Translations under genes and position numbers: made by a program
Assembly: GCA_963815115.1 (NCBI GenBank)
Contig: CAWFFN010000007.1
Span: 1,056,001 to 1,120,000 of the forward strand
Direction of reading: 5' to 3'
DNA: 64,000 nucleotides
Source of the DNA: an uncultured delta proteobacterium
GTDB lineage: Bacteria; Desulfobacterota; Binatia; DP-6
Shown: piece after piece, positions 1 through 64,000 of the stretch
How positions within the stretch are numbered: position 1 is the stretch's first letter
Layout of the letters: every line of letters starts with the position of its first letter
The notes under the pieces: generated by a model
Database searches by the model: none
What the model was told of the DNA's origin: nothing
The model's input: only the letters and a program-made list of their open reading frames with translations

Positions 1-179
1 TCCCAGCCCAGCGCCTCCATGCCCTCCAGGCGCTCGAAGAGCGAGGGCAGGCCCTCCGCCTCGTCGTAGCAGGGGATGATGACGCTGACCGGCGGACCGA
101 GCGGGGCGCTCTCGGGGGTGAGGACGACGGCGTCGGCCGTGCTCTCGACGGGCAGGCGTATCGCTGGCTGTGCACTCAT
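1..179 (-). CDS. Glycosyltransferase family 2, N-terminal part (runs off window)
   Basis: Manual translation from ATG at 179: MSAQPAIRLP...PPVSVIIPCYDEAEGLPSLFERL, the typical GT2 N-terminal motif; directly downstream of the sugar transferase. Confidence 0.8.
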   Translation of the reverse strand, partial: MSAQPAIRLPVESTADAVVLTPESAPLGPPVSVIIPCYDEAEGLPSLFERLEGMEALGW

Positions 180-211
180 GGGAGCGATCTCTCGGGACCC
201 GCGGCTCCGTG

Positions 212-1612
212 TCAGTAGGCACCGCGGCCGGTGAGCACCGCGGGAATGGTCTTGACCAGGATCTTGAAGTCGAGGCCGAGCGACCAGTTGTCGATGTACT
301 CCATGTCGGTCTTGATCCACTCGTCGAAGTCCGGGACGCGGCAGTGCACCTGCCAGAGGCAGGTGATGCCGGGCTTCACGCTGAAGCGGCGCCTGTGCGC
401 GCGGCTGTCGATCTTGAGCACGTCGCGGACGGGGAGCGGCCGAGGGCCGACGAGGCTCATGTCGCCGCGCAGCACGTTGAGGAACTGCGGAAGCTCGTCG
501 AGGCTCAGCTGGCGGATGAAGCGACCGACGCGCGTGATGCGCGGATCCTTGCGGATCTTGAAGACGGGCCCGTCGGCCTCGTTCAGCCGTTCGAGGGCCG
601 CCTGCTTCTGCTCGGCGTCGGGAACCATCGTGCGGAACTTGTAGAAGCGGAACCGTCGCCCCCCGAGTCCGACCCGCTCCTCGGCGAAGAGCACCGGGCC
701 GGTCGAGTCGAGCTTGATGGCCAGGGCGATCAGCAGGCACACCGGCGCCGACAGGATCAGCGCGAGGCTCGACACGGTGACGTCGATGAGACGCTTGACC
801 GCCAGCAGCATCGAGTCGGGTGGCCCGCTGAAGATGGAGATCACCGGCCGGCCGTCGATCTCGTCGAGCTGGGCTCGCGCCTGGACCAGATCGACCAGGC
901 TCGAGAGCACGCGGATGGTGACGCCCTGCTCCTCGCACAGGCTGACCACGTCGCGAATCAGGGCCTGGTGAGCGTCGAGCGGCAGGGTGATGAAGACCTC
1001 GTCGATCGGGCGCGTCTCCAGCAGACTCGTCACCTGCTCCAGGGCGGCCCCCTCGTCGTGCGCGTGCACGTCGACGACGGACTCGATCGAGTACCCGAGG
1101 TCGCCGCGGCGGGCGATACGGGACGCGAGGTCGAAGCCGCCCTCGTCGCGTCCCACCAGCACCACGTTGCGGATGTTGTGGCCGTGACGGCGGACGGCGC
1201 GAGCGAGGATGCGGAAGGCGCGCCGCTCGAGGGCGAGCGCGATGAAGGTCATGCAGGCGAAGGCCGGGCCGAACGACGGCGTCGCGTAGTCGAAGTCCAT
1301 CAGGCGACCGGCCGCATACAGGGGTATCGCCGAGGCGACCGCCACGCCGGCCAGATCGCGCCACTCACGCGCGACCGAGGTGAGGCGGTACGAGCGGTAC
1401 AGCCCCAGGGTCCGCATCATCAGGTGGCAGTAGCCGAGGAAGGCGACGAGGAAGAGGACGTTCTGCACCTGGATGCGCATCTCGAGAAGGCTCACCCAGG
1501 GCTGCTCCTGATGGAGCTGGCTCACCACGGCCAACACGAAGGTGGCGGTGATGACCGCGAGGTCCGCGAGCTTCAGGAAAGTGAGGAGGGCGTAGCGGTA
1601 GGGATTCGTCAT
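212..1612 (-). CDS. Undecaprenyl-phosphate sugar phosphotransferase (priming glycosyltransferase, WcaJ/WbaP type)
   Basis: N-terminal TM helices, CoA-binding-like middle region, C-terminal motifs KRLIDV, FYKFRTM, DPRITRVGRFIRQLSLDELPQFLNVLRGDMSLVGPRP, KPGIT. Confidence 0.95.
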   Translation of the reverse strand: MTNPYRYALLTFLKLADLAVITATFVLAVVSQLHQEQPWVSLLEMRIQVQNVLFLVAFLGYCHLMMRTLGLYRSYRLTSVAREWRDLAGVAVASAIPLYAAGRLMDFDYATPSFGPAFACMTFIALALERRAFRILARAVRRHGHNIRNVVLVGRDEGGFDLASRIARRGDLGYSIESVVDVHAHDEGAALEQVTSLLETRPIDEVFITLPLDAHQALIRDVVSLCEEQGVTIRVLSSLVDLVQARAQLDEIDGRPVISIFSGPPDSMLLAVKRLIDVTVSSLALILSAPVCLLIALAIKLDSTGPVLFAEERVGLGGRRFRFYKFRTMVPDAEQKQAALERLNEADGPVFKIRKDPRITRVGRFIRQLSLDELPQFLNVLRGDMSLVGPRPLPVRDVLKIDSRAHRRRFSVKPGITCLWQVHCRVPDFDEWIKTDMEYIDNWSLGLDFKILVKTIPAVLTGRGAY

Positions 1613-1678
1613 GATGTGTCTGTCGTGCTCAGTCGTTCCGTTGCAGTGTGAGACGTTTGCTGGAGCAGAAGCGGGGCG

Positions 1679-2209
1679 TCAGGCGAGGCGGAGCCACTCT
1701 TCGGGGAGCTCGACCCGGGTCGGGCGGTGGAGGAGGTCGAGCAGGACGAGCACGCGCTGGCGCGCCGTCAGGCGCCGCTCCACGACCGCGGCGAGGCCCC
1801 GGAGCGGCCCGCTGGTGATGGTGACCGGGCGGCCGGCGACGACGGGGTTGACCTCGATGACTCCGTCGGCCCCTGCGCGGGCGCGCAGGTACGCGATCAC
1901 CTCGGAAGCCACCCGGGCCGGCGTGTCTCCGAACGCGACGAGGCGCAGCGCGCCGCTGCAGCTCGCCAGTCCGCTCTGGTGAACCGGGTCGGGTTGGCAG
2001 AAGACATAGCCCGGAAACATCGGACCGACCTCTCCGCCAACCGCCGGGCGCGGCCACTGCCGCAGGAGCGGCAGATAGGTCGCGACCCCCTCGCGCACCA
2101 GGACCGCCTGGACCGCGCGCTCCTTGTGGCGCTTGGTCTGCAGCACGAGCCACCCGCCATCGGCGGATAAAGCTCCGCCGTACGGGCGCGAATCATGTCG
2201 AGCCGACAT
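1679..2209 (-). CDS. NusG/RfaH (UpxY-like) transcription antiterminator
   Basis: WLVLQTKRHKE, PMFPGYVFC and KOW-like VTITSGPLRGL motifs; located inside a polysaccharide operon. Confidence 0.85.
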   Translation of the reverse strand: MSARHDSRPYGGALSADGGWLVLQTKRHKERAVQAVLVREGVATYLPLLRQWPRPAVGGEVGPMFPGYVFCQPDPVHQSGLASCSGALRLVAFGDTPARVASEVIAYLRARAGADGVIEVNPVVAGRPVTITSGPLRGLAAVVERRLTARQRVLVLLDLLHRPTRVELPEEWLRLA

Positions 2210-2282
2210 CTTCCTCCCGGCAAGATCACCCTACCCCTCCCAGGGGTGCGCTCTCGCCGCCTCTATATGGCTTGCTGTGTGG

Positions 2283-3059
2283 TTACTCCGCTGCCAGGTA
2301 GCGCCGGAGAAAGACCGGAACCGGATTGCGTACCTGGTTCAAAACCACCCCGAGCACGGTGCCGCCGGCCCGTTCGAGCTGCTGCCGGGCCCGTGCCAGG
2401 GCATACCCCCGGGTAATGCCGGCCCTGGCCACGAGAACGACGCCGTCGCAGAAGACGCTCGCGAGGGTGCCGTCGGCATGGCGCAGGATCGGCGGTGCAT
2501 CCAGAAACGTATAATCGTAGGTCGCTCGTTGCGTGTCAAGCCAAAACGCGAGTTCTTGCGATCGGAGAAAGGTCTCCTTGTCCGGAACCGCTCCCGGGCT
2601 CGGGACGACCGTGAGCCGTCCCCGTCCCCAGGGCGTCGACGGCGGTACGTCCTTCGTGCGCACCAGCTCGGCGAGATCGGCCCCGCGGGCCGCGAGGCTC
2701 GTCGTGAGGCCCGCCGTGCGCAGGTCGGCATCGACGAGCAGCACGTTCAGCCCCCCGCTGGCGAGGCTCTCGGCAAACTCCCGCACCACCTTGGTGCAGC
2801 CCTCGCTGCCGTCGCAACCCGCGAACACCAGCGATTTGAGCGGCTTGCCGCCGGAGGCGACCATCAACCGCTCACGCAGCATGGCATATGCGATGGGCAC
2901 CGCTCCCGGCGTCAGTCGCTGTACGGGTGCGACAGTTCGTCGCGGCACCGCCACGATCGTCGGATCCGCGACCGGTGCCGGAGCCGGCACGATGATCGGT
3001 GCCGTTGCGGCGGGTGGTGTGGATACCCGCCGGTTCAGAGATTCGAAATAGGCGCTCAT
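2283..3059 (-). CDS. CpsD/CapB-type BY-kinase cytoplasmic domain (degenerate Walker A)
   Basis: VLLVDADLR (Walker A'), FLDAPP (Walker B), CDGVVLVARAG, VLGVVLN; Walker A reads GCDGSEGCT with no Lys. Confidence 0.85.
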   Translation of the reverse strand: MSAYFESLNRRVSTPPAATAPIIVPAPAPVADPTIVAVPRRTVAPVQRLTPGAVPIAYAMLRERLMVASGGKPLKSLVFAGCDGSEGCTKVVREFAESLASGGLNVLLVDADLRTAGLTTSLAARGADLAELVRTKDVPPSTPWGRGRLTVVPSPGAVPDKETFLRSQELAFWLDTQRATYDYTFLDAPPILRHADGTLASVFCDGVVLVARAGITRGYALARARQQLERAGGTVLGVVLNQVRNPVPVFLRRYLAAE

Positions 3060-4468
3060 TCGTGCACTTGTCCGCCGTTCTCGGATTGCCCGGACGGACC
3101 AGAAGGGAACCGCACGACCGCGCCTGCCATCACCACATTGACGTCGTGGAGCTCGGGATTGAGTCGGCGTACCTCGCCGAGGAAGGCCCGCCTGTCGCCG
3201 AGCTCACCAAAGAGCTGCCGCGCGACGCTCAAGATGCTTGCCCCGGGCGGGATGCTCACCGTTCGATGCCCGGCGTCGTCGGCATCCCCGCGAGCGCCCG
3301 TCGAGGGCTCGCTCGCGTCGGGGCCGGCGGGCGCCGTGGCGGCCACGACTGCGACCGGCGCCGCTGGCGCCGCGGCCGCAACGCGCGGCGGATCGGATGG
3401 GGCGACCGCCGGCGGGGACGGCGGAGTCACGGGCTCGGGCGACGCTGCCGGTGCAGGTGGGTCCGCGGGCACGGGCGGTGGCGTCGCCGCGGCGACCTGC
3501 GTCGCACCGCCGGCCCGATCGCCCGATGCCGGCGAGCCGAAGAGCAGCGCGCTCGACACGAGCGCCACCCCGGCCGCGGCGCCGAGACCGATCAGGCGCC
3601 GCCAGGACCATCCCGTCCAGCGCGGCAGGCGGCGAAGCGCGGCTTGACCGAGCAGGCCCGGCCGGCGCTCGTCCATCTCCGCGATCGCTTCCTGGGCAAC
3701 GCGTAGCGACACCGTCGGCTCGCTGCGCCCGAAGCCGAAGAGCAGGGCGTTGTGACACAGGATGTTCGCCCGGCGCGGGATGCCGTGGGCATGCCGCACG
3801 ATGGCGCGCAGGGCTGCCCGCTCGAAGAGGCGCTCGTCGCCGCCCACCTGCTTCAGGCGGTGGAGGATGTAGGCCTCCATCTCGCCCTCGTCGAGGGGGT
3901 TGATGATGGCGCGGACGCTGACTCGCTGCTGCAGCTGTCGGAGGTTCTGCTGCCGCAGGCGTTGCTGCAGCTCCGGCTGACCCACGAGCACGATCTGGAG
4001 CAGCTTGTGCGTATAGGTCTCGAAGTTCGACAGCAGGCGCAGCTCTTCGAAGGTGGCGTCGGTGAGGCTCTGCGCCTCGTCGATGACCAGCGCCGTTCGT
4101 CCGCCCGCGGCGTCGCGCTGCAGGAGCAGGCGCTGCAGTATCTCGAGCAGCACCAGGCGCGAGGCGCCGGGGGGCGGCTGCTCGCCGAGGTCCTTCAGGG
4201 CGGCGGCGAGGAGGTCGTCGAAGGTGTGAGCCGCATAGGGAACGTATGCCGCCGCGACCTCCGGTCCGAGCTGGCCGAGCACGCTGTAGAGGATGGTGGT
4301 CTTGCCGGTGCCGACCTCGCCGATGAGCGTGATGAAGCCGCGGCCGTTCAGCAGGCCGTACTGCACCGCCGCCATGGCCTCCCGATGCTTGGCACTGAGG
4401 AAGAGGAAGGCGGGATCCGGGGTGAGGCTGAACGGCTCACCCGAGAGCCTGAAGTGTTCGAAGTACAT
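3056..4468 (-). CDS. ExeA/GspA-family AAA ATPase with TM helix, Pro-rich linker and C-terminal LysM-like domain
   Basis: MYFEHFRLSGEPFSLTPDP, GEVGTGKTT, LVIDEAQ, LQIVLVGQPEL, GIPRRAN; C-terminus VSIPPGASILSVARQLFG...LNPELHDVNVVMAGAVVRFP. Confidence 0.88.
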   Translation of the reverse strand: MYFEHFRLSGEPFSLTPDPAFLFLSAKHREAMAAVQYGLLNGRGFITLIGEVGTGKTTILYSVLGQLGPEVAAAYVPYAAHTFDDLLAAALKDLGEQPPPGASRLVLLEILQRLLLQRDAAGGRTALVIDEAQSLTDATFEELRLLSNFETYTHKLLQIVLVGQPELQQRLRQQNLRQLQQRVSVRAIINPLDEGEMEAYILHRLKQVGGDERLFERAALRAIVRHAHGIPRRANILCHNALLFGFGRSEPTVSLRVAQEAIAEMDERRPGLLGQAALRRLPRWTGWSWRRLIGLGAAAGVALVSSALLFGSPASGDRAGGATQVAAATPPPVPADPPAPAASPEPVTPPSPPAVAPSDPPRVAAAAPAAPVAVVAATAPAGPDASEPSTGARGDADDAGHRTVSIPPGASILSVARQLFGELGDRRAFLGEVRRLNPELHDVNVVMAGAVVRFPSGPSGQSENGGQVHE

Positions 4469-4479
4469 CGGCGGGGTTT

Positions 4480-5961
4480 TCAGGAGCGATCCGGCAGAGC
4501 GACCAGCGTGTCGAGGTGCGCGTAGCGCCGCACGTCGGCGCTGCTCTTCACGGTGCTGTCGAAGTGATCCCGGGCGAGCCCGAGGCCGATGCTCAGGAGC
4601 AGACCTCCGAGGAGAGCGAAGACGAGGATGCGGCCCTTCTTGGGAGCCACGGCCTCGAGCGGAAGCGGCGCCTCCTCGATGATGCGCAGGCGCAGCAGCT
4701 TGCTCTGCTCGACCGCGTTCGACAGGCGCGACTGCTCCGCCGAGCGCACGTAGGACAGGTAGGTCTCCTCGTCCATCTTCACCTGGCGCTCGAGCCTGGC
4801 CAGATCGAAGCTCCGGCTGTCGAGGAACTCCGCCTTCTTCTTGTACTCGTCGGCCTCCTTGCCGAGCGCTGCCTCGCGTCCCTTCAGGGCGGCCAGGTTG
4901 GCGCGTCCGCCGACCAGATCGGTGCCGGCGTTGGTCACCGCACCATCACCCGCCGGTCCGGCCGTGAACGAGTCGTAGCCCGAGATGGCCTTGCGCAGCC
5001 GATCGATCTGGCTCTCGATCGCCTTCACGCGCTCGCTGTCCGGCTTGTACTTGCCGATGAGGTCGGCCCGCTTCGCCTCGAGCTCGATGAGCTCCGGCGT
5101 TGCGACACGGCCGCCCTTGCCGGCGAGCGTCTGCTCGAGAAACGCCATGCGCTTCTCCTGCTCGACGCGCGCGATCCGTGCCCGCGACAGCTCGGCGTTG
5201 AACTCGTTCAGTCGCTCGTGGACCTCGGCCTGCTGCCCGGCGAGGGTGCCCGCTCGCTCGCGTGCCGATCGCAGCTCGGACTCCGAGCCCGCCAGCTTCC
5301 TGCGGAGCAGCTCGCTCTGCTCGTTGAAGAAGTCCTGGGCCTCCGTGATCTGCTGCAGCTTCGCGTGGTGCTCCACGTAGGCCCGCATCAGGCGGTTGAC
5401 GAACTCCTGGGCCCAGGCCGGGTCGGAGCTCATGTACCCCACGTCGATGATGTTCGAGGGATGGGCGTTCGACGTCTCGAGGCGACCGAGGACGTCCCGC
5501 GTCTGCCAGTAGAGAGGACTGTCCGGCTTCAGGTTGTCGATGTTGTGGAGGCGCTTGTAGGCCGTGCGAATGAACGAGGCTGGCGCGTGCAGCACCCGGG
5601 CGACCAACGAGTCGGACTTTGCCGGCTCGTCGTCGTCCTCCTTGGGCGGCTTCATGTCGGCGAGCACGCTGTCGATCACCTCGCGGCTGCGGAGAATCTG
5701 GAGCTGCGAGTTGATCTCGCCGTCCGAGACCTCGTCCGTGCGTACGAGCGACGGTGCGTGCTCGCCTCCCGACACCTCGGCCCGGTCGGTGGTGAGGAGG
5801 ATCTTGCCCGCCGTGCGATAGACCGGCGGAAGCACGAAGATTCCGAAGACGGCCGTCACCACGATGCCGAGGTAGACTCCGGTGATCAGCTTCCAGCGGC
5901 GGAAGACGCCCTGGACGGCCTCCTGGACGAGCGTGAAGACTGCTTGTTCTTGCGGTGACAT
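4480..5961 (-). CDS. Polysaccharide chain-length determinant / co-polymerase (Wzz/GumC type)
   Basis: Two terminal TM helices, PVYRTAGKIL, QILRSREV, long coiled coil, IIEEAPLPLEAVAPK. Confidence 0.9.
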   Translation of the reverse strand: MSPQEQAVFTLVQEAVQGVFRRWKLITGVYLGIVVTAVFGIFVLPPVYRTAGKILLTTDRAEVSGGEHAPSLVRTDEVSDGEINSQLQILRSREVIDSVLADMKPPKEDDDEPAKSDSLVARVLHAPASFIRTAYKRLHNIDNLKPDSPLYWQTRDVLGRLETSNAHPSNIIDVGYMSSDPAWAQEFVNRLMRAYVEHHAKLQQITEAQDFFNEQSELLRRKLAGSESELRSARERAGTLAGQQAEVHERLNEFNAELSRARIARVEQEKRMAFLEQTLAGKGGRVATPELIELEAKRADLIGKYKPDSERVKAIESQIDRLRKAISGYDSFTAGPAGDGAVTNAGTDLVGGRANLAALKGREAALGKEADEYKKKAEFLDSRSFDLARLERQVKMDEETYLSYVRSAEQSRLSNAVEQSKLLRLRIIEEAPLPLEAVAPKKGRILVFALLGGLLLSIGLGLARDHFDSTVKSSADVRRYAHLDTLVALPDRS

Positions 5962-5971
5962 GCGCGCTCCC

Positions 5972-6733
5972 TCAGAAGATCGGCAAGCCGATCGGAATCT
6001 GCGGCAACATCTTGGTGATGTATTGGTTGACGATCTGGTTCATGTTCGCGATCCGGCTCTTCGGTACGTAGACGAGGTCATTCGGCTGCAACGCGACGTC
6101 CTGCGTGTAGTCCGAGCCGCTGAGCGCCTGTTTCAAGAACAGCCGGTATCCTTCGTAGTGGTCCCCGGCGCGCCGCACGAGCACGACGTTCTCCAGGCTG
6201 GCCTCGACGTTGAATCCGCCGGCGCTCTGGATGGCCTGCAACGCCGTCAGGCCGTCGGTGAAGCTGAGCGTGGTCGGCTTGTTGACCTCGCCGCCGACGA
6301 AGACCTGGCCGCCGAACGAGCGGACGATGACGGCGATGCGCGGCTCCTCCAGCTCCTTCGAATACGCCTGGACCAGACGGTCCGCGAGCTCGTCGGTGCC
6401 CACCCCCGCGGCCTCGATGTCGCCGATGAGGTCGAGAGATATCTTGCCGTCGGCACGGACGGGTTCGTCCTCGATGTTGAGCTCCGGCGTCTTGTAGAAA
6501 CGGACGCTGAGCTTGTCGCCGACCCGGACGTGGTAGGGCTGGTTCTCGACGCCGAGCGCGGTCATGTTCGCGCTCGCGCGTCCCGACGGCGAGGGGAATG
6601 CACACCCCGCCACCAGGGCTGCCGCGACGGCGAGCAACGCGGTGCCTGCCTGGACCACGGGCCGTCGGCCGAGCGCTCCATAGGAAGCGCGAAACTCAGA
6701 CTTTCGGGCGGGCTTCTGGTTCGAGCTTAGCAT
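5972..6733 (-). CDS. Polysaccharide export outer-membrane lipoprotein (Wza/OPX)
   Basis: Lipobox LVAGC; Poly_export YHVRVGDKLSVRFY...VRADGKISLDLIGDI; SLBB VFVGGEVNKP; LQPNDLVYVP. Start placed at ATG 6733, downstream of the candidate sigma-54 promoter (start uncertain). Confidence 0.9.
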   Translation of the reverse strand: MLSSNQKPARKSEFRASYGALGRRPVVQAGTALLAVAAALVAGCAFPSPSGRASANMTALGVENQPYHVRVGDKLSVRFYKTPELNIEDEPVRADGKISLDLIGDIEAAGVGTDELADRLVQAYSKELEEPRIAVIVRSFGGQVFVGGEVNKPTTLSFTDGLTALQAIQSAGGFNVEASLENVVLVRRAGDHYEGYRLFLKQALSGSDYTQDVALQPNDLVYVPKSRIANMNQIVNQYITKMLPQIPIGLPIF

Positions 6734-6760
6734 CGCGGGTCCCTTGCACCTTCCTGTTGA

Positions 6761-6776
6761 AGCAACGCCTGTGCCG
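6761..6776 (-). promoter_or_regulatory. Candidate sigma-54 (-24/-12) promoter of the EPS operon
   Basis: Minus strand reads CGGCACAGGCGTTGCT: GG-N10-GC with GGCAC and TTGC, about 28 nt upstream of ATG 6733. Confidence 0.6.
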
Positions 6777-7412
6777 GCAAATTCGTTAGCAAATACCATG
6801 GGCTCTCTATGAGTCGGCCAGCGATTCGTGCGGCGCTGCAAAGCGTCAATCGGGTTCAGGCATGACTGCAAGTTACTGGGGTCTCTTCCCAGGCTATGAC
6901 GCGGCGAGAGTACCGATTGGGGCGACGTTTTTTTCACCTGGCCCTCCCTCGCGACCCGGTTTTGGTCTCCCCCCGGGAGACCCGATCGGGGCGACGCCCG
7001 GCCAACCCCCGAGTGTCCGGTGGGGCGCGTATGCGAGGTGACGCGTCCGCGGATTCGCCCGGGGCGTCGGGCCGCACCCGTGTCCAGGTCCAGGGGGCAA
7101 ATTGACCCGGCTTGCGAACGCGCAACACTTCCGGCGAACCGGCAGTCGCCGCGCTCGACTTGCGCCCTGCGATGCCGGCCGCTCCTCCCCGCCGGCCGCG
7201 GGACGGATGGGCGGCCCGTCTCAGCGGCGCCCCCGTGCGCCGTCGCCTCATCCGGGCCACGGCTGCCTTGCGCGCCCTCTCCCCGCCGGTCGCCACCTGC
7301 CCGGCGGCACCCGCCCGTGGCGAATTCGGCGTTTTCATGGCAGCTAGTCCCCTCGCAACAGTTGTCTCAGTATATGTGAATCAGATATGTCTCTGGTTCG
7401 GAGGACCAGTCA

Positions 7413-7724
7413 ATGGCGGCGGGGAATCGACGAGGAATGGCCGGCCGTCGCTGGGGACGGCGAGCGGGTCGATGCAGCGTGTGCCGAAAGCGCAAGGACC
7501 GGGTGCATCGCAACCGCCTATCCGGACGGCTCGTGTGCGCGACCTGCGGGGATCGCGCCCGGCTCCGCGTGGGATCGTGCCGCGGCTGCGCCGAGCGCAA
7601 GGTGCTGCAGGCGCGCGGGCGGTGCTACGCCTGCTACAAGCGCGAATGGCGGTTCGCGCGCGAGCACGAGGCCGGGGCGCGGGTAGCGCGCCGCGTGCCA
7701 GGCGCCAGCCGCCGGCGCGCCTGA
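7413..7724 (+). CDS. Small basic protein with four CxxC motifs (putative double zinc finger)
   Basis: GGAGG RBS upstream of the ATG; CSVC, CATC, CRGC, CYAC motifs. Confidence 0.6.
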   Translation: MAAGNRRGMAGRRWGRRAGRCSVCRKRKDRVHRNRLSGRLVCATCGDRARLRVGSCRGCAERKVLQARGRCYACYKREWRFAREHEAGARVARRVPGASRRRA

Positions 7725-7734
7725 GCCCGAGGGC

Positions 7735-9033
7735 TCAACGCCAGCGCCAGAGCCGTACGGCCTGATCCGGACCGTCGGACACCTCCACGAGCTTGAGGAT
7801 CAACAGCGGACCGCCCGCAGTGGATGCCAGCGTCGCCCCGTCCGGTGACCACGCCACCGCGGTGACGACGTCGTCGTGCCCGGCGAGGGTGTCCATCAGT
7901 GCCCCGGAGGTCGCGTCGAAGAGGTAGATCCGCGCGTCGGCACCTCCGGCCGCGAGGACCTGGCCATCCGGATGCCACGCGAGACCGTGAAACGAGACCG
8001 GCCCCGGCGCTTCGCGCTGCAGAACGGTCCCGCTCGTGGCGTCGTACACCGACACGGTGCCGTCCGCGCCCGATGCCGCCACTCGCGTCCCGTCCGGCGA
8101 CCAGCGCGCATTCCAGATCACGCCGTGTCCCGAGTCGCTCCAGCGCGGGGTACGCGTGACGAGCGCGGGCTGCTGCCGGAACCAGCTCGCCTGCTTCTGG
8201 TAGGAGAGGCGCGCGAAGGCGGTGATGGTAGCGTCGCTCCATCGCTCGCGCTCGGGATCGACGTCCCAGACCGCGACCCGGCCGCGTCGGTCGCCCGTGA
8301 CCAGCGCGCGTCCGTCCGGCGCCCAGTCGACCGAGAGGAAGTTTCCGACGCCGCCGTCGTACCACAACGCGACCACGCGCCACGCCGCCTGCCCGGGACT
8401 CACCTGCCAGATGCGCACCGTACGGTCCCGGCTTGCCCCGGCCAGCCAGCGCCGGTCGGGGGAGAAGGCGAGCGACATGATCCAGCCGTCGATCTCCCCG
8501 AGCTGCCGAAGCGCGCCGTCCGCGGGCAGGAACTGGCCGGGACGGCATGCCGTGCTGCCGGGCCCATCGGGGTTCCACACCTTCACGGCATGATCTCCGC
8601 CGCCGTCGGCGAGAAGCTGGCCGTAGTAGGGGCTCTCGATCCAGGCGTTCGACACGGCCCAGAACCAGTGACAGGCGAAGCTCTTCACGAGCACGCCGGC
8701 GGCGACGTCGGCGATGCGAGTGTCGTAGCGCAGCCGGGTGACCTTGTCGCGGAAGTGGCCACCGACGGCGATGCGCCCGCCGTCCGGTGACCACGCGAGG
8801 CTCAGCCCGCGACCTGGCAGCGCGATCGCACCCGCGGGCTCGAGGAGCACGTCGGTGGGTCCGCTCTTCGGTGCATCGCCGTCGTGCGCGTGCTGGCGCC
8901 GCGCCTTGCGCTCACCGGGGACGCGCTCTCCGCGCGTGTGCGCGAGGGCGCCCACCGTCGCGAGCGTCACCACGAGCGCGGCAACGCCGGCCAGCATGGC
9001 GGTGCGTCGGTGGTGGGCATTCGGTCGCGCCAT
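7735..9033 (-). CDS. Secreted WD40-repeat beta-propeller protein
   Basis: Repeated LAWSPDG, LAFSPD, WAPDG, WHPDG and GHDDVVTAVAWSPDG motifs; N-terminal hydrophobic signal; start uncertain. Confidence 0.85.
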   Translation of the reverse strand: MARPNAHHRRTAMLAGVAALVVTLATVGALAHTRGERVPGERKARRQHAHDGDAPKSGPTDVLLEPAGAIALPGRGLSLAWSPDGGRIAVGGHFRDKVTRLRYDTRIADVAAGVLVKSFACHWFWAVSNAWIESPYYGQLLADGGGDHAVKVWNPDGPGSTACRPGQFLPADGALRQLGEIDGWIMSLAFSPDRRWLAGASRDRTVRIWQVSPGQAAWRVVALWYDGGVGNFLSVDWAPDGRALVTGDRRGRVAVWDVDPERERWSDATITAFARLSYQKQASWFRQQPALVTRTPRWSDSGHGVIWNARWSPDGTRVAASGADGTVSVYDATSGTVLQREAPGPVSFHGLAWHPDGQVLAAGGADARIYLFDATSGALMDTLAGHDDVVTAVAWSPDGATLASTAGGPLLILKLVEVSDGPDQAVRLWRWR

Positions 9034-9990
9034 CGCTGCACTCGTCGGGACGCCGAGCCGATAGCACGCGCGCGCGGCGCCGCACATCGTACGGAAGGGC
9101 AATCGTGTGAGCACGCGAGCCGGAAGCGCTCGCCATGCGTACCCGAGTGGACTGATCCCGCGTGGTTCACCTTTCCGACTGTCGATGGCCAGCGCGGGTG
9201 CTGCGAAAACGCGCGCGCGCGAACTTCCACATCTTCGCACCGTACGATCTTGAACACCGCTACCACGGCACGTACACCGACTGCGATTTCCCGCGCCCGA
9301 CTCGCATTTCGCTCGCGATACGAGCTGCGGGCGACGTGCCGTGGGGATCGGCGCCGCGCGCCAGGCGCGCCGCTCGGTCGCCCATCGGAGCCGCGATCGT
9401 GACGCGTGGCACGTGCTGCAGAGCGACGGTGGTGGGACACGGCTGCTTGCACCGCGATCGACGCGACGCCGGCACCGCGGTCGAGCCGTCGGACCGGTCT
9501 CTCCGCAGGGTCCCGCGCCCGGGTGCCCTCCGCGTGACGGACCGTGTCGACGTCGATATCCTCGAGTTCATCCCAGTCCGGGGCCTTCCTTCCGGGACCC
9601 GCACGACCTCGACGCTGCTCGTCGAGAACCCGGCCGGCCAGCCGTCGAGGGGGATGAATAGACGCCACCAGGGCGCGTCTACCAGGACGTCCATGTCCGC
9701 TGGCGCTGCCGCCCGGCGGGTCTAGGTCCGCAGAAGTGGCCGGGCGGTAGCGCCCCCCCTCTCGGGGGTCGTCGGGACAGGGCGACCTTGGCCACCCGCA
9801 CGGTCGCGTGACACGGAGACCGGCCTGCGATCGTCTCCCGGGGTGCAACACGCTTCCGCCGGATTCATCCCCGCATCAGACGTCCCGTTTCCGTTCACCG
9901 CATTCGCCTGCGCGGCCGGGCTCACCTCACCCGTCCTCCCGCTTCTCCTCCGGGCCCGGCCGCGCTATCACTTCGCCCCGCGGCGGGAGG

Positions 9991-10653
9991 TCAGGGCGCG
10001 GCCGGAGGGGCACTGCGCACCGTGCGCGCCAGCTTGCCGGCGGTCTCACCGAGCGCGCCGTCGAGCATCTCCCGGCGCGTGACCCATCTGCCACCGCCCT
10101 GGAGAAAGCGCGGCAGGTCGAGCAGATTCTGGCTCAGCGGTTGCTGCGTGTGCTCGAAGCGCTCCCGGGCGATGACGCTGCCGCTCGCCGCATCGACCAG
10201 CACCGCCTGATACCACACCGTCGCTGGCGTCCTCGCGCCCCACGCGGATCCTTCACGTTCCGTATACCGCGTGAGCGCACCGAGAACCGCGAGCCGTGCC
10301 CCGACCGCCTTCGCCACTCGCATGGCCATCGCGGGGTCGTAGCGGCTGGCACCTGCCGGCGGCGCGGCCTGCTGGACGAGCGCGGGGTCGATGATGGACA
10401 CACCGTTCCGAGCGAGGTCCTGGCTGAGCGTGACCGCGATGTGCTCGCCCATGTCGTCGGGGACCGGCGGGTCGTCACGGCGCTCGGCGAAGTTCGCCGT
10501 CGGATCGAGCTCCCCGCCGACGCGGAAGGGGATGACCGCGATCGCACCGATCGCGGTCGCCACCCCGGGGGTGACCACGGGCGTGCGCGCGCGCGGCGCA
10601 CAGGCTGTCACCGCGAGCACAGCGAGCACCGGGACCAGCACCGCGCGCGGCAT
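9991..10653 (-). CDS. Putative lipoprotein (IAVIPF-type alpha/beta domain)
   Basis: Signal peptide with lipobox (VLAVTAC) followed by IGAIAVIPF; high-GC3 codon usage. Confidence 0.7.
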   Translation of the reverse strand: MPRAVLVPVLAVLAVTACAPRARTPVVTPGVATAIGAIAVIPFRVGGELDPTANFAERRDDPPVPDDMGEHIAVTLSQDLARNGVSIIDPALVQQAAPPAGASRYDPAMAMRVAKAVGARLAVLGALTRYTEREGSAWGARTPATVWYQAVLVDAASGSVIARERFEHTQQPLSQNLLDLPRFLQGGGRWVTRREMLDGALGETAGKLARTVRSAPPAAP

Positions 10654-10744
10654 GCGTTCCCCTCGTACACCAGTCGCACGGGCCGAGTCGATGCACGTAC
10701 GCGCTTGCCCCTGTCGGCGAGGCTCGGCTACAAGCCCGCCGCGC

Positions 10745-11506
10745 ATGGCGACGGTGCGGAGCGACGACCAGCCGGGAGGGGTCCGCGTGCTCACGCTCGC
10801 CCGGCCGCCCGCCAACGCGCTCGACGAGACGCTCCTCGTCGATCTGGGGGCGGCGCTCTCCGCGGCACGCGGCGACGACCACGTGCGCGCCCTCGTGCTC
10901 ACCGGGGCCGGCACCTTCTTCAGCGGCGGATTCGACCTCGCCGCGCCGCGACGGGATCAGGAAGCCGCCCGCTCGTTGCGCGCGCTCTACCGCGACGTGC
11001 ACGCCAGCTTGCTGGCCTTCCCGAAGCCCACCGTCGCGCGTCTCGCGGGCCACGCCGTGGCCGGCGGGCTGGTGCTGGTCCTGGCCTGTGACTACCGGCT
11101 CGGCCGGGAAGGCGACTACCGCGTGGGACTCAACGAGGTGGCCATCGGGGCGTCGTTCCCACGCGTCGCGTTCGAGATCGTGCGCCTGCGCCTGCCCCAT
11201 CCGCGAGCCAGCGAGCTGCTCCTCGGCGCCGCGCTCTATCCCGCCAGCCAGGCCGTGCGACTCGGCGTCGTCGACGAGCTTCTACCTCCGGACACCTTCG
11301 ACGCCACGGTCCTGCGACGCGCCCAGCGCCTCGCTGCCTTCCCGCGCGAGGCCTACGCGCACACGAAGGCAATGCTCGTGGCGGACGCGCTCGCGCACGT
11401 TGCAGCGGAGACGCCGGCCGAGGAAGCCGCGGGCGCCGCGGTGTGGACGACCGCGGAGAGCCGTGCCGCGCGCGCGGCGCAGCGAGCGAAGCTGCGCTCG
11501 CCCTGA
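10745..11506 (+). CDS. Enoyl-CoA hydratase/isomerase family protein
   Basis: LTLARPPANAL, FFSGGFDL, FPKPTVARLAGHAVAGGLVLVLACDYR, GLNEVAIG. Confidence 0.92.
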   Translation: MATVRSDDQPGGVRVLTLARPPANALDETLLVDLGAALSAARGDDHVRALVLTGAGTFFSGGFDLAAPRRDQEAARSLRALYRDVHASLLAFPKPTVARLAGHAVAGGLVLVLACDYRLGREGDYRVGLNEVAIGASFPRVAFEIVRLRLPHPRASELLLGAALYPASQAVRLGVVDELLPPDTFDATVLRRAQRLAAFPREAYAHTKAMLVADALAHVAAETPAEEAAGAAVWTTAESRAARAAQRAKLRSP

Positions 11507-11513
11507 GGGCGCC

Positions 11514-12554
11514 TCAGAGGGACGCTGCCCGCGAGGGCTCCGAGGCCACGGGGCTCGGCACCCCCCTCGCCTCGTGCAGCACGGTCTCGAGACGCGAGTT
11601 GCCGGTCTCCACCCCTGCCGCCTTGAGCGTGCTCGATCCGGCCGGGGGGATCCGGCTACCGAGGTTGTAGAGATCGGGATGCGCCTCGACGAACACCTGG
11701 CCGTTGCGCACGCCGACCTTGATCGGTTGATAGATGAACTCCCCCCTGGTCCCGACCGGCACGAGCGGGAACAGCAGCTCGACGTCCTCGGGATAGAGCC
11801 GCGTGCAGCCGTTGCTGACCGTCATGCCCATACCCCACGGGATGTTGGTGCCGTGAATCCGATACGGTTCGAGACTGAGCTCGAAGCGGTACTTGCCGAG
11901 CGGATTGTCGGGATCACCGCCCTTGATCATGCGGCGGTAGTCACCCTTCTCGCGGATGTGGTCACGCAGGATTCCCGGCGGGATGACCCAGGTGGGATTC
12001 ACGGTCTTGCCCGTCACGGAGAACTTCCCCATCGGCGTGCGCCGGTCGTCACGGCCGAGCCCCAGTGGATAGGTCCGCACCACCGTGGTCCCGGGATCGT
12101 GGGAATCGGGCTCGAAGTAGTACAGCCGCAGCTCCGCGACGTTCACGACCAACCCTTGATACGAGCAGCACGGCAGCACCCACGACGTCGGCAGCACCAC
12201 CTTCGACCCCGCCGGCGGCGACCAGATGTCGACGCCCGGATTGGCATCGGTGATCTCGTTCACCCCGAGGTCGAAATAGCGCGCGATGTCGAGCAGCGAC
12301 TCGCCCTTGCGGACGCGATAGCTGCCCACCTCGCCGATCACCGTCTGCTCCGGCGGCTTGCCGGGTGCCGGGGTCGGGATCTTGTACACCCGCAGCGGCT
12401 TCTTCGCGTACGCCTCTTCCGTGAAGACCGGAAGACCGCTGGTGTCCCGCGGCGGGTGCACGGCCGGTTGGGGCGACAGGACCGCTACTCGCTCGGCGCA
12501 CCCTGTCAGCAGGATGCCCACGAGGCCCAGGCCAAGCGCGCCTACCCGGTACAT
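11514..12554 (-). CDS. L,D-transpeptidase (YkuD/ErfK family) lipoprotein with LysM-like domain
   Basis: Lipobox LTGC; LLDIARYFDLG; VVNVAELRLYYF; NPTWVIP; YRIHGTN...SNGCTRLYPED catalytic motif. Confidence 0.92.
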   Translation of the reverse strand: MYRVGALGLGLVGILLTGCAERVAVLSPQPAVHPPRDTSGLPVFTEEAYAKKPLRVYKIPTPAPGKPPEQTVIGEVGSYRVRKGESLLDIARYFDLGVNEITDANPGVDIWSPPAGSKVVLPTSWVLPCCSYQGLVVNVAELRLYYFEPDSHDPGTTVVRTYPLGLGRDDRRTPMGKFSVTGKTVNPTWVIPPGILRDHIREKGDYRRMIKGGDPDNPLGKYRFELSLEPYRIHGTNIPWGMGMTVSNGCTRLYPEDVELLFPLVPVGTRGEFIYQPIKVGVRNGQVFVEAHPDLYNLGSRIPPAGSSTLKAAGVETGNSRLETVLHEARGVPSPVASEPSRAASL

Positions 12555-12652
12555 GGTCTCATCACGCGTCGGCAGACCGGCCGTGTCAAGCCATGAGGTG
12601 TTCTCCCGCTCCGGCCGGCCGCCGGCCATGGAGCCCCAGCCCCGGACCCGGC

Positions 12653-13117
12653 CTAGCCGCGAAGGACCTCGAGTGCCTCGTCGTGACCGAGTACTCGCGT
12701 CATGCGCCGGGCGATCAGCCATTCGCCGCCGCGTTTCACGAGGGACCAGCGGTTGAAGCTGACGCGATGGACGCGGGTGCCCTCGGGGCTCGCCAGGTAG
12801 ACGCGCGAATATCCGGTCGCGACGGCGCGCTCACCCTCGAGCGTGATCAGGAATGGTCCCATCTGATGGGCGCAGCGACCGACCATCGCCTGGTGCCGGT
12901 CACCGGCGATCATGGCACCGACCGCGGCGCGTCCCTCCATCCTGCCCACGTCCACGTCGTATACGCCGTCCTCGGTGAAGACCGCCGCCGCACCGCTGGC
13001 ATCGCCGGAATCGACCGCAGGGCCGTAGCGGGTGATCACATCGTGGATCGCCACCTGATCCTCGAGCGCCTGGACGCGGCGGGCCAGGTCGGCGACCGTC
13101 CGTTCGAGATCGGTCAT
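12653..13117 (-). CDS. NTF2/SnoaL-like domain protein
   Basis: LEDQVAIHDVITRYGPAVD...FTEDGVYD...GRAAV...W.IARR pattern typical of SnoaL_4. Confidence 0.85.
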   Translation of the reverse strand: MTDLERTVADLARRVQALEDQVAIHDVITRYGPAVDSGDASGAAAVFTEDGVYDVDVGRMEGRAAVGAMIAGDRHQAMVGRCAHQMGPFLITLEGERAVATGYSRVYLASPEGTRVHRVSFNRWSLVKRGGEWLIARRMTRVLGHDEALEVLRG

Positions 13118-13248
13118 CCAAGCTCGCTATCAGCAGCGTCCTCGCAGCCGCAAGGCGATGACGCGCACGCGCTCCCCGGACTCCGCGGCGAGCGACGCCG
13201 ACGCCCGGGCGCTGCCGCGGACGCCGGCGGCCGATCGGCGGCGGTCAG

Positions 13249-15390
13249 CTAGTGCGGCGCGGCATGCTTGCCGCCGTGACCGGCATGCGAGGAGCTGCAG
13301 GCGACCTGCGGAGGCAGCACGAGGTCGGTGAGCGTCGAGCGTCCCCCGGCGTCGAGTGACTCGCCGCCGGCGGTCAGCCCCTGCGCCACTCCCGACGTCA
13401 CACCCCCGCCCGAGTTCACGTAGTAGCTCCCGATGAGTATGAACATCTCGTTCTCGGTGCTTTCCCCGCCCGTGATCGGGCAGGCGTCGCACACGCCGTC
13501 GCGAGCACCCGGGCTCGAGTCGCAATCGCGATCGAAACCCGGCCCGCAGCGGGCGCCGACCTTGCCCGCGGTGCAGGCGACTGGACTGCAGCGGAAGCCC
13601 TGGGGCGGGACACGCGACGCCCGCGTCACCGTGTTGGCATCCGGCGAGCCGTCGGCGGCCACGCCGTTGTTGTAGAGCGAGCAGTAGTGCAGCACGCGCT
13701 GCGCGGGATCGGGCGAGTCGAAAGCCAGCGGGGGATTGAAGATCAGATCGGCCGGGTCGTTGTAGACGAAGTTCTGGTAGAGCAGCGAGCCGTCCGGCGC
13801 CGTCACCGTGAACTCCTTCCCGCGCTTGTGGGTGTGCGACGAGAGCTGGAACAGCCGGGCGCCCTGGGGCAGCTGCTGGTCGTTGCAGATGCGCTGCGTC
13901 GTGTAGGGCGCGGCGTCCGCGTTGAAGATCGCGTTGATGTTGAAGATCGGCTGGATCGGATAGCGCTGGCTCGAGGCGAAGTAGTAGTTCAGCCGGGCGT
14001 GCATGGTGGTGTCTTCGTCGGTCAGGTTGAAGGCATGTGAGTTCCAGTAGAGGATCCCCTTCATGGGGATCTGCGCGAAGGCACCGTCGACGTAGCTGAT
14101 CGCCGCCTGGGCCTTCTGGGCGCCCCCGATGGCGAAGAAACCCTGTCCACCGCTGGTCGGACCGAACCCGATGCAGGCGAAGGACTGCTGGATCTCGCTC
14201 ATGCAGATGCCGGTCCCGCAGGACGTGACGTCCGTCGGCTCGCACACCTGTCCCGCCTTCTCTCCGCCGTTGCACGTCCACTTGCCGAAGGCCGGGTCGT
14301 GGGCGCTCGCCGTCCCGAAGTAGCGGTTGAGGATCAGGTGGTGGCTCTGCGGATCCTGCCGCAGCTCCTGCCCGGAGAAGCGGAACATGGTCCCCGTCGG
14401 ATCCCGGAACTCCGTGGGAACCTGCGAGGTGACGTCGTAGTAGGTGGCGAAGCAGATCTCGTGCTCGCTGTGCGCTTCCAGGTGCCACGTCGGCATGACC
14501 AGCTGCACGCCCTCGCCGGGCGCCGGCGGATCGAGCGGCTGGATGATGATCGGCTTCGACGGCGGCAGGCACGCGTTCAGCAGCTTGTCGGTCCCGGCGA
14601 CGGTCCCGGTCTCGGGCGCGCCGCTGTAGATCCACAGGCGCAGCAGCTCGAGCTCGTCCGTGCTGAGCGGCGGCAGGCCGTTGGGCATCGGCGCGCCCGG
14701 CACCTGCACGCCAGGCGGGAGCTGCGACGTATCGGTCGCCGCCGCGAGCTTGAGCCAGAGGAAGCTGCGCCGCTGATCGCCGGGCTCGACGCGGTTGAAG
14801 GGGCTGGCGGTCGACTTCACCTGGAAGAGGTTCTGGTAGGCGACGTCGGGTGAGAGGTCGAGGCCGCCCTGCTTGGCCGTGCTCCCGTGACACGCCTGGT
14901 CGGTGCAGCCGTGCTTCTCGAAGATGACCGACTGGATTCCCTTGAAGGTGCTGTCGAAGGCCGCGCTCTGGGCGCAGGTCGTGATCCCCAGGTCGAGCTG
15001 AAGCCTGCTCTTCGGCTTGCGGCTGCGGAGCACCCCGTGCAGCTCGCCGCAGCCGGCGTCGACCGTCGCCACCAGGACCACCTTGCGGTTGCTCCCGCAG
15101 GGCTTCCAGCGCGTGTGGACCTTCCACCCCTTGCGCGTGCGTCGAGGGCGCGAGACGACCGAGCTGCAGTCGGTGCTCACGGTGACGCCCGTGGCGTCGA
15201 TCGCGATGGCCTGGAGCATCGAGGTGGGCGTGCTCCCGACCTTGGGATCGGCCGACTGGCCGAGGATGAAGCGGCCGGAGCATGTCGGAGCGGGCCGCTG
15301 CTTCTTGGCTGCGGCCGGCGTCACCAGGACGCCTGCGACGAACACGGACGCCGAGACGAGCAGAGTGGCGAGAGCACGGGTCGTCCACAT
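13249..15390 (-). CDS. Secreted protein: cytochrome c-like domain fused to a copper type II monooxygenase (PHM/DBH-like) domain
   Basis: Signal peptide; CTDQACH...GGLDL...VEPGD...SFLWLKL...PMP...LWIYSGAP; SHHLIL, NSHAFN, SSHTHKRG and ENEMF copper-ligand motifs. Confidence 0.7.
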   Translation of the reverse strand: MWTTRALATLLVSASVFVAGVLVTPAAAKKQRPAPTCSGRFILGQSADPKVGSTPTSMLQAIAIDATGVTVSTDCSSVVSRPRRTRKGWKVHTRWKPCGSNRKVVLVATVDAGCGELHGVLRSRKPKSRLQLDLGITTCAQSAAFDSTFKGIQSVIFEKHGCTDQACHGSTAKQGGLDLSPDVAYQNLFQVKSTASPFNRVEPGDQRRSFLWLKLAAATDTSQLPPGVQVPGAPMPNGLPPLSTDELELLRLWIYSGAPETGTVAGTDKLLNACLPPSKPIIIQPLDPPAPGEGVQLVMPTWHLEAHSEHEICFATYYDVTSQVPTEFRDPTGTMFRFSGQELRQDPQSHHLILNRYFGTASAHDPAFGKWTCNGGEKAGQVCEPTDVTSCGTGICMSEIQQSFACIGFGPTSGGQGFFAIGGAQKAQAAISYVDGAFAQIPMKGILYWNSHAFNLTDEDTTMHARLNYYFASSQRYPIQPIFNINAIFNADAAPYTTQRICNDQQLPQGARLFQLSSHTHKRGKEFTVTAPDGSLLYQNFVYNDPADLIFNPPLAFDSPDPAQRVLHYCSLYNNGVAADGSPDANTVTRASRVPPQGFRCSPVACTAGKVGARCGPGFDRDCDSSPGARDGVCDACPITGGESTENEMFILIGSYYVNSGGGVTSGVAQGLTAGGESLDAGGRSTLTDLVLPPQVACSSSHAGHGGKHAAPH

Positions 15391-15464
15391 GGATTCCCCC
15401 TTACCTCGGTCCGCGCCGCACGGGGAGCCGCTCCGGTGCCGCGCGATACCTTCCTATCGCGAGC

Positions 15465-15480
15465 AGCACGGCGCATGCCA
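15465..15480 (-). promoter_or_regulatory. Candidate sigma-54 promoter for the cytochrome/monooxygenase gene
   Basis: Minus strand reads TGGCATGCGCCGTGCT (TGGCA, GG-N10-GC), about 75 nt upstream of ATG 15390. Confidence 0.45.
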
Positions 15481-15712
15481 GCGGCGTGGCCCCCGTCATT
15501 CCGGGCTCGGCACGCCCCTCCGCACGGTCCGATGCGCGGTCGAGCGCATGACGCGTTGTGCGCCCTCCCGGGTCGTCCGCCTTTCAGGGGATGCCTTCCG
15601 CGACCTGCGCGCGCAGGCTATACGAAACCTCGCTGCAAGACCTGGCGAGCCACTGCGATAGCGGGGTCCCGTCCCTGCCCCCTCCGGCCGGCGTGGCGCC
15701 GTCTCGCACGCC

Positions 15713-18700
15713 ATGATCTGGCCCCCGTTTCTCCAGGGCCTGGTCGACCGGGCCTCGTCTTCCCGGGCTGCCTTCAAGGACTCCCAGGAGCCGATTCGGG
15801 CCGAGCTGTTCAGCGTCGAACGCCTCGAGCAGCACGCCGAGAGCCTCGCCGCCGCCCAGCGAGTCACCGACGATCCCGGCCGCGGCCGTCCCCTCGCCCC
15901 CCGCGTGCGCGACAATGCCCGCGCGCTGCTCGAGTCGTATCGCCTGCTCGTCGAGGCCATCCGCGAGGAGCGCATCGTATCGCCCGCGGCGGAGTGGCTG
16001 GTCGACAACTTCCACATCGTGGACGAGCAGCTGCGCGAGATCCGCGACCACCTCCCGTCGGGATACTACCGCGAGCTACCGAAGCTGGCGGAGAAGCACC
16101 TGGCCGGATATCCCCGCGTGCTCGGGCTGGCGTGGGCCTTCGTGGCGCACACCGACAGCCGCTTCGACCCCGACGCGCTGCGCCGCTTCGTTCGTGCCTA
16201 CCAGCGCGTCCAGCCGTTGCTGATCGGCGAGCTGTGGGCGATCGCTATCACGCTGCGCGTCGTCCTGGTCGAGAACCTCCGCCGCCTCTCGGAGCGCATC
16301 GTCGCCGCTCGTGAGGAGCGGCAGCGGGCCGACGAGCTGGCGGACGGGCTCCTCGGCCTCGGCGGGCGGCCTGCCGCCGAGGCGGCTGCCGCCCTCGGTC
16401 GGCTCGATCGCGGCGCGCTGCCGAGGAGCTTCGCGGTTCAGCTGGTGCAACGGCTTCGCGAGCAGGATCCCGCCGTGGTGCCTGCCCTGCGCTGGCTCGA
16501 CGAGCACCTGGCGGCGGAGGGCACGAGCAGCGAGGACATCGTGCATCGCGAGCACGAAGCCCAGGCCGCCATGAACGTGACGGTGCGCAACGTGATCACG
16601 AGCATGCGCCTCATGTCGGCGCTCGACTGGAAGGAGTTCTTCGAGAGCGTCAGCCTGGTCGACGAAGTCCTGCGGGCCAAGAGCGCCTTCCTCGACATGG
16701 ACTTCGCGACCCGCGACCGGTACCGCCATGCGATCGAGCAGCTGGCGCGCCGCTCGGGCCACCCCGAGACCGATGTGGCCCACCGCGCCGTCGCCAAGAC
16801 CGCGGCCGCCGGCGACGATCCCACCGGGCGACGGCGAGATCCCGGGTATCATCTCATCGCCGGCGGGCGCGCAGCGTTCGAGAGAGAGCTCGGCTTCAAT
16901 CCGGGGCTTCGCCGCCGGCTCCTGAGAGCCTACGTGGCAGCGGGCACCCCGGCGTATCTCGGCACCACCGCGATCCTGAGCCTCGTCATCCTCGCCCCGC
17001 CCCTCCTGCTCGCTGCCCGCGGCGGGGCCGGACCGTTCGCTCTGCTCGCGTTCGGGCTCCTCGGGCTGTTCCCGGCCACCGACCTCGCGATCGCCCTCAC
17101 CAATCGCGGCGTGGTCGAGCGCATCAGGCCCGCACCGCTGCCGAAGCTGGCGCTGCGCGACGGTATCCCGGCGGAGCTCCGCACCATGGTCGTCGTGCCC
17201 ACGCTGCTCACCAGCGTCGCCGACGTGGAGCAGCAGATCGACGGACTCGAGATCCACTCCCTCGCCAACTCGGACGCCGAGCTGCGCTTCGCGCTCGCGT
17301 CTGACTGGATCGACGCGCCGACGGAGGAGATGCCCGAGGACGACGTGCTGCTCGCCGCGGCCCGGGCCGGGATCGCCCGCCTGAACGAACGCCATGGTCC
17401 GACGCCGGACGGTGGAGACCGCTTCTTCCTCTTCCACCGCCGGCGAATCTGGAACCCGAGCGAAGGCGTCTGGATGGGCTGGGAGCGCAAGCGTGGCAAG
17501 CTGCACGAGCTCGACCGCATGCTGCGAGGCGCGTCCGATACCAGCTTTCTCCCGGTTTCGCCGCCGGTCCCCGAGGGCGTGCGGTACGTCATCACGCTCG
17601 ACGCCGACACCCGGCTGCCCGGCGGAACCGCACGGCAGCTGGTGGGGACGATGGCGCACGCCCTCAATCGCCCGCGCCTCGACCCCGCCACACACCGGGT
17701 CGTGGAGGGCTACGGCCTGCTCCAGCCGCGAGTCACCCCGACGCTGCCCGAGGACGGCCAGGGATCGCTCTACCAGCGCATCTTCTCCGGCCCGTGCGGT
17801 ATCGATCCCTATGCCGCCGCGACCTCGGACGTCTACCAGGACCTCTTCGGGGAAGGGTCGTACACCGGAAAGGGCATCTACGACGTCGACGCCTTCGAGG
17901 CGGCCCTCGACGGACGCGTCCCCGACAACTCGCTGCTGAGCCACGATCTCTTCGAGGGGCTGTTCGCGCGGGCCGGCCTGCTCACCGACGTCTCCCTGTT
18001 CGAGGAATTCCCCTCCAACTATCTGGTTGCAACGGGGCGCCAACACCGTTGGGCACGAGGAGACTGGCAGCTGCTCCCGTGGCTGATCGGATGGGTGTCG
18101 GCGCCGATCTCCATCATCGGCCGCTGGAAGATACTCGACAACCTGCGGCGCACACTGTCGCCGCTGGCCGTCTATGTCCTCCTGGTGGCGGACTGGACGC
18201 TGCCCGTGGGCAGGCCGGGAATGTGGACGACGTTCGTGTTGGCGGCCGTCATCCTCGCGGCGCTCGTCCCGGTCCTGCACGAGGTCGTGCCCCGGCGGAG
18301 CGGCATCTCGAAGCGCAGCCACGTGCGTGCGGTTGCGGCCGACCTGGCCGTTGCCGGCTCGCAGGTGGCGCTCACGTTCACCCTGCTCGCCCACCAGGCG
18401 TTCGTCATGGGCGACGCGATCGTGCGGGCTCTCGTCCGCCTGATCGTCACCAGGCGGCGCCTGCTCGAGTGGATGACCGCCGCGCAGGCGAAGGCGGGAC
18501 AGGATCTCTCGCTCGGGGCCTTCGTCGTGCGCATGGGCGGCGCCATCGTGCTCGCGGTGGCCGCAGCCGCGCTCGTCCTGGGCTTCGGCCGAACGGGGGC
18601 GTGGCCGCTGGCCTTGCCGTTCGTCGCCCTCTGGGTGCTGTCGCCGGCGGTCGGCTGGTGGATCAGCCAGCCCCGGGAGGGCGCCGTCGCCGAGCCGCTC

Positions 18701-21700
18701 GGCGACGACGACGCGCGCATGCTCAGGACGACCGCGCGGCGGACCTGGCGCTTCTTCGAGACCTTCGTCGGATCGGAGGCTCACGCGCTCCCTCCCGACA
18801 ACTTCCAGGAAGACCCCCATCCGGTCGTGGCGCATCGCACGTCGCCGACCAACGTCGGTCTCTACCTCCTCTCCACCGCTGCGGCCCACGATTTCGGCTG
18901 GCTCGGGATCCTCGACACCCTCGATCGCCTGGCCGCGACGCTCGACACGCTGAACGGCCTCGAGCGCTTCCGGGGGCACTTCTACAACTGGTACGAGACG
19001 CGAGAGCGACGGCCCCTCGATCCCAAGTACGTCTCGACGGTCGACAGCGGAAACCTCCTCGGCCATCTGCTCGCGCTCGCGCAAGGCTGTCGCGAGCTGA
19101 TCCACCGCCCGCTCCTCGATGCAGAGGTGCTCTCGGGCATCGGCGACACGCTCCTGGTGCTGCGAGAGACCATGGACAGCCTGGCCGACGATCGGCGCAC
19201 GCTCACCGTGACGCGCAAGACCCTCGCCGACGCCGTGGACGCCGTGGCCGCCGCGCTCGAGCCGATTCCCATGAGCACCGCTGCGTGGGGCGCCCGGTTC
19301 GCCCAGCTCGAGACGCTGGCCGACACGATGACCGACATCGCGCGCACCCTGGCCGCCGAACGTGACGACCCCGCGGCCCGCGAGCTCGCCGCCTGGGCGG
19401 AGGCCGTGCGCGCGGGCGTCGCGAGCTGGGCGCGAGACCTCGACGCGCTCCTGCCCTGGGCACGACCGCCGCAGGCGGATCCCGCGATCGAGTTCCCCGT
19501 CCCGACTCCCGCGAGCGCTCCCGACACGTGCGAGGCCATCGTCGCCCGCCTCGCGGACCGTCCCGCCCAGGCGGCGCTCGTCGAGCGCCTCGAGCGGTCC
19601 GCGAGCGCCTGTGCCTCCCTCCGCCGACGGCTCGAGACCCTGGGGCGCCTGGCCGACGCGATGGCAGGCGAGATGGACTTCCGCTTCCTCTTCGACGCCA
19701 CGCGCAACCTGTTCCGGATCGGCTTCCGCGTGGCCGACGGCGAGCCCGATGCAAACTACTACGACCTGCTCGCTTCCGAGGCGCGCCTCGCGAGCTTCGT
19801 CGCCATCGCCAAGGGCGACGTCCCCACCTCCCACTGGTTTCAGCTCGGTCGCACGATGACGCCCGTCGTTCGCGGCTCCGCGCTGGTGTCGTGGTCGGGC
19901 TCGATGTTCGAGTACCTGATGCCCGAGCTGGTGATGCGGTCGCCCGCGGGAAGCCTGCTCGAGCAGACGTGCGAGCTGGCCGTGCGACGGCAGATGCAAT
20001 ACGGCGCCGAGCGCAAGGTCCCGTGGGGGATATCGGAATCGGCCTACAACGTCCGCGGGCTCGATCTGACCTATCAATACTCGAGCTTCGGGGTGCCCGG
20101 CCTGGGGCTCGAGCGCGGTCTCAGCGAGGACCTGGTGGTCGCTCCGTACGCCACCGCGCTGGCGGCGATGGTCGATGGACCCGCGGCGGCCCGGAACCTG
20201 ACCCGGCTCGCCGCTGCGGGGGGCCGCGGTGCCTACGGCTTCTACGAGGCGCTCGACTACACCGCGACCCGCGTTCCCGAGGGGAGCACCGTCGCTCCCG
20301 TGCGCGCCTACATGGCGCACCACCAGGGCATGACGCTGGTGGCCCTCCTGAACGTGCTCCACGACGGCGTCATGCGGCGGCGCTTCCATGCCGAGCCGAG
20401 CGTGCAGGCCAACGATCTGCTGTTGCAGGAGCGAACGCCGCGCGATGTGGGCGTCGCGCGCCCGCGGGTCGACGAGGTCAACGCGGCTCGCCACGTCCGC
20501 GATGTCGCTCTACCGGTGCAGCGGCGCGTCCGCTCACCGCACGGGCCGGTCCCCCATACCCACCTGCTGTCGAACGGCCGGTATGCCGTCATGCTGACCG
20601 CCGCCGGCTCGGGATACAGCCGGTGCCACGACCTGGCGGTGACCCGCTGGCGCGAGGACGTCACCCGGGACTGCTGGGGCCAGTACGTCTTCCTGCGCGA
20701 CACGCAGCGCGGGGAGGTCTGGTCGGTCGGCTATCAGCCCACCGGGGCGACACCGGACGCCTACGAGGCGGTGTTCGCGGAAGACCGCGCCGAGTTCCGC
20801 CGCCGCGACGGCGCCATCTCGACGACCATGGAGGTGGTCATCTCTCCCGAGGACGACGCCGAGGTGCGCCGCATCTCGCTCACGAATCTCGGCGCCCGGG
20901 CACGCGAGATCGAAGTCACCTCGTATGCCGAGGTCGTCTTGGCGCCGCCCGCAGCCGATGCGGCGCATCCGGTGTTCTCCAACCTCTTCGTCCAGACGGA
21001 GTTCGTGCCCGACGTCAGCACCCTCCTCGCCTCCCGCAGGCCTCGCTCGCCCGAGGAAGCGCCGGTCTGGGCCGCGCACCTCGTCGTCGTCGAGGGCGAG
21101 ACGGTCGGCGGAGCACAGTTCGAGACCGACCGGGCGCGATTCCTCGGTCGCGGGCGGGGCATCCGCACCCCCATGTCGGTCATCGACGGCCGGCCACTCT
21201 CCAACACGATGGGCGCCGTCCTCGATCCGATCTTCAGCCTGCGCCACCGGATCCGGCTCGCCGGGGGCGCCAGCGCGCACCTCACCTTCTCGACCCTGGT
21301 CAGCTCCTCCCGCGAGGCGGTGCTCGACCTGGCCGACAAGTACCACGATCCGTCGATCTTCGAGCGTGCAGCCACGCTCGCCTGGACGCGCGCCCAGGTC
21401 GAGCTGCACCACCTTCGCGTCGAGCCCAGCGAGGCGCACCTCTTCCAGCGGCTGGCCAGCCGCATCCTGTACTCCGACCGGTCTCTGCGTCCGTCGCAGG
21501 AAGCGCTGGAGCGCAACGTCGCCGGGCAGTCGGGGCTCTGGGCTCACGGCATCTCCGGCGATCTCCCCATCGTCCTGGTGCGCATCGACGAGGAGGAGGA
21601 TCAGGAGATCGTCCGGCAGCTGCTGCGTGCCCACGAGTACTGGCGCATGAAGCAGCTCGCGGTCGATCTCGTGATCCTGAACGAGAAGCCGGTGTCGTAC

Positions 21701-24397
21701 GCCCAGGATCTGCAGACGACGCTCGAGACGATCGTCCGCACCAGCAGGTCCGGCCAGCTCCAGCCCGGAGAGATCCCGCAGGGCGGTGTGTTCGTCCTGC
21801 GCGCCGAGACCATCAGTCCGCAGGAACGCGATCTCCTGCAGACCGCCGCGCGCGCGCGCCTGCTCAGCCGCCACGGCACGCTCGCCGAGCAGGTGACGCG
21901 CATGGAGGCGCCGGAGACGGCCGCACCACCTCCCTCCCGCAGCATCACTCAGGCGCCGCCGGCCGACGACGCCCCGCCGCCCCGGAGGCCGGAGCTGGAG
22001 TTCTTCAACGGTCTGGGAGGTTTCACGACGGACGGCAAGACGTACGTCACCATCCTCGGCGAGGGGCAGTGGACTCCGACACCATGGATCAACGTGGTGT
22101 CGAACGGCGCGTTCGGGTTCCAGGTCTCGGAGTGCGGCGCCGGCTACACCTGGGCGATCAACAGCCACGAGAACCAGCTGACGCCATGGTCGAACGATCC
22201 GGTGAGCGACCCGGCCGGTGAGATCTTCTACGTCCGCGACGAGGAGACCGGCGAGCTGTGGGGTCCGACCGCGCTGCCCATCCGCGAGGAGCACTCCACG
22301 TACCTCGTGCACCACGGCCCGGGCTACAGTCGCTTCGAGCACACGTCGCACGGGATCGCGCTCGACCTCCTCCAGCTCGTCCCGGTCGACGACCCGCTCA
22401 AGATCTGCCGGCTCACGCTCGAGAACCGCTCCGGCCGGCCGCGCCGGCTGAGCGTGACGGCGTACGTCGAGTGGGTCCTCGGCGCGTCGCACAGCGCGAG
22501 CGCGCCGTACGTCGTCACCGAGATCGACAAGGGGACGGGCGCGCTGCTCGCCCGCAACCCGTGGCATCCGGAGTTCGGCGGCCGGCTCGCGTTCGCCGAC
22601 CTGCGCGGGCGCCAGACGAGCTGGACGGGCGATCGCACGGAGTTCGTCGGACGCAACGGCACGCTCGACCACCCGGCGGCTCTCGAGCGTCCCGGGCCCC
22701 TGTCGGGACGCGTCGGAGCTGGACTCGACCCGTGCGCCGCGCTGCAGGCGTCGATCGAGCTGCGAGCGGGCGCGCGCGCCGAGGTGGTCCTGCTGCTCGG
22801 CCAGGGAGCGACCGCCGACGAGGCGCGCTCGCTGATCGCGCGCCATCGCGCGGCCGACGTCGACGTCACCCTGACAGCCGTAGCGACCCGCTGGGACGAC
22901 ATCCTGTCGGTCGTGCAGGTGCGTACGCCCGACCGCTCGCTCGACGTGATGCTGAACTCCTGGCTGCTCTACCAGGCGCTCTCCTGCCGGGTCTGGGCGC
23001 GGGCCGCGTTCTACCAGGCGAGCGGCGCCTACGGCTTCCGCGACCAGCTCCAGGACCTGATGGCGATCACCCTGGCGCGCCGCGACCTCGCCCGCGAACA
23101 TCTGCTGCGTGCGGCTGCACGGCAGTTCGTCGAGGGCGACGTCCAGCACTGGTGGCATCCACCTTCCGGCAGAGGGACGCGCACACGCATCTCCGACGAC
23201 CTGGTCTGGCTACCCTATGCGGCGATCCACTACCTCGAGACCACCGGCGACATGGGTCTCCTCGACGAGGTCGTGCCCTTCATCGAGGGTCCGGTGCTCG
23301 CTCCCGATCAGCTCGAGGCTTACTTCGCGCCGACCGTCTCCAGCCAGACCGGCACCTTCTTCGAGCATTGTGCCCGCGCCCTCGACCGCAGGCTGGAGGT
23401 CGGCAGCCACGGCCTCCCGCTCATGGGAACCGGCGACTGGAACGACGGCATGAACCGCGTCGGCCCGGCGGGGCGCGGCGAGAGCGTGTGGCTCGGCTGG
23501 TTCCTCCACACCACGCTGTGGGAGTTCGCGCGCATCGCCGACCTGCGCGGCGAGGCGAAGCGGGCGGCAAAATGGATGCAACACGTGACCGCCCTGAGGG
23601 CGGCGCTCGAGCGCTCCTGGGACGGCGACTGGTACCGGCGTGCATACTTCGACGACGGCACCCCGCTGGGGTCGGTCAGCAACGCGGAGTGCCGCATCGA
23701 CTCGATCGCCCAGTCCTGGGGAGTCATCTCCGGCGCTGCCATGCCGGCTCGCGCCGAGCGCGCCATGGCGGCGGTCGAGGAATACCTCGTGCATCGCGGC
23801 GACGGCCTCGTCCTGCTGTTCACGCCGCCCTTCGATCAGACGCCCCTCGATCCGGGCTACATCAAGGGCTATCTGCCGGGCGTTCGCGAGAACGGTGGGC
23901 AGTACACGCATGCTGCCATCTGGGCCGTCCTCGCCTTCGCGGCGCTGGGCGACGGTGACAAGGCCGGCGAGCTGTTCGCCATCCTGAACCCGATCAATCA
24001 CGCGAGCACGCGCGCCGGCGTGCACCGCTACAAGGTGGAGCCGTACGTCTCCGCCGCCGACGTCTACGCGGCGCCGCCGCACGTGGGGCGTGGCGGATGG
24101 ACCTGGTACACGGGATCGGCGGGCTGGATGTACCGCGCCGGCATCGAGTGGATCCTCGGGTTTCGCCTGCGCGGCACGACCCTGCACCTCGATCCCTGCA
24201 TCCCCCGCGCGTGGCGCGGCTTCGAGGTCTCGTTCCGCTATCACTCGTCGCGATACGAGATCCGGGTTGAGAACCCGCGCGGCGTGACGCGCGGAGTATC
24301 GGGCGTGGAGGTCGACGGGCAGCGGCTCGAGGACGAAGGGGGTATTCCCCTCGCCGACGACGGCGGGACCCACCAGGTACATCTCGTTCTTGGCTGA
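15713..24397 (+). CDS. ndvB: Cyclic beta-1,2-glucan synthase (Cgs/NdvB/ChvB type; GT84 plus GH94 phosphorylase domains)
   Basis: 2894 aa; [133 protein letters not shown]. Confidence 0.95.
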
Positions 24398-24513
24398 GCA
24401 CCCGCCCGGCGTCGTCTGCCACCCGGACCCGGACGGCTTCGGCGGCGAACGCGGCTGTGCTAGCGGGGCGGCGGGACGTCGTGCGGAGCATCGTCGAACA
24501 GGGCGCCCGTCGC

Positions 24514-26361
24514 ATGAGCCAGCCCCTCGCCGGCGTCGTCCTGGTCGCGATGCTGGCGGGAGGCTGCGCCGCCCGGTCCTACGAGGGCGTGACCTTCGTG
24601 CGTCAGGGACAGCTCCTCCTGGCGTCCCGCGACACCCCGCCACCGACCGATGCGCCGGGGTGGGTCTCGGTGGAGCTGCCCGACATCTGGACCGTTGCGC
24701 GCCGTCGCCTCGGCACCGCCGGCTGGTATCGCTTCACTCTGTCCCTGGAAGAGGCCCCCCGTGACCTGTGGGGCGTCTACCTGCCTCGAGTCGGCATGAA
24801 CGCCGCCGTGTACGTGAACGGCGAGCTGGTCGGGGACGGAGGGCCGTTCAGGCCCGAGATCGCTCGCAACTGGAACCGGCCGCTCTACTTCACGGTTCCG
24901 GCGGGTCTCCTGCGCGCGGGACCGAACGTGGTCGAGGTGCGTCTCGAGATGCCGCCGGGCTCGCCCGGCATGCTGCAAGCCGTCGCGCTCGGTCCCGACC
25001 CCGTGCTGCGCCGCGCCTGGGAGTGGCGCTCGCTCGAGCAGGTGACCGTCGCCCAGGTGGTGTGCGCCGCCACGCTCGTGATGGCCCTCCTCGTGGGCGT
25101 GCTCTTTCTGCCGCGCGATCGCACCGGCGAGTATCGCTGGTTCGTGGCTGGGATGCTGTTGTGGGCGCTTCCGGCGCTCGACACCCTGCTGCGCCACCCA
25201 CCGCTCCCGACACCCGTCTGGGAGTGGACCACGCAGACCGCCCTCAACTGGGGAATCCCGTTCTGCACCCTGGCGGCGCACCGCGCGCTCCACATCCGCC
25301 GGCCGCGCCTCGAGGCGGCGATCGTGGCCATCGCGGTCGGGGGTGCCCTCATACGTGCACTGATGCCCCCCCTCTACGCCTTCCGCGTCACCCTGGTGTG
25401 GCTGCTGTGGACGATCGGCCTCGGCGTCTACCTCGTCTGGATCTTCGGACGCGCGGCGCGCAGCGGGCAGTACCGCCGGAGCCGTGCCTTCCAGATCGCC
25501 GGGCTGCTCGGACTCGCGCTCGGGATCCACGACATCATCTTCCTGGCCGCTGGGCTGCCCGCCGGTGGTCCCCTCCTCTCCCCCTACATCCCCGCCGTCG
25601 CCATGCTGGCGGCCGGCTGGGTCATGGTCGCCAACCTCGGCACCGTGCTCGTGCAGTCGGAGGAGCTCAACGCCGAGCTCGAGCAGCGCGTCGCCGACAA
25701 GCACAGCGAGCTCGAACGCAACTACGGCCGCCTGCGGGAGCTCGAGCGTGAGCGCGCGATCGCCGGCGAGCGCGAGCGGATCATGCGCGACATGCACGAC
25801 GGCATGGGAGGACAGCTGGTGTCGACGCTCGCGATGGTCGAGTCGGGCCGTTTCACCTCCGACACCGTGGCCGATGCCATCCACGCCGCGCTCGACGACA
25901 TGCGCCTCGTGGTCGACTCGCTCGAGCCGGTCGAGGGCGATCTCCTTTCCGTCCTGGCCATGGTGCGCGGCCGGCTCGAGCCGCGCCTCGCGCGCCACGG
26001 CATCCGCTTCGACTGGCAGGTGACCGATCTCCCGCCCCTTCCCGCCTTCGGCCCCGAGCGCGCCCTTCACGTGCTGCGTGTGGTCCAGGAGGCCGTCACC
26101 AACGTTCTCAAGCACGCGCAGGCGAGCACGATCACGATGCGGACGGGCATCGACCCTGGACCCGGCTCCGCCCGCGGGGTGTTCGTCGAGGTATGCGACG
26201 ATGGCCGGGGCTTCGATGGACCGCGTGCCGGCGGGCGCGGCCTGCCCAACATGCAGCGGCGCGCCGCGGAGCTGGGCGGAGATCTCTCGGTATCCACGTC
26301 CGGACCGGGCACGACGGTGCGCCTCTGGTTGCCGCTCGGCGACGCTACTCGTCCAGCCTGA
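24514..26361 (+). CDS. Membrane sensor histidine kinase (extracellular beta-sandwich, ~7 TM, HisKA_3, HATPase)
   Basis: ERERIMRDMHDGMGGQL H-box; QEAVTNVLKHAQA; DDGRGF; GRGLPNMQRRA. Confidence 0.92.
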   Translation: MSQPLAGVVLVAMLAGGCAARSYEGVTFVRQGQLLLASRDTPPPTDAPGWVSVELPDIWTVARRRLGTAGWYRFTLSLEEAPRDLWGVYLPRVGMNAAVYVNGELVGDGGPFRPEIARNWNRPLYFTVPAGLLRAGPNVVEVRLEMPPGSPGMLQAVALGPDPVLRRAWEWRSLEQVTVAQVVCAATLVMALLVGVLFLPRDRTGEYRWFVAGMLLWALPALDTLLRHPPLPTPVWEWTTQTALNWGIPFCTLAAHRALHIRRPRLEAAIVAIAVGGALIRALMPPLYAFRVTLVWLLWTIGLGVYLVWIFGRAARSGQYRRSRAFQIAGLLGLALGIHDIIFLAAGLPAGGPLLSPYIPAVAMLAAGWVMVANLGTVLVQSEELNAELEQRVADKHSELERNYGRLRELERERAIAGERERIMRDMHDGMGGQLVSTLAMVESGRFTSDTVADAIHAALDDMRLVVDSLEPVEGDLLSVLAMVRGRLEPRLARHGIRFDWQVTDLPPLPAFGPERALHVLRVVQEAVTNVLKHAQASTITMRTGIDPGPGSARGVFVEVCDDGRGFDGPRAGGRGLPNMQRRAAELGGDLSVSTSGPGTTVRLWLPLGDATRPA

Positions 26362-27028
26362 CCAGCCCGAGCTGCAACGCCTCGTACACCGCCTCGCCGC
26401 GGGAGTGGACCTCGAGCTTCCGGTAGATGTTGCGAACGTGCGTGGTGACGGTGTGGGCGGAGACGACCATCAGGCGCGCCGCCTCGGCGTAGCTGAAGCC
26501 CTTCACGATGAGGGTGAGGACCTCGTGCTCGCGCTCGGACAGGTGCGGCAGGGCGCCGTCGCCGGGGTCCCGCACCGGCGTCGCGGCTGCGGGCGGGGCG
26601 AGGCGCTTCAGCAGGTAGCGCGCAATCGGCGGGCTGATCGGCGAGCCGCCTTCGACGAGCTCCATGATGGAATCCCCGATGTAGTCGGGGGAGCCGTCCT
26701 TCAGCAGGTAGCCGAGCGCGCCCGCCTCGATCGCGGCGACCACGTGCTGCTCGTCGCCGAAGATGGTGATCACCATCGCCAGGGTGGGTGCGCCCTGCTG
26801 CCGCAGCCCACGGATGAGATCGATGCCGTTGCCGTCGGGTAGGCCGAGGTCCGTCAGGAGCACGTCCGGAACGGCCTTCGCCAGCTCGGCGCGCGCCTCG
26901 GCGAGGCATCCCGCCGCGGCCGCCAGGCGGAGGCGCGGGTGGGCACGCACCGCGCTCGCCAGCCGGACGCGGGTGTTCTCGTCGTCCTCGACGAGGAGCA
27001 CGGCGTGGCGGGCCTTGGGCGAGGTCAC
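26345..27028 (-). CDS. NarL/LuxR-family response regulator
   Basis: VLLVEDD, PDVLLTDLGLPDGNG, GALGYLLKD, LSEREHEVL...TVTTHVRNIYRKL; convergent with the kinase; GTG start inferred. Confidence 0.93.
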   Translation of the reverse strand: MTSPKARHAVLLVEDDENTRVRLASAVRAHPRLRLAAAAGCLAEARAELAKAVPDVLLTDLGLPDGNGIDLIRGLRQQGAPTLAMVITIFGDEQHVVAAIEAGALGYLLKDGSPDYIGDSIMELVEGGSPISPPIARYLLKRLAPPAAATPVRDPGDGALPHLSEREHEVLTLIVKGFSYAEAARLMVVSAHTVTTHVRNIYRKLEVHSRGEAVYEALQLGLVRLDE

Positions 27029-27092
27029 GGGGCATTCTATGCCATGCGGCCCTCGCGCGCTCCTCCCCAGAATTGGGGAGCGCGCAGTCCCT

Positions 27093-28199
27093 CTAGCGGG
27101 CGCTGTAGCGGACGCGGAAGAGACGCAGGCCGATGGCGAGGGTGGCGCCGCCGTAGACGAGCAGCATGATGCTGGGCAGCACGATGGCCTCGAGGCCACG
27201 CTGGCGCAGGATGAGGTCGTTCAGGCCGCGCATGGCCCACGTGGTGAACACCGCGGGCGCGATGCGGCTCATCCACTCGGGCTGCATCGACTGAGGCCAC
27301 CAGAGACCACCGAGGGCGGACACGGCCATCACCAGCGAGAGGCCGAGCGGCAGGGTCTGTTCCCGCGACCGCGCGATCCCGGCGACCAGCATGCCCGCCG
27401 CCACCACCGCGAAGACCGACGCCAGCGTGAGGAGCAGCATCGCCAGCGGCGACGAGCCGAGCGAGACGCCGAACAGCCAGTGTCCCCAGGCCAGCAGCAA
27501 GAGCATCTGCACCACGCCGACGACGAAGCGCGCCGCGAGCTTGCCCAGCAGGATGCGGGTGAAGCCCCCGGGGGCGACCAGGAGGCGAGAGAGCGTTCCC
27601 CAATCACGCTCGTCGTGCATGCTCATGGACGTGCCGAAGACGACCGCCAGGAGCACGAACATCAGCGCGAATCCGGGGACCCGCTGCTCGAACACCGAGA
27701 CCGAGAGCCGGTTGCCGGTGAGATTCTCCTCGCGCAGCGTGATCTTCTCCTCGGAGAACGGATCCGCGAGCGCCGCCGCCTCCTTGTCCATCAGGAGCAG
27801 GAGCACCTTGACGCCTTGCAGGTCGCTGCCGGCGGCCGGGTCGGTGAGGAGCAGGATCTCGCTCGATCGGCCCTGGAGGTACTGCTTGCTCAGCTTGGGC
27901 GGGAAGACGATCGCCGCGGCGGCGTCGTGCTTGTCCCGCACCAGGTGCTCGGCTTCGGCGCGGCTGACCTCGCGCACGTCCGCGTGGTCACCGAGGAGCT
28001 TGATGAATGTGCTCGCCACCGGGCCGCCGTCCTCGTTCACCACCGGCACCATGAGCTTGGGGCCGTCGTCGCCGTGGAAGAGGCCCTGCGCGATCACGGT
28101 GATGACGATGATCGGCATCAGGAGCGCGAAGGCGAGCGCCGAGCGGTCGCGGAGGAAGATGCGGAGGTCCTTGCGGAACACGGCGAACATGGTGGTCAC
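27093..28199 (-). CDS. ABC-2 type transporter permease
   Basis: KDLRIFLRDR, extracellular loop, ERDWGTLSRLLVAP, LGGLWWP; six TM helices. Confidence 0.9.
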   Translation of the reverse strand: MTTMFAVFRKDLRIFLRDRSALAFALLMPIIVITVIAQGLFHGDDGPKLMVPVVNEDGGPVASTFIKLLGDHADVREVSRAEAEHLVRDKHDAAAAIVFPPKLSKQYLQGRSSEILLLTDPAAGSDLQGVKVLLLLMDKEAAALADPFSEEKITLREENLTGNRLSVSVFEQRVPGFALMFVLLAVVFGTSMSMHDERDWGTLSRLLVAPGGFTRILLGKLAARFVVGVVQMLLLLAWGHWLFGVSLGSSPLAMLLLTLASVFAVVAAGMLVAGIARSREQTLPLGLSLVMAVSALGGLWWPQSMQPEWMSRIAPAVFTTWAMRGLNDLILRQRGLEAIVLPSIMLLVYGGATLAIGLRLFRVRYSAR

Positions 28200-28792
28200 G
28201 AGCCCCCGCCCTGTCCCTCCGCGACTTTCGCGCGCAGGCGGTCGAGCAGTCCCTGGAACGAGTCCTTGGCAACCGCGGCATCGAACTGGGCGCGGAAGTT
28301 TCGCGCCAGGCTCACGCCCTCGACGCTGATGTCCGTCGCTTTCCAGGTGTCACCGGAGCGGCGCATCGTGTAGTCGACCGCGAAGCGATCGCCCGAGGTG
28401 ATGACCTCGGTACCTACCCGGGCCTGGTCGCCGTTGACCGTCTCGCTGCCGTAGGCGAAGTCGGGGGCGTCGAAGAGGAGAAGGCGCTGCGTGTAGGTGC
28501 GCACGAAGAAGTCGTGGAACAGCTTGTAGAACTCCTCGGTCTCGGCCGGGCTGCGCCCCTCGAGGTGCGGGCCGGCGGCCAGCTTCGCGAGGGCTTCGGT
28601 ATCGAGGAATCCGCGTAGGAGATCGCTCAGCGCCGCCAGCTTCTGCTTCCGGTCGCCGCTGCCACGGACGATCGTGTTGCTGCGCTCCAGCACGCTGCGA
28701 GTGACCGCCATGGGCCCCTCGGCGGCGGCCGCTGGTCTCAGGCTGGCGACCGCGAGCGCCGTGGCGAGAAGAACGGCCCCGCGCCGCGGCAT
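28196..28792 (-). CDS. MlaC/Ttg2D-family periplasmic lipid-binding protein
   Basis: Signal peptide; FLDTEALAKLAAG; VDYTMR...WKATDISVEGVSLARNFRAQF. Confidence 0.88.
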   Translation of the reverse strand: MPRRGAVLLATALAVASLRPAAAAEGPMAVTRSVLERSNTIVRGSGDRKQKLAALSDLLRGFLDTEALAKLAAGPHLEGRSPAETEEFYKLFHDFFVRTYTQRLLLFDAPDFAYGSETVNGDQARVGTEVITSGDRFAVDYTMRRSGDTWKATDISVEGVSLARNFRAQFDAAVAKDSFQGLLDRLRAKVAEGQGGGS

Positions 28793-29787
28793 CAGTCCCG
28801 CAGTTCCTTTCCCGTGAGGTCGAGGAAGACGTCGTCGAGGGTGACGGGCGTGACCCGCGTCCGCAGGATGCCGTGCCCGAGCGCGGACACCGCGCGGTAC
28901 ACGCGCGGCAGCGCCTGCTGTGCCCGCGTGGTGAAGATGCGCAGGTCGTTACCGACCACCTCGACCTTGCGCACGCCGTCGACCGCCTCGAGAGGCGCAA
29001 CCGTCTCGGGGGGCTGGAGCAGGCGCAGATCGATCACCTCGGTGGCGTTGGAGAGCGCCAGGAGCTCGGGCAGCGTCCCACACGCCACCACGTGGCCATC
29101 GTCCATGATCGCGATGCGATCGCACAGGTTCTCCGCTTCCTCGAGGTAGTGCGTGGTGTAGAGGATGGTGGTGCCGCGCGTGCGCAGCGCGCGCACGGCG
29201 TCGAAGATGTGCGCCCGTGACTGAGGGTCGACCGCCACCGTGGGCTCGTCGAGGAGGACGAGCCTGGGCGCGCTCACCAGCGCGCAGCCGAGATTGAGGC
29301 GCCGCCGCATGCCGCCCGAATAGGTCGCGACGCGGTCGTCCTTGCGCGACGACAACCCCACGACCTCGAGCGCCTCGATCACGTGCTGCCGCCGCTGCGC
29401 CCGCGGCACGCCATAGAGCTCCGCGAAGAAGGTGAGGTTCTCCTCGGCCGTCAGGCTCGGGTAGAGAGCCTCTTCCTGGGGTGCGACGTTGAGGAGCCGG
29501 CGCGCGGCATCGACGTCGTGCACGACGTGCTTGCCCAGCACCCAGGCGTCGCCGCTGGTCGGACGGATGCGCGTCGAGATCATCGAGAGGAGCGTCGTCT
29601 TGCCCGCGCCGTTGGGTCCGAGAAGGCCGAAAATCTCGCCTTCGGGAATATCGAGCGATACGCCGCGTACGACCTCGCGGCCGGCGTACTCACGCCGGAG
29701 CTCGCGCAGGACGACCGCTGATCTGACAGCTCGCAGCTGGGGTCGTGGCTGTTCGGGGACGACGAAGGGACGAACGGAGGTCTTCAT
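28792..29787 (-). CDS. ABC transporter ATP-binding protein (DrrA/NodI-like)
   Basis: GPNGAGKTT, YSGGMRRRL, LLDEPT, TTHYLEEAE. Confidence 0.95.
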   Translation of the reverse strand: MKTSVRPFVVPEQPRPQLRAVRSAVVLRELRREYAGREVVRGVSLDIPEGEIFGLLGPNGAGKTTLLSMISTRIRPTSGDAWVLGKHVVHDVDAARRLLNVAPQEEALYPSLTAEENLTFFAELYGVPRAQRRQHVIEALEVVGLSSRKDDRVATYSGGMRRRLNLGCALVSAPRLVLLDEPTVAVDPQSRAHIFDAVRALRTRGTTILYTTHYLEEAENLCDRIAIMDDGHVVACGTLPELLALSNATEVIDLRLLQPPETVAPLEAVDGVRKVEVVGNDLRIFTTRAQQALPRVYRAVSALGHGILRTRVTPVTLDDVFLDLTGKELRD

Positions 29788-30776
29788 GGTCTCCTATCTC
29801 GCAATGCAACGATCGGCGCGTCGGAAGGTTGCGCCACATCGGAAGGTTGCGCCACAAAAGTGGGTTCCTGCCCGAACATTCGCTGCCATTCGCGGCTGCG
29901 GCTCGCAAGCGCCCGCTCGACGACGACCCGGCGGCGCTGGAGATAGCCGTTGCGGGCCGCGCTATAGAGATCGAGGACGCTGTCCTCGACATCGGCGAAC
30001 AGGCGGAGGTTCAGGGAGCGCTCGTTGACGGCGGTGACGATCGATTTGGCCCGATTGGCAAAGAAGGGGAGAACGTAGCTGATCGGATCGAGGAGGCCGT
30101 CGATGCCCCGGCCGATGGCATCACGCACGTTGAGCGGCGGGAAGGTCGGCAGTACCAGAAAGGGCCCGTCGCCGACGCCGTACATCGCGAGCGTCTGACC
30201 CGCATCGGCGTTGCTCGGCTCGATGTGGAGAGTCGATGCGACGTCGAAGAAGCCCGCGACCCCGACCGTCGTGTTCACGGTGAAGCGCGCCACCTCGCGC
30301 GCCGCACCAATCGGCCGGGCCTGCAGGATGCTGTTCACGAGCCGCCGCGGCATGTCGAGGTTGTCGAAGAACCGCGAAAGACTCCGGCGTGCAGGCTCGG
30401 GAGCGACCTTCGACCATCCGGTGGCCGCCGGCTTCACCAGATACCTGTCGAGGATGTCATGGTTGAAGAAGAACATCTTCTCGTTGAATGGCTGCCAGGG
30501 ATCCCAGTCGTCGGCCTCTTCGAGGCTGTCCGACGCGCCCGGGTCGTCGAGCAGCCGCGCGCTCCGCACGCCGCCGTCCGGACCGGGCCCGGCCCCCGGA
30601 CCCCCGAGACCCGGCGAGCGGGCACAGCCGACGCCCATCATGACGACGAGCAGGCCGACCGCGACCAGCAACCGCCTCGGTGTCTCGATCTGCATGTGTT
30701 GATTCATGACTAGGGCCAGAGCATCCGCCGTTCGATGCGTCTGGCTTTTCCCTGGTTTCACCCTCGCATTTTCCAT
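29784..30776 (-). CDS. MlaA/VacJ family lipoprotein
   Basis: Lipobox GVGC; DPWQPFNEKMFFFN; RFTVNTTVGVAGFFDVA; DAGQTLAMYGVGDGPFLVLP; DLYSAARNGYLQRR. True start may lie downstream (about 30708 or 30696). Confidence 0.9.
   Translation of the reverse strand: MENARVKPGKSQTHRTADALALVMNQHMQIETPRRLLVAVGLLVVMMGVGCARSPGLGGPGAGPGPDGGVRSARLLDDPGASDSLEEADDWDPWQPFNEKMFFFNHDILDRYLVKPAATGWSKVAPEPARRSLSRFFDNLDMPRRLVNSILQARPIGAAREVARFTVNTTVGVAGFFDVASTLHIEPSNADAGQTLAMYGVGDGPFLVLPTFPPLNVRDAIGRGIDGLLDPISYVLPFFANRAKSIVTAVNERSLNLRLFADVEDSVLDLYSAARNGYLQRRRVVVERALASRSREWQRMFGQEPTFVAQPSDVAQPSDAPIVALRDRRP
29821..29856. repeat. Perfect 18-bp tandem duplication in the 3' end of mlaA
   Basis: TCGGAAGGTTGCGCCACA x2, encoding VAQPSD twice. 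Confidence 0.9.
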
Positions 30777-30867
30777 TGCAGCTTACACGTTCCTCGCTGC
30801 GTTGCGGATGTGCACGATTGCATACCGCCCTCGGCCGTCTCAGATGGATTGCTGAAGCAAAGCACTA

Positions 30868-30883
30868 AGCAAATTCCCTGCCT
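30868..30883 (-). promoter_or_regulatory. Candidate sigma-54 promoter of the mlaA-ABC-mlaC operon
   Basis: Minus strand reads AGGCAGGGAATTTGCT (GGCA, GG-N10-GC, TTGCT) in an AT-richer intergenic region. Confidence 0.45.
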
Positions 30884-31413
30884 GGGGCTGACTGCTTACC
30901 TTACGACCGACCCGACCCGTCGGATCCCCGACGGGGTGTAGCTGGATGGCGAGGAGGTCTACCCGGTCAGCTCGTTCCGTCCGGTCGAGTGTTCAGCCCG
31001 GCTGGGCGCTCAGACCCGTCGAGAGCGAGTCACTCGTTGGACGCTACATGCTGAGAGGCAGGTTGTTTACCAGGATCACGAGGCAGATGCCAATCAGCCA
31101 TGGGCTGCCAACCGGCCGCACCCCGGGGCGGCAGATGTTGGCGCCCGCAGCCTCCACCGACCAGCTATTGGCGTGTGCGGCCGCCTCTATTCGCATGTGC
31201 GGCCGCCTCGGCGGAAGTCAAGCGAGTTCGGGCTGCGAGTCACCCCGCGCTTCGAGCGAACCCGGCCACGCTGATTCGAATGGTGTATCTCCGCAGCAGC
31301 TCGCCGCCATGATCACACCGGCGCCGCGCTGCGCGAAGTACTGGGCAAGGCGCCCGTCAGCAGCCGCGATCTCGGCGAGCGCCGATCCGTGCTATGTCCC
31401 GCCGCCGCCGCTC

Positions 31414-32577
31414 ATGGCGCACCGAAGCAATGCAATCCGGGTCCTCGCCGCCGCGCTTTCCGTCGCGACGGCGGCCCCCACGAGCGCGGGGGTACGGTCG
31501 GGGTGTCGTGGGGCACCCGCCCGTCAGACGGCGGATTTCGCCAGCCGCGGGCCACGACCGGTGGGTGTTCGGACATTGCACTTCGTCGACCAGACGCGCG
31601 CCACACCGCCGCACGGTTCCTTCGCAGGAACGCCCTTTCGCACGCTCGACACCGAGGTGTGGTACCCCGCCGCAACGCCGACGGGCACGGCGCTCCGCGA
31701 CGCTCCACTCGACACCGGCGGGGCACCCTACCCGCTCGTCCTCTATGGCCACGCGCTGCAGGACAGCCGTCTGGGCGAAGCGTACCTCGCGGAGCATCTC
31801 GCCAGTCGCGGCTATGTCGTCGCCTCGGTCGACTTCCCGCTCGGCAAGCTCGGCGCACCGGGCGGCGCGACGCCCGACGACCTCGCGAGCCAGCCTGGCG
31901 ATCTGCGCGCGGTTCTGGAGCATCTCCTCGCCGGAGACGGCGGATTGGCGGGCGCGGTCGACGCCGACCGCGTCGGCGCGAGCGGCCTCTCGCTCGGCGC
32001 GGCGACCGTCATGCTGCTCGCCTACCATCGGGACCTCCGCGACCGCCGCATCCGGGCCGTCCTGCCGATCGCGCCGCCCTTTTCGTGCGCGTTCACGCGG
32101 GCGTTCTACAAGGGCGTGCGCCTGCCCTTGCTGGTCCTGCAGGGCGACGCCGACGGTCTCGTACCGATCGAGGAGAACGCGCTCCGCGTCGTGCGGCGTG
32201 CGCGGGGGCCACGCGCGCTCGTCGAGCTGCACGGCGGTTCGCACCTGGGATTCACGGGATTCGCCAGTGTCCTCGGCACGCCCGGGGACATCGACCGTTT
32301 CGGGTGCGACTCGTTGCTCGGGGCGACCGGATCCGACCCGTTTTTCCCGCCGCTTCCGGGCGGACGCCGTGCGGGGGTTGCGAGCGACCAGTGCTCGCCG
32401 CCCTGCCAGTCGGCGCCGCCGCTGGCGACGCTCGATTTCGAGCGCCAGCACGAGCTGACGCGCATCGTCGCGGCAGCGTTCTTCGACGCCGAGCTCGGCG
32501 GCGACCGGAGCGCGCGCTGCTGGCTCGCGCGGGGACTAGCCGGCGAGAACCCGGATGTCGCCACGCGGCGGCGCTGA
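31414..32577 (+). CDS. Secreted alpha/beta hydrolase (dienelactone hydrolase / PAF-acetylhydrolase-like)
   Basis: Signal peptide; RTLDTEVWYP; YPLVLYGHA; HLASRGYVVASVDFP; GLSLG nucleophile elbow; GDADGLV; GGSH. Confidence 0.88.
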   Translation: MAHRSNAIRVLAAALSVATAAPTSAGVRSGCRGAPARQTADFASRGPRPVGVRTLHFVDQTRATPPHGSFAGTPFRTLDTEVWYPAATPTGTALRDAPLDTGGAPYPLVLYGHALQDSRLGEAYLAEHLASRGYVVASVDFPLGKLGAPGGATPDDLASQPGDLRAVLEHLLAGDGGLAGAVDADRVGASGLSLGAATVMLLAYHRDLRDRRIRAVLPIAPPFSCAFTRAFYKGVRLPLLVLQGDADGLVPIEENALRVVRRARGPRALVELHGGSHLGFTGFASVLGTPGDIDRFGCDSLLGATGSDPFFPPLPGGRRAGVASDQCSPPCQSAPPLATLDFERQHELTRIVAAAFFDAELGGDRSARCWLARGLAGENPDVATRRR

Positions 32578-32791
32578 CTGCCGCCGCCCGCTCCAGCGCC
32601 GCCACGGCCAGGAGCGGGCGCGAGCACCCGCCCGGCGGCGAAGCAGGTGACTAGGGAAGCTCTGCCGCAAGGCGCTCGACATGGTAAAAGAGGAGCGTGT
32701 CGGGCGATGAAGCTGGGAGGTGGGGGATGGGTGAGCAGCGCACGTTCGCCGGCATCGCGTGGAGCCAGAAGGGCAAGGTGAGCCGGCTACT

Positions 32792-33664
32792 ATGACCAAC
32801 GCGCTGCTCCTCCTCTTCGCGACGTCGGCCCTCGCCTCGCCCACTGCCACCCTCCCCGTGAGCACGAAGCGTGGGCTGTGCGCGACCACGTGCCAGGCTC
32901 AGAGGGCCGTCCTCTGCGGCGGCCTTGCCGGCGCGGAGGCCGAGCAGTGTGGCGAGGCGCTCGAGTCGGCCTGCCGCCGAGGCAACCCGCAGGAGGTCTG
33001 CGCGATCACGAATGACGCGGCGGCGGCCGGGGCAGTGCTGTGTCAGAAGCCCAACGGCCTGGTGATCCTGCGGAATGCGTCTCCAGGATGCAAGCCGAAG
33101 GAGACGGAGATCGGTGTCCTGGGGGAGCCGGCGCCGGGCGGGGCGACCGGGCCCACGGGTCCTACCGGCCCTGCTGGTTCTCCTGGTCCGCAAGGCCCGC
33201 CGGGGCCGACGGGTTCGCAGGGCGTGCAAGGCGTTCCGGGGCCACCCGGCTCGATTGGCCCCCCCGGGCCCACGGGCGAGGTCGGTGATGCTGGACCCAC
33301 CGGCCCCACGGGGGCGATGGGAACGACTGGCCCGACGGGGGCGACAGGTGCCACGGGCGCGGGCTCGACGGTGCGTGTCACGGTCGAGACGGCGACGACC
33401 GTGAGTGAGGTGCGGCCCGACGTGGGGACGTTGCTCGCCGCCACCGCAAGCTGTCCACCAGGCCAGCAGGCGACGGGTGGGGGCGTGTCGGCCTCGCCGA
33501 GCAACAGCGCGGACGATTCCCGCCTACACACCCTCGAGTCGGGCCCCGTCCCTGGCGCCATCCCGCCCGTGCAGTGGTTCGGTCGCATCGGGGTGATTCA
33601 ACGCTTCTCGCCCGGCAGCGTGTTGACGTTGACGGTGTTTGTGCTGTGCGTGCCGGCTCCGTAG
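32792..33664 (+). CDS. Secreted collagen-like protein
   Basis: Signal peptide, Cys-rich N-domain, about 25 uninterrupted Gly-X-Y triplets, C-terminal [13 protein letters not shown]...VLC domain. Confidence 0.85.
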
Positions 33665-33852
33665 CGGAGGGGTTCGTTCATGGCGGTAGACCAGTTGCCG
33701 CCGAAATTCCCAGCCCTCGACGACGCGCCCAGGCGAGACGCCGGGTGTCGTCGATTCCTCCTGGAGCCGGTCGTGCGATCCCGGCAGCCTCCCAGAGAGT
33801 GCCAGGCCCCGCGGCCTGGCCGAGTGAACGACGTTGACCCACGACCTTCCTG

Positions 33853-33874
33853 GTTGTACAGGAACCGGTACAAC
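33853..33874. promoter_or_regulatory. YefM-type operator palindrome
   Basis: GTTGTAC-N8-GTACAAC; TGTACA and GGTACA cores 12 bp apart just upstream of yefM, resembling the TGTACA-core operator of E. coli yefM-yoeB. Confidence 0.7.
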
Positions 33875-33885
33875 TCCAAGATGCG

Positions 33886-34134
33886 ATGAACATTGTCGGC
33901 TACAGTGCGGCGCGACAGCGGTTGGCAAAGCTGATGGACTCCGTGGTCGATGATCGCCGGCCGGTCGTGGTCACGCGGCGAAAGGCCCCGGCGGTGGTCA
34001 TGCTGGCGCTCGACGAGTACGAGGCGATGGCCGAGACCCTCCACCTCTTGCGCAGTCCGAAGAACGCGCGCCGGCTGCACAAAGCGGTACGCGACGCCGA
34101 CGCTCGCCGGTTCGTCCGTAGTCCGCGAGGATGA
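33886..34134 (+). CDS. yefM: YefM/Phd antitoxin
   Basis: YSAARQRLAKLMDSV...PVVVTR...VVMLALDEYEAMAETLHLLRSPKNARRL. Confidence 0.93.
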   Translation: MNIVGYSAARQRLAKLMDSVVDDRRPVVVTRRKAPAVVMLALDEYEAMAETLHLLRSPKNARRLHKAVRDADARRFVRSPRG

Positions 34135-34397
34135 TCGAGCGCTGGACGGCGGGAGCCGCCCAGGACTACCGCTGGTTCCGCGCCCAGGATCCGAGGACCG
34201 CGGCCCGCATCGATCGCCTGATCGAGGAGACCAAGCGCAGGCCGTTCGCGGGTATCGGCAAACCAGAACCGCTCCGCGGGACGCTGACCGGGTGGTGGTC
34301 GCGCCGTATTGCGGGCGAGCATCGCCTCGTGTACCGCGTCGTGGGCAAGGGCGCAGCGCGTGAGTTGCAGATCGCGCAGTGTCGATACCACTACTGA
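34131..34397 (+). CDS. yoeB: YoeB/Txe toxin
   Basis: PFAGIGKPEPLRGTLTGWWSRRIAGEHRLVY...IAQCRYHY; ATGA overlap with the antitoxin. Confidence 0.95.
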   Translation: MIERWTAGAAQDYRWFRAQDPRTAARIDRLIEETKRRPFAGIGKPEPLRGTLTGWWSRRIAGEHRLVYRVVGKGAARELQIAQCRYHY

Positions 34398-34442
34398 AGC
34401 AGTGGACTGACCCGACCACGAAGCGCGTTCGGGTAGTGTTCG

Positions 34443-34485
34443 AGTGCGCCCAGGCTGATTCGAACAGCCGACCTTCTGATTCGTA
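34443..34485 (-). repeat. Displaced tRNA-Arg 3'-half, copy 3 (att site relic)
   Basis: + strand AGTGCGCCCAGGCTGATTCGAACAGCCGACCTTCTGATTCGTA matches 50687-50729 except for 2 compensatory T-stem changes. Confidence 0.9.
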
Positions 34486-34813
34486 ACCGTCGGCACGCGT
34501 GCTCGTCCGTCCTGATTCAGCGTCATCCGTAGCCATTCGCGGACGCGCGGCCTCGATGACTTCGGATGACGTCGAATCAGCTCAGATGGCGCGGTTACCG
34601 AGTAGTCATCGAGAACCAGCCGAGGCGGCGGGCGAGCGCCACGATCGCGCGCTGTTCCTGGAAGACGCGCCGGGCAGATGGCTGGTAGGCACGAAGAGCG
34701 AATACCCCTTCGTGCGTCTTCCACGACCGCGAACGAACCGAGTGGACCCCGGGGGCGGAACTGCCACCCTCAAGCGACGCACGAAGCGGCGGCAGCCAAG
34801 CAACTGATCTCTC

Positions 34814-34857
34814 AGTGCGCCCAGGTTGATTCGGACAGCCGACCTTCTGATTCGTAG
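34814..34857 (-). repeat. Displaced tRNA-Arg 3'-half, copy 2 (att site relic)
   Basis: + strand AGTGCGCCCAGGTTGATTCGGACAGCCGACCTTCTGATTCGTAG; two differences from copy 1. Confidence 0.88.
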
Positions 34858-35088
34858 ACAGAAGATTTTTCGCGTGCTCCGCCCACGATTGGCGCGGGTT
34901 TTCAGCGTCTCCCGAGGCGCTCAGATCCCGATGTCGCCAGTCGTGTCGCCACCCAGGAGCGACGCAGCGATCCTGCCGTGCTTCGGGTCGTCCTGCAGCC
35001 GATCGGCCGCACCCAGGGCCTCTGAGCAAGACCACCCGTGGATCCGTCCTCGGTGTTACTCGTACTCCTGGCGTGGTAACGTCGAGCC

Positions 35089-35295
35089 ATGGAGGAGCTG
35101 ATCTTCGTGGTCGAGGAGGCACCGGAGGGGGGCTTCACGGTCCGCGCGCTCGGGCCGTCCATCTTCACCGAAGCGGACACCGTCCCCGAGCTGCACGCAC
35201 AGGTCCGAGATGCCGTGAGCTGCCACTTCGACGAGGGTCAGGCCCCCAAGGTGATCCGGCTTCATTTCGTCCGCGACGAAGTGATCTCGGCATGA
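35089..35295 (+). CDS. HicB-like antitoxin
   Basis: ELIFVVEEAPEGGFTVRALGPSIFTEADTVPELHAQVRDAVSCHF; ATGA overlap with the hicA-like gene. Confidence 0.8.
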   Translation: MEELIFVVEEAPEGGFTVRALGPSIFTEADTVPELHAQVRDAVSCHFDEGQAPKVIRLHFVRDEVISA

Positions 35296-35542
35296 AGCTG
35301 CCGCGGGACCTATCGGGTCCCGACCTGGCGAAGGTGTTGCGTAGCCTCGGCTACAAGGTCACCCGCGCCAAACCGGAAGCCACATGCGGTTGACCACCAC
35401 GCAGCGCGGCGAGCATCACGTCACCGTACCTGGCCACGGCCCGCTCAGCGTCGGGACACTCGCCGGCATCCTCGCTGACGTGGCCGCCCACTTCGAGATG
35501 AGCCGCGATGACCTGATGATGAAGCTCTTCGGCGGGAACTGA
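35292..35542 (+). pseudogene. hicA: HicA toxin with a 2-bp frameshift
   Basis: Removing GC at 35367-35368 gives MKLPRDLSGPDLAKVLRSLGYKVTRQTGSHMRLTTTQRGEHHVTVPGHGPLSVGTLAGILADVAAHFEMSRDDLMMKLFGGN*, with the HicA GSH motif. Confidence 0.85.
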
Positions 35543-35588
35543 CAGCGGACTTCGCACTGTCCGCGGGACTCGGGCGACTCGGGACCGA

Positions 35589-35633
35589 AAGTGCGCCCAG
35601 GCTGATTCGAACAGCCGACCTTCTGATTCGTAG
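35589..35633 (-). repeat. Distal att site of the 15-kb element (tRNA-Arg 3'-half, copy 1)
   Basis: 45-bp direct repeat of 50686-50730 with 2 mismatches forming a compensatory T-stem pair; identity ends at the anticodon loop. Confidence 0.93.
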
Positions 35634-35685
35634 CAGGAAGGTCGGCCGCACACTTCCCGCTGGAAAGTCACGCGCTTCGCGCCGC

Positions 35686-36879
35686 TCAGGCGTCGCCGCT
35701 TGCAGCGCCGCTTGCAACCAGCGCCGCCAGCCGATCCGCTGCCGCCGGATCGCGGTCGCGAATCCAGCTCCCGTAGACGTCGATCGTCACCCGGATCGAG
35801 CTGTGTCCGAGCTGCTGCTGCACCCACTGCGGCTTCGCCCCGGCGAGCAGGTGCAGGGTGGCGAACGAGTGCCGCAGCGCGTGCGGCGAGAACGGGGCGG
35901 GCTCTCCCGTTGCCATGAACCCGGCCTTCACGAGCACCCGGGCGAAGTCGCGCTCGACGTTCCGCTGGCTGAACGGCGTGCCGTTGCCCGTGACGAACAG
36001 CCACGGCGGCACGGGACGCCAGCGCCGGCCCATCGCGAGCGCCGGGCGCTTCGCCTTCACGTCCGCGAGCACGGCGATCAGCTCCTCGCTGAGGTCGATG
36101 GTGCGCGCGCGACTCGTCTTCGTGGTCCCGGGCATCGGCCGCCGCGGACTCGAGTCCTGCCCGAGCGACCGGCGGACGTCCCCTTCCCGCTGGTCGAGGT
36201 GGAGATCCTCGAGCTGCCAGCCGAGCAGCTCGCCGAGGCGGAGCCCGGTATGGGCGCCGGCGAGGTAGAGGCCGTGCAGCCGCGAGCACCGCTCCGCCAT
36301 CGCGAGGAAGCGAGTGAGCTGGTCCTGGTCCATGGCCTTCACCCGGTCCTCGCCGTCCGGGTCGGCCTCGAACTGCTTGCGCAACGTCTTGCCGGGGACG
36401 GCGACGGGGTTGAGTGCGATCAGCTCGTCCTCGGCCGCCTCATTCAGCAGCGCGCGGAGGGCGGCGAACATCAGGCGGACGCTGTCCGGGGCGTAGCCCT
36501 CCCGTCGCTTCGCCACGACGAGCGCCTTCACAAGGGGCCGCTGGATGTCGGCGAGCCGCAGATCCCCGAGCCGCCGGCCCCGCACCACGAAGGGCAGGAC
36601 ATGCTGCTCGAGGAGCGCCTGATAACTCGCGCGCGTCCGCGGCTTCCAGGTCGCCGCATTCGCCTCGAGCCAGAGCGCCGCATAGGCGGCGAGCGTCTGT
36701 CCCGGATCGCCCACCGGATGCAGCGTCACCTTGGGCGTCGCGTTGACGACGGCCTGCCGTGCCTCGGCCTCCGTCTTCGTGGCGTAGAACTCCTGCCGGC
36801 GCTTGCCATGGGCGGTCGTGAACTCGACCTTCCAGCGGACCGCGCCGTGGTTGTGGACCTTGGTCGGCTTGCCGGTCAT
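35686..36879 (-). CDS. int: Tyrosine recombinase / phage integrase
   Basis: Catalytic set TGLRLGEL (R), TTKT (K), HALRH (HxxR), LGH and DVY (Y) intact; N-terminal arm-binding-like region; adjacent to att. Confidence 0.95.
   Translation of the reverse strand: MTGKPTKVHNHGAVRWKVEFTTAHGKRRQEFYATKTEAEARQAVVNATPKVTLHPVGDPGQTLAAYAALWLEANAATWKPRTRASYQALLEQHVLPFVVRGRRLGDLRLADIQRPLVKALVVAKRREGYAPDSVRLMFAALRALLNEAAEDELIALNPVAVPGKTLRKQFEADPDGEDRVKAMDQDQLTRFLAMAERCSRLHGLYLAGAHTGLRLGELLGWQLEDLHLDQREGDVRRSLGQDSSPRRPMPGTTKTSRARTIDLSEELIAVLADVKAKRPALAMGRRWRPVPPWLFVTGNGTPFSQRNVERDFARVLVKAGFMATGEPAPFSPHALRHSFATLHLLAGAKPQWVQQQLGHSSIRVTIDVYGSWIRDRDPAAADRLAALVASGAASGDA
35694..35719. repeat. Putative integrase arm-type sites, left end
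   Basis: CGCCGCTTGCA at 35694-35704 and 35706-35716; the same CCGCTTGCA core is repeated at the right end. Confidence 0.65.
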
Positions 36880-37070
36880 CGCTTACCGCCGCGCGGGATC
36901 GTCGCGTCGGTGATGACGTACTTTATCAAGCGGACGACCCCCGCGGGGACGGCTACGGTGCCCTGCTCCCAGCGCCCGACCGTCCGGGGTGTCACGCCGA
37001 GGCGACGGGCGAACTCGACTTGCGTCCACTGCTGGCGCCGCCGGAGCCGGCGGACCTCCTGACTGGTCAT
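36876..37070 (-). CDS. Xre-family HTH regulator
   Basis: VRRLRRRQQWTQVEFARRLGVTPRTVGRWEQG; ATGA-coupled to the integrase. Confidence 0.85.
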   Translation of the reverse strand: MTSQEVRRLRRRQQWTQVEFARRLGVTPRTVGRWEQGTVAVPAGVVRLIKYVITDATIPRGGKR

Positions 37071-37284
37071 GCTGTCCAGTAGACACCATGTCCTGCCCGG
37101 TGTCCAGACGGCCCGCGAGGAAGGCCTCGAGGGCGGCCGGATGCACCCGGAAGCACTTGCGGCTCGCGATCAGCGCCGGAAGCCGGCCGGCGCGGATCAG
37201 CCGGCGCACCTCGCGCTCGCGGATCTGGAGCACCGCCGCGACCTGGGCGGGCGTGAGCGCGTGCAGGTGCTCGGCGTCGGCCAT
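36883..37284 (-). CDS. Excisionase-like HTH protein
   Basis: AAGGAG RBS; LTPAQVAAVLQIREREVRRLIRAGRLPA...FRVHPAALEAFL. The reading frame runs on over the Xre gene, so the C-terminus is doubtful. Confidence 0.7.
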   Translation of the reverse strand: MADAEHLHALTPAQVAAVLQIREREVRRLIRAGRLPALIASRKCFRVHPAALEAFLAGRLDTGQDMVSTGQHDQSGGPPAPAAPAVDASRVRPSPRRDTPDGRALGAGHRSRPRGGRPLDKVRHHRRDDPARR

Positions 37285-37343
37285 CACTCCTTCGGGTTGA
37301 GGCGCGCGCGCCGGTGTCGAGCCGTCGCGCGCGCCGTCTCGTC

Positions 37344-38009
37344 TCAGTATTCGTCGGGGAGAAGCACTGTCGTCTGCGGACGACCACGACGATCCGTCAT
37401 CACCCACACCTCCTCGATGCCCGGCACGTCCGCATAGCTGCTGTGCACCGTGGTGTAGGCACCATCGCGGTGCGCGATGGCCGACAGCGTGCCGGCGTCG
37501 TCCGTCGCGAAGCAGCCACGCCGCAGCTGATCGTCGGTCACCTCGATCGTCCTCACGTGACCGAACTTGCCGAAGTCCCCTTGCGCGTGCCGCAAGAGCC
37601 AGGGGGTGAGGACGCTCGCGACGGGCTTGAATCCCTGCCCGTGCAGTCCGAGCGCCGTGACGACCCCTGGTGTCACCACCACCGGCCCGAGGTGCACGAA
37701 GTCGACGACGCTGCTGAAGATGAACTGCACGCCACCCTCGTCGATGAGGTCCTGCACGCTCCCGAACTCGAACTCGATCGCTTCCATGTCTGCCTCCCTA
37801 GTGAGCCCCGCGTCCTCAACGCGGGGGCTGGCCGCGGCCGGCGCCGCGGGCGTGGTGGTGGTGGTGCGGCAGGACCAGCAGCGCAGGTCCAGATCGCCAC
37901 CGGCCGGGGCGATCAAGACGCCGCAGCTCCGACAGGGCACCCGTCGGACGACGTCCCCAGTGGACGGCCAGACGCCGATGTCGCTCCGGGCGATGTCATC
38001 CGGGCGCAT
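37344..38009 (-). CDS. Mobile-element protein (RHxxGDxG...TTVLLPDEY family) with possible N-terminal CxxC pair
   Basis: ATG 38009 overlaps the primase stop (TGATG); CRSC and CWSC; alternative start with GGAGG RBS at 37787; C-terminus WVMTD...TTVLLPDEY. Confidence 0.6.
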   Translation of the reverse strand: MRPDDIARSDIGVWPSTGDVVRRVPCRSCGVLIAPAGGDLDLRCWSCRTTTTTPAAPAAASPRVEDAGLTREADMEAIEFEFGSVQDLIDEGGVQFIFSSVVDFVHLGPVVVTPGVVTALGLHGQGFKPVASVLTPWLLRHAQGDFGKFGHVRTIEVTDDQLRRGCFATDDAGTLSAIAHRDGAYTTVHSSYADVPGIEEVWVMTDRRGRPQTTVLLPDEY

Positions 38010-40384
38010 CACGGCACGAACCCGCCCTTGGGCGGCCAGGGCGTAGGCGTACCAGCCGAGATGACGGTGACCGGACCGAAGATCTCGACGACGGTCTGGA
38101 GAGCAGCCTTGTCCGCCGCCAACGTCGCGGCCATGTCGTCGACGACATCGTCGGGCCCATCGACGAGGAGCTTGTCCCCGTCGATGTCGATGAGGATCTC
38201 GTCGGGATCCGGCTCCCGGTCGCAGCCGGCGCACTCGAGAGAGCCGCAGGTCACGCAGGCGAGGCGGACTCGATTCCCACTACCCCCTACCCCTGGGGAA
38301 GTAGAAAACGCCGGGAAGCGGGAAGCCGATTTTGACCCCTTCTCTCCCAAGGGTTTCCGCTCCGTTTCGCTTCCCGCCCTTGTGTCGCATGGCCGGGAAG
38401 CGGGGGTGCTCGCTGCGGCACGACTGGCGCGGCTTCCAGGATCCGCTTCCCGCTTCCCGGCTTCCCGCTCACTTCTCCCGACCACGACGGTGGGGTGCCC
38501 CGCCCGCATCAGATCCTTCACCAAGGACCAGGCGCGCCCGTCGTGCTCGTCGAGCAGCGCACGAGCCCGGTTCCGAGGGGCGCCCGCATCCTGGAGGACG
38601 GCGCCCGCCTCGCCCAGGGTGAGCGGCAACTCCGTGGCCTTCGCCCGACGGTCCACCTCGGCCACGAGGGTGGCGACAAGCTTGGCCTCAGCCTCGGCCC
38701 GTTCGGCGGCCGCCTGCGCCCGGGCGGTCTCGCCGGCCGCGTGGAGCTCCGGAGTCACCTCGCGCAGCGACCAGGGCTCGGCGCCGAGGGAGATCTCGAG
38801 GGCGAACGGCTCCGGCTCCTCCCCGACCCGGAACTTCGACGGGATGAAGGCGAGGACGTAGCGGTCCCGCTTCGTGCGGCGCGTGGCCCGCTCGGCCCAA
38901 TCGGCCCGGCCAGCCGCTGGCAACTCGGTCCACCACTCCTTCGTCCCGCTCGGCTGAAAGCCGGTGGCGTCCCGCACCTCGTAGGCGATGTCGGCTCGGT
39001 CCTCGATGACGCCGCTCCCCCGCCCGTGCGAGCCGCTCTTGATGGTGTTGCCGAGGACGAGGATCGCGGGGCCGCCAGCCCGATGGACGATGTCGAGCAG
39101 CGGCGCGATGGCCTTCGCCGGCTTGCTGGAATCCTGCTCGCCGATGCCCTCGGTGCTCGCGTCCAAGCTGTCGACGATCACGAACGCATAGGTGCCGAAC
39201 GGGAACGTCCGCCAGGCCGCGGCGTCAGTGAGCGGCGGGACCTCGTCGCGGGTCATCACTTTGAGCGTGGTGAGATCCGCAGCCCCCCAGGCACGCAGCC
39301 GTCGCCGGATCTCCCGCTTCGCGTTGTCGCGGTCGAGCAGCAGGACCTCCTGCCCCTTCCGCGCCAGCTCGATGGCGAAGGCGTACGAGACGTGAGTTTT
39401 TCCCAGACCTCTCGGTGAAAAGAAGTTGGTGAGCGAGCCCTGGCTGAGGACGCGGGGGATGAGCCAATCGAGTGCGGGATCATCACCGGCAAGAAATTCG
39501 GTGGCCGGCACAGCCCTGCTCCAGATGTTTCCCGACGAGCCGGCACCCGTGAACGAGGTGCCGGTGTCGAACGTGTCGGGCCCGAACCAGCTCGCGAGCT
39601 TCTCGAGGACGGGGGCACCCACCAGCTCGGCCACGCGAGGGCCGCCGGTCGCCTGGCCGCCCCGGGCGAGTCGCTGCGCCGTCGTGAGCACGTCCCGCAC
39701 GCGGTCGCGCGTCTCTTCGTCGCCGGCCACCCCCGCTGCCGCCCCGACGATTGTCTGCACGACCTCCACGGGCACGGCGCGCCGCAAGAGATACCCCGCA
39801 GCGGCAAGGGCAAGGTGGTGCCGCACCCCGACCTCACGCGGCCAGATCCGCGCGAGCAATGCGGTCACCGCGATGGACCGCACGGCGGCCACGAGTAGCG
39901 CGGTCGGCACCACGGCCGGGGTCCGCGGCTCGCCCTCGAACGCGATGACGTCGCCGTTCGGATGCACGGATGGCGGCCACACAGTCTGTGAGCGGGTCGA
40001 GAGCATCTCGACGAGCATGTCGGTGCGCTTCGTGACGGGATCCTGCGGGGCGGTGAACTTCGTCGTCGGCGGCGTCGGGATGCACCGATACAGCCAGTGC
40101 GACCGCGGCTTCCCGGGTCGTCCGAAGACGAGCGGCGTCGGCGACAGGAACAGCGCCGCGACGGCAACGGCTTCGGGCGCGTCGAGGTCGACGTCGACCA
40201 GGCCGCCCGACGGGTCGCCGTTCAGGACACCGACGTTGCTGTCCGGATGGAAGCGGCCGACAGACTCCTCGGTGTGGCGCTCGTCTGGCCAGTGGTCGCG
40301 GCCCGGATTCTTGGAGCCGCGGGGGATCTCGATCGGTGCGAAACCGGCGGCCAGGTACCGTCGGGCTGCTTCGATGGCGGTCAT
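38009..40384 (-). CDS. Bifunctional primase-polymerase fused to an AAA_25/RepA-like helicase
   Basis: Prim-Pol motifs NVGVLNG...LVDVDLD, SHWLY, TVWPPSVHPNG; helicase WLIPRVL...SPRGLGKT, VLLLDRDN, VIVDSL, RGSG. Confidence 0.88.
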   Translation of the reverse strand: MTAIEAARRYLAAGFAPIEIPRGSKNPGRDHWPDERHTEESVGRFHPDSNVGVLNGDPSGGLVDVDLDAPEAVAVAALFLSPTPLVFGRPGKPRSHWLYRCIPTPPTTKFTAPQDPVTKRTDMLVEMLSTRSQTVWPPSVHPNGDVIAFEGEPRTPAVVPTALLVAAVRSIAVTALLARIWPREVGVRHHLALAAAGYLLRRAVPVEVVQTIVGAAAGVAGDEETRDRVRDVLTTAQRLARGGQATGGPRVAELVGAPVLEKLASWFGPDTFDTGTSFTGAGSSGNIWSRAVPATEFLAGDDPALDWLIPRVLSQGSLTNFFSPRGLGKTHVSYAFAIELARKGQEVLLLDRDNAKREIRRRLRAWGAADLTTLKVMTRDEVPPLTDAAAWRTFPFGTYAFVIVDSLDASTEGIGEQDSSKPAKAIAPLLDIVHRAGGPAILVLGNTIKSGSHGRGSGVIEDRADIAYEVRDATGFQPSGTKEWWTELPAAGRADWAERATRRTKRDRYVLAFIPSKFRVGEEPEPFALEISLGAEPWSLREVTPELHAAGETARAQAAAERAEAEAKLVATLVAEVDRRAKATELPLTLGEAGAVLQDAGAPRNRARALLDEHDGRAWSLVKDLMRAGHPTVVVGRSEREAGKREADPGSRASRAAASTPASRPCDTRAGSETERKPLGEKGSKSASRFPAFSTSPGVGGSGNRVRLACVTCGSLECAGCDREPDPDEILIDIDGDKLLVDGPDDVVDDMAATLAADKAALQTVVEIFGPVTVISAGTPTPWPPKGGFVP
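38311..38468. repeat. Iteron-like GGGAAGC/GCTTCCC cluster (candidate origin)
   Basis: GGGAAGC at 38313, 38320 and 38395; GCTTCCC at 38369, 38445, 38452 and 38460. Confidence 0.6.
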
Positions 40385-40444
40385 GGAAAGGTACCTTCTC
40401 GGCCCGAGCCGGCGCACAAGACGCCAGCCCGGGCCGCGTTCGCG

Positions 40445-40915
40445 TCAGAAGGGGATGTCGGTCTCCGGCGGCGACGCCGGAGCCTGCGGTGATGCTGTCT
40501 GCGGTTGCGGTGACGGCAAGAGCTTGGTGATCCGTGCGAAGGATTGGCCAGGCTTCTTCGTCGACGGGACGTATTCGATCAGCGCCTGGCACTGGCGGCC
40601 GAGGAACATGCCGCTCGTGATGTTCTGCCCGTCGGCCGGGATGTGGACTCCGAGCGCCCGGCAGATCGCGCCGAGGTTCGACTTCTCGTGCGTCGAGAAG
40701 TTTGTCATGAGCTTGAAGGTCCCTTCGCCCGCGTGGCCGATGGGGACGATGTCGAAGACGAGCTTCTGTTCCGGCTCGTCTGACTGGTACTTCGTGCCTT
40801 GCTTGGTCGTGACGTCCACGACCTCGACCGGGTACACCCCAGCCGGCTTGGTCCAGTCGATGAAGCCGCCGCTCTCGGCGCGCTTTGCCTTTCCGAGGAT
40901 CTGGTCCTGTGCCAT
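40445..40915 (-). CDS. Phage-type ssDNA-binding-like protein
   Basis: AAAGGAG RBS; PAGVYPVEVVDV OB-like start; acidic tail ending ETDIPF as in SSB tails; immediately upstream of the primase. Confidence 0.65.
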   Translation of the reverse strand: MAQDQILGKAKRAESGGFIDWTKPAGVYPVEVVDVTTKQGTKYQSDEPEQKLVFDIVPIGHAGEGTFKLMTNFSTHEKSNLGAICRALGVHIPADGQNITSGMFLGRQCQALIEYVPSTKKPGQSFARITKLLPSPQPQTASPQAPASPPETDIPF

Positions 40916-40928
40916 CGACAATCTCCTT

Positions 40929-41273
40929 TCAGGTGGTCAGGTCGCGGACGACGATGTTGTGTGGAGCCAGCAGCCACCGGACCCGCGGCAGTGGCGAACG
41001 TAGCCCGTCGCCAAGATGGCCCTGGCCGCCTCCTGCACCGCCTCCCGCTTCCAGCGGCGCTCGTGAGCGAGCCGCAGCACGGCCCGAACCGTCCTCCGGT
41101 CGTGGTGCAGCGAGTACGCAGCCCGGATCTTTCGCGCTGCGATGTCCGGCAAGCTCGGGTCGGTGCCGAACTCTTCGACCGAAGTGCCGGACGTTCGCGG
41201 CGGCCTTAGCGCGCCGTTCGAGTGTCCAATCGCGGGAGTGGACGGGGGGAAAGTTGAACGCTAGAGTCGTCAT
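40929..41273 (-). CDS. Hypothetical protein, possibly frameshifted near 41150
   Basis: GAGGAG RBS; after about 40 codons a second frame (PDIAARKIRAAYSLHHDRRTVRAVL...) reads more protein-like. Confidence 0.4.
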   Translation of the reverse strand: MTTLAFNFPPVHSRDWTLERRAKAAANVRHFGRRVRHRPELAGHRSAKDPGCVLAAPRPEDGSGRAAARSRAPLEAGGGAGGGQGHLGDGLRSPLPRVRWLLAPHNIVVRDLTT

Positions 41274-41412
41274 GTCGATCGGTTCTCCTCTGTTCGGGTG
41301 ATGGCCGGACCGGCGCTCGACACGCCGGTCCTGGCCCCTGGACGAAGTGACGGGCCTGCGATTCCCGCCGACGGGGGACCGCGGATCACGACACCGGACC
41401 GGTGCGCGGCGG

Positions 41413-41604
41413 TCACGATGCCTCCTTGAGAAAGCTGGCGAGCTCCGAGCGCAGCCACCGCGGCCGCCCCGCCACCCGGCGCGGGCGTGGCAAGTCACCG
41501 CGGGCGACCATTCGATCGATGGTTGATCTCGAGAGCCGCCAGAGCCGGCACAAGTCGGCCGCGCTCAGCATCGCCAGGCTGTCGTCGTCGGGGTGCGTCG
41601 TCAT
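41413..41604 (-). CDS. alpA: AlpA-family regulator
   Basis: LSAADLCRLWRLSRSTIDRMVARGDLPRPRRVAGRPRWLRSEL. Confidence 0.88.
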   Translation of the reverse strand: MTTHPDDDSLAMLSAADLCRLWRLSRSTIDRMVARGDLPRPRRVAGRPRWLRSELASFLKEAS

Positions 41605-41645
41605 GGTGACGCCCGCATACACCCGCGACTCGCACCCACCGAAAA

Positions 41646-41685
41646 TGCGTGCTACGCAAACCCCCGCAGAATCCTCGATTCTGCG
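41646..41685. promoter_or_regulatory. Palindromes in the divergent promoter region between alpA and the zinc-finger gene
   Basis: TGCGT-GCT-ACGCA (41646-41658) and perfect CGCAGAATC-CTC-GATTCTGCG (41665-41685). Confidence 0.55.
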
Positions 41686-41699
41686 TTCGCACTCACAGC

Positions 41700-42572
41700 A
41701 TGCGACGAGACGAAGGCTACTGGAGCGCCGTGGCGCTGGTGGGGTTTGCCAACCTGCCCATCACCCGCGCCACGTGGCGCAGCCTCTGGGGCGCGTGGGG
41801 CTGGCCATCCTCGCCGCCGCTCCGGACGCCGGCGCGCCGGCGCTGGGACGCGCGGATGGTCGGGCTCGCGCGAACGGGACGCGTGGACGAACTGCAGCGG
41901 GCGTATCGAACCGAACTGAGGCGGTACGGCGATGAGGGCCGCCGCGCGTCCCTCGACCCGGCCGACTGGGTGCGGGGGCTGCCGGAAACCCCCGTCGATC
42001 TCGAGGGGCGGGTGGCGCTCATCGACCGCTCAGGCGACCTCTTCATCGACCCACCGACGACCCGGCGCGTCGGCGTCGTCCTGGCGGTGCACCAGGCGGC
42101 GGGGGACCGCCTCGCGACCATCATCGCCGGCAAGCCACAGGCACTCTACAGCCTCTGCACCGCGCTCATCCGCGTGCCGCTCGGCACGGGGCTGGCGGTG
42201 ATCCGCCATGTCGGCTCGGACGGCCTGCAGGCCGAACCACCAGCCGACGAGACAGAGTCGCTCGCCGCGTGGGTCGACGGCCTCTTCCTCCGTGCGGCCC
42301 GCGCAGGCTTCTGGCCACGGTTCTTCACCTGCGCGACCTGTGGGCGGTTCACCGTCGGGCGACTCCGGCGGGCACGCTTCTGCAGCAGCCGGTGCCGCGC
42401 CCGGGCGCACCGGAAACAGCATCCCAGGTCGCAGCCCGGGGCTGCGATCCGTGCCGCGGTCGAGACGCTCCGCCGGCAGGGGGTGCGCGCCGACACGGCG
42501 GTGGCACGGGTCGCGCGGCAGTTCGGTTTTCCCGAAGCCGCCGTCTGGCAACTGACAGCCCGGCACTCCTGA
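41700..42572 (+). CDS. Hypothetical protein with C-terminal CGNR-like zinc finger
   Basis: CATCGRF...RFCSSRCRARAHR; divergent from alpA. Confidence 0.65.
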   Translation: MRRDEGYWSAVALVGFANLPITRATWRSLWGAWGWPSSPPLRTPARRRWDARMVGLARTGRVDELQRAYRTELRRYGDEGRRASLDPADWVRGLPETPVDLEGRVALIDRSGDLFIDPPTTRRVGVVLAVHQAAGDRLATIIAGKPQALYSLCTALIRVPLGTGLAVIRHVGSDGLQAEPPADETESLAAWVDGLFLRAARAGFWPRFFTCATCGRFTVGRLRRARFCSSRCRARAHRKQHPRSQPGAAIRAAVETLRRQGVRADTAVARVARQFGFPEAAVWQLTARHS

Positions 42573-42624
42573 GTGGCCAGGAGTGCACATCTTAACTTAA
42601 CGTCGGGCGAGTGGCTCGCTTCCT

Positions 42625-43362
42625 CTACTCCCGGTCCATGTCGGAGAACTCTCGCAACTGGTCGGACAGAAACTCCTCCACCTCGTCGCCGGTGATGCAG
42701 GCGGAGTTGGCGGCACTGTTGAGGTGCCGCTGTGCCTCTCGCACGCCATCCCGCAGCTGCACGAAATCCACAACCCACCCTTGGCCGAGCGTTGGGTTGC
42801 CGTCCTTGAGACGCCCGTACCGGAACGCCTCGCCAGTCGGATCGACCTGGTGAAGCTTCGCGATGACGTCCCGCACGATGGGCGGCAGCGGTAACCCGTC
42901 GTACTTGAGCAGCTGCAGCCAGGGGACGACCCCGCGGTCGAGGAGCTTGAGCAAGTCATGGCTGCGCAGCAAGCCGGCGCTCTCCTTGCGAAGCTGCTCG
43001 GCTCGCTGGGTCAGCTTCTTGTCCAACTCGCGGGCTCGCTCCTTGAGACGGATCGCGTGCTGGACGTCACGGATCAGCTCCTTCAACTCCAGCTCGAGCC
43101 CATGTCGATACAAGAAACAAATCGGATACCACAGTGGCGGCGTCGGGAGGGGTCGCCTGCCGCTGGGGGTCTGGGTTGCCTGGATCACCTTGAGGACGTC
43201 CCCCGTCTGGAGGGCGGCTTCCGCCTGGACGACGTCTTCAACGAGTCGGTCCGCCGCGTCGAGGAAGCCCGTGCGATACGCGAGGTCGTCGTTCTGCGCG
43301 CTGAGTTCGACCGGGCACGTCGCTGTTGCACTGGTCGGGGTGGGCTTCTCGTCCTTGGGCAT
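42625..43362 (-). CDS. HEPN-like helical domain protein (candidate defence cargo)
   Basis: YRTGFLDAADRL...YPICFLYRHGLELELKEL...SHDLLKL...DPTGEAFRYG pattern. Confidence 0.6.
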   Translation of the reverse strand: MPKDEKPTPTSATATCPVELSAQNDDLAYRTGFLDAADRLVEDVVQAEAALQTGDVLKVIQATQTPSGRRPLPTPPLWYPICFLYRHGLELELKELIRDVQHAIRLKERARELDKKLTQRAEQLRKESAGLLRSHDLLKLLDRGVVPWLQLLKYDGLPLPPIVRDVIAKLHQVDPTGEAFRYGRLKDGNPTLGQGWVVDFVQLRDGVREAQRHLNSAANSACITGDEVEEFLSDQLREFSDMDRE

Positions 43363-43524
43363 CGAAGGGATCGCGCTACTGCACCGGCCCCGTCGCGCTC
43401 ACCAGATCGCCCGCCGCCTCCAGCTCGTCGAGGAGCTGCGCCGCCTCGGCCTCGGGCACGCCGAGCAGCTCGGCCACGAGGGCATCGGCACGATGTCCTC
43501 GGGAAGCCAAGCGAGGGCGGCTAG

Positions 43525-45176
43525 CCCGGATAATTCACGCCCGCCAGCGTGAAGAAGCCACCGGACCCCTCGAAGTGTGCTATTGACGCGGTTGTCGAGG
43601 CCAGCGTCGAGCACGCTGAGGAGGGGTGGCGGTGGCTGCAGAGTGTCATAGTCGATTCGGCTTCGCTTTCCAACGGAAGCTCACGGCTGCGTTCGACGGC
43701 GGCGAGATCACGACCGAGGCGGGGCTGCTCCTTGTTCGGGAGTTCGACGAGCGGTTGGGGCTGACGGCGGCCCTCCGCGACGCGGTGGCGGATGAGCGGG
43801 ACCGGCGCTACGTGACGCACGACGTCCTCACGCTCCTGCGCCAGCGCCTCTACCAAATCGTGGCCGGCTACGAGGACGCCAACGACGCCACGACCCTGCG
43901 GCACGATCCCGCGCTGCAGAGTGTCGTCCACCGGCTCGGGACGCCGCTCGCGTCGCAGCCGACGCTCTCGCGCCTCGAGAACGCGGTGGAGTGGGACACG
44001 ATCCGACGCCTGGGCACCGTCCTGCGCCAGTGGTTCACCCGGCACGGGGTCTCGCACCTCGAGCCGCCCGGGGAGGTGATCCTGGACCTCGACTCCACCG
44101 ACGACCCGACGCACGGGCAGCAGCAGCTCAGCTTCTTCAATGGCCACTACGACGAGCACATGTACCACCCGCTGCTCGTCTTCGCCGACGGCTATCTGCT
44201 CGGCGCGCGGTTGCGCCCCGGCGACGTCGGCGGTGCGACGCATGCCTGGCCGCTGCTCGAGCCGATCATCGCGCATCTGCGCGCGCAGCTGCCGACCACC
44301 GGGCTCGCCCTGCGGGCCGATGGCGGCTTCTGCAACCCCGACCTGCTCGATGCGGCGGAGCGGGCGGGGCTCACCTACGCGATCGGCATGGCCCCCAACC
44401 CCAGGCTGGACGCGGCCGTCGCGCTCCACCGCGTCCACGCCCACGTCACGTATGAACGCACCGGCCGCCCGGTGCGGTGGTTTACGAGCGTTCACTACCA
44501 GACGCGCAGCTGGGCACGGCCACGGCGCGTGCTCGCGATGATCGAGCACACCGCCCAGGGCCCGAACGTCCGCTACGTGGTCACCAACCGCCGCGGCCGG
44601 GCGGCCGAGATCTTTCACTGGTACCACCAGCGCGGGCAGGCCGAGAACTTCATCAAGGAACTCAAGCGCGATCTCGCCGCCGATCGACTGTCGTGCCACG
44701 CCTTCCGCGCCAACGCGTTTCGCCTCCTGCTGCACGCGCTCGCCTACGACCTGCTCCAGCTCTTCCGCCAGCGCGTGCTCGCCGGGACCGCGCTCGCGAG
44801 CGCGACGCTGGGCACGGTGCGCCTGCGGCTGCTCAAGCTCGGCGCGCGCGTCGTGCGCTCCGTCCGGCGCTGGTGGTTCCACTGCGCCTCCGGCTGGCCG
44901 GGGCAGCCCCTCTTCCTCGTCGTCCATCGCCGGCTCCGCATGCTGCGTGCGTCGCCCTGACGGCTTGGGCGCGCCGCACACCTCGGAGCTGCTCCTCGCC
45001 GCGGTATCCGACCCCGCTGCGCCGCGGTGTGGTTGCCGCCCGCCAGTGCACGCCGCTTGAGCCCGCCACGAGCCGCGTCGCCGCTCGCGAGGCCCGCGGT
45101 CACGGCACCCGAATCCGTCGCGGGCGATCAGCCCGTCATCCGCCCTGGGTGACTGGCACTTCATGAATGATCCGGG
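43525..45176 (+). mobile_element. IS1380-family insertion sequence, 1652 bp
   Basis: Terminal IRs CCCGGATAATTCAC / CCCGGATCATTCAT (reverse complement); CTAG 4-bp target duplication at 43521-43524 and 45177-45180. Confidence 0.93.
43626..44960 (+). CDS. IS1380-family DDE transposase
   Basis: FDGGEITTEAGLLL, GYEDANDA..LRHDP, ASQPTLSRLEN, LDLDSTDDPTHGQQ, LRADGGF, YHQRGQAENFIKELK. Confidence 0.95.
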   Translation: MAVAAECHSRFGFAFQRKLTAAFDGGEITTEAGLLLVREFDERLGLTAALRDAVADERDRRYVTHDVLTLLRQRLYQIVAGYEDANDATTLRHDPALQSVVHRLGTPLASQPTLSRLENAVEWDTIRRLGTVLRQWFTRHGVSHLEPPGEVILDLDSTDDPTHGQQQLSFFNGHYDEHMYHPLLVFADGYLLGARLRPGDVGGATHAWPLLEPIIAHLRAQLPTTGLALRADGGFCNPDLLDAAERAGLTYAIGMAPNPRLDAAVALHRVHAHVTYERTGRPVRWFTSVHYQTRSWARPRRVLAMIEHTAQGPNVRYVVTNRRGRAAEIFHWYHQRGQAENFIKELKRDLAADRLSCHAFRANAFRLLLHALAYDLLQLFRQRVLAGTALASATLGTVRLRLLKLGARVVRSVRRWWFHCASGWPGQPLFLVVHRRLRMLRASP

Positions 45177-45230
45177 CTAGGCCGGCGTCGTGCGCATGGG
45201 TGGGGTCGGCACGATGGACGTCCAACGCTG

Positions 45231-46070
45231 TCAGCTCTCCGTCGACCCGAAAGTCGAGAGTCCCGCCTCGGCTGCCAGCAGCTTCCACATATCTGGAGGG
45301 TTGAACATCATTGGGCGTGCGAAGTTCCCTTCAAGTGCGGTGAGAACCTTCATCCAAGTGGCCGTTGTAATCTCGCACATCTTCACCCTCCTTACGATTG
45401 CCTTCGATTCTGACGATGGGATGACGACCCCGAACCACGGTGGGTCGTCGAACGTAGCCGCGATAGCCGCCTGCCCACGCCAGCCATGAAAGCCGCAACG
45501 ACGCTCCGTTCCCGTCGCCCCATAAGACGCGCTGAAGAGCATCTGTCCGAAGAAGCAGAGACCACGCCTGGGATCAGACTGTGCTCTCAGACTCTCTACT
45601 TCACGCCGGAACAATTCGATGATGTCCTCCGCGCGCTCAACGTCCAGGATGCTATACCGGTGCTCAACGGCGTTCCTGTCGTCAATTGCCCTGGCCAAGA
45701 CGCGTTCCGCTAGCTCGTCGATAATCCGCCGTCTGACCAACACTTCGCTCTTCTGGTCTGATGTCGCCGGCGCGTCTCGGCAGAATGCGAAGCCATCTCG
45801 CCGAAGGTACCAGTCCACAAGAGAGCCCAGACCCCGCCGGGCATTCGTGACGGCGTTGACTGTGTGCCGGTGCTTCCTACCTGAATCGACCTCGCTGCGA
45901 GCTTGCTGAATCTCGGCGACGGCCCACTGCAAATACTGCCCGTCATCGATTTGTCCCGGGGAAGTCCAGGTAAGCCCCGTCGCCTCGTGCCCGCTGAGCG
46001 TGCCAACGGCACTCAATATGTCAGCGGGGTCGAGCGGTTCGAAGCTGCAAACGCCCTTGGTCACGTCCAT
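45231..46070 (-). CDS. Hypothetical protein with HEPN-type RxxxxH motif (candidate RNase/defence)
   Basis: NAVTNARRGL...RNAVEH (R-x4-H); visibly lower GC than flanks. Confidence 0.6.
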   Translation of the reverse strand: MDVTKGVCSFEPLDPADILSAVGTLSGHEATGLTWTSPGQIDDGQYLQWAVAEIQQARSEVDSGRKHRHTVNAVTNARRGLGSLVDWYLRRDGFAFCRDAPATSDQKSEVLVRRRIIDELAERVLARAIDDRNAVEHRYSILDVERAEDIIELFRREVESLRAQSDPRRGLCFFGQMLFSASYGATGTERRCGFHGWRGQAAIAATFDDPPWFGVVIPSSESKAIVRRVKMCEITTATWMKVLTALEGNFARPMMFNPPDMWKLLAAEAGLSTFGSTES

Positions 46071-46189
46071 CCCGGGTCACTCCTCACCTAGTCCGTTTGC
46101 TCTTCCTCCGGGCGCTCGGCGCTGCCAGCACGGGGGCGTGAAAACCGGGGGAGGCCGTCCTCAGCCGACGAGGCTATAGAGTTCTTGAG

Positions 46190-46450
46190 TCATCGCGGAC
46201 CGACTTGAACGTTGAGGCTGCGACTGTTGCCGTAGACGGCGGCCCGGCACCCTGCCGGATCGCCGCCCTGACGGATGCAGCTATCAACGTCCGCAGCCTG
46301 GCGTTCGCGAGCGCGAGCTTCGGCCTCGCGACGTGCGCAGTAGGGGCTGTTGTGAATGCCTGCGATGCGAGAGCCCTCGTCGCCGCAAGGGACCATGCAG
46401 CCCGCCAAGCCGACTACTGCGGTGAGGCACGCGCGCGACAACAGGCGCAC
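46190..46450 (-). CDS. Small putative lipoprotein
   Basis: Signal with lipobox VGLAGC; additional Cys residues; 86 aa. Confidence 0.5.
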   Translation of the reverse strand: MRLLSRACLTAVVGLAGCMVPCGDEGSRIAGIHNSPYCARREAEARARERQAADVDSCIRQGGDPAGCRAAVYGNSRSLNVQVGPR

Positions 46451-46624
46451 GCTTGATGGCTACCAATGTTCCCCTAGTTCTTCAAGGTGGGGCGCCGAGG
46501 CGACCCGCTCCCAACCCCGACGGCACCGCGTCCCTGTCACGCTCCCAGGACGTGCGGGCGCGGGGCCGCCGGGTTCACGTCACCGCCGCGGCCGCCCCCC
46601 GCCCGCCAGCCGCGCGCCCTCGTA

Positions 46625-46951
46625 TCAGTCGAAGGCTCCCGCGACCGTCAGGTCGGCCAGCTCGGTCAAGTGCACGCGGACGGCGTCCTCAAGGTCTCGA
46701 TGCACTTGCGCCCCATCGATCCCCCAGCCCGCGGCGAGGACCGCCGCAACCCGGGCTGGCCAATTTAACCAGGCATCGCGATAGCCCTGCGCGGCATTCC
46801 TCACGACGCGCGTGACGGTCGCGATCTCGGCCAACTCGCCGCGGCGACGGCGCACCTCGAGCTGCCGCAGATCAGCTAACGCCGTCTCCTTGCGGCGCCG
46901 GGCCGCCTCGAGGCTCTCGCCGGGAGCCTGTTTCCGCCCCGCCCCGCTCAC
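46625..46951 (-). CDS. Terminase small subunit (Nu1-like) C-terminal oligomerisation part
   Basis: ARRRKETALADLRQLEVRRRRGEL...RDAWLNWPARVAAVLAA...VRVHLTELAD; GTG start overlaps the upstream stop (GTGA). Confidence 0.7.
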   Translation of the reverse strand: MSGAGRKQAPGESLEAARRRKETALADLRQLEVRRRRGELAEIATVTRVVRNAAQGYRDAWLNWPARVAAVLAAGWGIDGAQVHRDLEDAVRVHLTELADLTVAGAFD

Positions 46952-47253
46952 TCGTCGTCGTCGGTGTTCCACTCCGCCCCCGCGGCATCGGCCCGGCGCA
47001 CGAACTCCCGCCAGATGTAGTCTGACACCTCGGTTTCTGGATCGAGCCACGGCCGAAACTCCCGCGCGCGGCCGGGCCGCTGGAGGGTGCCCAAGGTATT
47101 GCCGCGCCAGTCCTCCAGCACCCCCACCGCGTCCCACCGCCCATCCTCCTCCCGGGTGATCGTTCCGCGAGCCTCGGCCTTCGCAATCGCCTGGCGGGCC
47201 ACGCCCAGGATGGCGGCGAGCTGGCTGTCAGTGTCGACGAAGGCGCGGGACAT
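46948..47253 (-). CDS. Terminase small subunit-like N-terminal winged-HTH part
   Basis: SQLAAILGVARQAIAKAEARGTITREEDGRWD; first gene downstream of the cos-like site. Confidence 0.62.
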   Translation of the reverse strand: MSRAFVDTDSQLAAILGVARQAIAKAEARGTITREEDGRWDAVGVLEDWRGNTLGTLQRPGRAREFRPWLDPETEVSDYIWREFVRRADAAGAEWNTDDDE

Positions 47254-47386
47254 CGGGGTTACCGCTCATGCCGGTCGCTCCGGGTGCCGGACCCGGGGGG
47301 ACCCTGTGAGAAACCGCAGGCTTCGTTCGCCATGTCATCAGGAGGTGCAACCCCGATTTTGGGGGTGAAATCTAGGCCAACGCTGC

Positions 47387-47428
47387 CCCCCGACGCCCCG
47401 CTCCGCCTCCACTTCATTCCCAGGACCC
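47387..47428 (-). other. Lambda-like cos site (cosQ plus cosN)
   Basis: Minus strand GGGTCCT (47428-47422, identical to lambda cosQ), 23 nt, then GGGCGTCG, versus lambda GGGTCCT-N23-GGGCGGCG; directly upstream of the TerS-like genes. Confidence 0.65.
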
Positions 47429-47575
47429 GTGACCGCTAACTACGAATCCGCGGGGCATGGCGGGGCGTTGACCGCTGATCGGGTAGGTTACGGCCGCACG
47501 GTAGACTGCGAGTCAAACGCGCTTTCGACGAGGATTCGGTCAGGCAGGAGGGCAGGTGGGTGCCGCGTTGGTGCT

Positions 47576-48034
47576 CTACTGGAAGAACCCCTCGCAGTAG
47601 TAGGCGCCGAAGTAGATCCCGCGGTAGTCGACCACCGCGGCGTTCTCCCCGTGCACGGGCTCGTAGAGTGCCGTGTCGGGCTCCTTCTCGGAAGCCAGCA
47701 TCGCGAGTCCCACCGGGACGTTCACCAGGCCATCGGTGAACCGCATCACCCCAGCGGCGACGTTGAGTATCGTGCAGGAGGCGATGTACGCACCGAACAT
47801 GACGGGTGTCAAAAGGACCTTCTGCAGTGGCGGTTGCTTGCCATTGACGTAGAACTTCCGCACGAAGGTCGAGCTCGCGGTATACGGGGAGAGGGCAAGG
47901 TCGAGGGGCGTTCCGACGAGGTCCATCGCGCCTCGCGCGAGCGTGTCGGTTTCCGCCCACACCGGGCCGGTCCATGCCAGTGCCGTGGCCAGCAGCGCTG
48001 CGGTTGCGGTCCGTCGTGCCGGTCGCATCCCCAT
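47576..48034 (-). CDS. Hypothetical secreted/membrane protein
   Basis: Signal peptide, hydrophobic helices, C-terminal aromatic-rich tail. Confidence 0.6.
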   Translation of the reverse strand: MGMRPARRTATAALLATALAWTGPVWAETDTLARGAMDLVGTPLDLALSPYTASSTFVRKFYVNGKQPPLQKVLLTPVMFGAYIASCTILNVAAGVMRFTDGLVNVPVGLAMLASEKEPDTALYEPVHGENAAVVDYRGIYFGAYYCEGFFQ

Positions 48035-48385
48035 GGTGGCCCTTTTTTGGACGCCACTTCGAGTCGTGACGTCGGGTGCCCCTACGGCTTCGGCTGTTTA
48101 GTCGAGACGTGTGCGCCTCGTCAAGTAGGCGATTTACCGCTGCGCGCGCCTTCCGGCTCAGGGCGGCTCCGTGCGGTTCGATCGATGCGGACGCGATCGG
48201 TGCTCCGGTGCTCCCAGCGCCCATTGTGGTCGGTCAAGGCCAATAAGTGGCGGCCGGTGTCGCGACCTCGGCCTCCAGCGCCGCCAGGAGCATGCGGCGG
48301 GCACCCTCTCGCTCCTCCGCCCAGCGCGCCTCGATCGACGGAGCCAGTTCTGCCAGAAGGCCGGGCCGAACAGATCCATGCCGCG

Positions 48386-48922
48386 CTACCGCGCGACCTC
48401 CGGGGCGAACAATACGGCCGGGTCGCAATCCGCGCGCCGGTCTATCGCCTGGCCGCGGCGCTCCGCCTCGACGATCAGCGTCTCCTCCTGCAGCGCCAGG
48501 TCGCGCACCGTCTCCCGCAGGGCCTCGAGACGTGCAGGGCGGTCGGCCATAGGCACCGCCGCACGCGACAGCTCGGGATCGGCCGCGTAGATCGCGTGGA
48601 GGCGCGCCCGCAACGCCGTGAGGAGTGCGTCACGATGCACCCTGCACTCGTAGGCGGCGGCGCGCTGCGCATCGTACTGTGCATCCGGCAGAAGGAGTTG
48701 CACCGTCCCGAGATCCCCGCCGCCTGGGCGGGTAAAAGATGCGAGCACCCGATCGGGATCGTAGAGACTGGCCAGGCGATCGACGCCGGCGACCAGACCG
48801 GCCTCGGCTTCGTCCAGCGGCAAGGGCGCGCGGTCGAGTGCGGCAAGCTTCGCCTCTGTCGTGCGGATCAACTCGCGCAGTTGTTCGAGGCCCATCGTGC
48901 CGAAGCGGCTCTTCGATGCCAT
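48386..48922 (-). CDS. Hypothetical helical protein (satellite operon)
   Basis: AAAGGAG RBS; 178 aa, coiled-coil character. Confidence 0.65.
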   Translation of the reverse strand: MASKSRFGTMGLEQLRELIRTTEAKLAALDRAPLPLDEAEAGLVAGVDRLASLYDPDRVLASFTRPGGGDLGTVQLLLPDAQYDAQRAAAYECRVHRDALLTALRARLHAIYAADPELSRAAVPMADRPARLEALRETVRDLALQEETLIVEAERRGQAIDRRADCDPAVLFAPEVAR

Positions 48923-48933
48923 CGCGTCTCCTT

Positions 48934-49398
48934 TCAGACGCCCAGGTAGCGACGGGAGCGCTCGGCGATCTGGCCGAGACGGTTCGAGCGTTCCTGCGCC
49001 AGGTCACGCTCGCAGGTGAGTCGGGCGAGCTCGGCCGTCGTCTCCTCGAGGTCGCGCGCGAGGTCGTCGAGGTTGTCCCCAATCGCTGGCTGCCAAGTCT
49101 TGGCAGTCGGGCCTTTCGAGCGGTCGGGCACCCATTGCCCGGGGTGCAAGGTCGGATGCGTCGCGCGCAGCTCCTCGAGGCGCCGAGTGAGGCGCTGCTC
49201 CTCGTCACGCAGCGCCCGCGCCTGGTCGTTGAGGGTGCGGGCGCGCACGCGGGCGACCTCCGCGTCCGTCTCGAGGGCTTCCAGCTTCCGCCGCACCGCG
49301 GCCGGCAGGGCCTGGCGGGCGCGCCGAGCGCCGCCCGGGACCGTCACGGGCCCGAGCCGCGTCGCAGCGGCGGTCTCGCCGGCATTGGCGTCGGTCAT
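48934..49398 (-). CDS. Hypothetical coiled-coil protein
   Basis: AAAGGAG RBS; heptad-rich; operon context. Confidence 0.65.
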   Translation of the reverse strand: MTDANAGETAAATRLGPVTVPGGARRARQALPAAVRRKLEALETDAEVARVRARTLNDQARALRDEEQRLTRRLEELRATHPTLHPGQWVPDRSKGPTAKTWQPAIGDNLDDLARDLEETTAELARLTCERDLAQERSNRLGQIAERSRRYLGV

Positions 49399-49399
49399 G

Positions 49400-49702
49400 T
49401 CACTCTCCTTTCGGCGTCATCGTGGGAGCGTCCGCACGTCGTGCCGGGTGAGAAACTCCGCGCGCAGGGCCCGCCGCGAGGTCGCCTCTAACCACCGGCG
49501 GGCGCACCCACATCGCGGCGTCGCGCCAAGCGGCGTCCGGGATCCCCGCGCGCTCGAGGAGCGCGTCGAGCTCGTCGGGCTCGCGGGCCCCGTGCACGAG
49601 CAGGCCGCGCACGAAGCTCAAGATTTCGCCGGGACGGCCGAGCGGCGCGCTCCGGGCAGCGTGGGCGAGGCCGACCAGGTCGCGGACGCGCTCGGGGGTC
49701 AT
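49400..49702 (-). CDS. Hypothetical protein
   Basis: ATGA-coupled to the upstream HTH gene. Confidence 0.5.
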   Translation of the reverse strand: MTPERVRDLVGLAHAARSAPLGRPGEILSFVRGLLVHGAREPDELDALLERAGIPDAAWRDAAMWVRPPVVRGDLAAGPARGVSHPARRADAPTMTPKGE

Positions 49703-49905
49703 CCCGCCGCCCCTTTCGGGACCCGGCGGGTGTGCTCGAGCCAGGCTTCGACATCCGAGAGGCGCACGCGAGCCCAGCCGCCGGCATCGTAGATTTCGAG
49801 CTCACCGCGCTCCGCGGCCTGAAAGAGCAAGTGCCTGCCGACGCCGAAGAGCCGGGCGGCTTGCCGGACCGTGACCAGGCGCTCGACCGCCGGGGTGGCG
49901 TCCAT
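49699..49905 (-). CDS. Excisionase-family (HTH_17) DNA-binding protein
   Basis: LVTVRQAARLFGVGRHLLFQAAERGEL...RVRLSDVEAWL; candidate promoter TTGACG-N18-TAAGCT (49943-49914) just upstream. Confidence 0.8.
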   Translation of the reverse strand: MDATPAVERLVTVRQAARLFGVGRHLLFQAAERGELEIYDAGGWARVRLSDVEAWLEHTRRVPKGAAG

Positions 49906-49980
49906 CCAGCATCAGCTTAGCTAATATGCACCTGGAGCGTCAAGAAGTGGCGCGAATGGATGGACGATACGCGGATGCCC

Positions 49981-50523
49981 TCAGGAGAGGGGAGCCTGCA
50001 GGACGGCGGGCGTCTCGCGGCGATCGATGCGCACCAACGCCGTGCGGGCGAGCGTTCGATGCCGGGCCCAGTCCGCAGCGGGGATATACTGGTCCCAGTC
50101 GATGCCGATCATCGCAGGTACGAATTGCACGTAGCGAATCCACCGCGCCAACCAGCGCAGGCTCGGTAAGGCGCTCTCGGCGTCCACTGCCGTCGCTTCT
50201 CCCATGCTCGGCGCGAGTGCCAGAAGCTGGTCGATGTCCTCGTCCGTCCAGACGAGCGCCGCACGAATCCTCGACTCGTCTCGGCTCTCGGGAAGGTTCC
50301 CGACGAGGACTTCGAGCCGCCCGACCACGCTGCAGAAGCGGAGCCGCTGGGCGCGGGTGGCCTGTCGTTGCCGCTCGGCCTCGGCGCTCGCGGCCGAGGC
50401 CAGCGTTTTCGTCAGGCGCACGTAGTTGACCGTCACGCCGACGAGCACCCCCGTGAGGAGGACGGATGCGATGGCCGCGAGCGCCTGCACCTCCAGGGCG
50501 TGGTCGTGAATCCAACCCAGCAT
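49981..50523 (-). CDS. Hypothetical single-TM membrane protein (cargo)
   Basis: GGAGG RBS; N-terminal TM helix followed by YVRLTK; first gene inside the tRNA-proximal end. Confidence 0.6.
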   Translation of the reverse strand: MLGWIHDHALEVQALAAIASVLLTGVLVGVTVNYVRLTKTLASAASAEAERQRQATRAQRLRFCSVVGRLEVLVGNLPESRDESRIRAALVWTDEDIDQLLALAPSMGEATAVDAESALPSLRWLARWIRYVQFVPAMIGIDWDQYIPAADWARHRTLARTALVRIDRRETPAVLQAPLS

Positions 50524-50582
50524 GCCGACCCTCCTGCGCGAACGACCGCAGCCTTAAACGGCACACTCCTCGCGCGCGAGAT

Positions 50583-50603
50583 CCGCTTGCAACCCGCTTG
50601 CAA
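50583..50603. repeat. Putative integrase arm-type sites, right end
   Basis: CCGCTTGCAA x2 (50583-50592, 50594-50603); same motif as 35694-35719. Confidence 0.65.
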
Positions 50604-50658
50604 GCGAACGCGTCAGAACTGGTCTCTGGCGGTCGCTACCAGTGCGAATCGGTCAGGT

Positions 50659-50684
50659 GAAGTGCCCGGATTTCCAGGCACTTC
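50659..50684 (-). terminator. Hairpin immediately 3' of tRNA-Arg
   Basis: Minus strand GAAGTGCCTGG-AAAT-CCGGGCACTTC, an 11-bp stem with one G-U pair; no U-tract. Confidence 0.55.
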
Positions 50685-50688
50685 CAAG

Positions 50689-50762
50689 TGCGCCCAGGGT
50701 GATTCGAACACCCGACCTTCTGATTCGTAGTCAGACGCTCTATCCAACTGAGCTATGGGCGC
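50689..50762 (-). tRNA. tRNA-Arg (ACG)
   Basis: GCGCCCATAGCTCAGTTGGATAGAGCGTCTGACTACGAATCAGAAGGTCGGGTGTTCGAATCACCCTGGGCGCA folds as a cloverleaf; no encoded CCA. Confidence 0.97.
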
Positions 50763-50782
50763 GGGAGAGCGAAGCCGCGTAC

Positions 50783-51379
50783 TTAGCAGCGGCCCCGAGG
50801 CCCTGCAAGGCGCGCGGCCGGACGCGCGCGCGCATCCGTTGCGCTTCGCGCGCCGCGCACCACGGCCCAGCGCTCGTGATCGCACCAGCGACCGCCGATC
50901 TTCAAGTAGCGCGGCGAGAATCCCTCGCGGCGAAAGCCGCAGCGCGCGGCGAGCGCCAGCGAGCGCCGGTTTTCCGGCTGTATGTTGGCCTCGATGCGAT
51001 GCAGCCCGAGCACCGCGAAGGCGTAGCGCCGCACGAGCCGGATCGCCTCCGTCATGTACCCGCGGCCGGTGGTGCCTGCGAAGGCGTAGTACCCGATGAA
51101 CGCGCTCTGCAGTCCGCCTCGCACGATCTCGTTCAGGTTGACGACGCCGACGATCGCCCCGTCCGCGCGCACACACACGAGCAGCCGCACGCAGCGCTGC
51201 GATCGTGCTCCGCGCACGAACGCAGCGAAACTGCGCGCATCTCCGGGTGGAAAGGCCCAGGGCCGGTGCAGCCGCCGGCTCCGGCGTACCAGGGCGAGGA
51301 AGTCGTCGCGATCCGCCGCCGCCGGCCGGCGCAGCATCACGCGGTGCCCGACCACGAGCGGCCGTACCCGTCCGATCAC
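50783..51379 (-). CDS. GNAT N-acetyltransferase (RimJ/RimL type)
   Basis: QSAFIGY...GRGYMTEAI...LGLHRIEANIQPENRRSLAL...GFRREG...WCDHERWA. Confidence 0.9.
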   Translation of the reverse strand: MIGRVRPLVVGHRVMLRRPAAADRDDFLALVRRSRRLHRPWAFPPGDARSFAAFVRGARSQRCVRLLVCVRADGAIVGVVNLNEIVRGGLQSAFIGYYAFAGTTGRGYMTEAIRLVRRYAFAVLGLHRIEANIQPENRRSLALAARCGFRREGFSPRYLKIGGRWCDHERWAVVRGARSATDARARPAARLAGPRGRC

Positions 51380-52128
51380 GGCTCGAGCCCGAGCAACGCC
51401 CGCGTCTCGGCGCTTCGCGGCTGCCCGAGCACCTCCTCGGCGGAGCCGCTCTCCGTCACGCGGCCGTCGACCAGCACGATGGCGCGCCCGGCGACGCGCC
51501 GGGCGAAGGCGATCTCGTGCGTCACCACCACCATGGTCTGTCCGGCGGCGGCGAGGTCGGCGATCACCGCGAGCACCTCACCGGTGAGGCGCGGATCGAG
51601 CGCCGAGGTGGGCTCGTCGAGCAGCAGCGCCGCCGGCTCCATGGCGAGCGCGCGCGCGATCGCCACCCGCTGCTGCTGCCCGCCCGAGAGCTGGTGCGGG
51701 AACGATCCCGCCTGGGCCGCCAACCCGACGCGGGCGAGGAGCGCCTCCGCCCGCTCGTGCGCGGCAGCGCGTGACAGCCCCTGGACGCGTCGCGGTGCCT
51801 CGGCCACGTTGTCGAGCGCGTCGAGGTGCGGGAACAGGTGGAAGCTCTGGAACACCATGCCGATCCGCCGCCGCACGGCGCGCAGCACCGCCGCATCCCG
51901 GCGCTCGCACATGCCCGGCAGGAGCCGCTGCCCCGCGACCACGACCTCGCCGGCCGCGAAGGGCGTCAGATAGTTGAGCGCGCGGAGCAGCGTCGTCTTG
52001 CCGCTGCCGGAGGGACCGACCACCGCCAGCACCTCGCCACGCGACACCTCGAGATCGACGCCGCGCAGGATCTCCGCCCCGCCGAGGCGCGTGCGCAGCC
52101 CGCGGACCTGCAGCACGGCGTCGTTCAC
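51376..52128 (-). CDS. Polar amino acid ABC transporter ATP-binding protein
   Basis: GPSGSGKTT, IGMVFQSFHLFPHL, LSGGQQQRVAIARALAM, LLDEPTSALDP; GTG start inferred. Confidence 0.95.
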   Translation of the reverse strand: MNDAVLQVRGLRTRLGGAEILRGVDLEVSRGEVLAVVGPSGSGKTTLLRALNYLTPFAAGEVVVAGQRLLPGMCERRDAAVLRAVRRRIGMVFQSFHLFPHLDALDNVAEAPRRVQGLSRAAAHERAEALLARVGLAAQAGSFPHQLSGGQQQRVAIARALAMEPAALLLDEPTSALDPRLTGEVLAVIADLAAAGQTMVVVTHEIAFARRVAGRAIVLVDGRVTESGSAEEVLGQPRSAETRALLGLEP

Positions 52129-53591
52129 GCCGGGACCGGCACCAGACGGCGCTCCAGGCGCCGCGCCAGGCGCGCCAGCGGGTAGCTGAGCGCGAGGTAG
52201 AGCGCGGCGCACAACAAGCCGGGGACGAGCCAGCTCTGCACGTACACCGCGGTGATCGTCATCTGCTTCGTGAGCTCGACGACGGTGATCACCGACACGA
52301 GCGAGGTGTCTTTCAGCAAGGCGATGAAGTCGTTGGCGATCCCGGGCAGCGCCACGCGCAGCGCCTGCGGGAGCACGATACGTCCCAGCGCCTGACCACG
52401 CGACATCCCCAGCGCGAGCGCGGCTTCCGTCTGGCCCGCCGGCACGGCCTCGAGCCCGGCGCGATACAGCTCGGCCTCGTACGCCGCGTAGTTGAGGCCG
52501 AGCCCGACCACCGCGGCGGTGAAGGCATCGAGCGCGATCAGCGGGGCGAGCCCGTAGTAGAGGACGTAGAGCTGGAGGAGCACCGGAGTGCCGCGGAAGA
52601 GCTCGACGTATGCGCCTGCCGCCATCCGGAGCGCTCCGCCGCCGTAGCGCCGCATGAGGCTCAGCGCGAGGCCGCCCGCCACCGCCAGCCCCATCGAGAG
52701 CACCGAGATCACCACCGTGACGCCGGCCGCACGCAGGAACAGCTCCAGCTCGGCCGGCGTGAGCGAGCCGCCGGCTGCCGGCGTCGCAGGTGACGCCGTG
52801 CTCGCGAGCCCCGCCTGGCGAGCGTCCCAGAGGTGCCAGCGCTCGAGGATGCCGCGGAGCTCGCCGTCGCGCTCCATGGCGCCGAGCGCGTCGTCGACGG
52901 CGTGCAGCAGAGCCGGCTCCGCGGGGCTGACGCCGATGGCGTAGACACCCTCCCCCACCACGCCGGCGTCGCGCAGCGCCGGTCGCACCAGGCCGTAGCG
53001 GTCGGCGATGATGTTGTCGAGCACCACGCCGTCCAGGCGGCCCTCCTCGAGGTCGAGGTAGGGCTCCTGGGTGCCCTCGTAGAGCACGACGTCGAGGCCG
53101 GGCACGGCGGCGACGAAGTCGTGCGACAGCGACCCGCCGAGCGTACCCACCCGGTGCCCCCGGAGGTCGGAGAGCGCGTGGACCGCTCGCTCGTCACGTC
53201 GCACGACCAGCGTCGCAGCGAAGGCATAGTACGGCCGGGTGAACGCCACGCGCCGTCGTCTCGGCGCCGTCACCTCGAGGCCGTTCAGCACCAGGTCGAT
53301 GTCGCCCCGCTCCAGCGCCGGGATCAGGAGCTGCCAGTCGTTCTGCACGAACACCGCGCGCACGCCGAGCCGGCGAGCCAGCGCATCCGCGATCTCGACC
53401 TCGAACCCGACGATGCGGCCGGAGGCGCTGGGGTCCTGGAACACGTACGGTTCGCCGCCCTGCAGGTCGCCGCCCCAGCGCAACGTCCCGCTCGTCCGCA
53501 CGCGACCGAGGCCGTCGTCGCCGGCCCGAGCCGGCGCCTCGCGAGCGGCCGGCGTCCCGACCAGCAGGACGACCAGCGTCATGGCGGGCAT
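52125..53591 (-). CDS. Amino acid ABC transporter substrate-binding protein / permease fusion
   Basis: SBP_bac_3 region (GFEVEIA...FTRPYY) fused to a permease (YVELFRGTPVLLQL, AAYEAE, GQTEAALALG, LKDTSL). Confidence 0.93.
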   Translation of the reverse strand: MPAMTLVVLLVGTPAAREAPARAGDDGLGRVRTSGTLRWGGDLQGGEPYVFQDPSASGRIVGFEVEIADALARRLGVRAVFVQNDWQLLIPALERGDIDLVLNGLEVTAPRRRRVAFTRPYYAFAATLVVRRDERAVHALSDLRGHRVGTLGGSLSHDFVAAVPGLDVVLYEGTQEPYLDLEEGRLDGVVLDNIIADRYGLVRPALRDAGVVGEGVYAIGVSPAEPALLHAVDDALGAMERDGELRGILERWHLWDARQAGLASTASPATPAAGGSLTPAELELFLRAAGVTVVISVLSMGLAVAGGLALSLMRRYGGGALRMAAGAYVELFRGTPVLLQLYVLYYGLAPLIALDAFTAAVVGLGLNYAAYEAELYRAGLEAVPAGQTEAALALGMSRGQALGRIVLPQALRVALPGIANDFIALLKDTSLVSVITVVELTKQMTITAVYVQSWLVPGLLCAALYLALSYPLARLARRLERRLVPVPA

Positions 53592-53706
53592 CGCGCGCAG
53601 AGGCCGCCGGTCTAGCGAAGCATCCGGGCGACGGCAAGGAAACCGCCCGCGCGGCCGCGCTCCACCATGAGACTGCCGCCCCGCGGTGTGCTATGGGCGG
53701 CGGGCC

Positions 53707-54615
53707 ATGCGCGCCGCCGCCGCCGCCGCCATCGCCCTCACCCTCGCTCTGGGCGCCCTCTCGCCGCCCGCGCGAGCAGGCAACGCCAGCGGCGCCGCGG
53801 CACCGTACGAGGACCTCGTCGAGGTGCTCGCCACGCTCACCTGGCACCTGCACGACGACCTGTACCGCTTCCCGGCTCCGAAGGACCCGACCGGCCACGA
53901 CCTCTATCGCCTCTCCCTCACCCGACTCGAGAGCTGGGAGAAGCGCTTCCCGGGCCGCATGCGCGACGTCACCGCCTACGGGCGAGGCGAGGCTCTCGAG
54001 CGTCTCGGCGAGTACAAGCGCGCCCAGGAGGCGTACGGACAGGTCGCAGCGATGCCGGAGTCGCCGCTCGCCCCGAAGGCCAAGGCAGCCGCAGCCAAGA
54101 TGGAGCCCCTCGCGGATGCGGCCGCCCTGCCCGAGACCGGAGACGGCGTCGAGCAGCAGCTCGCCGCGCTCCGCAAGAAGCTGGACGCCTGGGGCGCACT
54201 CGTCACGCGCTGCGAGGGCAATCCCTGCGAATCCCTGGCGCGGATGGAAGAGGAGCGCCTCGAGCGTGCGACCGCCGGGCTGGTGGTCGATCACCGCCGT
54301 GATCTCGAGCACGGGGACGCAACGGCGGAGCAGGCGCTGCGCTTCCTCATCCAGAAGCACTCCGACTCGAAGAACCTGGCCCTCCACGTGCTCAGGCTCG
54401 GCGATCTCTACGCCGACCTCGCCCGCGAGTACCTTGCCGCCCACGACCGACCCCTCGTCTTCGACGAGGACGAGTTCGTGCAGCGCGCCGACCGCGCGCT
54501 CGAGACCTACCACAAGGTGGCCAGCTGGGACGGTGCCAAGGAAAAGCCCGAGGGCCAGGCGCGCTTCGCCGCCATCGAATCGTGGAAGAGCGCCACGCTG
54601 GCGCGCTACCGCTGA
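53707..54615 (+). CDS. Secreted TPR-like helical protein
   Basis: Signal peptide; YGRGEALERLGEYKRAQEAY; LRLGDLY. Confidence 0.65.
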   Translation: MRAAAAAAIALTLALGALSPPARAGNASGAAAPYEDLVEVLATLTWHLHDDLYRFPAPKDPTGHDLYRLSLTRLESWEKRFPGRMRDVTAYGRGEALERLGEYKRAQEAYGQVAAMPESPLAPKAKAAAAKMEPLADAAALPETGDGVEQQLAALRKKLDAWGALVTRCEGNPCESLARMEEERLERATAGLVVDHRRDLEHGDATAEQALRFLIQKHSDSKNLALHVLRLGDLYADLAREYLAAHDRPLVFDEDEFVQRADRALETYHKVASWDGAKEKPEGQARFAAIESWKSATLARYR

Positions 54616-56723
54616 TGCGGGCTGCGCTTCTCGTCGTGGCGCTGCTCGGGCTCGGGCCCGCAGCCGGCCAGGGAGCCGACCTCCTCGGCGAGGCGGCGCG
54701 CGCCGACGCGGCCCTGGAGGAGCGGGTCCATGCCGCCCTCACCCGCGCGCTCGACGGCGACCAGCGTGGCGCCGTGCGCGACATGGAAGCGCTCGACCGG
54801 GACCGTGACGCGCTCGGGCAGCCGCCGGCCGGCCTCACCGACGATTTCCGCCTGCTCGCGGCCGGGCTCGAGCCCACGCGAGACGCTCGTCGCCTGGCGC
54901 TCGAGGACACGCTCGACGCGCACCCAGATGCGGTGGTCGAGCGGCTCGCCCGACATGCGCTCGATTCCGAGGACGATGGGGGCGCCGCCGATCAGCTTCT
55001 CGCCGACGACCGGCACAACCGGCGTGCGAACGTCGTCAACGAGGCCATCCGCCCGCTGGGCGTGTTCTCCGGTGCCGTGTTCCTGGCCGCCTTGAATCCC
55101 TTCCTGATCGCCGGCAGCGCGGTCGACAGCGTCGCCACCACCGCCGTGAATCTCTGGAACTACAACCGGCTGTCGCCGCGCGAGCGCGAGGCGCTGGTGC
55201 GCTACCGCACGCTGATCGAGCGCGACGGTCGCACCGACGAAGCCCCCGAGATCGTCCACGAGGTGCAGGCGCTCGGCGCGAAGCGCGCCGCGGCGCTGTG
55301 CGACGACACGATCGCCAGCGTGAAGGCGGCACTCGACTCGGACGACCTCGACGCCGCCCGCTTCTATCTCGGCAGCGCCCAGCGCCTGCCGAAATGTGGC
55401 GAGCGAACCAGCAAGCTGCAGCAGAAGCTCGCCGAGGCGCTGGCCAAGCGCGCCGCGGCGGACGAGGCGGCGCTCTGGCCCGCGGACCAGCCGATCCTTC
55501 CTGCGGGCAGCCTCGAAGCCCTCGACTACGAGACGCTCGCCCGAGCCACCGTCCTGGGAGAGCCCGACGGCATGATGGCGGCGGCGCAGCGCTTCGCGCG
55601 CAGCCATTCCGACAGCGCCCTGTCGCCCGGCGCCCGGCTGGTGGTCTCGGCGGCCAGGGACCTGGCCGGACATCGTGCCGAGGCGCGCAGCGCCCTGGAG
55701 GACCTGTCCGGCGACGATTCCAACGCCGGTCAGGTCGCGCGCGGCATCCTCGAAGGACCCGAGTTCGGTCAGCTCGACGCGCTCCACGCCGCCGAACGCC
55801 ACCATACGCGACAGGTCGCGCGCTACGTCCTCCTCGGCGGCTTCGATGGCCGCAACGCGCTGTACACCGCCGCCCAGTTCGGCGCGCAGGGCGCTCAGGC
55901 AGCGCAGTCGTTCGGCATCTTCAACGTCATCGGCGTCGCCACGCGTGCCTGGCGCGCGTGGCGGCACGATCCGGTATCGAACCAGGAGATCATCGACCGG
56001 GGTGAGGAGATCCTCGCGCGCGAGCCCGACGGACCCGACGCAGTCGAGGCGCATGCCAAGCTCGCCGACGCCTACGAGCGCGCCGGCAACTACGAGCGCG
56101 CCCTGATGCACTACCGTGCCACGCCCGACCCGAGCCCGAAGCGGCTCGCCAAGCTCCAGGGCAAGCTCGCGGACCACCTGCTCGACGACGCGCAGCACTC
56201 GCCGGCCCAATCCCTCATGCTCGCCGCCATCGCGCGTGACTTCCCGGGCACCGATGCGGCGGAGAAGGCCCGGAAGCGGCTGAAGGACGACCCGCCGGCC
56301 GAGGGAATCCGTCTCGACCGCGATCTCCTGCGCGCCAACCCGGGCCTGCTCGGTCCCGCGGCGCTCGACCTGAACCCCGTGCTCCTCGACAACGACCCTC
56401 GCAACGGCGAGCTCGCCGACGCGGGGGTGACGCTGGCCAACGGCGAGCTGCGCATGACCCTGCGCTCCGACGGGACCCCGGCAGAGCGCGTCGAGAAGAA
56501 GGCGCTCACCCCCGATCAGTACGTTCGCGCGCGGGCTGCCGCCGAGGAGGTGCTGTACACGACACTCCTCACCAAGCAGGATCGCCCGCCAGATACTGGT
56601 CGGTTCGAGCGCTACATCCCCGTCTACATCGCTGGTTCGATCAGTGACAGCGGAGCCGTGTCAGTTGCGCCGGGGATCAAGACACGTCCCTATCGGTCGG
56701 AAGACAGGGCGCTCTACGAGTGA
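54615..56723 (+). CDS. Large secreted TPR-like hypothetical protein
   Basis: TGATG-coupled to the upstream gene; signal peptide; LADAYERAGNYERALMHY; FPGTDAAEKA. Confidence 0.7.
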   Translation: MRAALLVVALLGLGPAAGQGADLLGEAARADAALEERVHAALTRALDGDQRGAVRDMEALDRDRDALGQPPAGLTDDFRLLAAGLEPTRDARRLALEDTLDAHPDAVVERLARHALDSEDDGGAADQLLADDRHNRRANVVNEAIRPLGVFSGAVFLAALNPFLIAGSAVDSVATTAVNLWNYNRLSPREREALVRYRTLIERDGRTDEAPEIVHEVQALGAKRAAALCDDTIASVKAALDSDDLDAARFYLGSAQRLPKCGERTSKLQQKLAEALAKRAAADEAALWPADQPILPAGSLEALDYETLARATVLGEPDGMMAAAQRFARSHSDSALSPGARLVVSAARDLAGHRAEARSALEDLSGDDSNAGQVARGILEGPEFGQLDALHAAERHHTRQVARYVLLGGFDGRNALYTAAQFGAQGAQAAQSFGIFNVIGVATRAWRAWRHDPVSNQEIIDRGEEILAREPDGPDAVEAHAKLADAYERAGNYERALMHYRATPDPSPKRLAKLQGKLADHLLDDAQHSPAQSLMLAAIARDFPGTDAAEKARKRLKDDPPAEGIRLDRDLLRANPGLLGPAALDLNPVLLDNDPRNGELADAGVTLANGELRMTLRSDGTPAERVEKKALTPDQYVRARAAAEEVLYTTLLTKQDRPPDTGRFERYIPVYIAGSISDSGAVSVAPGIKTRPYRSEDRALYE

Positions 56724-56892
56724 CGTCGCCGCGCCACCGTTCAGGCGACCGTCCATCCTCGAACGTTTCGATCTGCAAATGACTCGCACCTCGTGCGCGT
56801 CCAGCCGCGGTCCTATTGAGCGTGTGATGGGACTGCGTCAGGGCACTCCCTCCATCCGAAGCGCCGTTGCCGTCCCGCCATGCCGGGCATGA

Positions 56893-57240
56893 TTGCAGGA
56901 TTCCCCTACCCTCGCCGCAACGAACACGTGGGGTCCGCGACGGCACGTTCCCTGCATAGTGCAGGCTTCCATGGCACGCTCGAGAGCGCTGGGGAAGACG
57001 ATGCAGGAAACTGGCGGAGTTTGGGGGGACCCTCAGTCTGCCAAGGTGCAAATCGGCGACGAATTCCTTGAGCTCGTGCCCGAGAAGGCGCACGAGATCA
57101 CGGTGCTTCGCGGATGGCTGAGACAAGTGAACGGGCCGAACTACCCGCAGCCATTCCTCGACGAGGGGCCGCCAGGTTGCTTCCGACTCTACGTCGGTGA
57201 CGCAGCCGAGCGGATCCGCACGGCTCGCGGCATTCAGTGA
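56893..57240 (+). CDS. Hypothetical protein or gene fragment abutting the tRNA-Ser 3' end
   Basis: Lower-GC ORF whose stop lies 2 bp from the tRNA discriminator; start unclear. Confidence 0.3.
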   Translation: MQDSPTLAATNTWGPRRHVPCIVQASMARSRALGKTMQETGGVWGDPQSAKVQIGDEFLELVPEKAHEITVLRGWLRQVNGPNYPQPFLDEGPPGCFRLYVGDAAERIRTARGIQ

Positions 57241-57242
57241 AG

Positions 57243-57331
<89 letters not shown>

Positions 57332-57397
57332 CCGAGCCGAGAGGCGGCATCTAGCACGTCAGCGGCGGACCGCCAACGGTTCCCGCCCCGAGCCGCG

Positions 57398-57940
57398 CTA
57401 GCGATATGGCTCCTGGTAGGTCTGGGTTGTGGTGTTTCCGTACGGCGCAGTGGCGTAGTTTCCGTAGGTGCCCGCCGCGGTCGTGGGTTGTTGCGCGGGT
57501 TGTTGTTGATAGACACCGATCGCGACATTGTCGAAGATGACCGACTCGTCCCGACCTGGTCGCTCCGGAAGGGGCTGATCGGCGTAGTCGCTGCCGAAGA
57601 ACTCGATCGGCTTCGAGCCATCCATGTGGGCGTTGGTCAGGAAGAACGTGCCCCCCAGCGCCGGAACCCAGATCGAATAGGCCGTACGGGCGTCGCCGCC
57701 GCTGAGCGCTCCCGCGATGCCTCCGGCCGGCATGGCGACCGCAGCGATCGCCACCTTGAGCGGGACGTAGAAGATGTTGGTCGCGGTGGCCAGGACGGAG
57801 AAGAGGACCTCGTCCGCCTGCGTCGACGGGTGATTCGGCTCCCCGAGAGGCTCCGCCAGCACCTGGGCCGGGGCCGCGAGGGCCAAGCCGAACGCGATGC
57901 CCGCGAGCGGCAACCGGGACCATGGTCGTACGATGCCCAT
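57398..57940 (-). CDS. Hypothetical secreted/membrane protein with Q/T/Y-rich tail
   Basis: GGAGG RBS, signal peptide, hydrophobic core NIFYVPLKVAIAAVAMPAGGIAG. Confidence 0.65.
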   Translation of the reverse strand: MGIVRPWSRLPLAGIAFGLALAAPAQVLAEPLGEPNHPSTQADEVLFSVLATATNIFYVPLKVAIAAVAMPAGGIAGALSGGDARTAYSIWVPALGGTFFLTNAHMDGSKPIEFFGSDYADQPLPERPGRDESVIFDNVAIGVYQQQPAQQPTTAAGTYGNYATAPYGNTTTQTYQEPYR

Positions 57941-58023
57941 CGCCTTGTCCTCCCGGGAACGTCCGCTACGGCGCGGCGTCCTTCAGAGGAGTGCCACGAC
58001 CGCTCGAGTCTGGCAAACGACCC

Positions 58024-58557
58024 TCAGAGCCGTTCCAGCGCCTGGGAGTACGTCTCCAGGTCGGGGGTGCTGAAGAGGACGAAACGCACCGTGTCGAGAC
58101 GGCCGGGAACCTCCTCCAGGAAGACGGCGACCGTTCCGAGCGCGATCCGTGCCGCCCCGGCGATCGGAAAGCGGTACGCACCGGTCGAGATCGACGGAAA
58201 GGCGATCGAACGGAGACCGTTCTGGGCGGCGATCTCGAGGCTGCGCCGATAGGCCTTTCGTAGCAGATCGGGCTCGCCGTGCCGCCCGTCCCGATAGACC
58301 GGCCCGACGGCATGGATGACGTGCCGTGCCGGCAGGCGGCCCCCACCCGTCAGCCGGGCGTCGCCCGTCGGGCAGCCGCCGAGACGACGGCACTCCTCGA
58401 GGATCGCCGGACCGCCTGCCCTGTGGATCGCGCCGTCCACCCCTCCTCCGCCGAGCAGGGTGGTGTTGGCGGCGTTCACGATGGCGTCGGTCGCCTGGCG
58501 GATGATGTCGCCCTGCACGAGCTCGATCGATGCCCCGGCGACCGTCCTGCTGGTCAC
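58024..58557 (-). CDS. Macro domain O-acetyl-ADP-ribose deacetylase (YmdB-like)
   Basis: GDI...DAIVNAANTTLLGGGGVDGAIHRAGG...VIHAVGPVY...SIAFPSISTGAYRFP. Confidence 0.95.
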   Translation of the reverse strand: MTSRTVAGASIELVQGDIIRQATDAIVNAANTTLLGGGGVDGAIHRAGGPAILEECRRLGGCPTGDARLTGGGRLPARHVIHAVGPVYRDGRHGEPDLLRKAYRRSLEIAAQNGLRSIAFPSISTGAYRFPIAGAARIALGTVAVFLEEVPGRLDTVRFVLFSTPDLETYSQALERL

Positions 58558-58639
58558 CCGCCCGTGGTAGCAGCCTCCGACCGGCAGCGAAATCGGCGGG
58601 TCGTTTGCACGGTCCGGAGGCGGGGACTAGGTAGCTGGC

Positions 58640-59014
58640 GTGGCCCCGGTCGAGCTTCGCGCGGTCGTATTCGTCACCGATCGAGCCGGGCCCGCCCTCC
58701 GCCGGCGCGAACGCTGCCTCGGCCTGGCCGGCATCGCCTGCACGCTCGAGTCGGAGCGTCGGCCGTCGGGCATCTACTACAAGCTCTGCGTGGCGGATGC
58801 GGACGCAGTCGCAGCCCATCTGGCGCTCGCCATGGGCGGCTGCGAGCGACCCACTCGCCTGCGCGAACCCGTCACTCCGCCTCTCACCGACGCTCTCGGC
58901 GACGTGGCGGGGATGCTGCGGGACGAGGCCGTCATCGCGGCCGGTCGTCTGATCGACGCCGTCCGGGCGGCTGCGCCGCGACTGCTGGCCAGCCTGCGCG
59001 ACGCACGCGACTGA
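58640..59014 (+). CDS. Hypothetical protein
   Basis: Fills the gap upstream of clpB with plausible codon usage; no recognised motif. Confidence 0.45.
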
Positions 59015-59057
59015 CCCGATTGACGTCGGGCCCGAACGGACGCAGGTTTGGGCCCCG

Positions 59058-61669
<2,612 letters not shown>

Positions 61670-61673
<4 letters not shown>

Positions 61674-62425
61674 CGTCGAGACGCATCGCCCTGCCCGAGC
61701 ATCGTGAGCGATCGCGCCGCCGCGCGGGCAAGCGCCGGATCGGTGCCGTCGCGCGCGCCCCGGAGCGCTTCCACGATGTCAGGCTGCGCCGGCCCGAGAC
61801 GTCCGAGCGCTGCGGCAGCAGCCCGACGCACGCCCGCGTCGCGGTCGTCCAGCCGCGCGGCCACGGCACGTGCCGCCGCCATGCGATCCTCGGCCAGCGC
61901 CACCACCGCCGCCATCGCCGCCAGCCGGACGGCCGGGTCGTCGTCGCCCAGCGTGGCCATCACCTCCGCTTCGAGGCCTTCCGCTCGTCCCGCCAGGTCG
62001 CGCAGGCAGTAGAGCGCCATCTTGCGCTGCAACGGGCCCGGCGCGCCGGTCAGTGCCCGGAGCTCCGCGACGATCGTGGGATGCGCAGGCAGGGAGCGGA
62101 TGATGGTCGCCGCCGCCCAGCGGACGTCGCCGTCGTCGGAGCCGAGCGCCTCCAGCAGCACCGGGACGCACGCCGACGGCGTCGCGCCGACGAGCGAGCA
62201 GGCGTACGCCGCTCCCCAGCGCCTCCGTGCCGAGCCGTCGGCGAGGCCCTGCTCGAGGAGCGGCTGGACGTCCTGCCCGGCACCCGCCACCGCCGCGAGC
62301 ACCTCGGCGGCGCGGCGCTGCTCCGCCTTGGTCGGCGCACCCAGGGCTTCCAGGAGAAGCGCCAGCTCGGGCGCGTCGGCGCGGCGGCGACCGGCGATCG
62401 CGCCGAGGTGCTCGAGGCGCGTCAC
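61670..62425 (-). CDS. HEAT-repeat protein
   Basis: Repeated D.DxxVRxAAAxAL motifs; GTG start overlapping the upstream stop. Confidence 0.8.
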
Positions 62426-63441
62426 CCGACGCCTCGCACGATGGTCTCGGCGATGGTGTCGAGCGGACCGACGCCGAGGATGAAGTCGTCCGGTGGCCGC
62501 ACGACGTCTGCGATGACCGCCGCGAGTCGGTCTCGGACCACCGGGCAGCCCCGCAGCGCGGACTCGAGCCGCGCGATCGTTCCCGAGGGCGCGAGCAGGT
62601 CGCCCGCCAGCATCACCTCGTCGAGCGTCCCGTCGGCGGCGAGCCTGGCATGCGACTCGATGACGCCGAGCATGGTCGGGATGATTCCGTGCCGATCGAG
62701 GTCGGGTCGCCGCACGCGGCGGTGCACGAAGCCGTCGTCGGCCGCCGGCGCGGCCGGCGGTGCCTCCTCGTCGACGAACCGCACGCCGAGCCGCGACTCG
62801 TAGCCGCGGCGGATGCAGGTCGCCAGCTCGCAGATGGACGGCCGCCCCCGGAGCTCGCGAACGAGGGACGTGGCATCGTCCGGCCGGATCATCTGCGCTC
62901 CGATCACCCCATCGCTGTCGGCGCGCTCGAGCAGATGCGGCAACATGCTCTGATCCTGCTCGACGCCGACGCACGCCTCGATCAGCGTCGCGCCGCGCGC
63001 GTCGATTTCGAATCCCATGACCGCGATCGTGCGCCGCGCCACCGTGACGGCATCCCGTCCCGGGTACACGGCCGACACGCCGGCAGCAGCCAGACCGCCG
63101 AGCAGACCCCGGACCGCACGATTGAGTATCTGCTCCGGAGCGAGCGCCAGCGGATCGTCGGAGACGAGGGCGGATCGATGCGGCAGCGTCAGCGAGACCT
63201 GCGCGAAGCCCTCGCCCGAGGCCACCGCGCGCCCGCCCGAGAGCCGGCGATGCAGCGTCACGTCCGATGCCTGCGCCGGCGCGAGGTGATAGCGAGCGAG
63301 CGCGAGGACGGTCCCTGCGAGCACCGACACGCGCAGCGTCCCGTACCCGCGCGCGAGGGCACGTGCGAGCAGCGCCGCATCGGTGAATCGGCTGGCGGAC
63401 GGCGTCGTCGAAGGCTCGAGGATGAATCCGAGGGTCGGCAT
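62422..63441 (-). CDS. Lipoate-protein ligase A-like (BPL/LplA/LipB fold) protein, divergent
   Basis: VLALARYH...HRRLSGGRAV; C-terminal LDEVMLAGDLL...RLESALRG domain. Confidence 0.7.
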   Translation of the reverse strand: MPTLGFILEPSTTPSASRFTDAALLARALARGYGTLRVSVLAGTVLALARYHLAPAQASDVTLHRRLSGGRAVASGEGFAQVSLTLPHRSALVSDDPLALAPEQILNRAVRGLLGGLAAAGVSAVYPGRDAVTVARRTIAVMGFEIDARGATLIEACVGVEQDQSMLPHLLERADSDGVIGAQMIRPDDATSLVRELRGRPSICELATCIRRGYESRLGVRFVDEEAPPAAPAADDGFVHRRVRRPDLDRHGIIPTMLGVIESHARLAADGTLDEVMLAGDLLAPSGTIARLESALRGCPVVRDRLAAVIADVVRPPDDFILGVGPLDTIAETIVRGVG

Positions 63442-63513
63442 CGGAACGCGGCCGAACTCTAGGTCGCGGTGCGAAGGGTGACAACCGGCACGCCCCATGC
63501 TCTCCTTTCGAGC

Positions 63514-63840
63514 ATGATCAGGGCCTTTCTCGGGGTGGTTGCGATCGCGCTGCTCGCCGCTCCCGTGCCGGGGGCGGACCAGCCCATCCCGTCGCCCCCG
63601 CCCGACGTCCACCTGGCGGCCGCGCGAGAAGCGCTGGTGGCCGCCCAGGAGCGTCTTCGCCTCGCCGACACCGGGAAGAAGGACGAGTACGGCGGCCACC
63701 GCAGGCTGGCCCTCGAGATGGTCAACACCGCGCTCGTCGAGGTCGACGCGGGCCTCCGCGTGGCGGCCGACGAGGCCGCGCGGAAGGCCCGCGAGGCGAA
63801 GGACGCGGAGAGTCGGAAGAGGGGGCGAAGGCGGCGGTAG
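63514..63840 (+). CDS. Small secreted helical protein with GGHR motif
   Basis: Signal peptide; HLAAAREAL...EYGGHRRLALE. Confidence 0.6.
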   Translation: MIRAFLGVVAIALLAAPVPGADQPIPSPPPDVHLAAAREALVAAQERLRLADTGKKDEYGGHRRLALEMVNTALVEVDAGLRVAADEAARKAREAKDAESRKRGRRRR

Positions 63841-63861
63841 CGCTCGCAGGCTCCGGCGGGC

Positions 63862-64000
63862 TCAAGCCGGCTTCTGGAGCGACTGGATCTTCCAGACACC
63901 ATCCTCCCGCACCAGCACGGCCACCAGGCGAATCGCGAGGCTCGTGCGCTCGCCGCTCTGCTTGTCCTTGAACTGGTCCTGGCGCAGGAACGCGGCGCGC
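63862..64000 (-). CDS. C-terminal end of an NTF2-like domain protein (runs off window)
   Basis: Manual translation ...RQDQFKDKQSGERTSLAIRLVAVLVREDGVWKIQSLQKPA*. Confidence 0.55.
   Translation of the reverse strand, partial: RAAFLRQDQFKDKQSGERTSLAIRLVAVLVREDGVWKIQSLQKPA

Follow-up and report, generated by a model that had tools for sequence, protein, structure and literature searches.

Besides an intact tRNA-Arg(ACG) gene, a 64-kb stretch of DNA from an uncultured delta proteobacterium (the window, meaning the whole stretch that was analysed) carries three further copies of the 3′ half of that gene, which delimit a 15-kb integrative element (A) and two segments (B and C) of well under one kilobase. 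This arrangement raises the question of whether such short segments are the remains of larger integrated elements, cassettes that enter and move as units, or products of local duplication. We consider it probable that at least three integrations were stacked at a tRNA-Arg(ACG) hot spot, and that B and C are deletion remnants, CIME-like and comparable to streamlined toxin-antitoxin (TA) islets.

The tRNA-Arg(ACG) gene and its displaced 3′ halves

The intact tRNA-Arg(ACG) gene, the sole intact call by ARAGORN and Rfam, lies at 50688–50762 of the minus strand, and its own 3′ half (50687–50729, minus) serves element A as the att copy on the tRNA side. The displaced halves, likewise on the minus strand, are copy 3 (35590–35632), which is at once the attR of A and the proximal att of B, copy 2 (34814–34856) and the most distal copy 1 (34443–34485). 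A search of the 64-kb window with the 42-nt 3′ half as query (up to 3 mismatches, 100 shuffles as control) returned four matches versus 0.00 expected, with no mismatches at 34444–34485 and 35591–35632 and two each at 34815–34856 and at 50688–50729 in the intact gene. A repeat search grouped them into a single family of 43–44 nt, successive starts being 371, 776 and 15097 nt apart, and no further copies of the 3′ half were detected when all 6.9 Mb of the genome were scanned with fuzzy matching. All copies have the orientation of the tRNA and share a common start in the anticodon loop, between a c and TACGAA, and a common end, two nucleotides past the discriminator base. A preliminary description of this DNA had reported three same-orientation 3′-half copies besides the intact tRNA, all ending at the anticodon loop, and both statements hold, the earlier coordinates being right within 1–2 nt. 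Displaced copies elsewhere show the same boundary (genomes G018, G019, G020, G022, G024, G036, G077, G148 and G154).

Every displaced copy presents an attR-type junction. Its outer flank can pair, as an inverted repeat, with the side of the anticodon stem (at copy 3, a perfect 10-nt inverted repeat with the anticodon-stem/variable region), and each flank is different and has a repeat of its own, as expected of attP-derived core sites. In the terms used by Islander, there is an intact tRNA, with cognate 3′ fragments downstream that share its orientation, and a crossover at the anticodon loop. A fourth, degenerate tRNA copy that might have been placed upstream of yefM (33820–33860) was rejected: in another genome (G001) this stretch is retained along with the promoter of yefM, it contains a TGTACA-type palindrome, and a flanking repeat was not found.

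In the mechanism that we propose, the tRNA-Arg(ACG) gene would serve as a hot spot for tyrosine-integrase elements whose crossover point is the anticodon loop, and every newcomer would bring a new 3′ half and displace the previous one outward. The supply of a new half and the displacement of the old one upon integration is the established model as presented in the Islander report (PMC4383910). Under this standard model, copy 1 would represent the original chromosomal half.

The copies themselves differ in their state of preservation. The T-stem reads GGGTG/CACCC in the intact tRNA versus GGCTG/CAGCC in copies 1 and 3, which are identical to each other over 43 nt, and copy 2 has two structure-breaking changes (a C·A mismatch in the T-stem and a T-loop changed from TTCGAAT to TCCGAAT). 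The identity of copies 1 and 3 counts against a stack of successive integrations, as it implies that little time has elapsed, unless gene conversion keeps them alike. It is also among the observations favoring a different origin of the extra copies, namely local duplication, unequal crossing-over, gene conversion between att sites or a Campbell-type homologous recombination with a circle that contained part of a tRNA gene, together with a duplication-like repeat in genome G285 that extends at least 70 nt beyond the tRNA end, and with the repeats flanking hicBA genes at other loci, which are 20–268 nt long and in some cases consist of parts of protein genes. On the other hand, the 43-nt core is the only sequence that B and C have in common, so that they are not duplicates of each other, the repeats all stop at the very anticodon-loop position that is used by integrases in other genomes, and the dissimilar outer flanks with their individual inverted repeats are likewise at odds with copying. 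We therefore regard a duplication or conversion origin as very improbable.

Contents of element A and of the short segments

Element A (35633–50687, minus) encodes a tyrosine integrase exactly where the preliminary description had placed it (35686–36879), followed by a Cro/C1-type HTH protein (36876–37070), a replication protein combining PrimPol and AAA_25 domains (38009–40417) and two excisionase-like HTH_17 genes (41413–41622 and 49699–49905). It also contains an inserted DDE transposase gene (43626–44960, plus strand) and about 2 kb (44961–46947) with no coding-like ORF. The motif TGCAAGCGG occurs twice in the integrase-side arm (35696–35716, minus) and twice in the tRNA-side arm (50583–50602, minus) and may represent arm-type integrase sites, since all four exact matches in the 64 kb (versus 0.79 expected) fall at the two ends of A; it is absent from segments B and C. 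The closest relatives of the integrase among 301 genomes of the class are at most 40% identical; these relatives are oriented convergently to a variety of tRNA genes (Thr, Lys and Arg), and this spread over assorted targets makes them uninformative with respect to copies 1 and 2. No conjugation genes are present.

Segment B (34857–35589, plus; about 0.73 kb, or 776 bp as a unit with its repeat) has no integrase and consists of a 231-nt left arm, a pair of genes, and a right arm of 47 nt in which a hairpin and two GACTCGGG repeats are found. The pair had been described as hicB-hicA, and this reading stands for the segment, with two amendments: hicA (35292–35542, plus) is frameshifted, and the hicB-like gene (35089–35295, plus), a 68-aa ORF, matches no Pfam or NCBIfam family. 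Positions 17–55 of the Pfam HicA model (PF07927) match at 35366–35479 with 28.1–28.5 bits, while the 25 N-terminal codons, starting at 35292, are in a different frame. The frameshift is due to a 2-bp insertion near 35364; a metagenome contig with 94% likeness does not have these two nucleotides, and the two halves of hicA are contiguous in one frame in 54 of 80 homologous loci. The 68-aa ORF is the conserved upstream partner of hicA, a pairing kept in 54 of 80 loci. Soil metagenomes contain organisms with 90–95% identity, and one contig of 842 nt has the left arm of B and diverges after it. A profile built from 28 homologues of the hicB-like protein matched a 67-aa protein of known structure (2yzt) with an E-value of 0.005 and HicB structures with an E-value of 0.35.

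Neither B nor C contains a detectable integrase remnant. A candidate C-terminal remnant in the left arm of B ("AADRL...") was rejected: it gave only 17.7 bits in tblastn with the integrase of A, whose best match within 33600–35700 was a gapped one of 23 bits (E 0.02) interrupted by stops, and four further integrase queries (five in total) did no better than E 0.34. The GACTCGGG repeat could at most be a weak candidate for an arm site of B, as nothing but the tandem pair at 35567/35576 is conspicuous and there is no enrichment of matches with one mismatch.

Segment C (34486–34813, about 0.33 kb, no strand assigned; 371 bp as a unit with its repeat) had been noted as lacking a clear gene, and indeed no ORF of coding-like composition is found in it. 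Its recognizable features are a hairpin with 25-nt arms (34512–34580) and one copy of a structured dispersed repeat of about 60 nt (34658–34726).

Just beyond the last copy, as stated previously, lies yefM-yoeB (33830–34400, plus), including a TGTACA-type operator/promoter. Both genes, yefM (33886–34134) and yoeB (34131–34397), are recognized by Pfam and NCBIfam (79.8 bits for PF02604, 105.2 bits for PF06769 and 90.4 bits for TIGR02116). The same 0.58-kb module, 88% identical, is present in a genome of the same genus between unrelated flanks. No repeat bounding it was found in the window, and it would be a TA islet in its own right, situated in the flank past the last copy.

The arms of A, B and C resemble each other no more than shuffled sequences do in local alignments; collinear motifs seen by eye between the arms of B and C were dismissed, since 67 of 500 shuffles reached the observed score. 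A point against deletion is that no full-length relative of either B or C turned up. The arms of both segments match nothing in 25 genomes of the order, so that the deletion that would have produced them is an inference for this window. We propose that there were at least three integrations, the newest probably being A, which still has its integrase, replication and excisionase-like genes, and that deletions probably reduced two older elements to 0.73 kb (B) and 0.33 kb (C), leaving only their att junctions. In B, the hicB-hicA pair would be decaying in the usual order, toxin first, with hicB intact and hicA carrying the 2-bp insertion; C would have lost all of its genes. Retention of the pair in B is most likely explained by counter-selection against the loss of an addictive module.

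The tRNA site and the hicBA module at other loci

Among 59 genomes with this tRNA pattern, 14 carry at least two copies. Of eight other genomes examined, three have a full integrase, one a split integrase and four none. In genome G148 the same tRNA holds a full 7.5-kb element with a Phd/ParE pair adjoining its integrase. The Lcl_C cargo found in short segments of G020 and G077 was considered as a single transferred cassette and discarded: the proteins are 40% identical and DNA homology is absent.

The hicBA module was found between short direct repeats, spaced 526–1981 nt apart, at 14 of 55 informative metagenome loci (versus 18 of 354 control positions, these being concentrated in 5 loci), and 10 of the 71 species genomes surveyed show the same arrangement. 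Parts of tRNA genes make up five of the repeats (Arg-TCG, Lys-like, Leu-CAG, Val-TAC and Ser), the nature of the halves being deduced from identity to the adjacent intact gene at three loci (L077, L085, L104) and from a reading of the sequence at a fourth (L081); Rfam called only intact tRNAs in these other arrays, with no partial matches. Other TA pairs are found in two of the arrays, one being BrnT and the other an HTH antitoxin paired with a ParE-like toxin. The right arm, measured between the stop codon of hicA and the repeat that follows, is 38–53 nt in 6 of the 10 cassettes measured, three further cassettes having no hicA stop called. Many of the flanking repeats are perfect. An intact integrase beside hicBA is rare (160 loci); an integrase or a fragment of one lies within 400 nt of the module at L136 and L202, which favors the remnant reading.

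Most of these observations speak for another reading, with B and possibly C as att-bounded cassettes, devoid of an integrase, which entered or still move as units. A resident tRNA-specific integrase would recombine them in trans, or they would leave in cis along with A in the manner of CIMEs, the tRNA serving as anchor for an array of cassettes. Indeed, a rare intact integrase combined with many perfect repeats is unexpected under pure slow erosion, the clustering of right arms is more regular than random deletion would give, and cis-mobilization of CIME-ICE tandems is documented (PMC5704250). However, the cassettes are homologous to one another only within the two ORFs (35086–35533 in the window), and no shared ends or common recombination site were found. 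The targets differ among the loci, so that one helper integrase could not serve all of them. In the window, A, B and C have unrelated arms, TGCAAGCGG is missing from B and C, copy 2 is degenerate and the hicA gene is disrupted. Among 15 of the 17 joints in Logan contigs of metagenomes none lies at an att copy, although data of such low depth cannot show absence, and stretches of the window that these runs leave uncovered carry no weight as evidence.

A further point against mobile cassettes comes from L104, an unrelated array at tRNA-Leu, where a 740-bp hicBA cassette adjoins a 3.1-kb segment that ends, next to the tRNA, in a 196-aa integrase fragment. The two share the tRNA half, the distal arm and the first 49 hicB codons (82% identity over ~410 nt), and the cassette is visibly a cut-down relative of its neighbor with the truncated integrase, derived from an element related to that neighbor. 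Taken with the evidence on both sides, mobile cassettes seem an unlikely account of B and C, and we give similarly little credence to the broader proposal that att-TA-att units form a recurrent class of integrase-less mini-cassettes at tRNA anticodon-loop sites, where a strongly conserved hicB-hicA pair, along with other TA pairs, would time and again arrive or be kept, accumulate in arrays and be recombined by any tRNA-specific integrase in residence.

The preliminary description had left two options for the array. The first, heavily eroded islands in which TA genes persisted, agrees with the attR-type junctions, the lack of any recombinase remnant in B and C, the changes in copy 2, the frameshifted hicA, the reduction of C to a hairpin and a 60-nt repeat, and the analogue at L104. 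The second, minimal cassettes mobilized in trans and forming an integron-like TA/defence array, received no support: besides the unrelated arms and the restriction of TGCAAGCGG to the ends of A, the integrase of A is not an integron integrase by NCBIfam models (42.5 bits with a cut-off of 265, and 31 bits with a cut-off of 435), PADLOC gave no defence matches beyond generic HTH domains, and yefM-yoeB has no bounding repeat.

Relation to known systems and significance

Stacked remnants of this kind have precedents. CIMEs, described for the ICESt1/St3 family of Streptococcus thermophilus, have lost integration and transfer genes and kept attL and attR, and a later element may enter one of these sites to yield a tandem (PMC5704250). 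Similarly, B and C keep att sites at both ends, have no integration or transfer genes and adjoin the integrase-bearing A; unlike CIMEs as described in that source, they are far smaller and have no arms in common with their neighbor, conjugation genes are absent here, and their cis-mobilization is hypothetical. The primary papers on CIMEs are those of Pavlovic (2004) and Bellanger (2011).

The Islander collection contains 2083 islands, with 125 tandems of at least two members and 4 of at least three; each member must have an integrase, and candidates below 2 kb are rejected (PMC4383910). The present array resembles these tandems in its regenerated tRNA, same-orientation displaced 3′ fragments and anticodon-centred crossover, but only A qualifies under the rules given there, whereas B and C fail those on integrase and size and would be filtered out. 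A preprint on att-delimited islands likewise describes a 2-kb floor (10.64898/2026.01.13.699239).

Belot et al. (2026) outline a model in which a mobile element delivers a TA module, linked genes are lost, a tiny TA island remains and the toxin is pseudogenised first (PMC13617665). Segment B, with hicB intact and hicA frameshifted, matches each step of the model as given there. The same account finds only a weak link between TA modules and integrases and states the route of TA integration as unclear (PMC13617665), whereas here the tRNA-half att scars directly mark an integrase-type entry.

The array differs from an integron in that it has no integron integrase, attI or attC, its repeats are tRNA halves, and its units are not co-oriented promoterless cassettes. 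In chromosomal integrons, TA cassettes occur among short units with repeated recombination sites between them. Tandem ssrA islands of Dehalococcoides are reportedly another case where repeated 3′ fragments of a small-RNA gene bound insertions stacked at one hot spot, though they differ from the tRNA-Arg array in target gene and in their much larger cargo modules.

Taken alone, the locus presents a clear but unexceptional case of decayed integrative elements piled up at a tRNA gene, of a kind already known. Its wider relevance is twofold. Since island-finding pipelines discard att-bounded units that are below 2 kb or have no integrase, sub-kilobase remnants go systematically uncounted (PMC4383910; 10.64898/2026.01.13.699239). 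Moreover, a widespread hicBA module keeps the target-duplication scars of site-specific integration here and at 24 further loci, one array (L104) catching an intermediate with a truncated integrase, and the sequence of integrase entry, streamlining and toxin decay thereby becomes directly testable on a defined module. If, on the other hand, the att-TA-att mini-cassettes were real, they would provide a concrete chromosomal entry and exit route for type II TA modules.

The tRNA-Arg(ACG) halves and the integrase-bearing element

One intact tRNA-Arg(ACG) gene of the host genome (6.9 Mb, 70% G+C, 12 contigs) was found in the window, on the minus strand at 50688-50762 (ARAGORN and Rfam). A search with a 42-nt tRNA 3'-half pattern, allowing up to three mismatches, gave four matches in the window as compared to 0.00 expected from 100 shuffles. 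The displaced 3' halves reported in the preliminary description are confirmed. Copies 1 (34444-34485) and 3 (35591-35632) match the pattern exactly, and copy 2 (34815-34856) and the 3' half of the intact gene (50688-50729) with two mismatches each. In a repeat search all four fell into a single family (43-44 nt), spaced 371, 776 and 15097 nt apart; no further copies were found in the remaining genome. Read in the tRNA direction, every copy starts at the c/TACGAA junction of the anticodon loop and ends two nucleotides beyond the discriminator base.

A single compensatory T-stem pair sets the intact gene apart from copies 1 and 3 (GGGTG/CACCC vs. GGCTG/CAGCC), and copy 2 has a C.A mismatch in the T-stem together with a T-loop change from TTCGAAT to TCCGAAT. 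The displaced copies thus carry a T-stem variant other than that of the working gene; among close relatives, even within a genus, the compensatory variants GGGTG/CACCC, GGCTG/CAGCC and GCATG/CATGC occur. This variation is consistent with incoming elements having repeatedly replaced the 3' half of the tRNA. The outer flank and the anticodon-stem/variable side of every displaced copy together make up an inverted repeat (10 nt at 100% for copy 3; 6 nt, by eye, for copies 2 and 1), an appearance that would be expected of an attP-derived core half-site.

Between copy 3 and the intact gene lies the 15-kb element A (35633-50687), encoding a tyrosine-type integrase (397 aa; PF00589, 77 bits; phrog_1), a translationally coupled Cro/C1-type HTH protein, a PrimPol+AAA_25 protein and two HTH_17 excisionase-like proteins. 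The 9-mer TGCAAGCGG has exactly four matches in the 64 kb (0.79 expected), all on the same strand as the tRNA: two lie 63-84 nt away from copy 3 and two 95-115 nt away from the tRNA gene; these are candidate arm-type integrase sites. No copy, even at one mismatch, was found in the two segments bounded by the displaced halves, namely B (∼0.73 kb with hicBA, copies 2-3) and C (∼0.33 kb, copies 1-2). An inserted transposase gene (DDE_Tnp_1_4, 480 bits) lies within A at 43626-44960, and the ∼2 kb behind it lack coding-like ORFs. This presumably newest element is itself beginning to decay.

Segments B and C and the neighboring yefM-yoeB pair

Local alignments of all arm pairs scored within the shuffled range, the observed scores of the three integrase-side pairs being reached by 67, 71 and 184 of 500 shuffles. 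No integrase remnant was detected in 33600-35700 by tblastn with the integrase of A and four others. Beyond the tRNA core and a dispersed repeat, the DNA of B and C had no match in the 25 genomes of the order except for the hicB-hicA coding part, found in G008 and G013 with a truncated hicA and in unrelated context. By these comparisons, B and C are related neither to A nor to each other.

The first gene of B is a 68-aa ORF (35089-35295) without a Pfam or NCBIfam match. A profile built from 28 homologues matched 2yzt, a protein of 67 aa, at E 0.005 and structures of HicB at E 0.35; its pairing with hicA and this weak profile similarity suggest the name hicB-like. The hicA that follows matches Pfam HicA positions 17-55 at 35366-35479 (28 bits), its first 25 codons being in a different frame, from 35292. 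Both parts are contiguous in-frame in 54 of 80 homologous metagenome loci, reading ...GY(R/K)(V/I)TRQTGSH..., and a soil contig with 94% similarity is 2 nt shorter at 35364, indicating a 2-bp insertion in the hicA of the window. The window version is confirmed by two identical 151-nt contigs from a different run. In G013 (L049) the same hicB-like gene, with the truncated hicA behind it, is located between secG and tRNA-Leu(GAG), and in L188 a hicB-like gene is found 160 nt upstream of a tRNA-Leu(GAG).

Segment C has no coding-like ORF and contains one hairpin and one copy of a ∼60-nt structured repeat (34658-34726; G+C-rich, predicted hairpin of -36 to -39 kcal/mol). This repeat has 16 BLAST matches in the genome, the query's own locus included (others at C7:470543, C9:323394, C5:1775486 and elsewhere), and several more in same-genus genomes. 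It lacks an Rfam match in the region searched and may represent a family of small RNAs or else an element of REP/MITE type. Its summed contig depth is high in one sediment metagenome.

The yefM-yoeB pair (33886-34397) is solidly identified. The same-genus genome G001 contains, between unrelated flanks, a counterpart of the 0.58-kb unit from promoter/operator to stop codon with 88% identity; no direct repeat surrounds the pair in either location. PADLOC returned only generic HTH matches and no defence system in the region. The left flank carries a collagen-triple-helix-repeat protein gene (32759-33664), and synteny with same-genus genomes is lost between about 30520 and 31380.

The hicBA module between tRNA fragments in other organisms

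Metagenome contigs contain more than 336 relatives of the 68-aa protein (66-85% identity) and species genomes another 585, over many phyla. Among the best 80 metagenome loci, 55 had at least 300 nt on each side, and in 14 of these hicBA lies between direct repeats (at least 20 nt long, 526-1981 nt apart), as compared to 18 of 354 control positions on the same contigs, concentrated in 5 loci. The corresponding fraction for species genomes (from the best 80) is 10/71. Several repeats are tRNA parts: of tRNA-Arg(TCG) in L077 (spacing 1180 nt, hicA intact, 5.1-kb contig without integrase), a Lys(CTT)-like 3' half in L081 (by our reading of the sequence), the 5' part of tRNA-Ser in L254, three tRNA-Leu(CAG) halves plus the intact gene in L104, and two perfect tRNA-Val(TAC) half copies plus the intact gene in L085. 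Neighboring cassettes hold other toxins (ParE-like with an HTH antitoxin in L104, BrnT in L085), and homology among all the cassettes compared is limited to the two ORFs. In L085 (3603-8677) the tRNA-Val gene is followed by the two 43-nt 3'-half copies inside identical 184-nt repeats, with BrnT and hicBA between them set apart by a 23-nt partial repeat copy.

An HMM from 22 integrases, which finds 19 recombinase-like ORFs in the host genome, gave two matches, both fragments, in 375 kb around metagenome hicBA modules and four in 1.06 Mb around those of species genomes. By Pfam, L136 has an integrase at a distance of 130 nt from hicA, L202 has a C-terminal fragment separated from hicB by 292 nt, and the fragment in L219 is weak. 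This rarity of intact integrases beside att-TA-att units, which are themselves regular and recurrent, is what sustains the idea of integron-like cassettes mobilised in trans, one of two readings offered in the preliminary description. On the other hand, the cassette of L104, from another organism, derives by deletion from an element akin to the neighbor that bears the integrase; within the window the trans-mobilised array is unsupported, and we regard it as unlikely.

In the L104 array (6758-11695 of a metagenome contig) the 740-bp hicBA cassette and the beginning of the 3.1-kb segment next to it are 82% identical over about 410 nt, a stretch that takes in the tRNA half, the distal arm and hicB codons 1-49. 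The 3.1-kb segment has lost the remainder of hicB and the entire hicA; at its end, 37 nt short of the intact tRNA-Leu, it carries an integrase fragment of 196 aa. The cassette hicA contains two in-frame stops, and the older tRNA halves have 2-3 mismatches. Simple deletion from a larger island, named at the outset as an outcome that would refute mobile cassettes, is seen here, albeit in an organism other than that of the window; it backs a remnant model for the hicBA module generally, not for the window specifically.

The tRNA-Arg(ACG) site in relatives and the probable fate of its islands

Of 401 genomes of the class, 59 contain a match to a degenerate tRNA-half pattern (including the unpublished G185, with one match only). 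At least two copies occur in 14 genomes, and more than two in the host genome alone. Both copies share a contig in ten other genomes, 1.36 to 51.6 kb apart, of which eight were inspected (all but G069 and G241). A full-length integrase is present in G018, G148 and G154, and one split over two overlapping ORFs in G119; none was found in G019 (IS110 and an AlpA-like gene), G020, G077 (one Lcl_C-domain gene each) or G285. The 7.5-kb element of G148 has a Phd/ParE pair immediately beside its integrase. Integrase-less att-bounded segments are therefore common at this site, where TA pairs also belong to the normal cargo of full elements.

The short segments of G020 (L023:4213-5613) and G077 (L175:994-2984), 1.36 and 1.95 kb long and from different families, encode single secreted Lcl_C-domain proteins that are 40% identical, with no DNA homology; Lcl_C-like genes also occur just outside the G148 island and within the L085 array. 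In G285 (L176:996-2705) the repeat comprises the 3' half and at least 70 nt of downstream sequence that is identical in both copies; it resembles a tandem duplication, or an att identity block of unusual length, more than the 43-nt cores found elsewhere.

The Islander account describes the regenerated tRNA/displaced fragment signature, anticodon-centred sites and tandem arrays, and discards candidates lacking an integrase or shorter than 2 kb (PMC4383910). A 2026 preprint counts att-delimited islands only above 2 kb and, one case apart, reports none below 4 kb (10.64898/2026.01.13.699239). Remnant tRNA fragments have been called pervasive (PMC9897764). A review of IMEs defines CIMEs (cis-mobilizable elements retaining att sites but not integration/transfer genes), outlines integration, decay and accretion as three steps, and notes the transfer of CIME-ICE tandems (PMC5704250). 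Our limited literature search for TA modules lying between direct repeats or fragments of tRNA genes found no description of arrays of TA mini-cassettes bounded by tRNA halves. Belot et al. (2026), who state that the route of chromosomal TA integration is unclear, propose MGE-mediated acquisition followed by streamlining to very small TA-only islands, with frequent toxin pseudogenisation (PMC13617665).

Of the two readings offered at first, eroded islands with surviving TA genes is the best supported, and we consider it probable. The toxin has repeatedly been lost while the antitoxin was kept, as seen in the window, G008, G013, L104 and L188.
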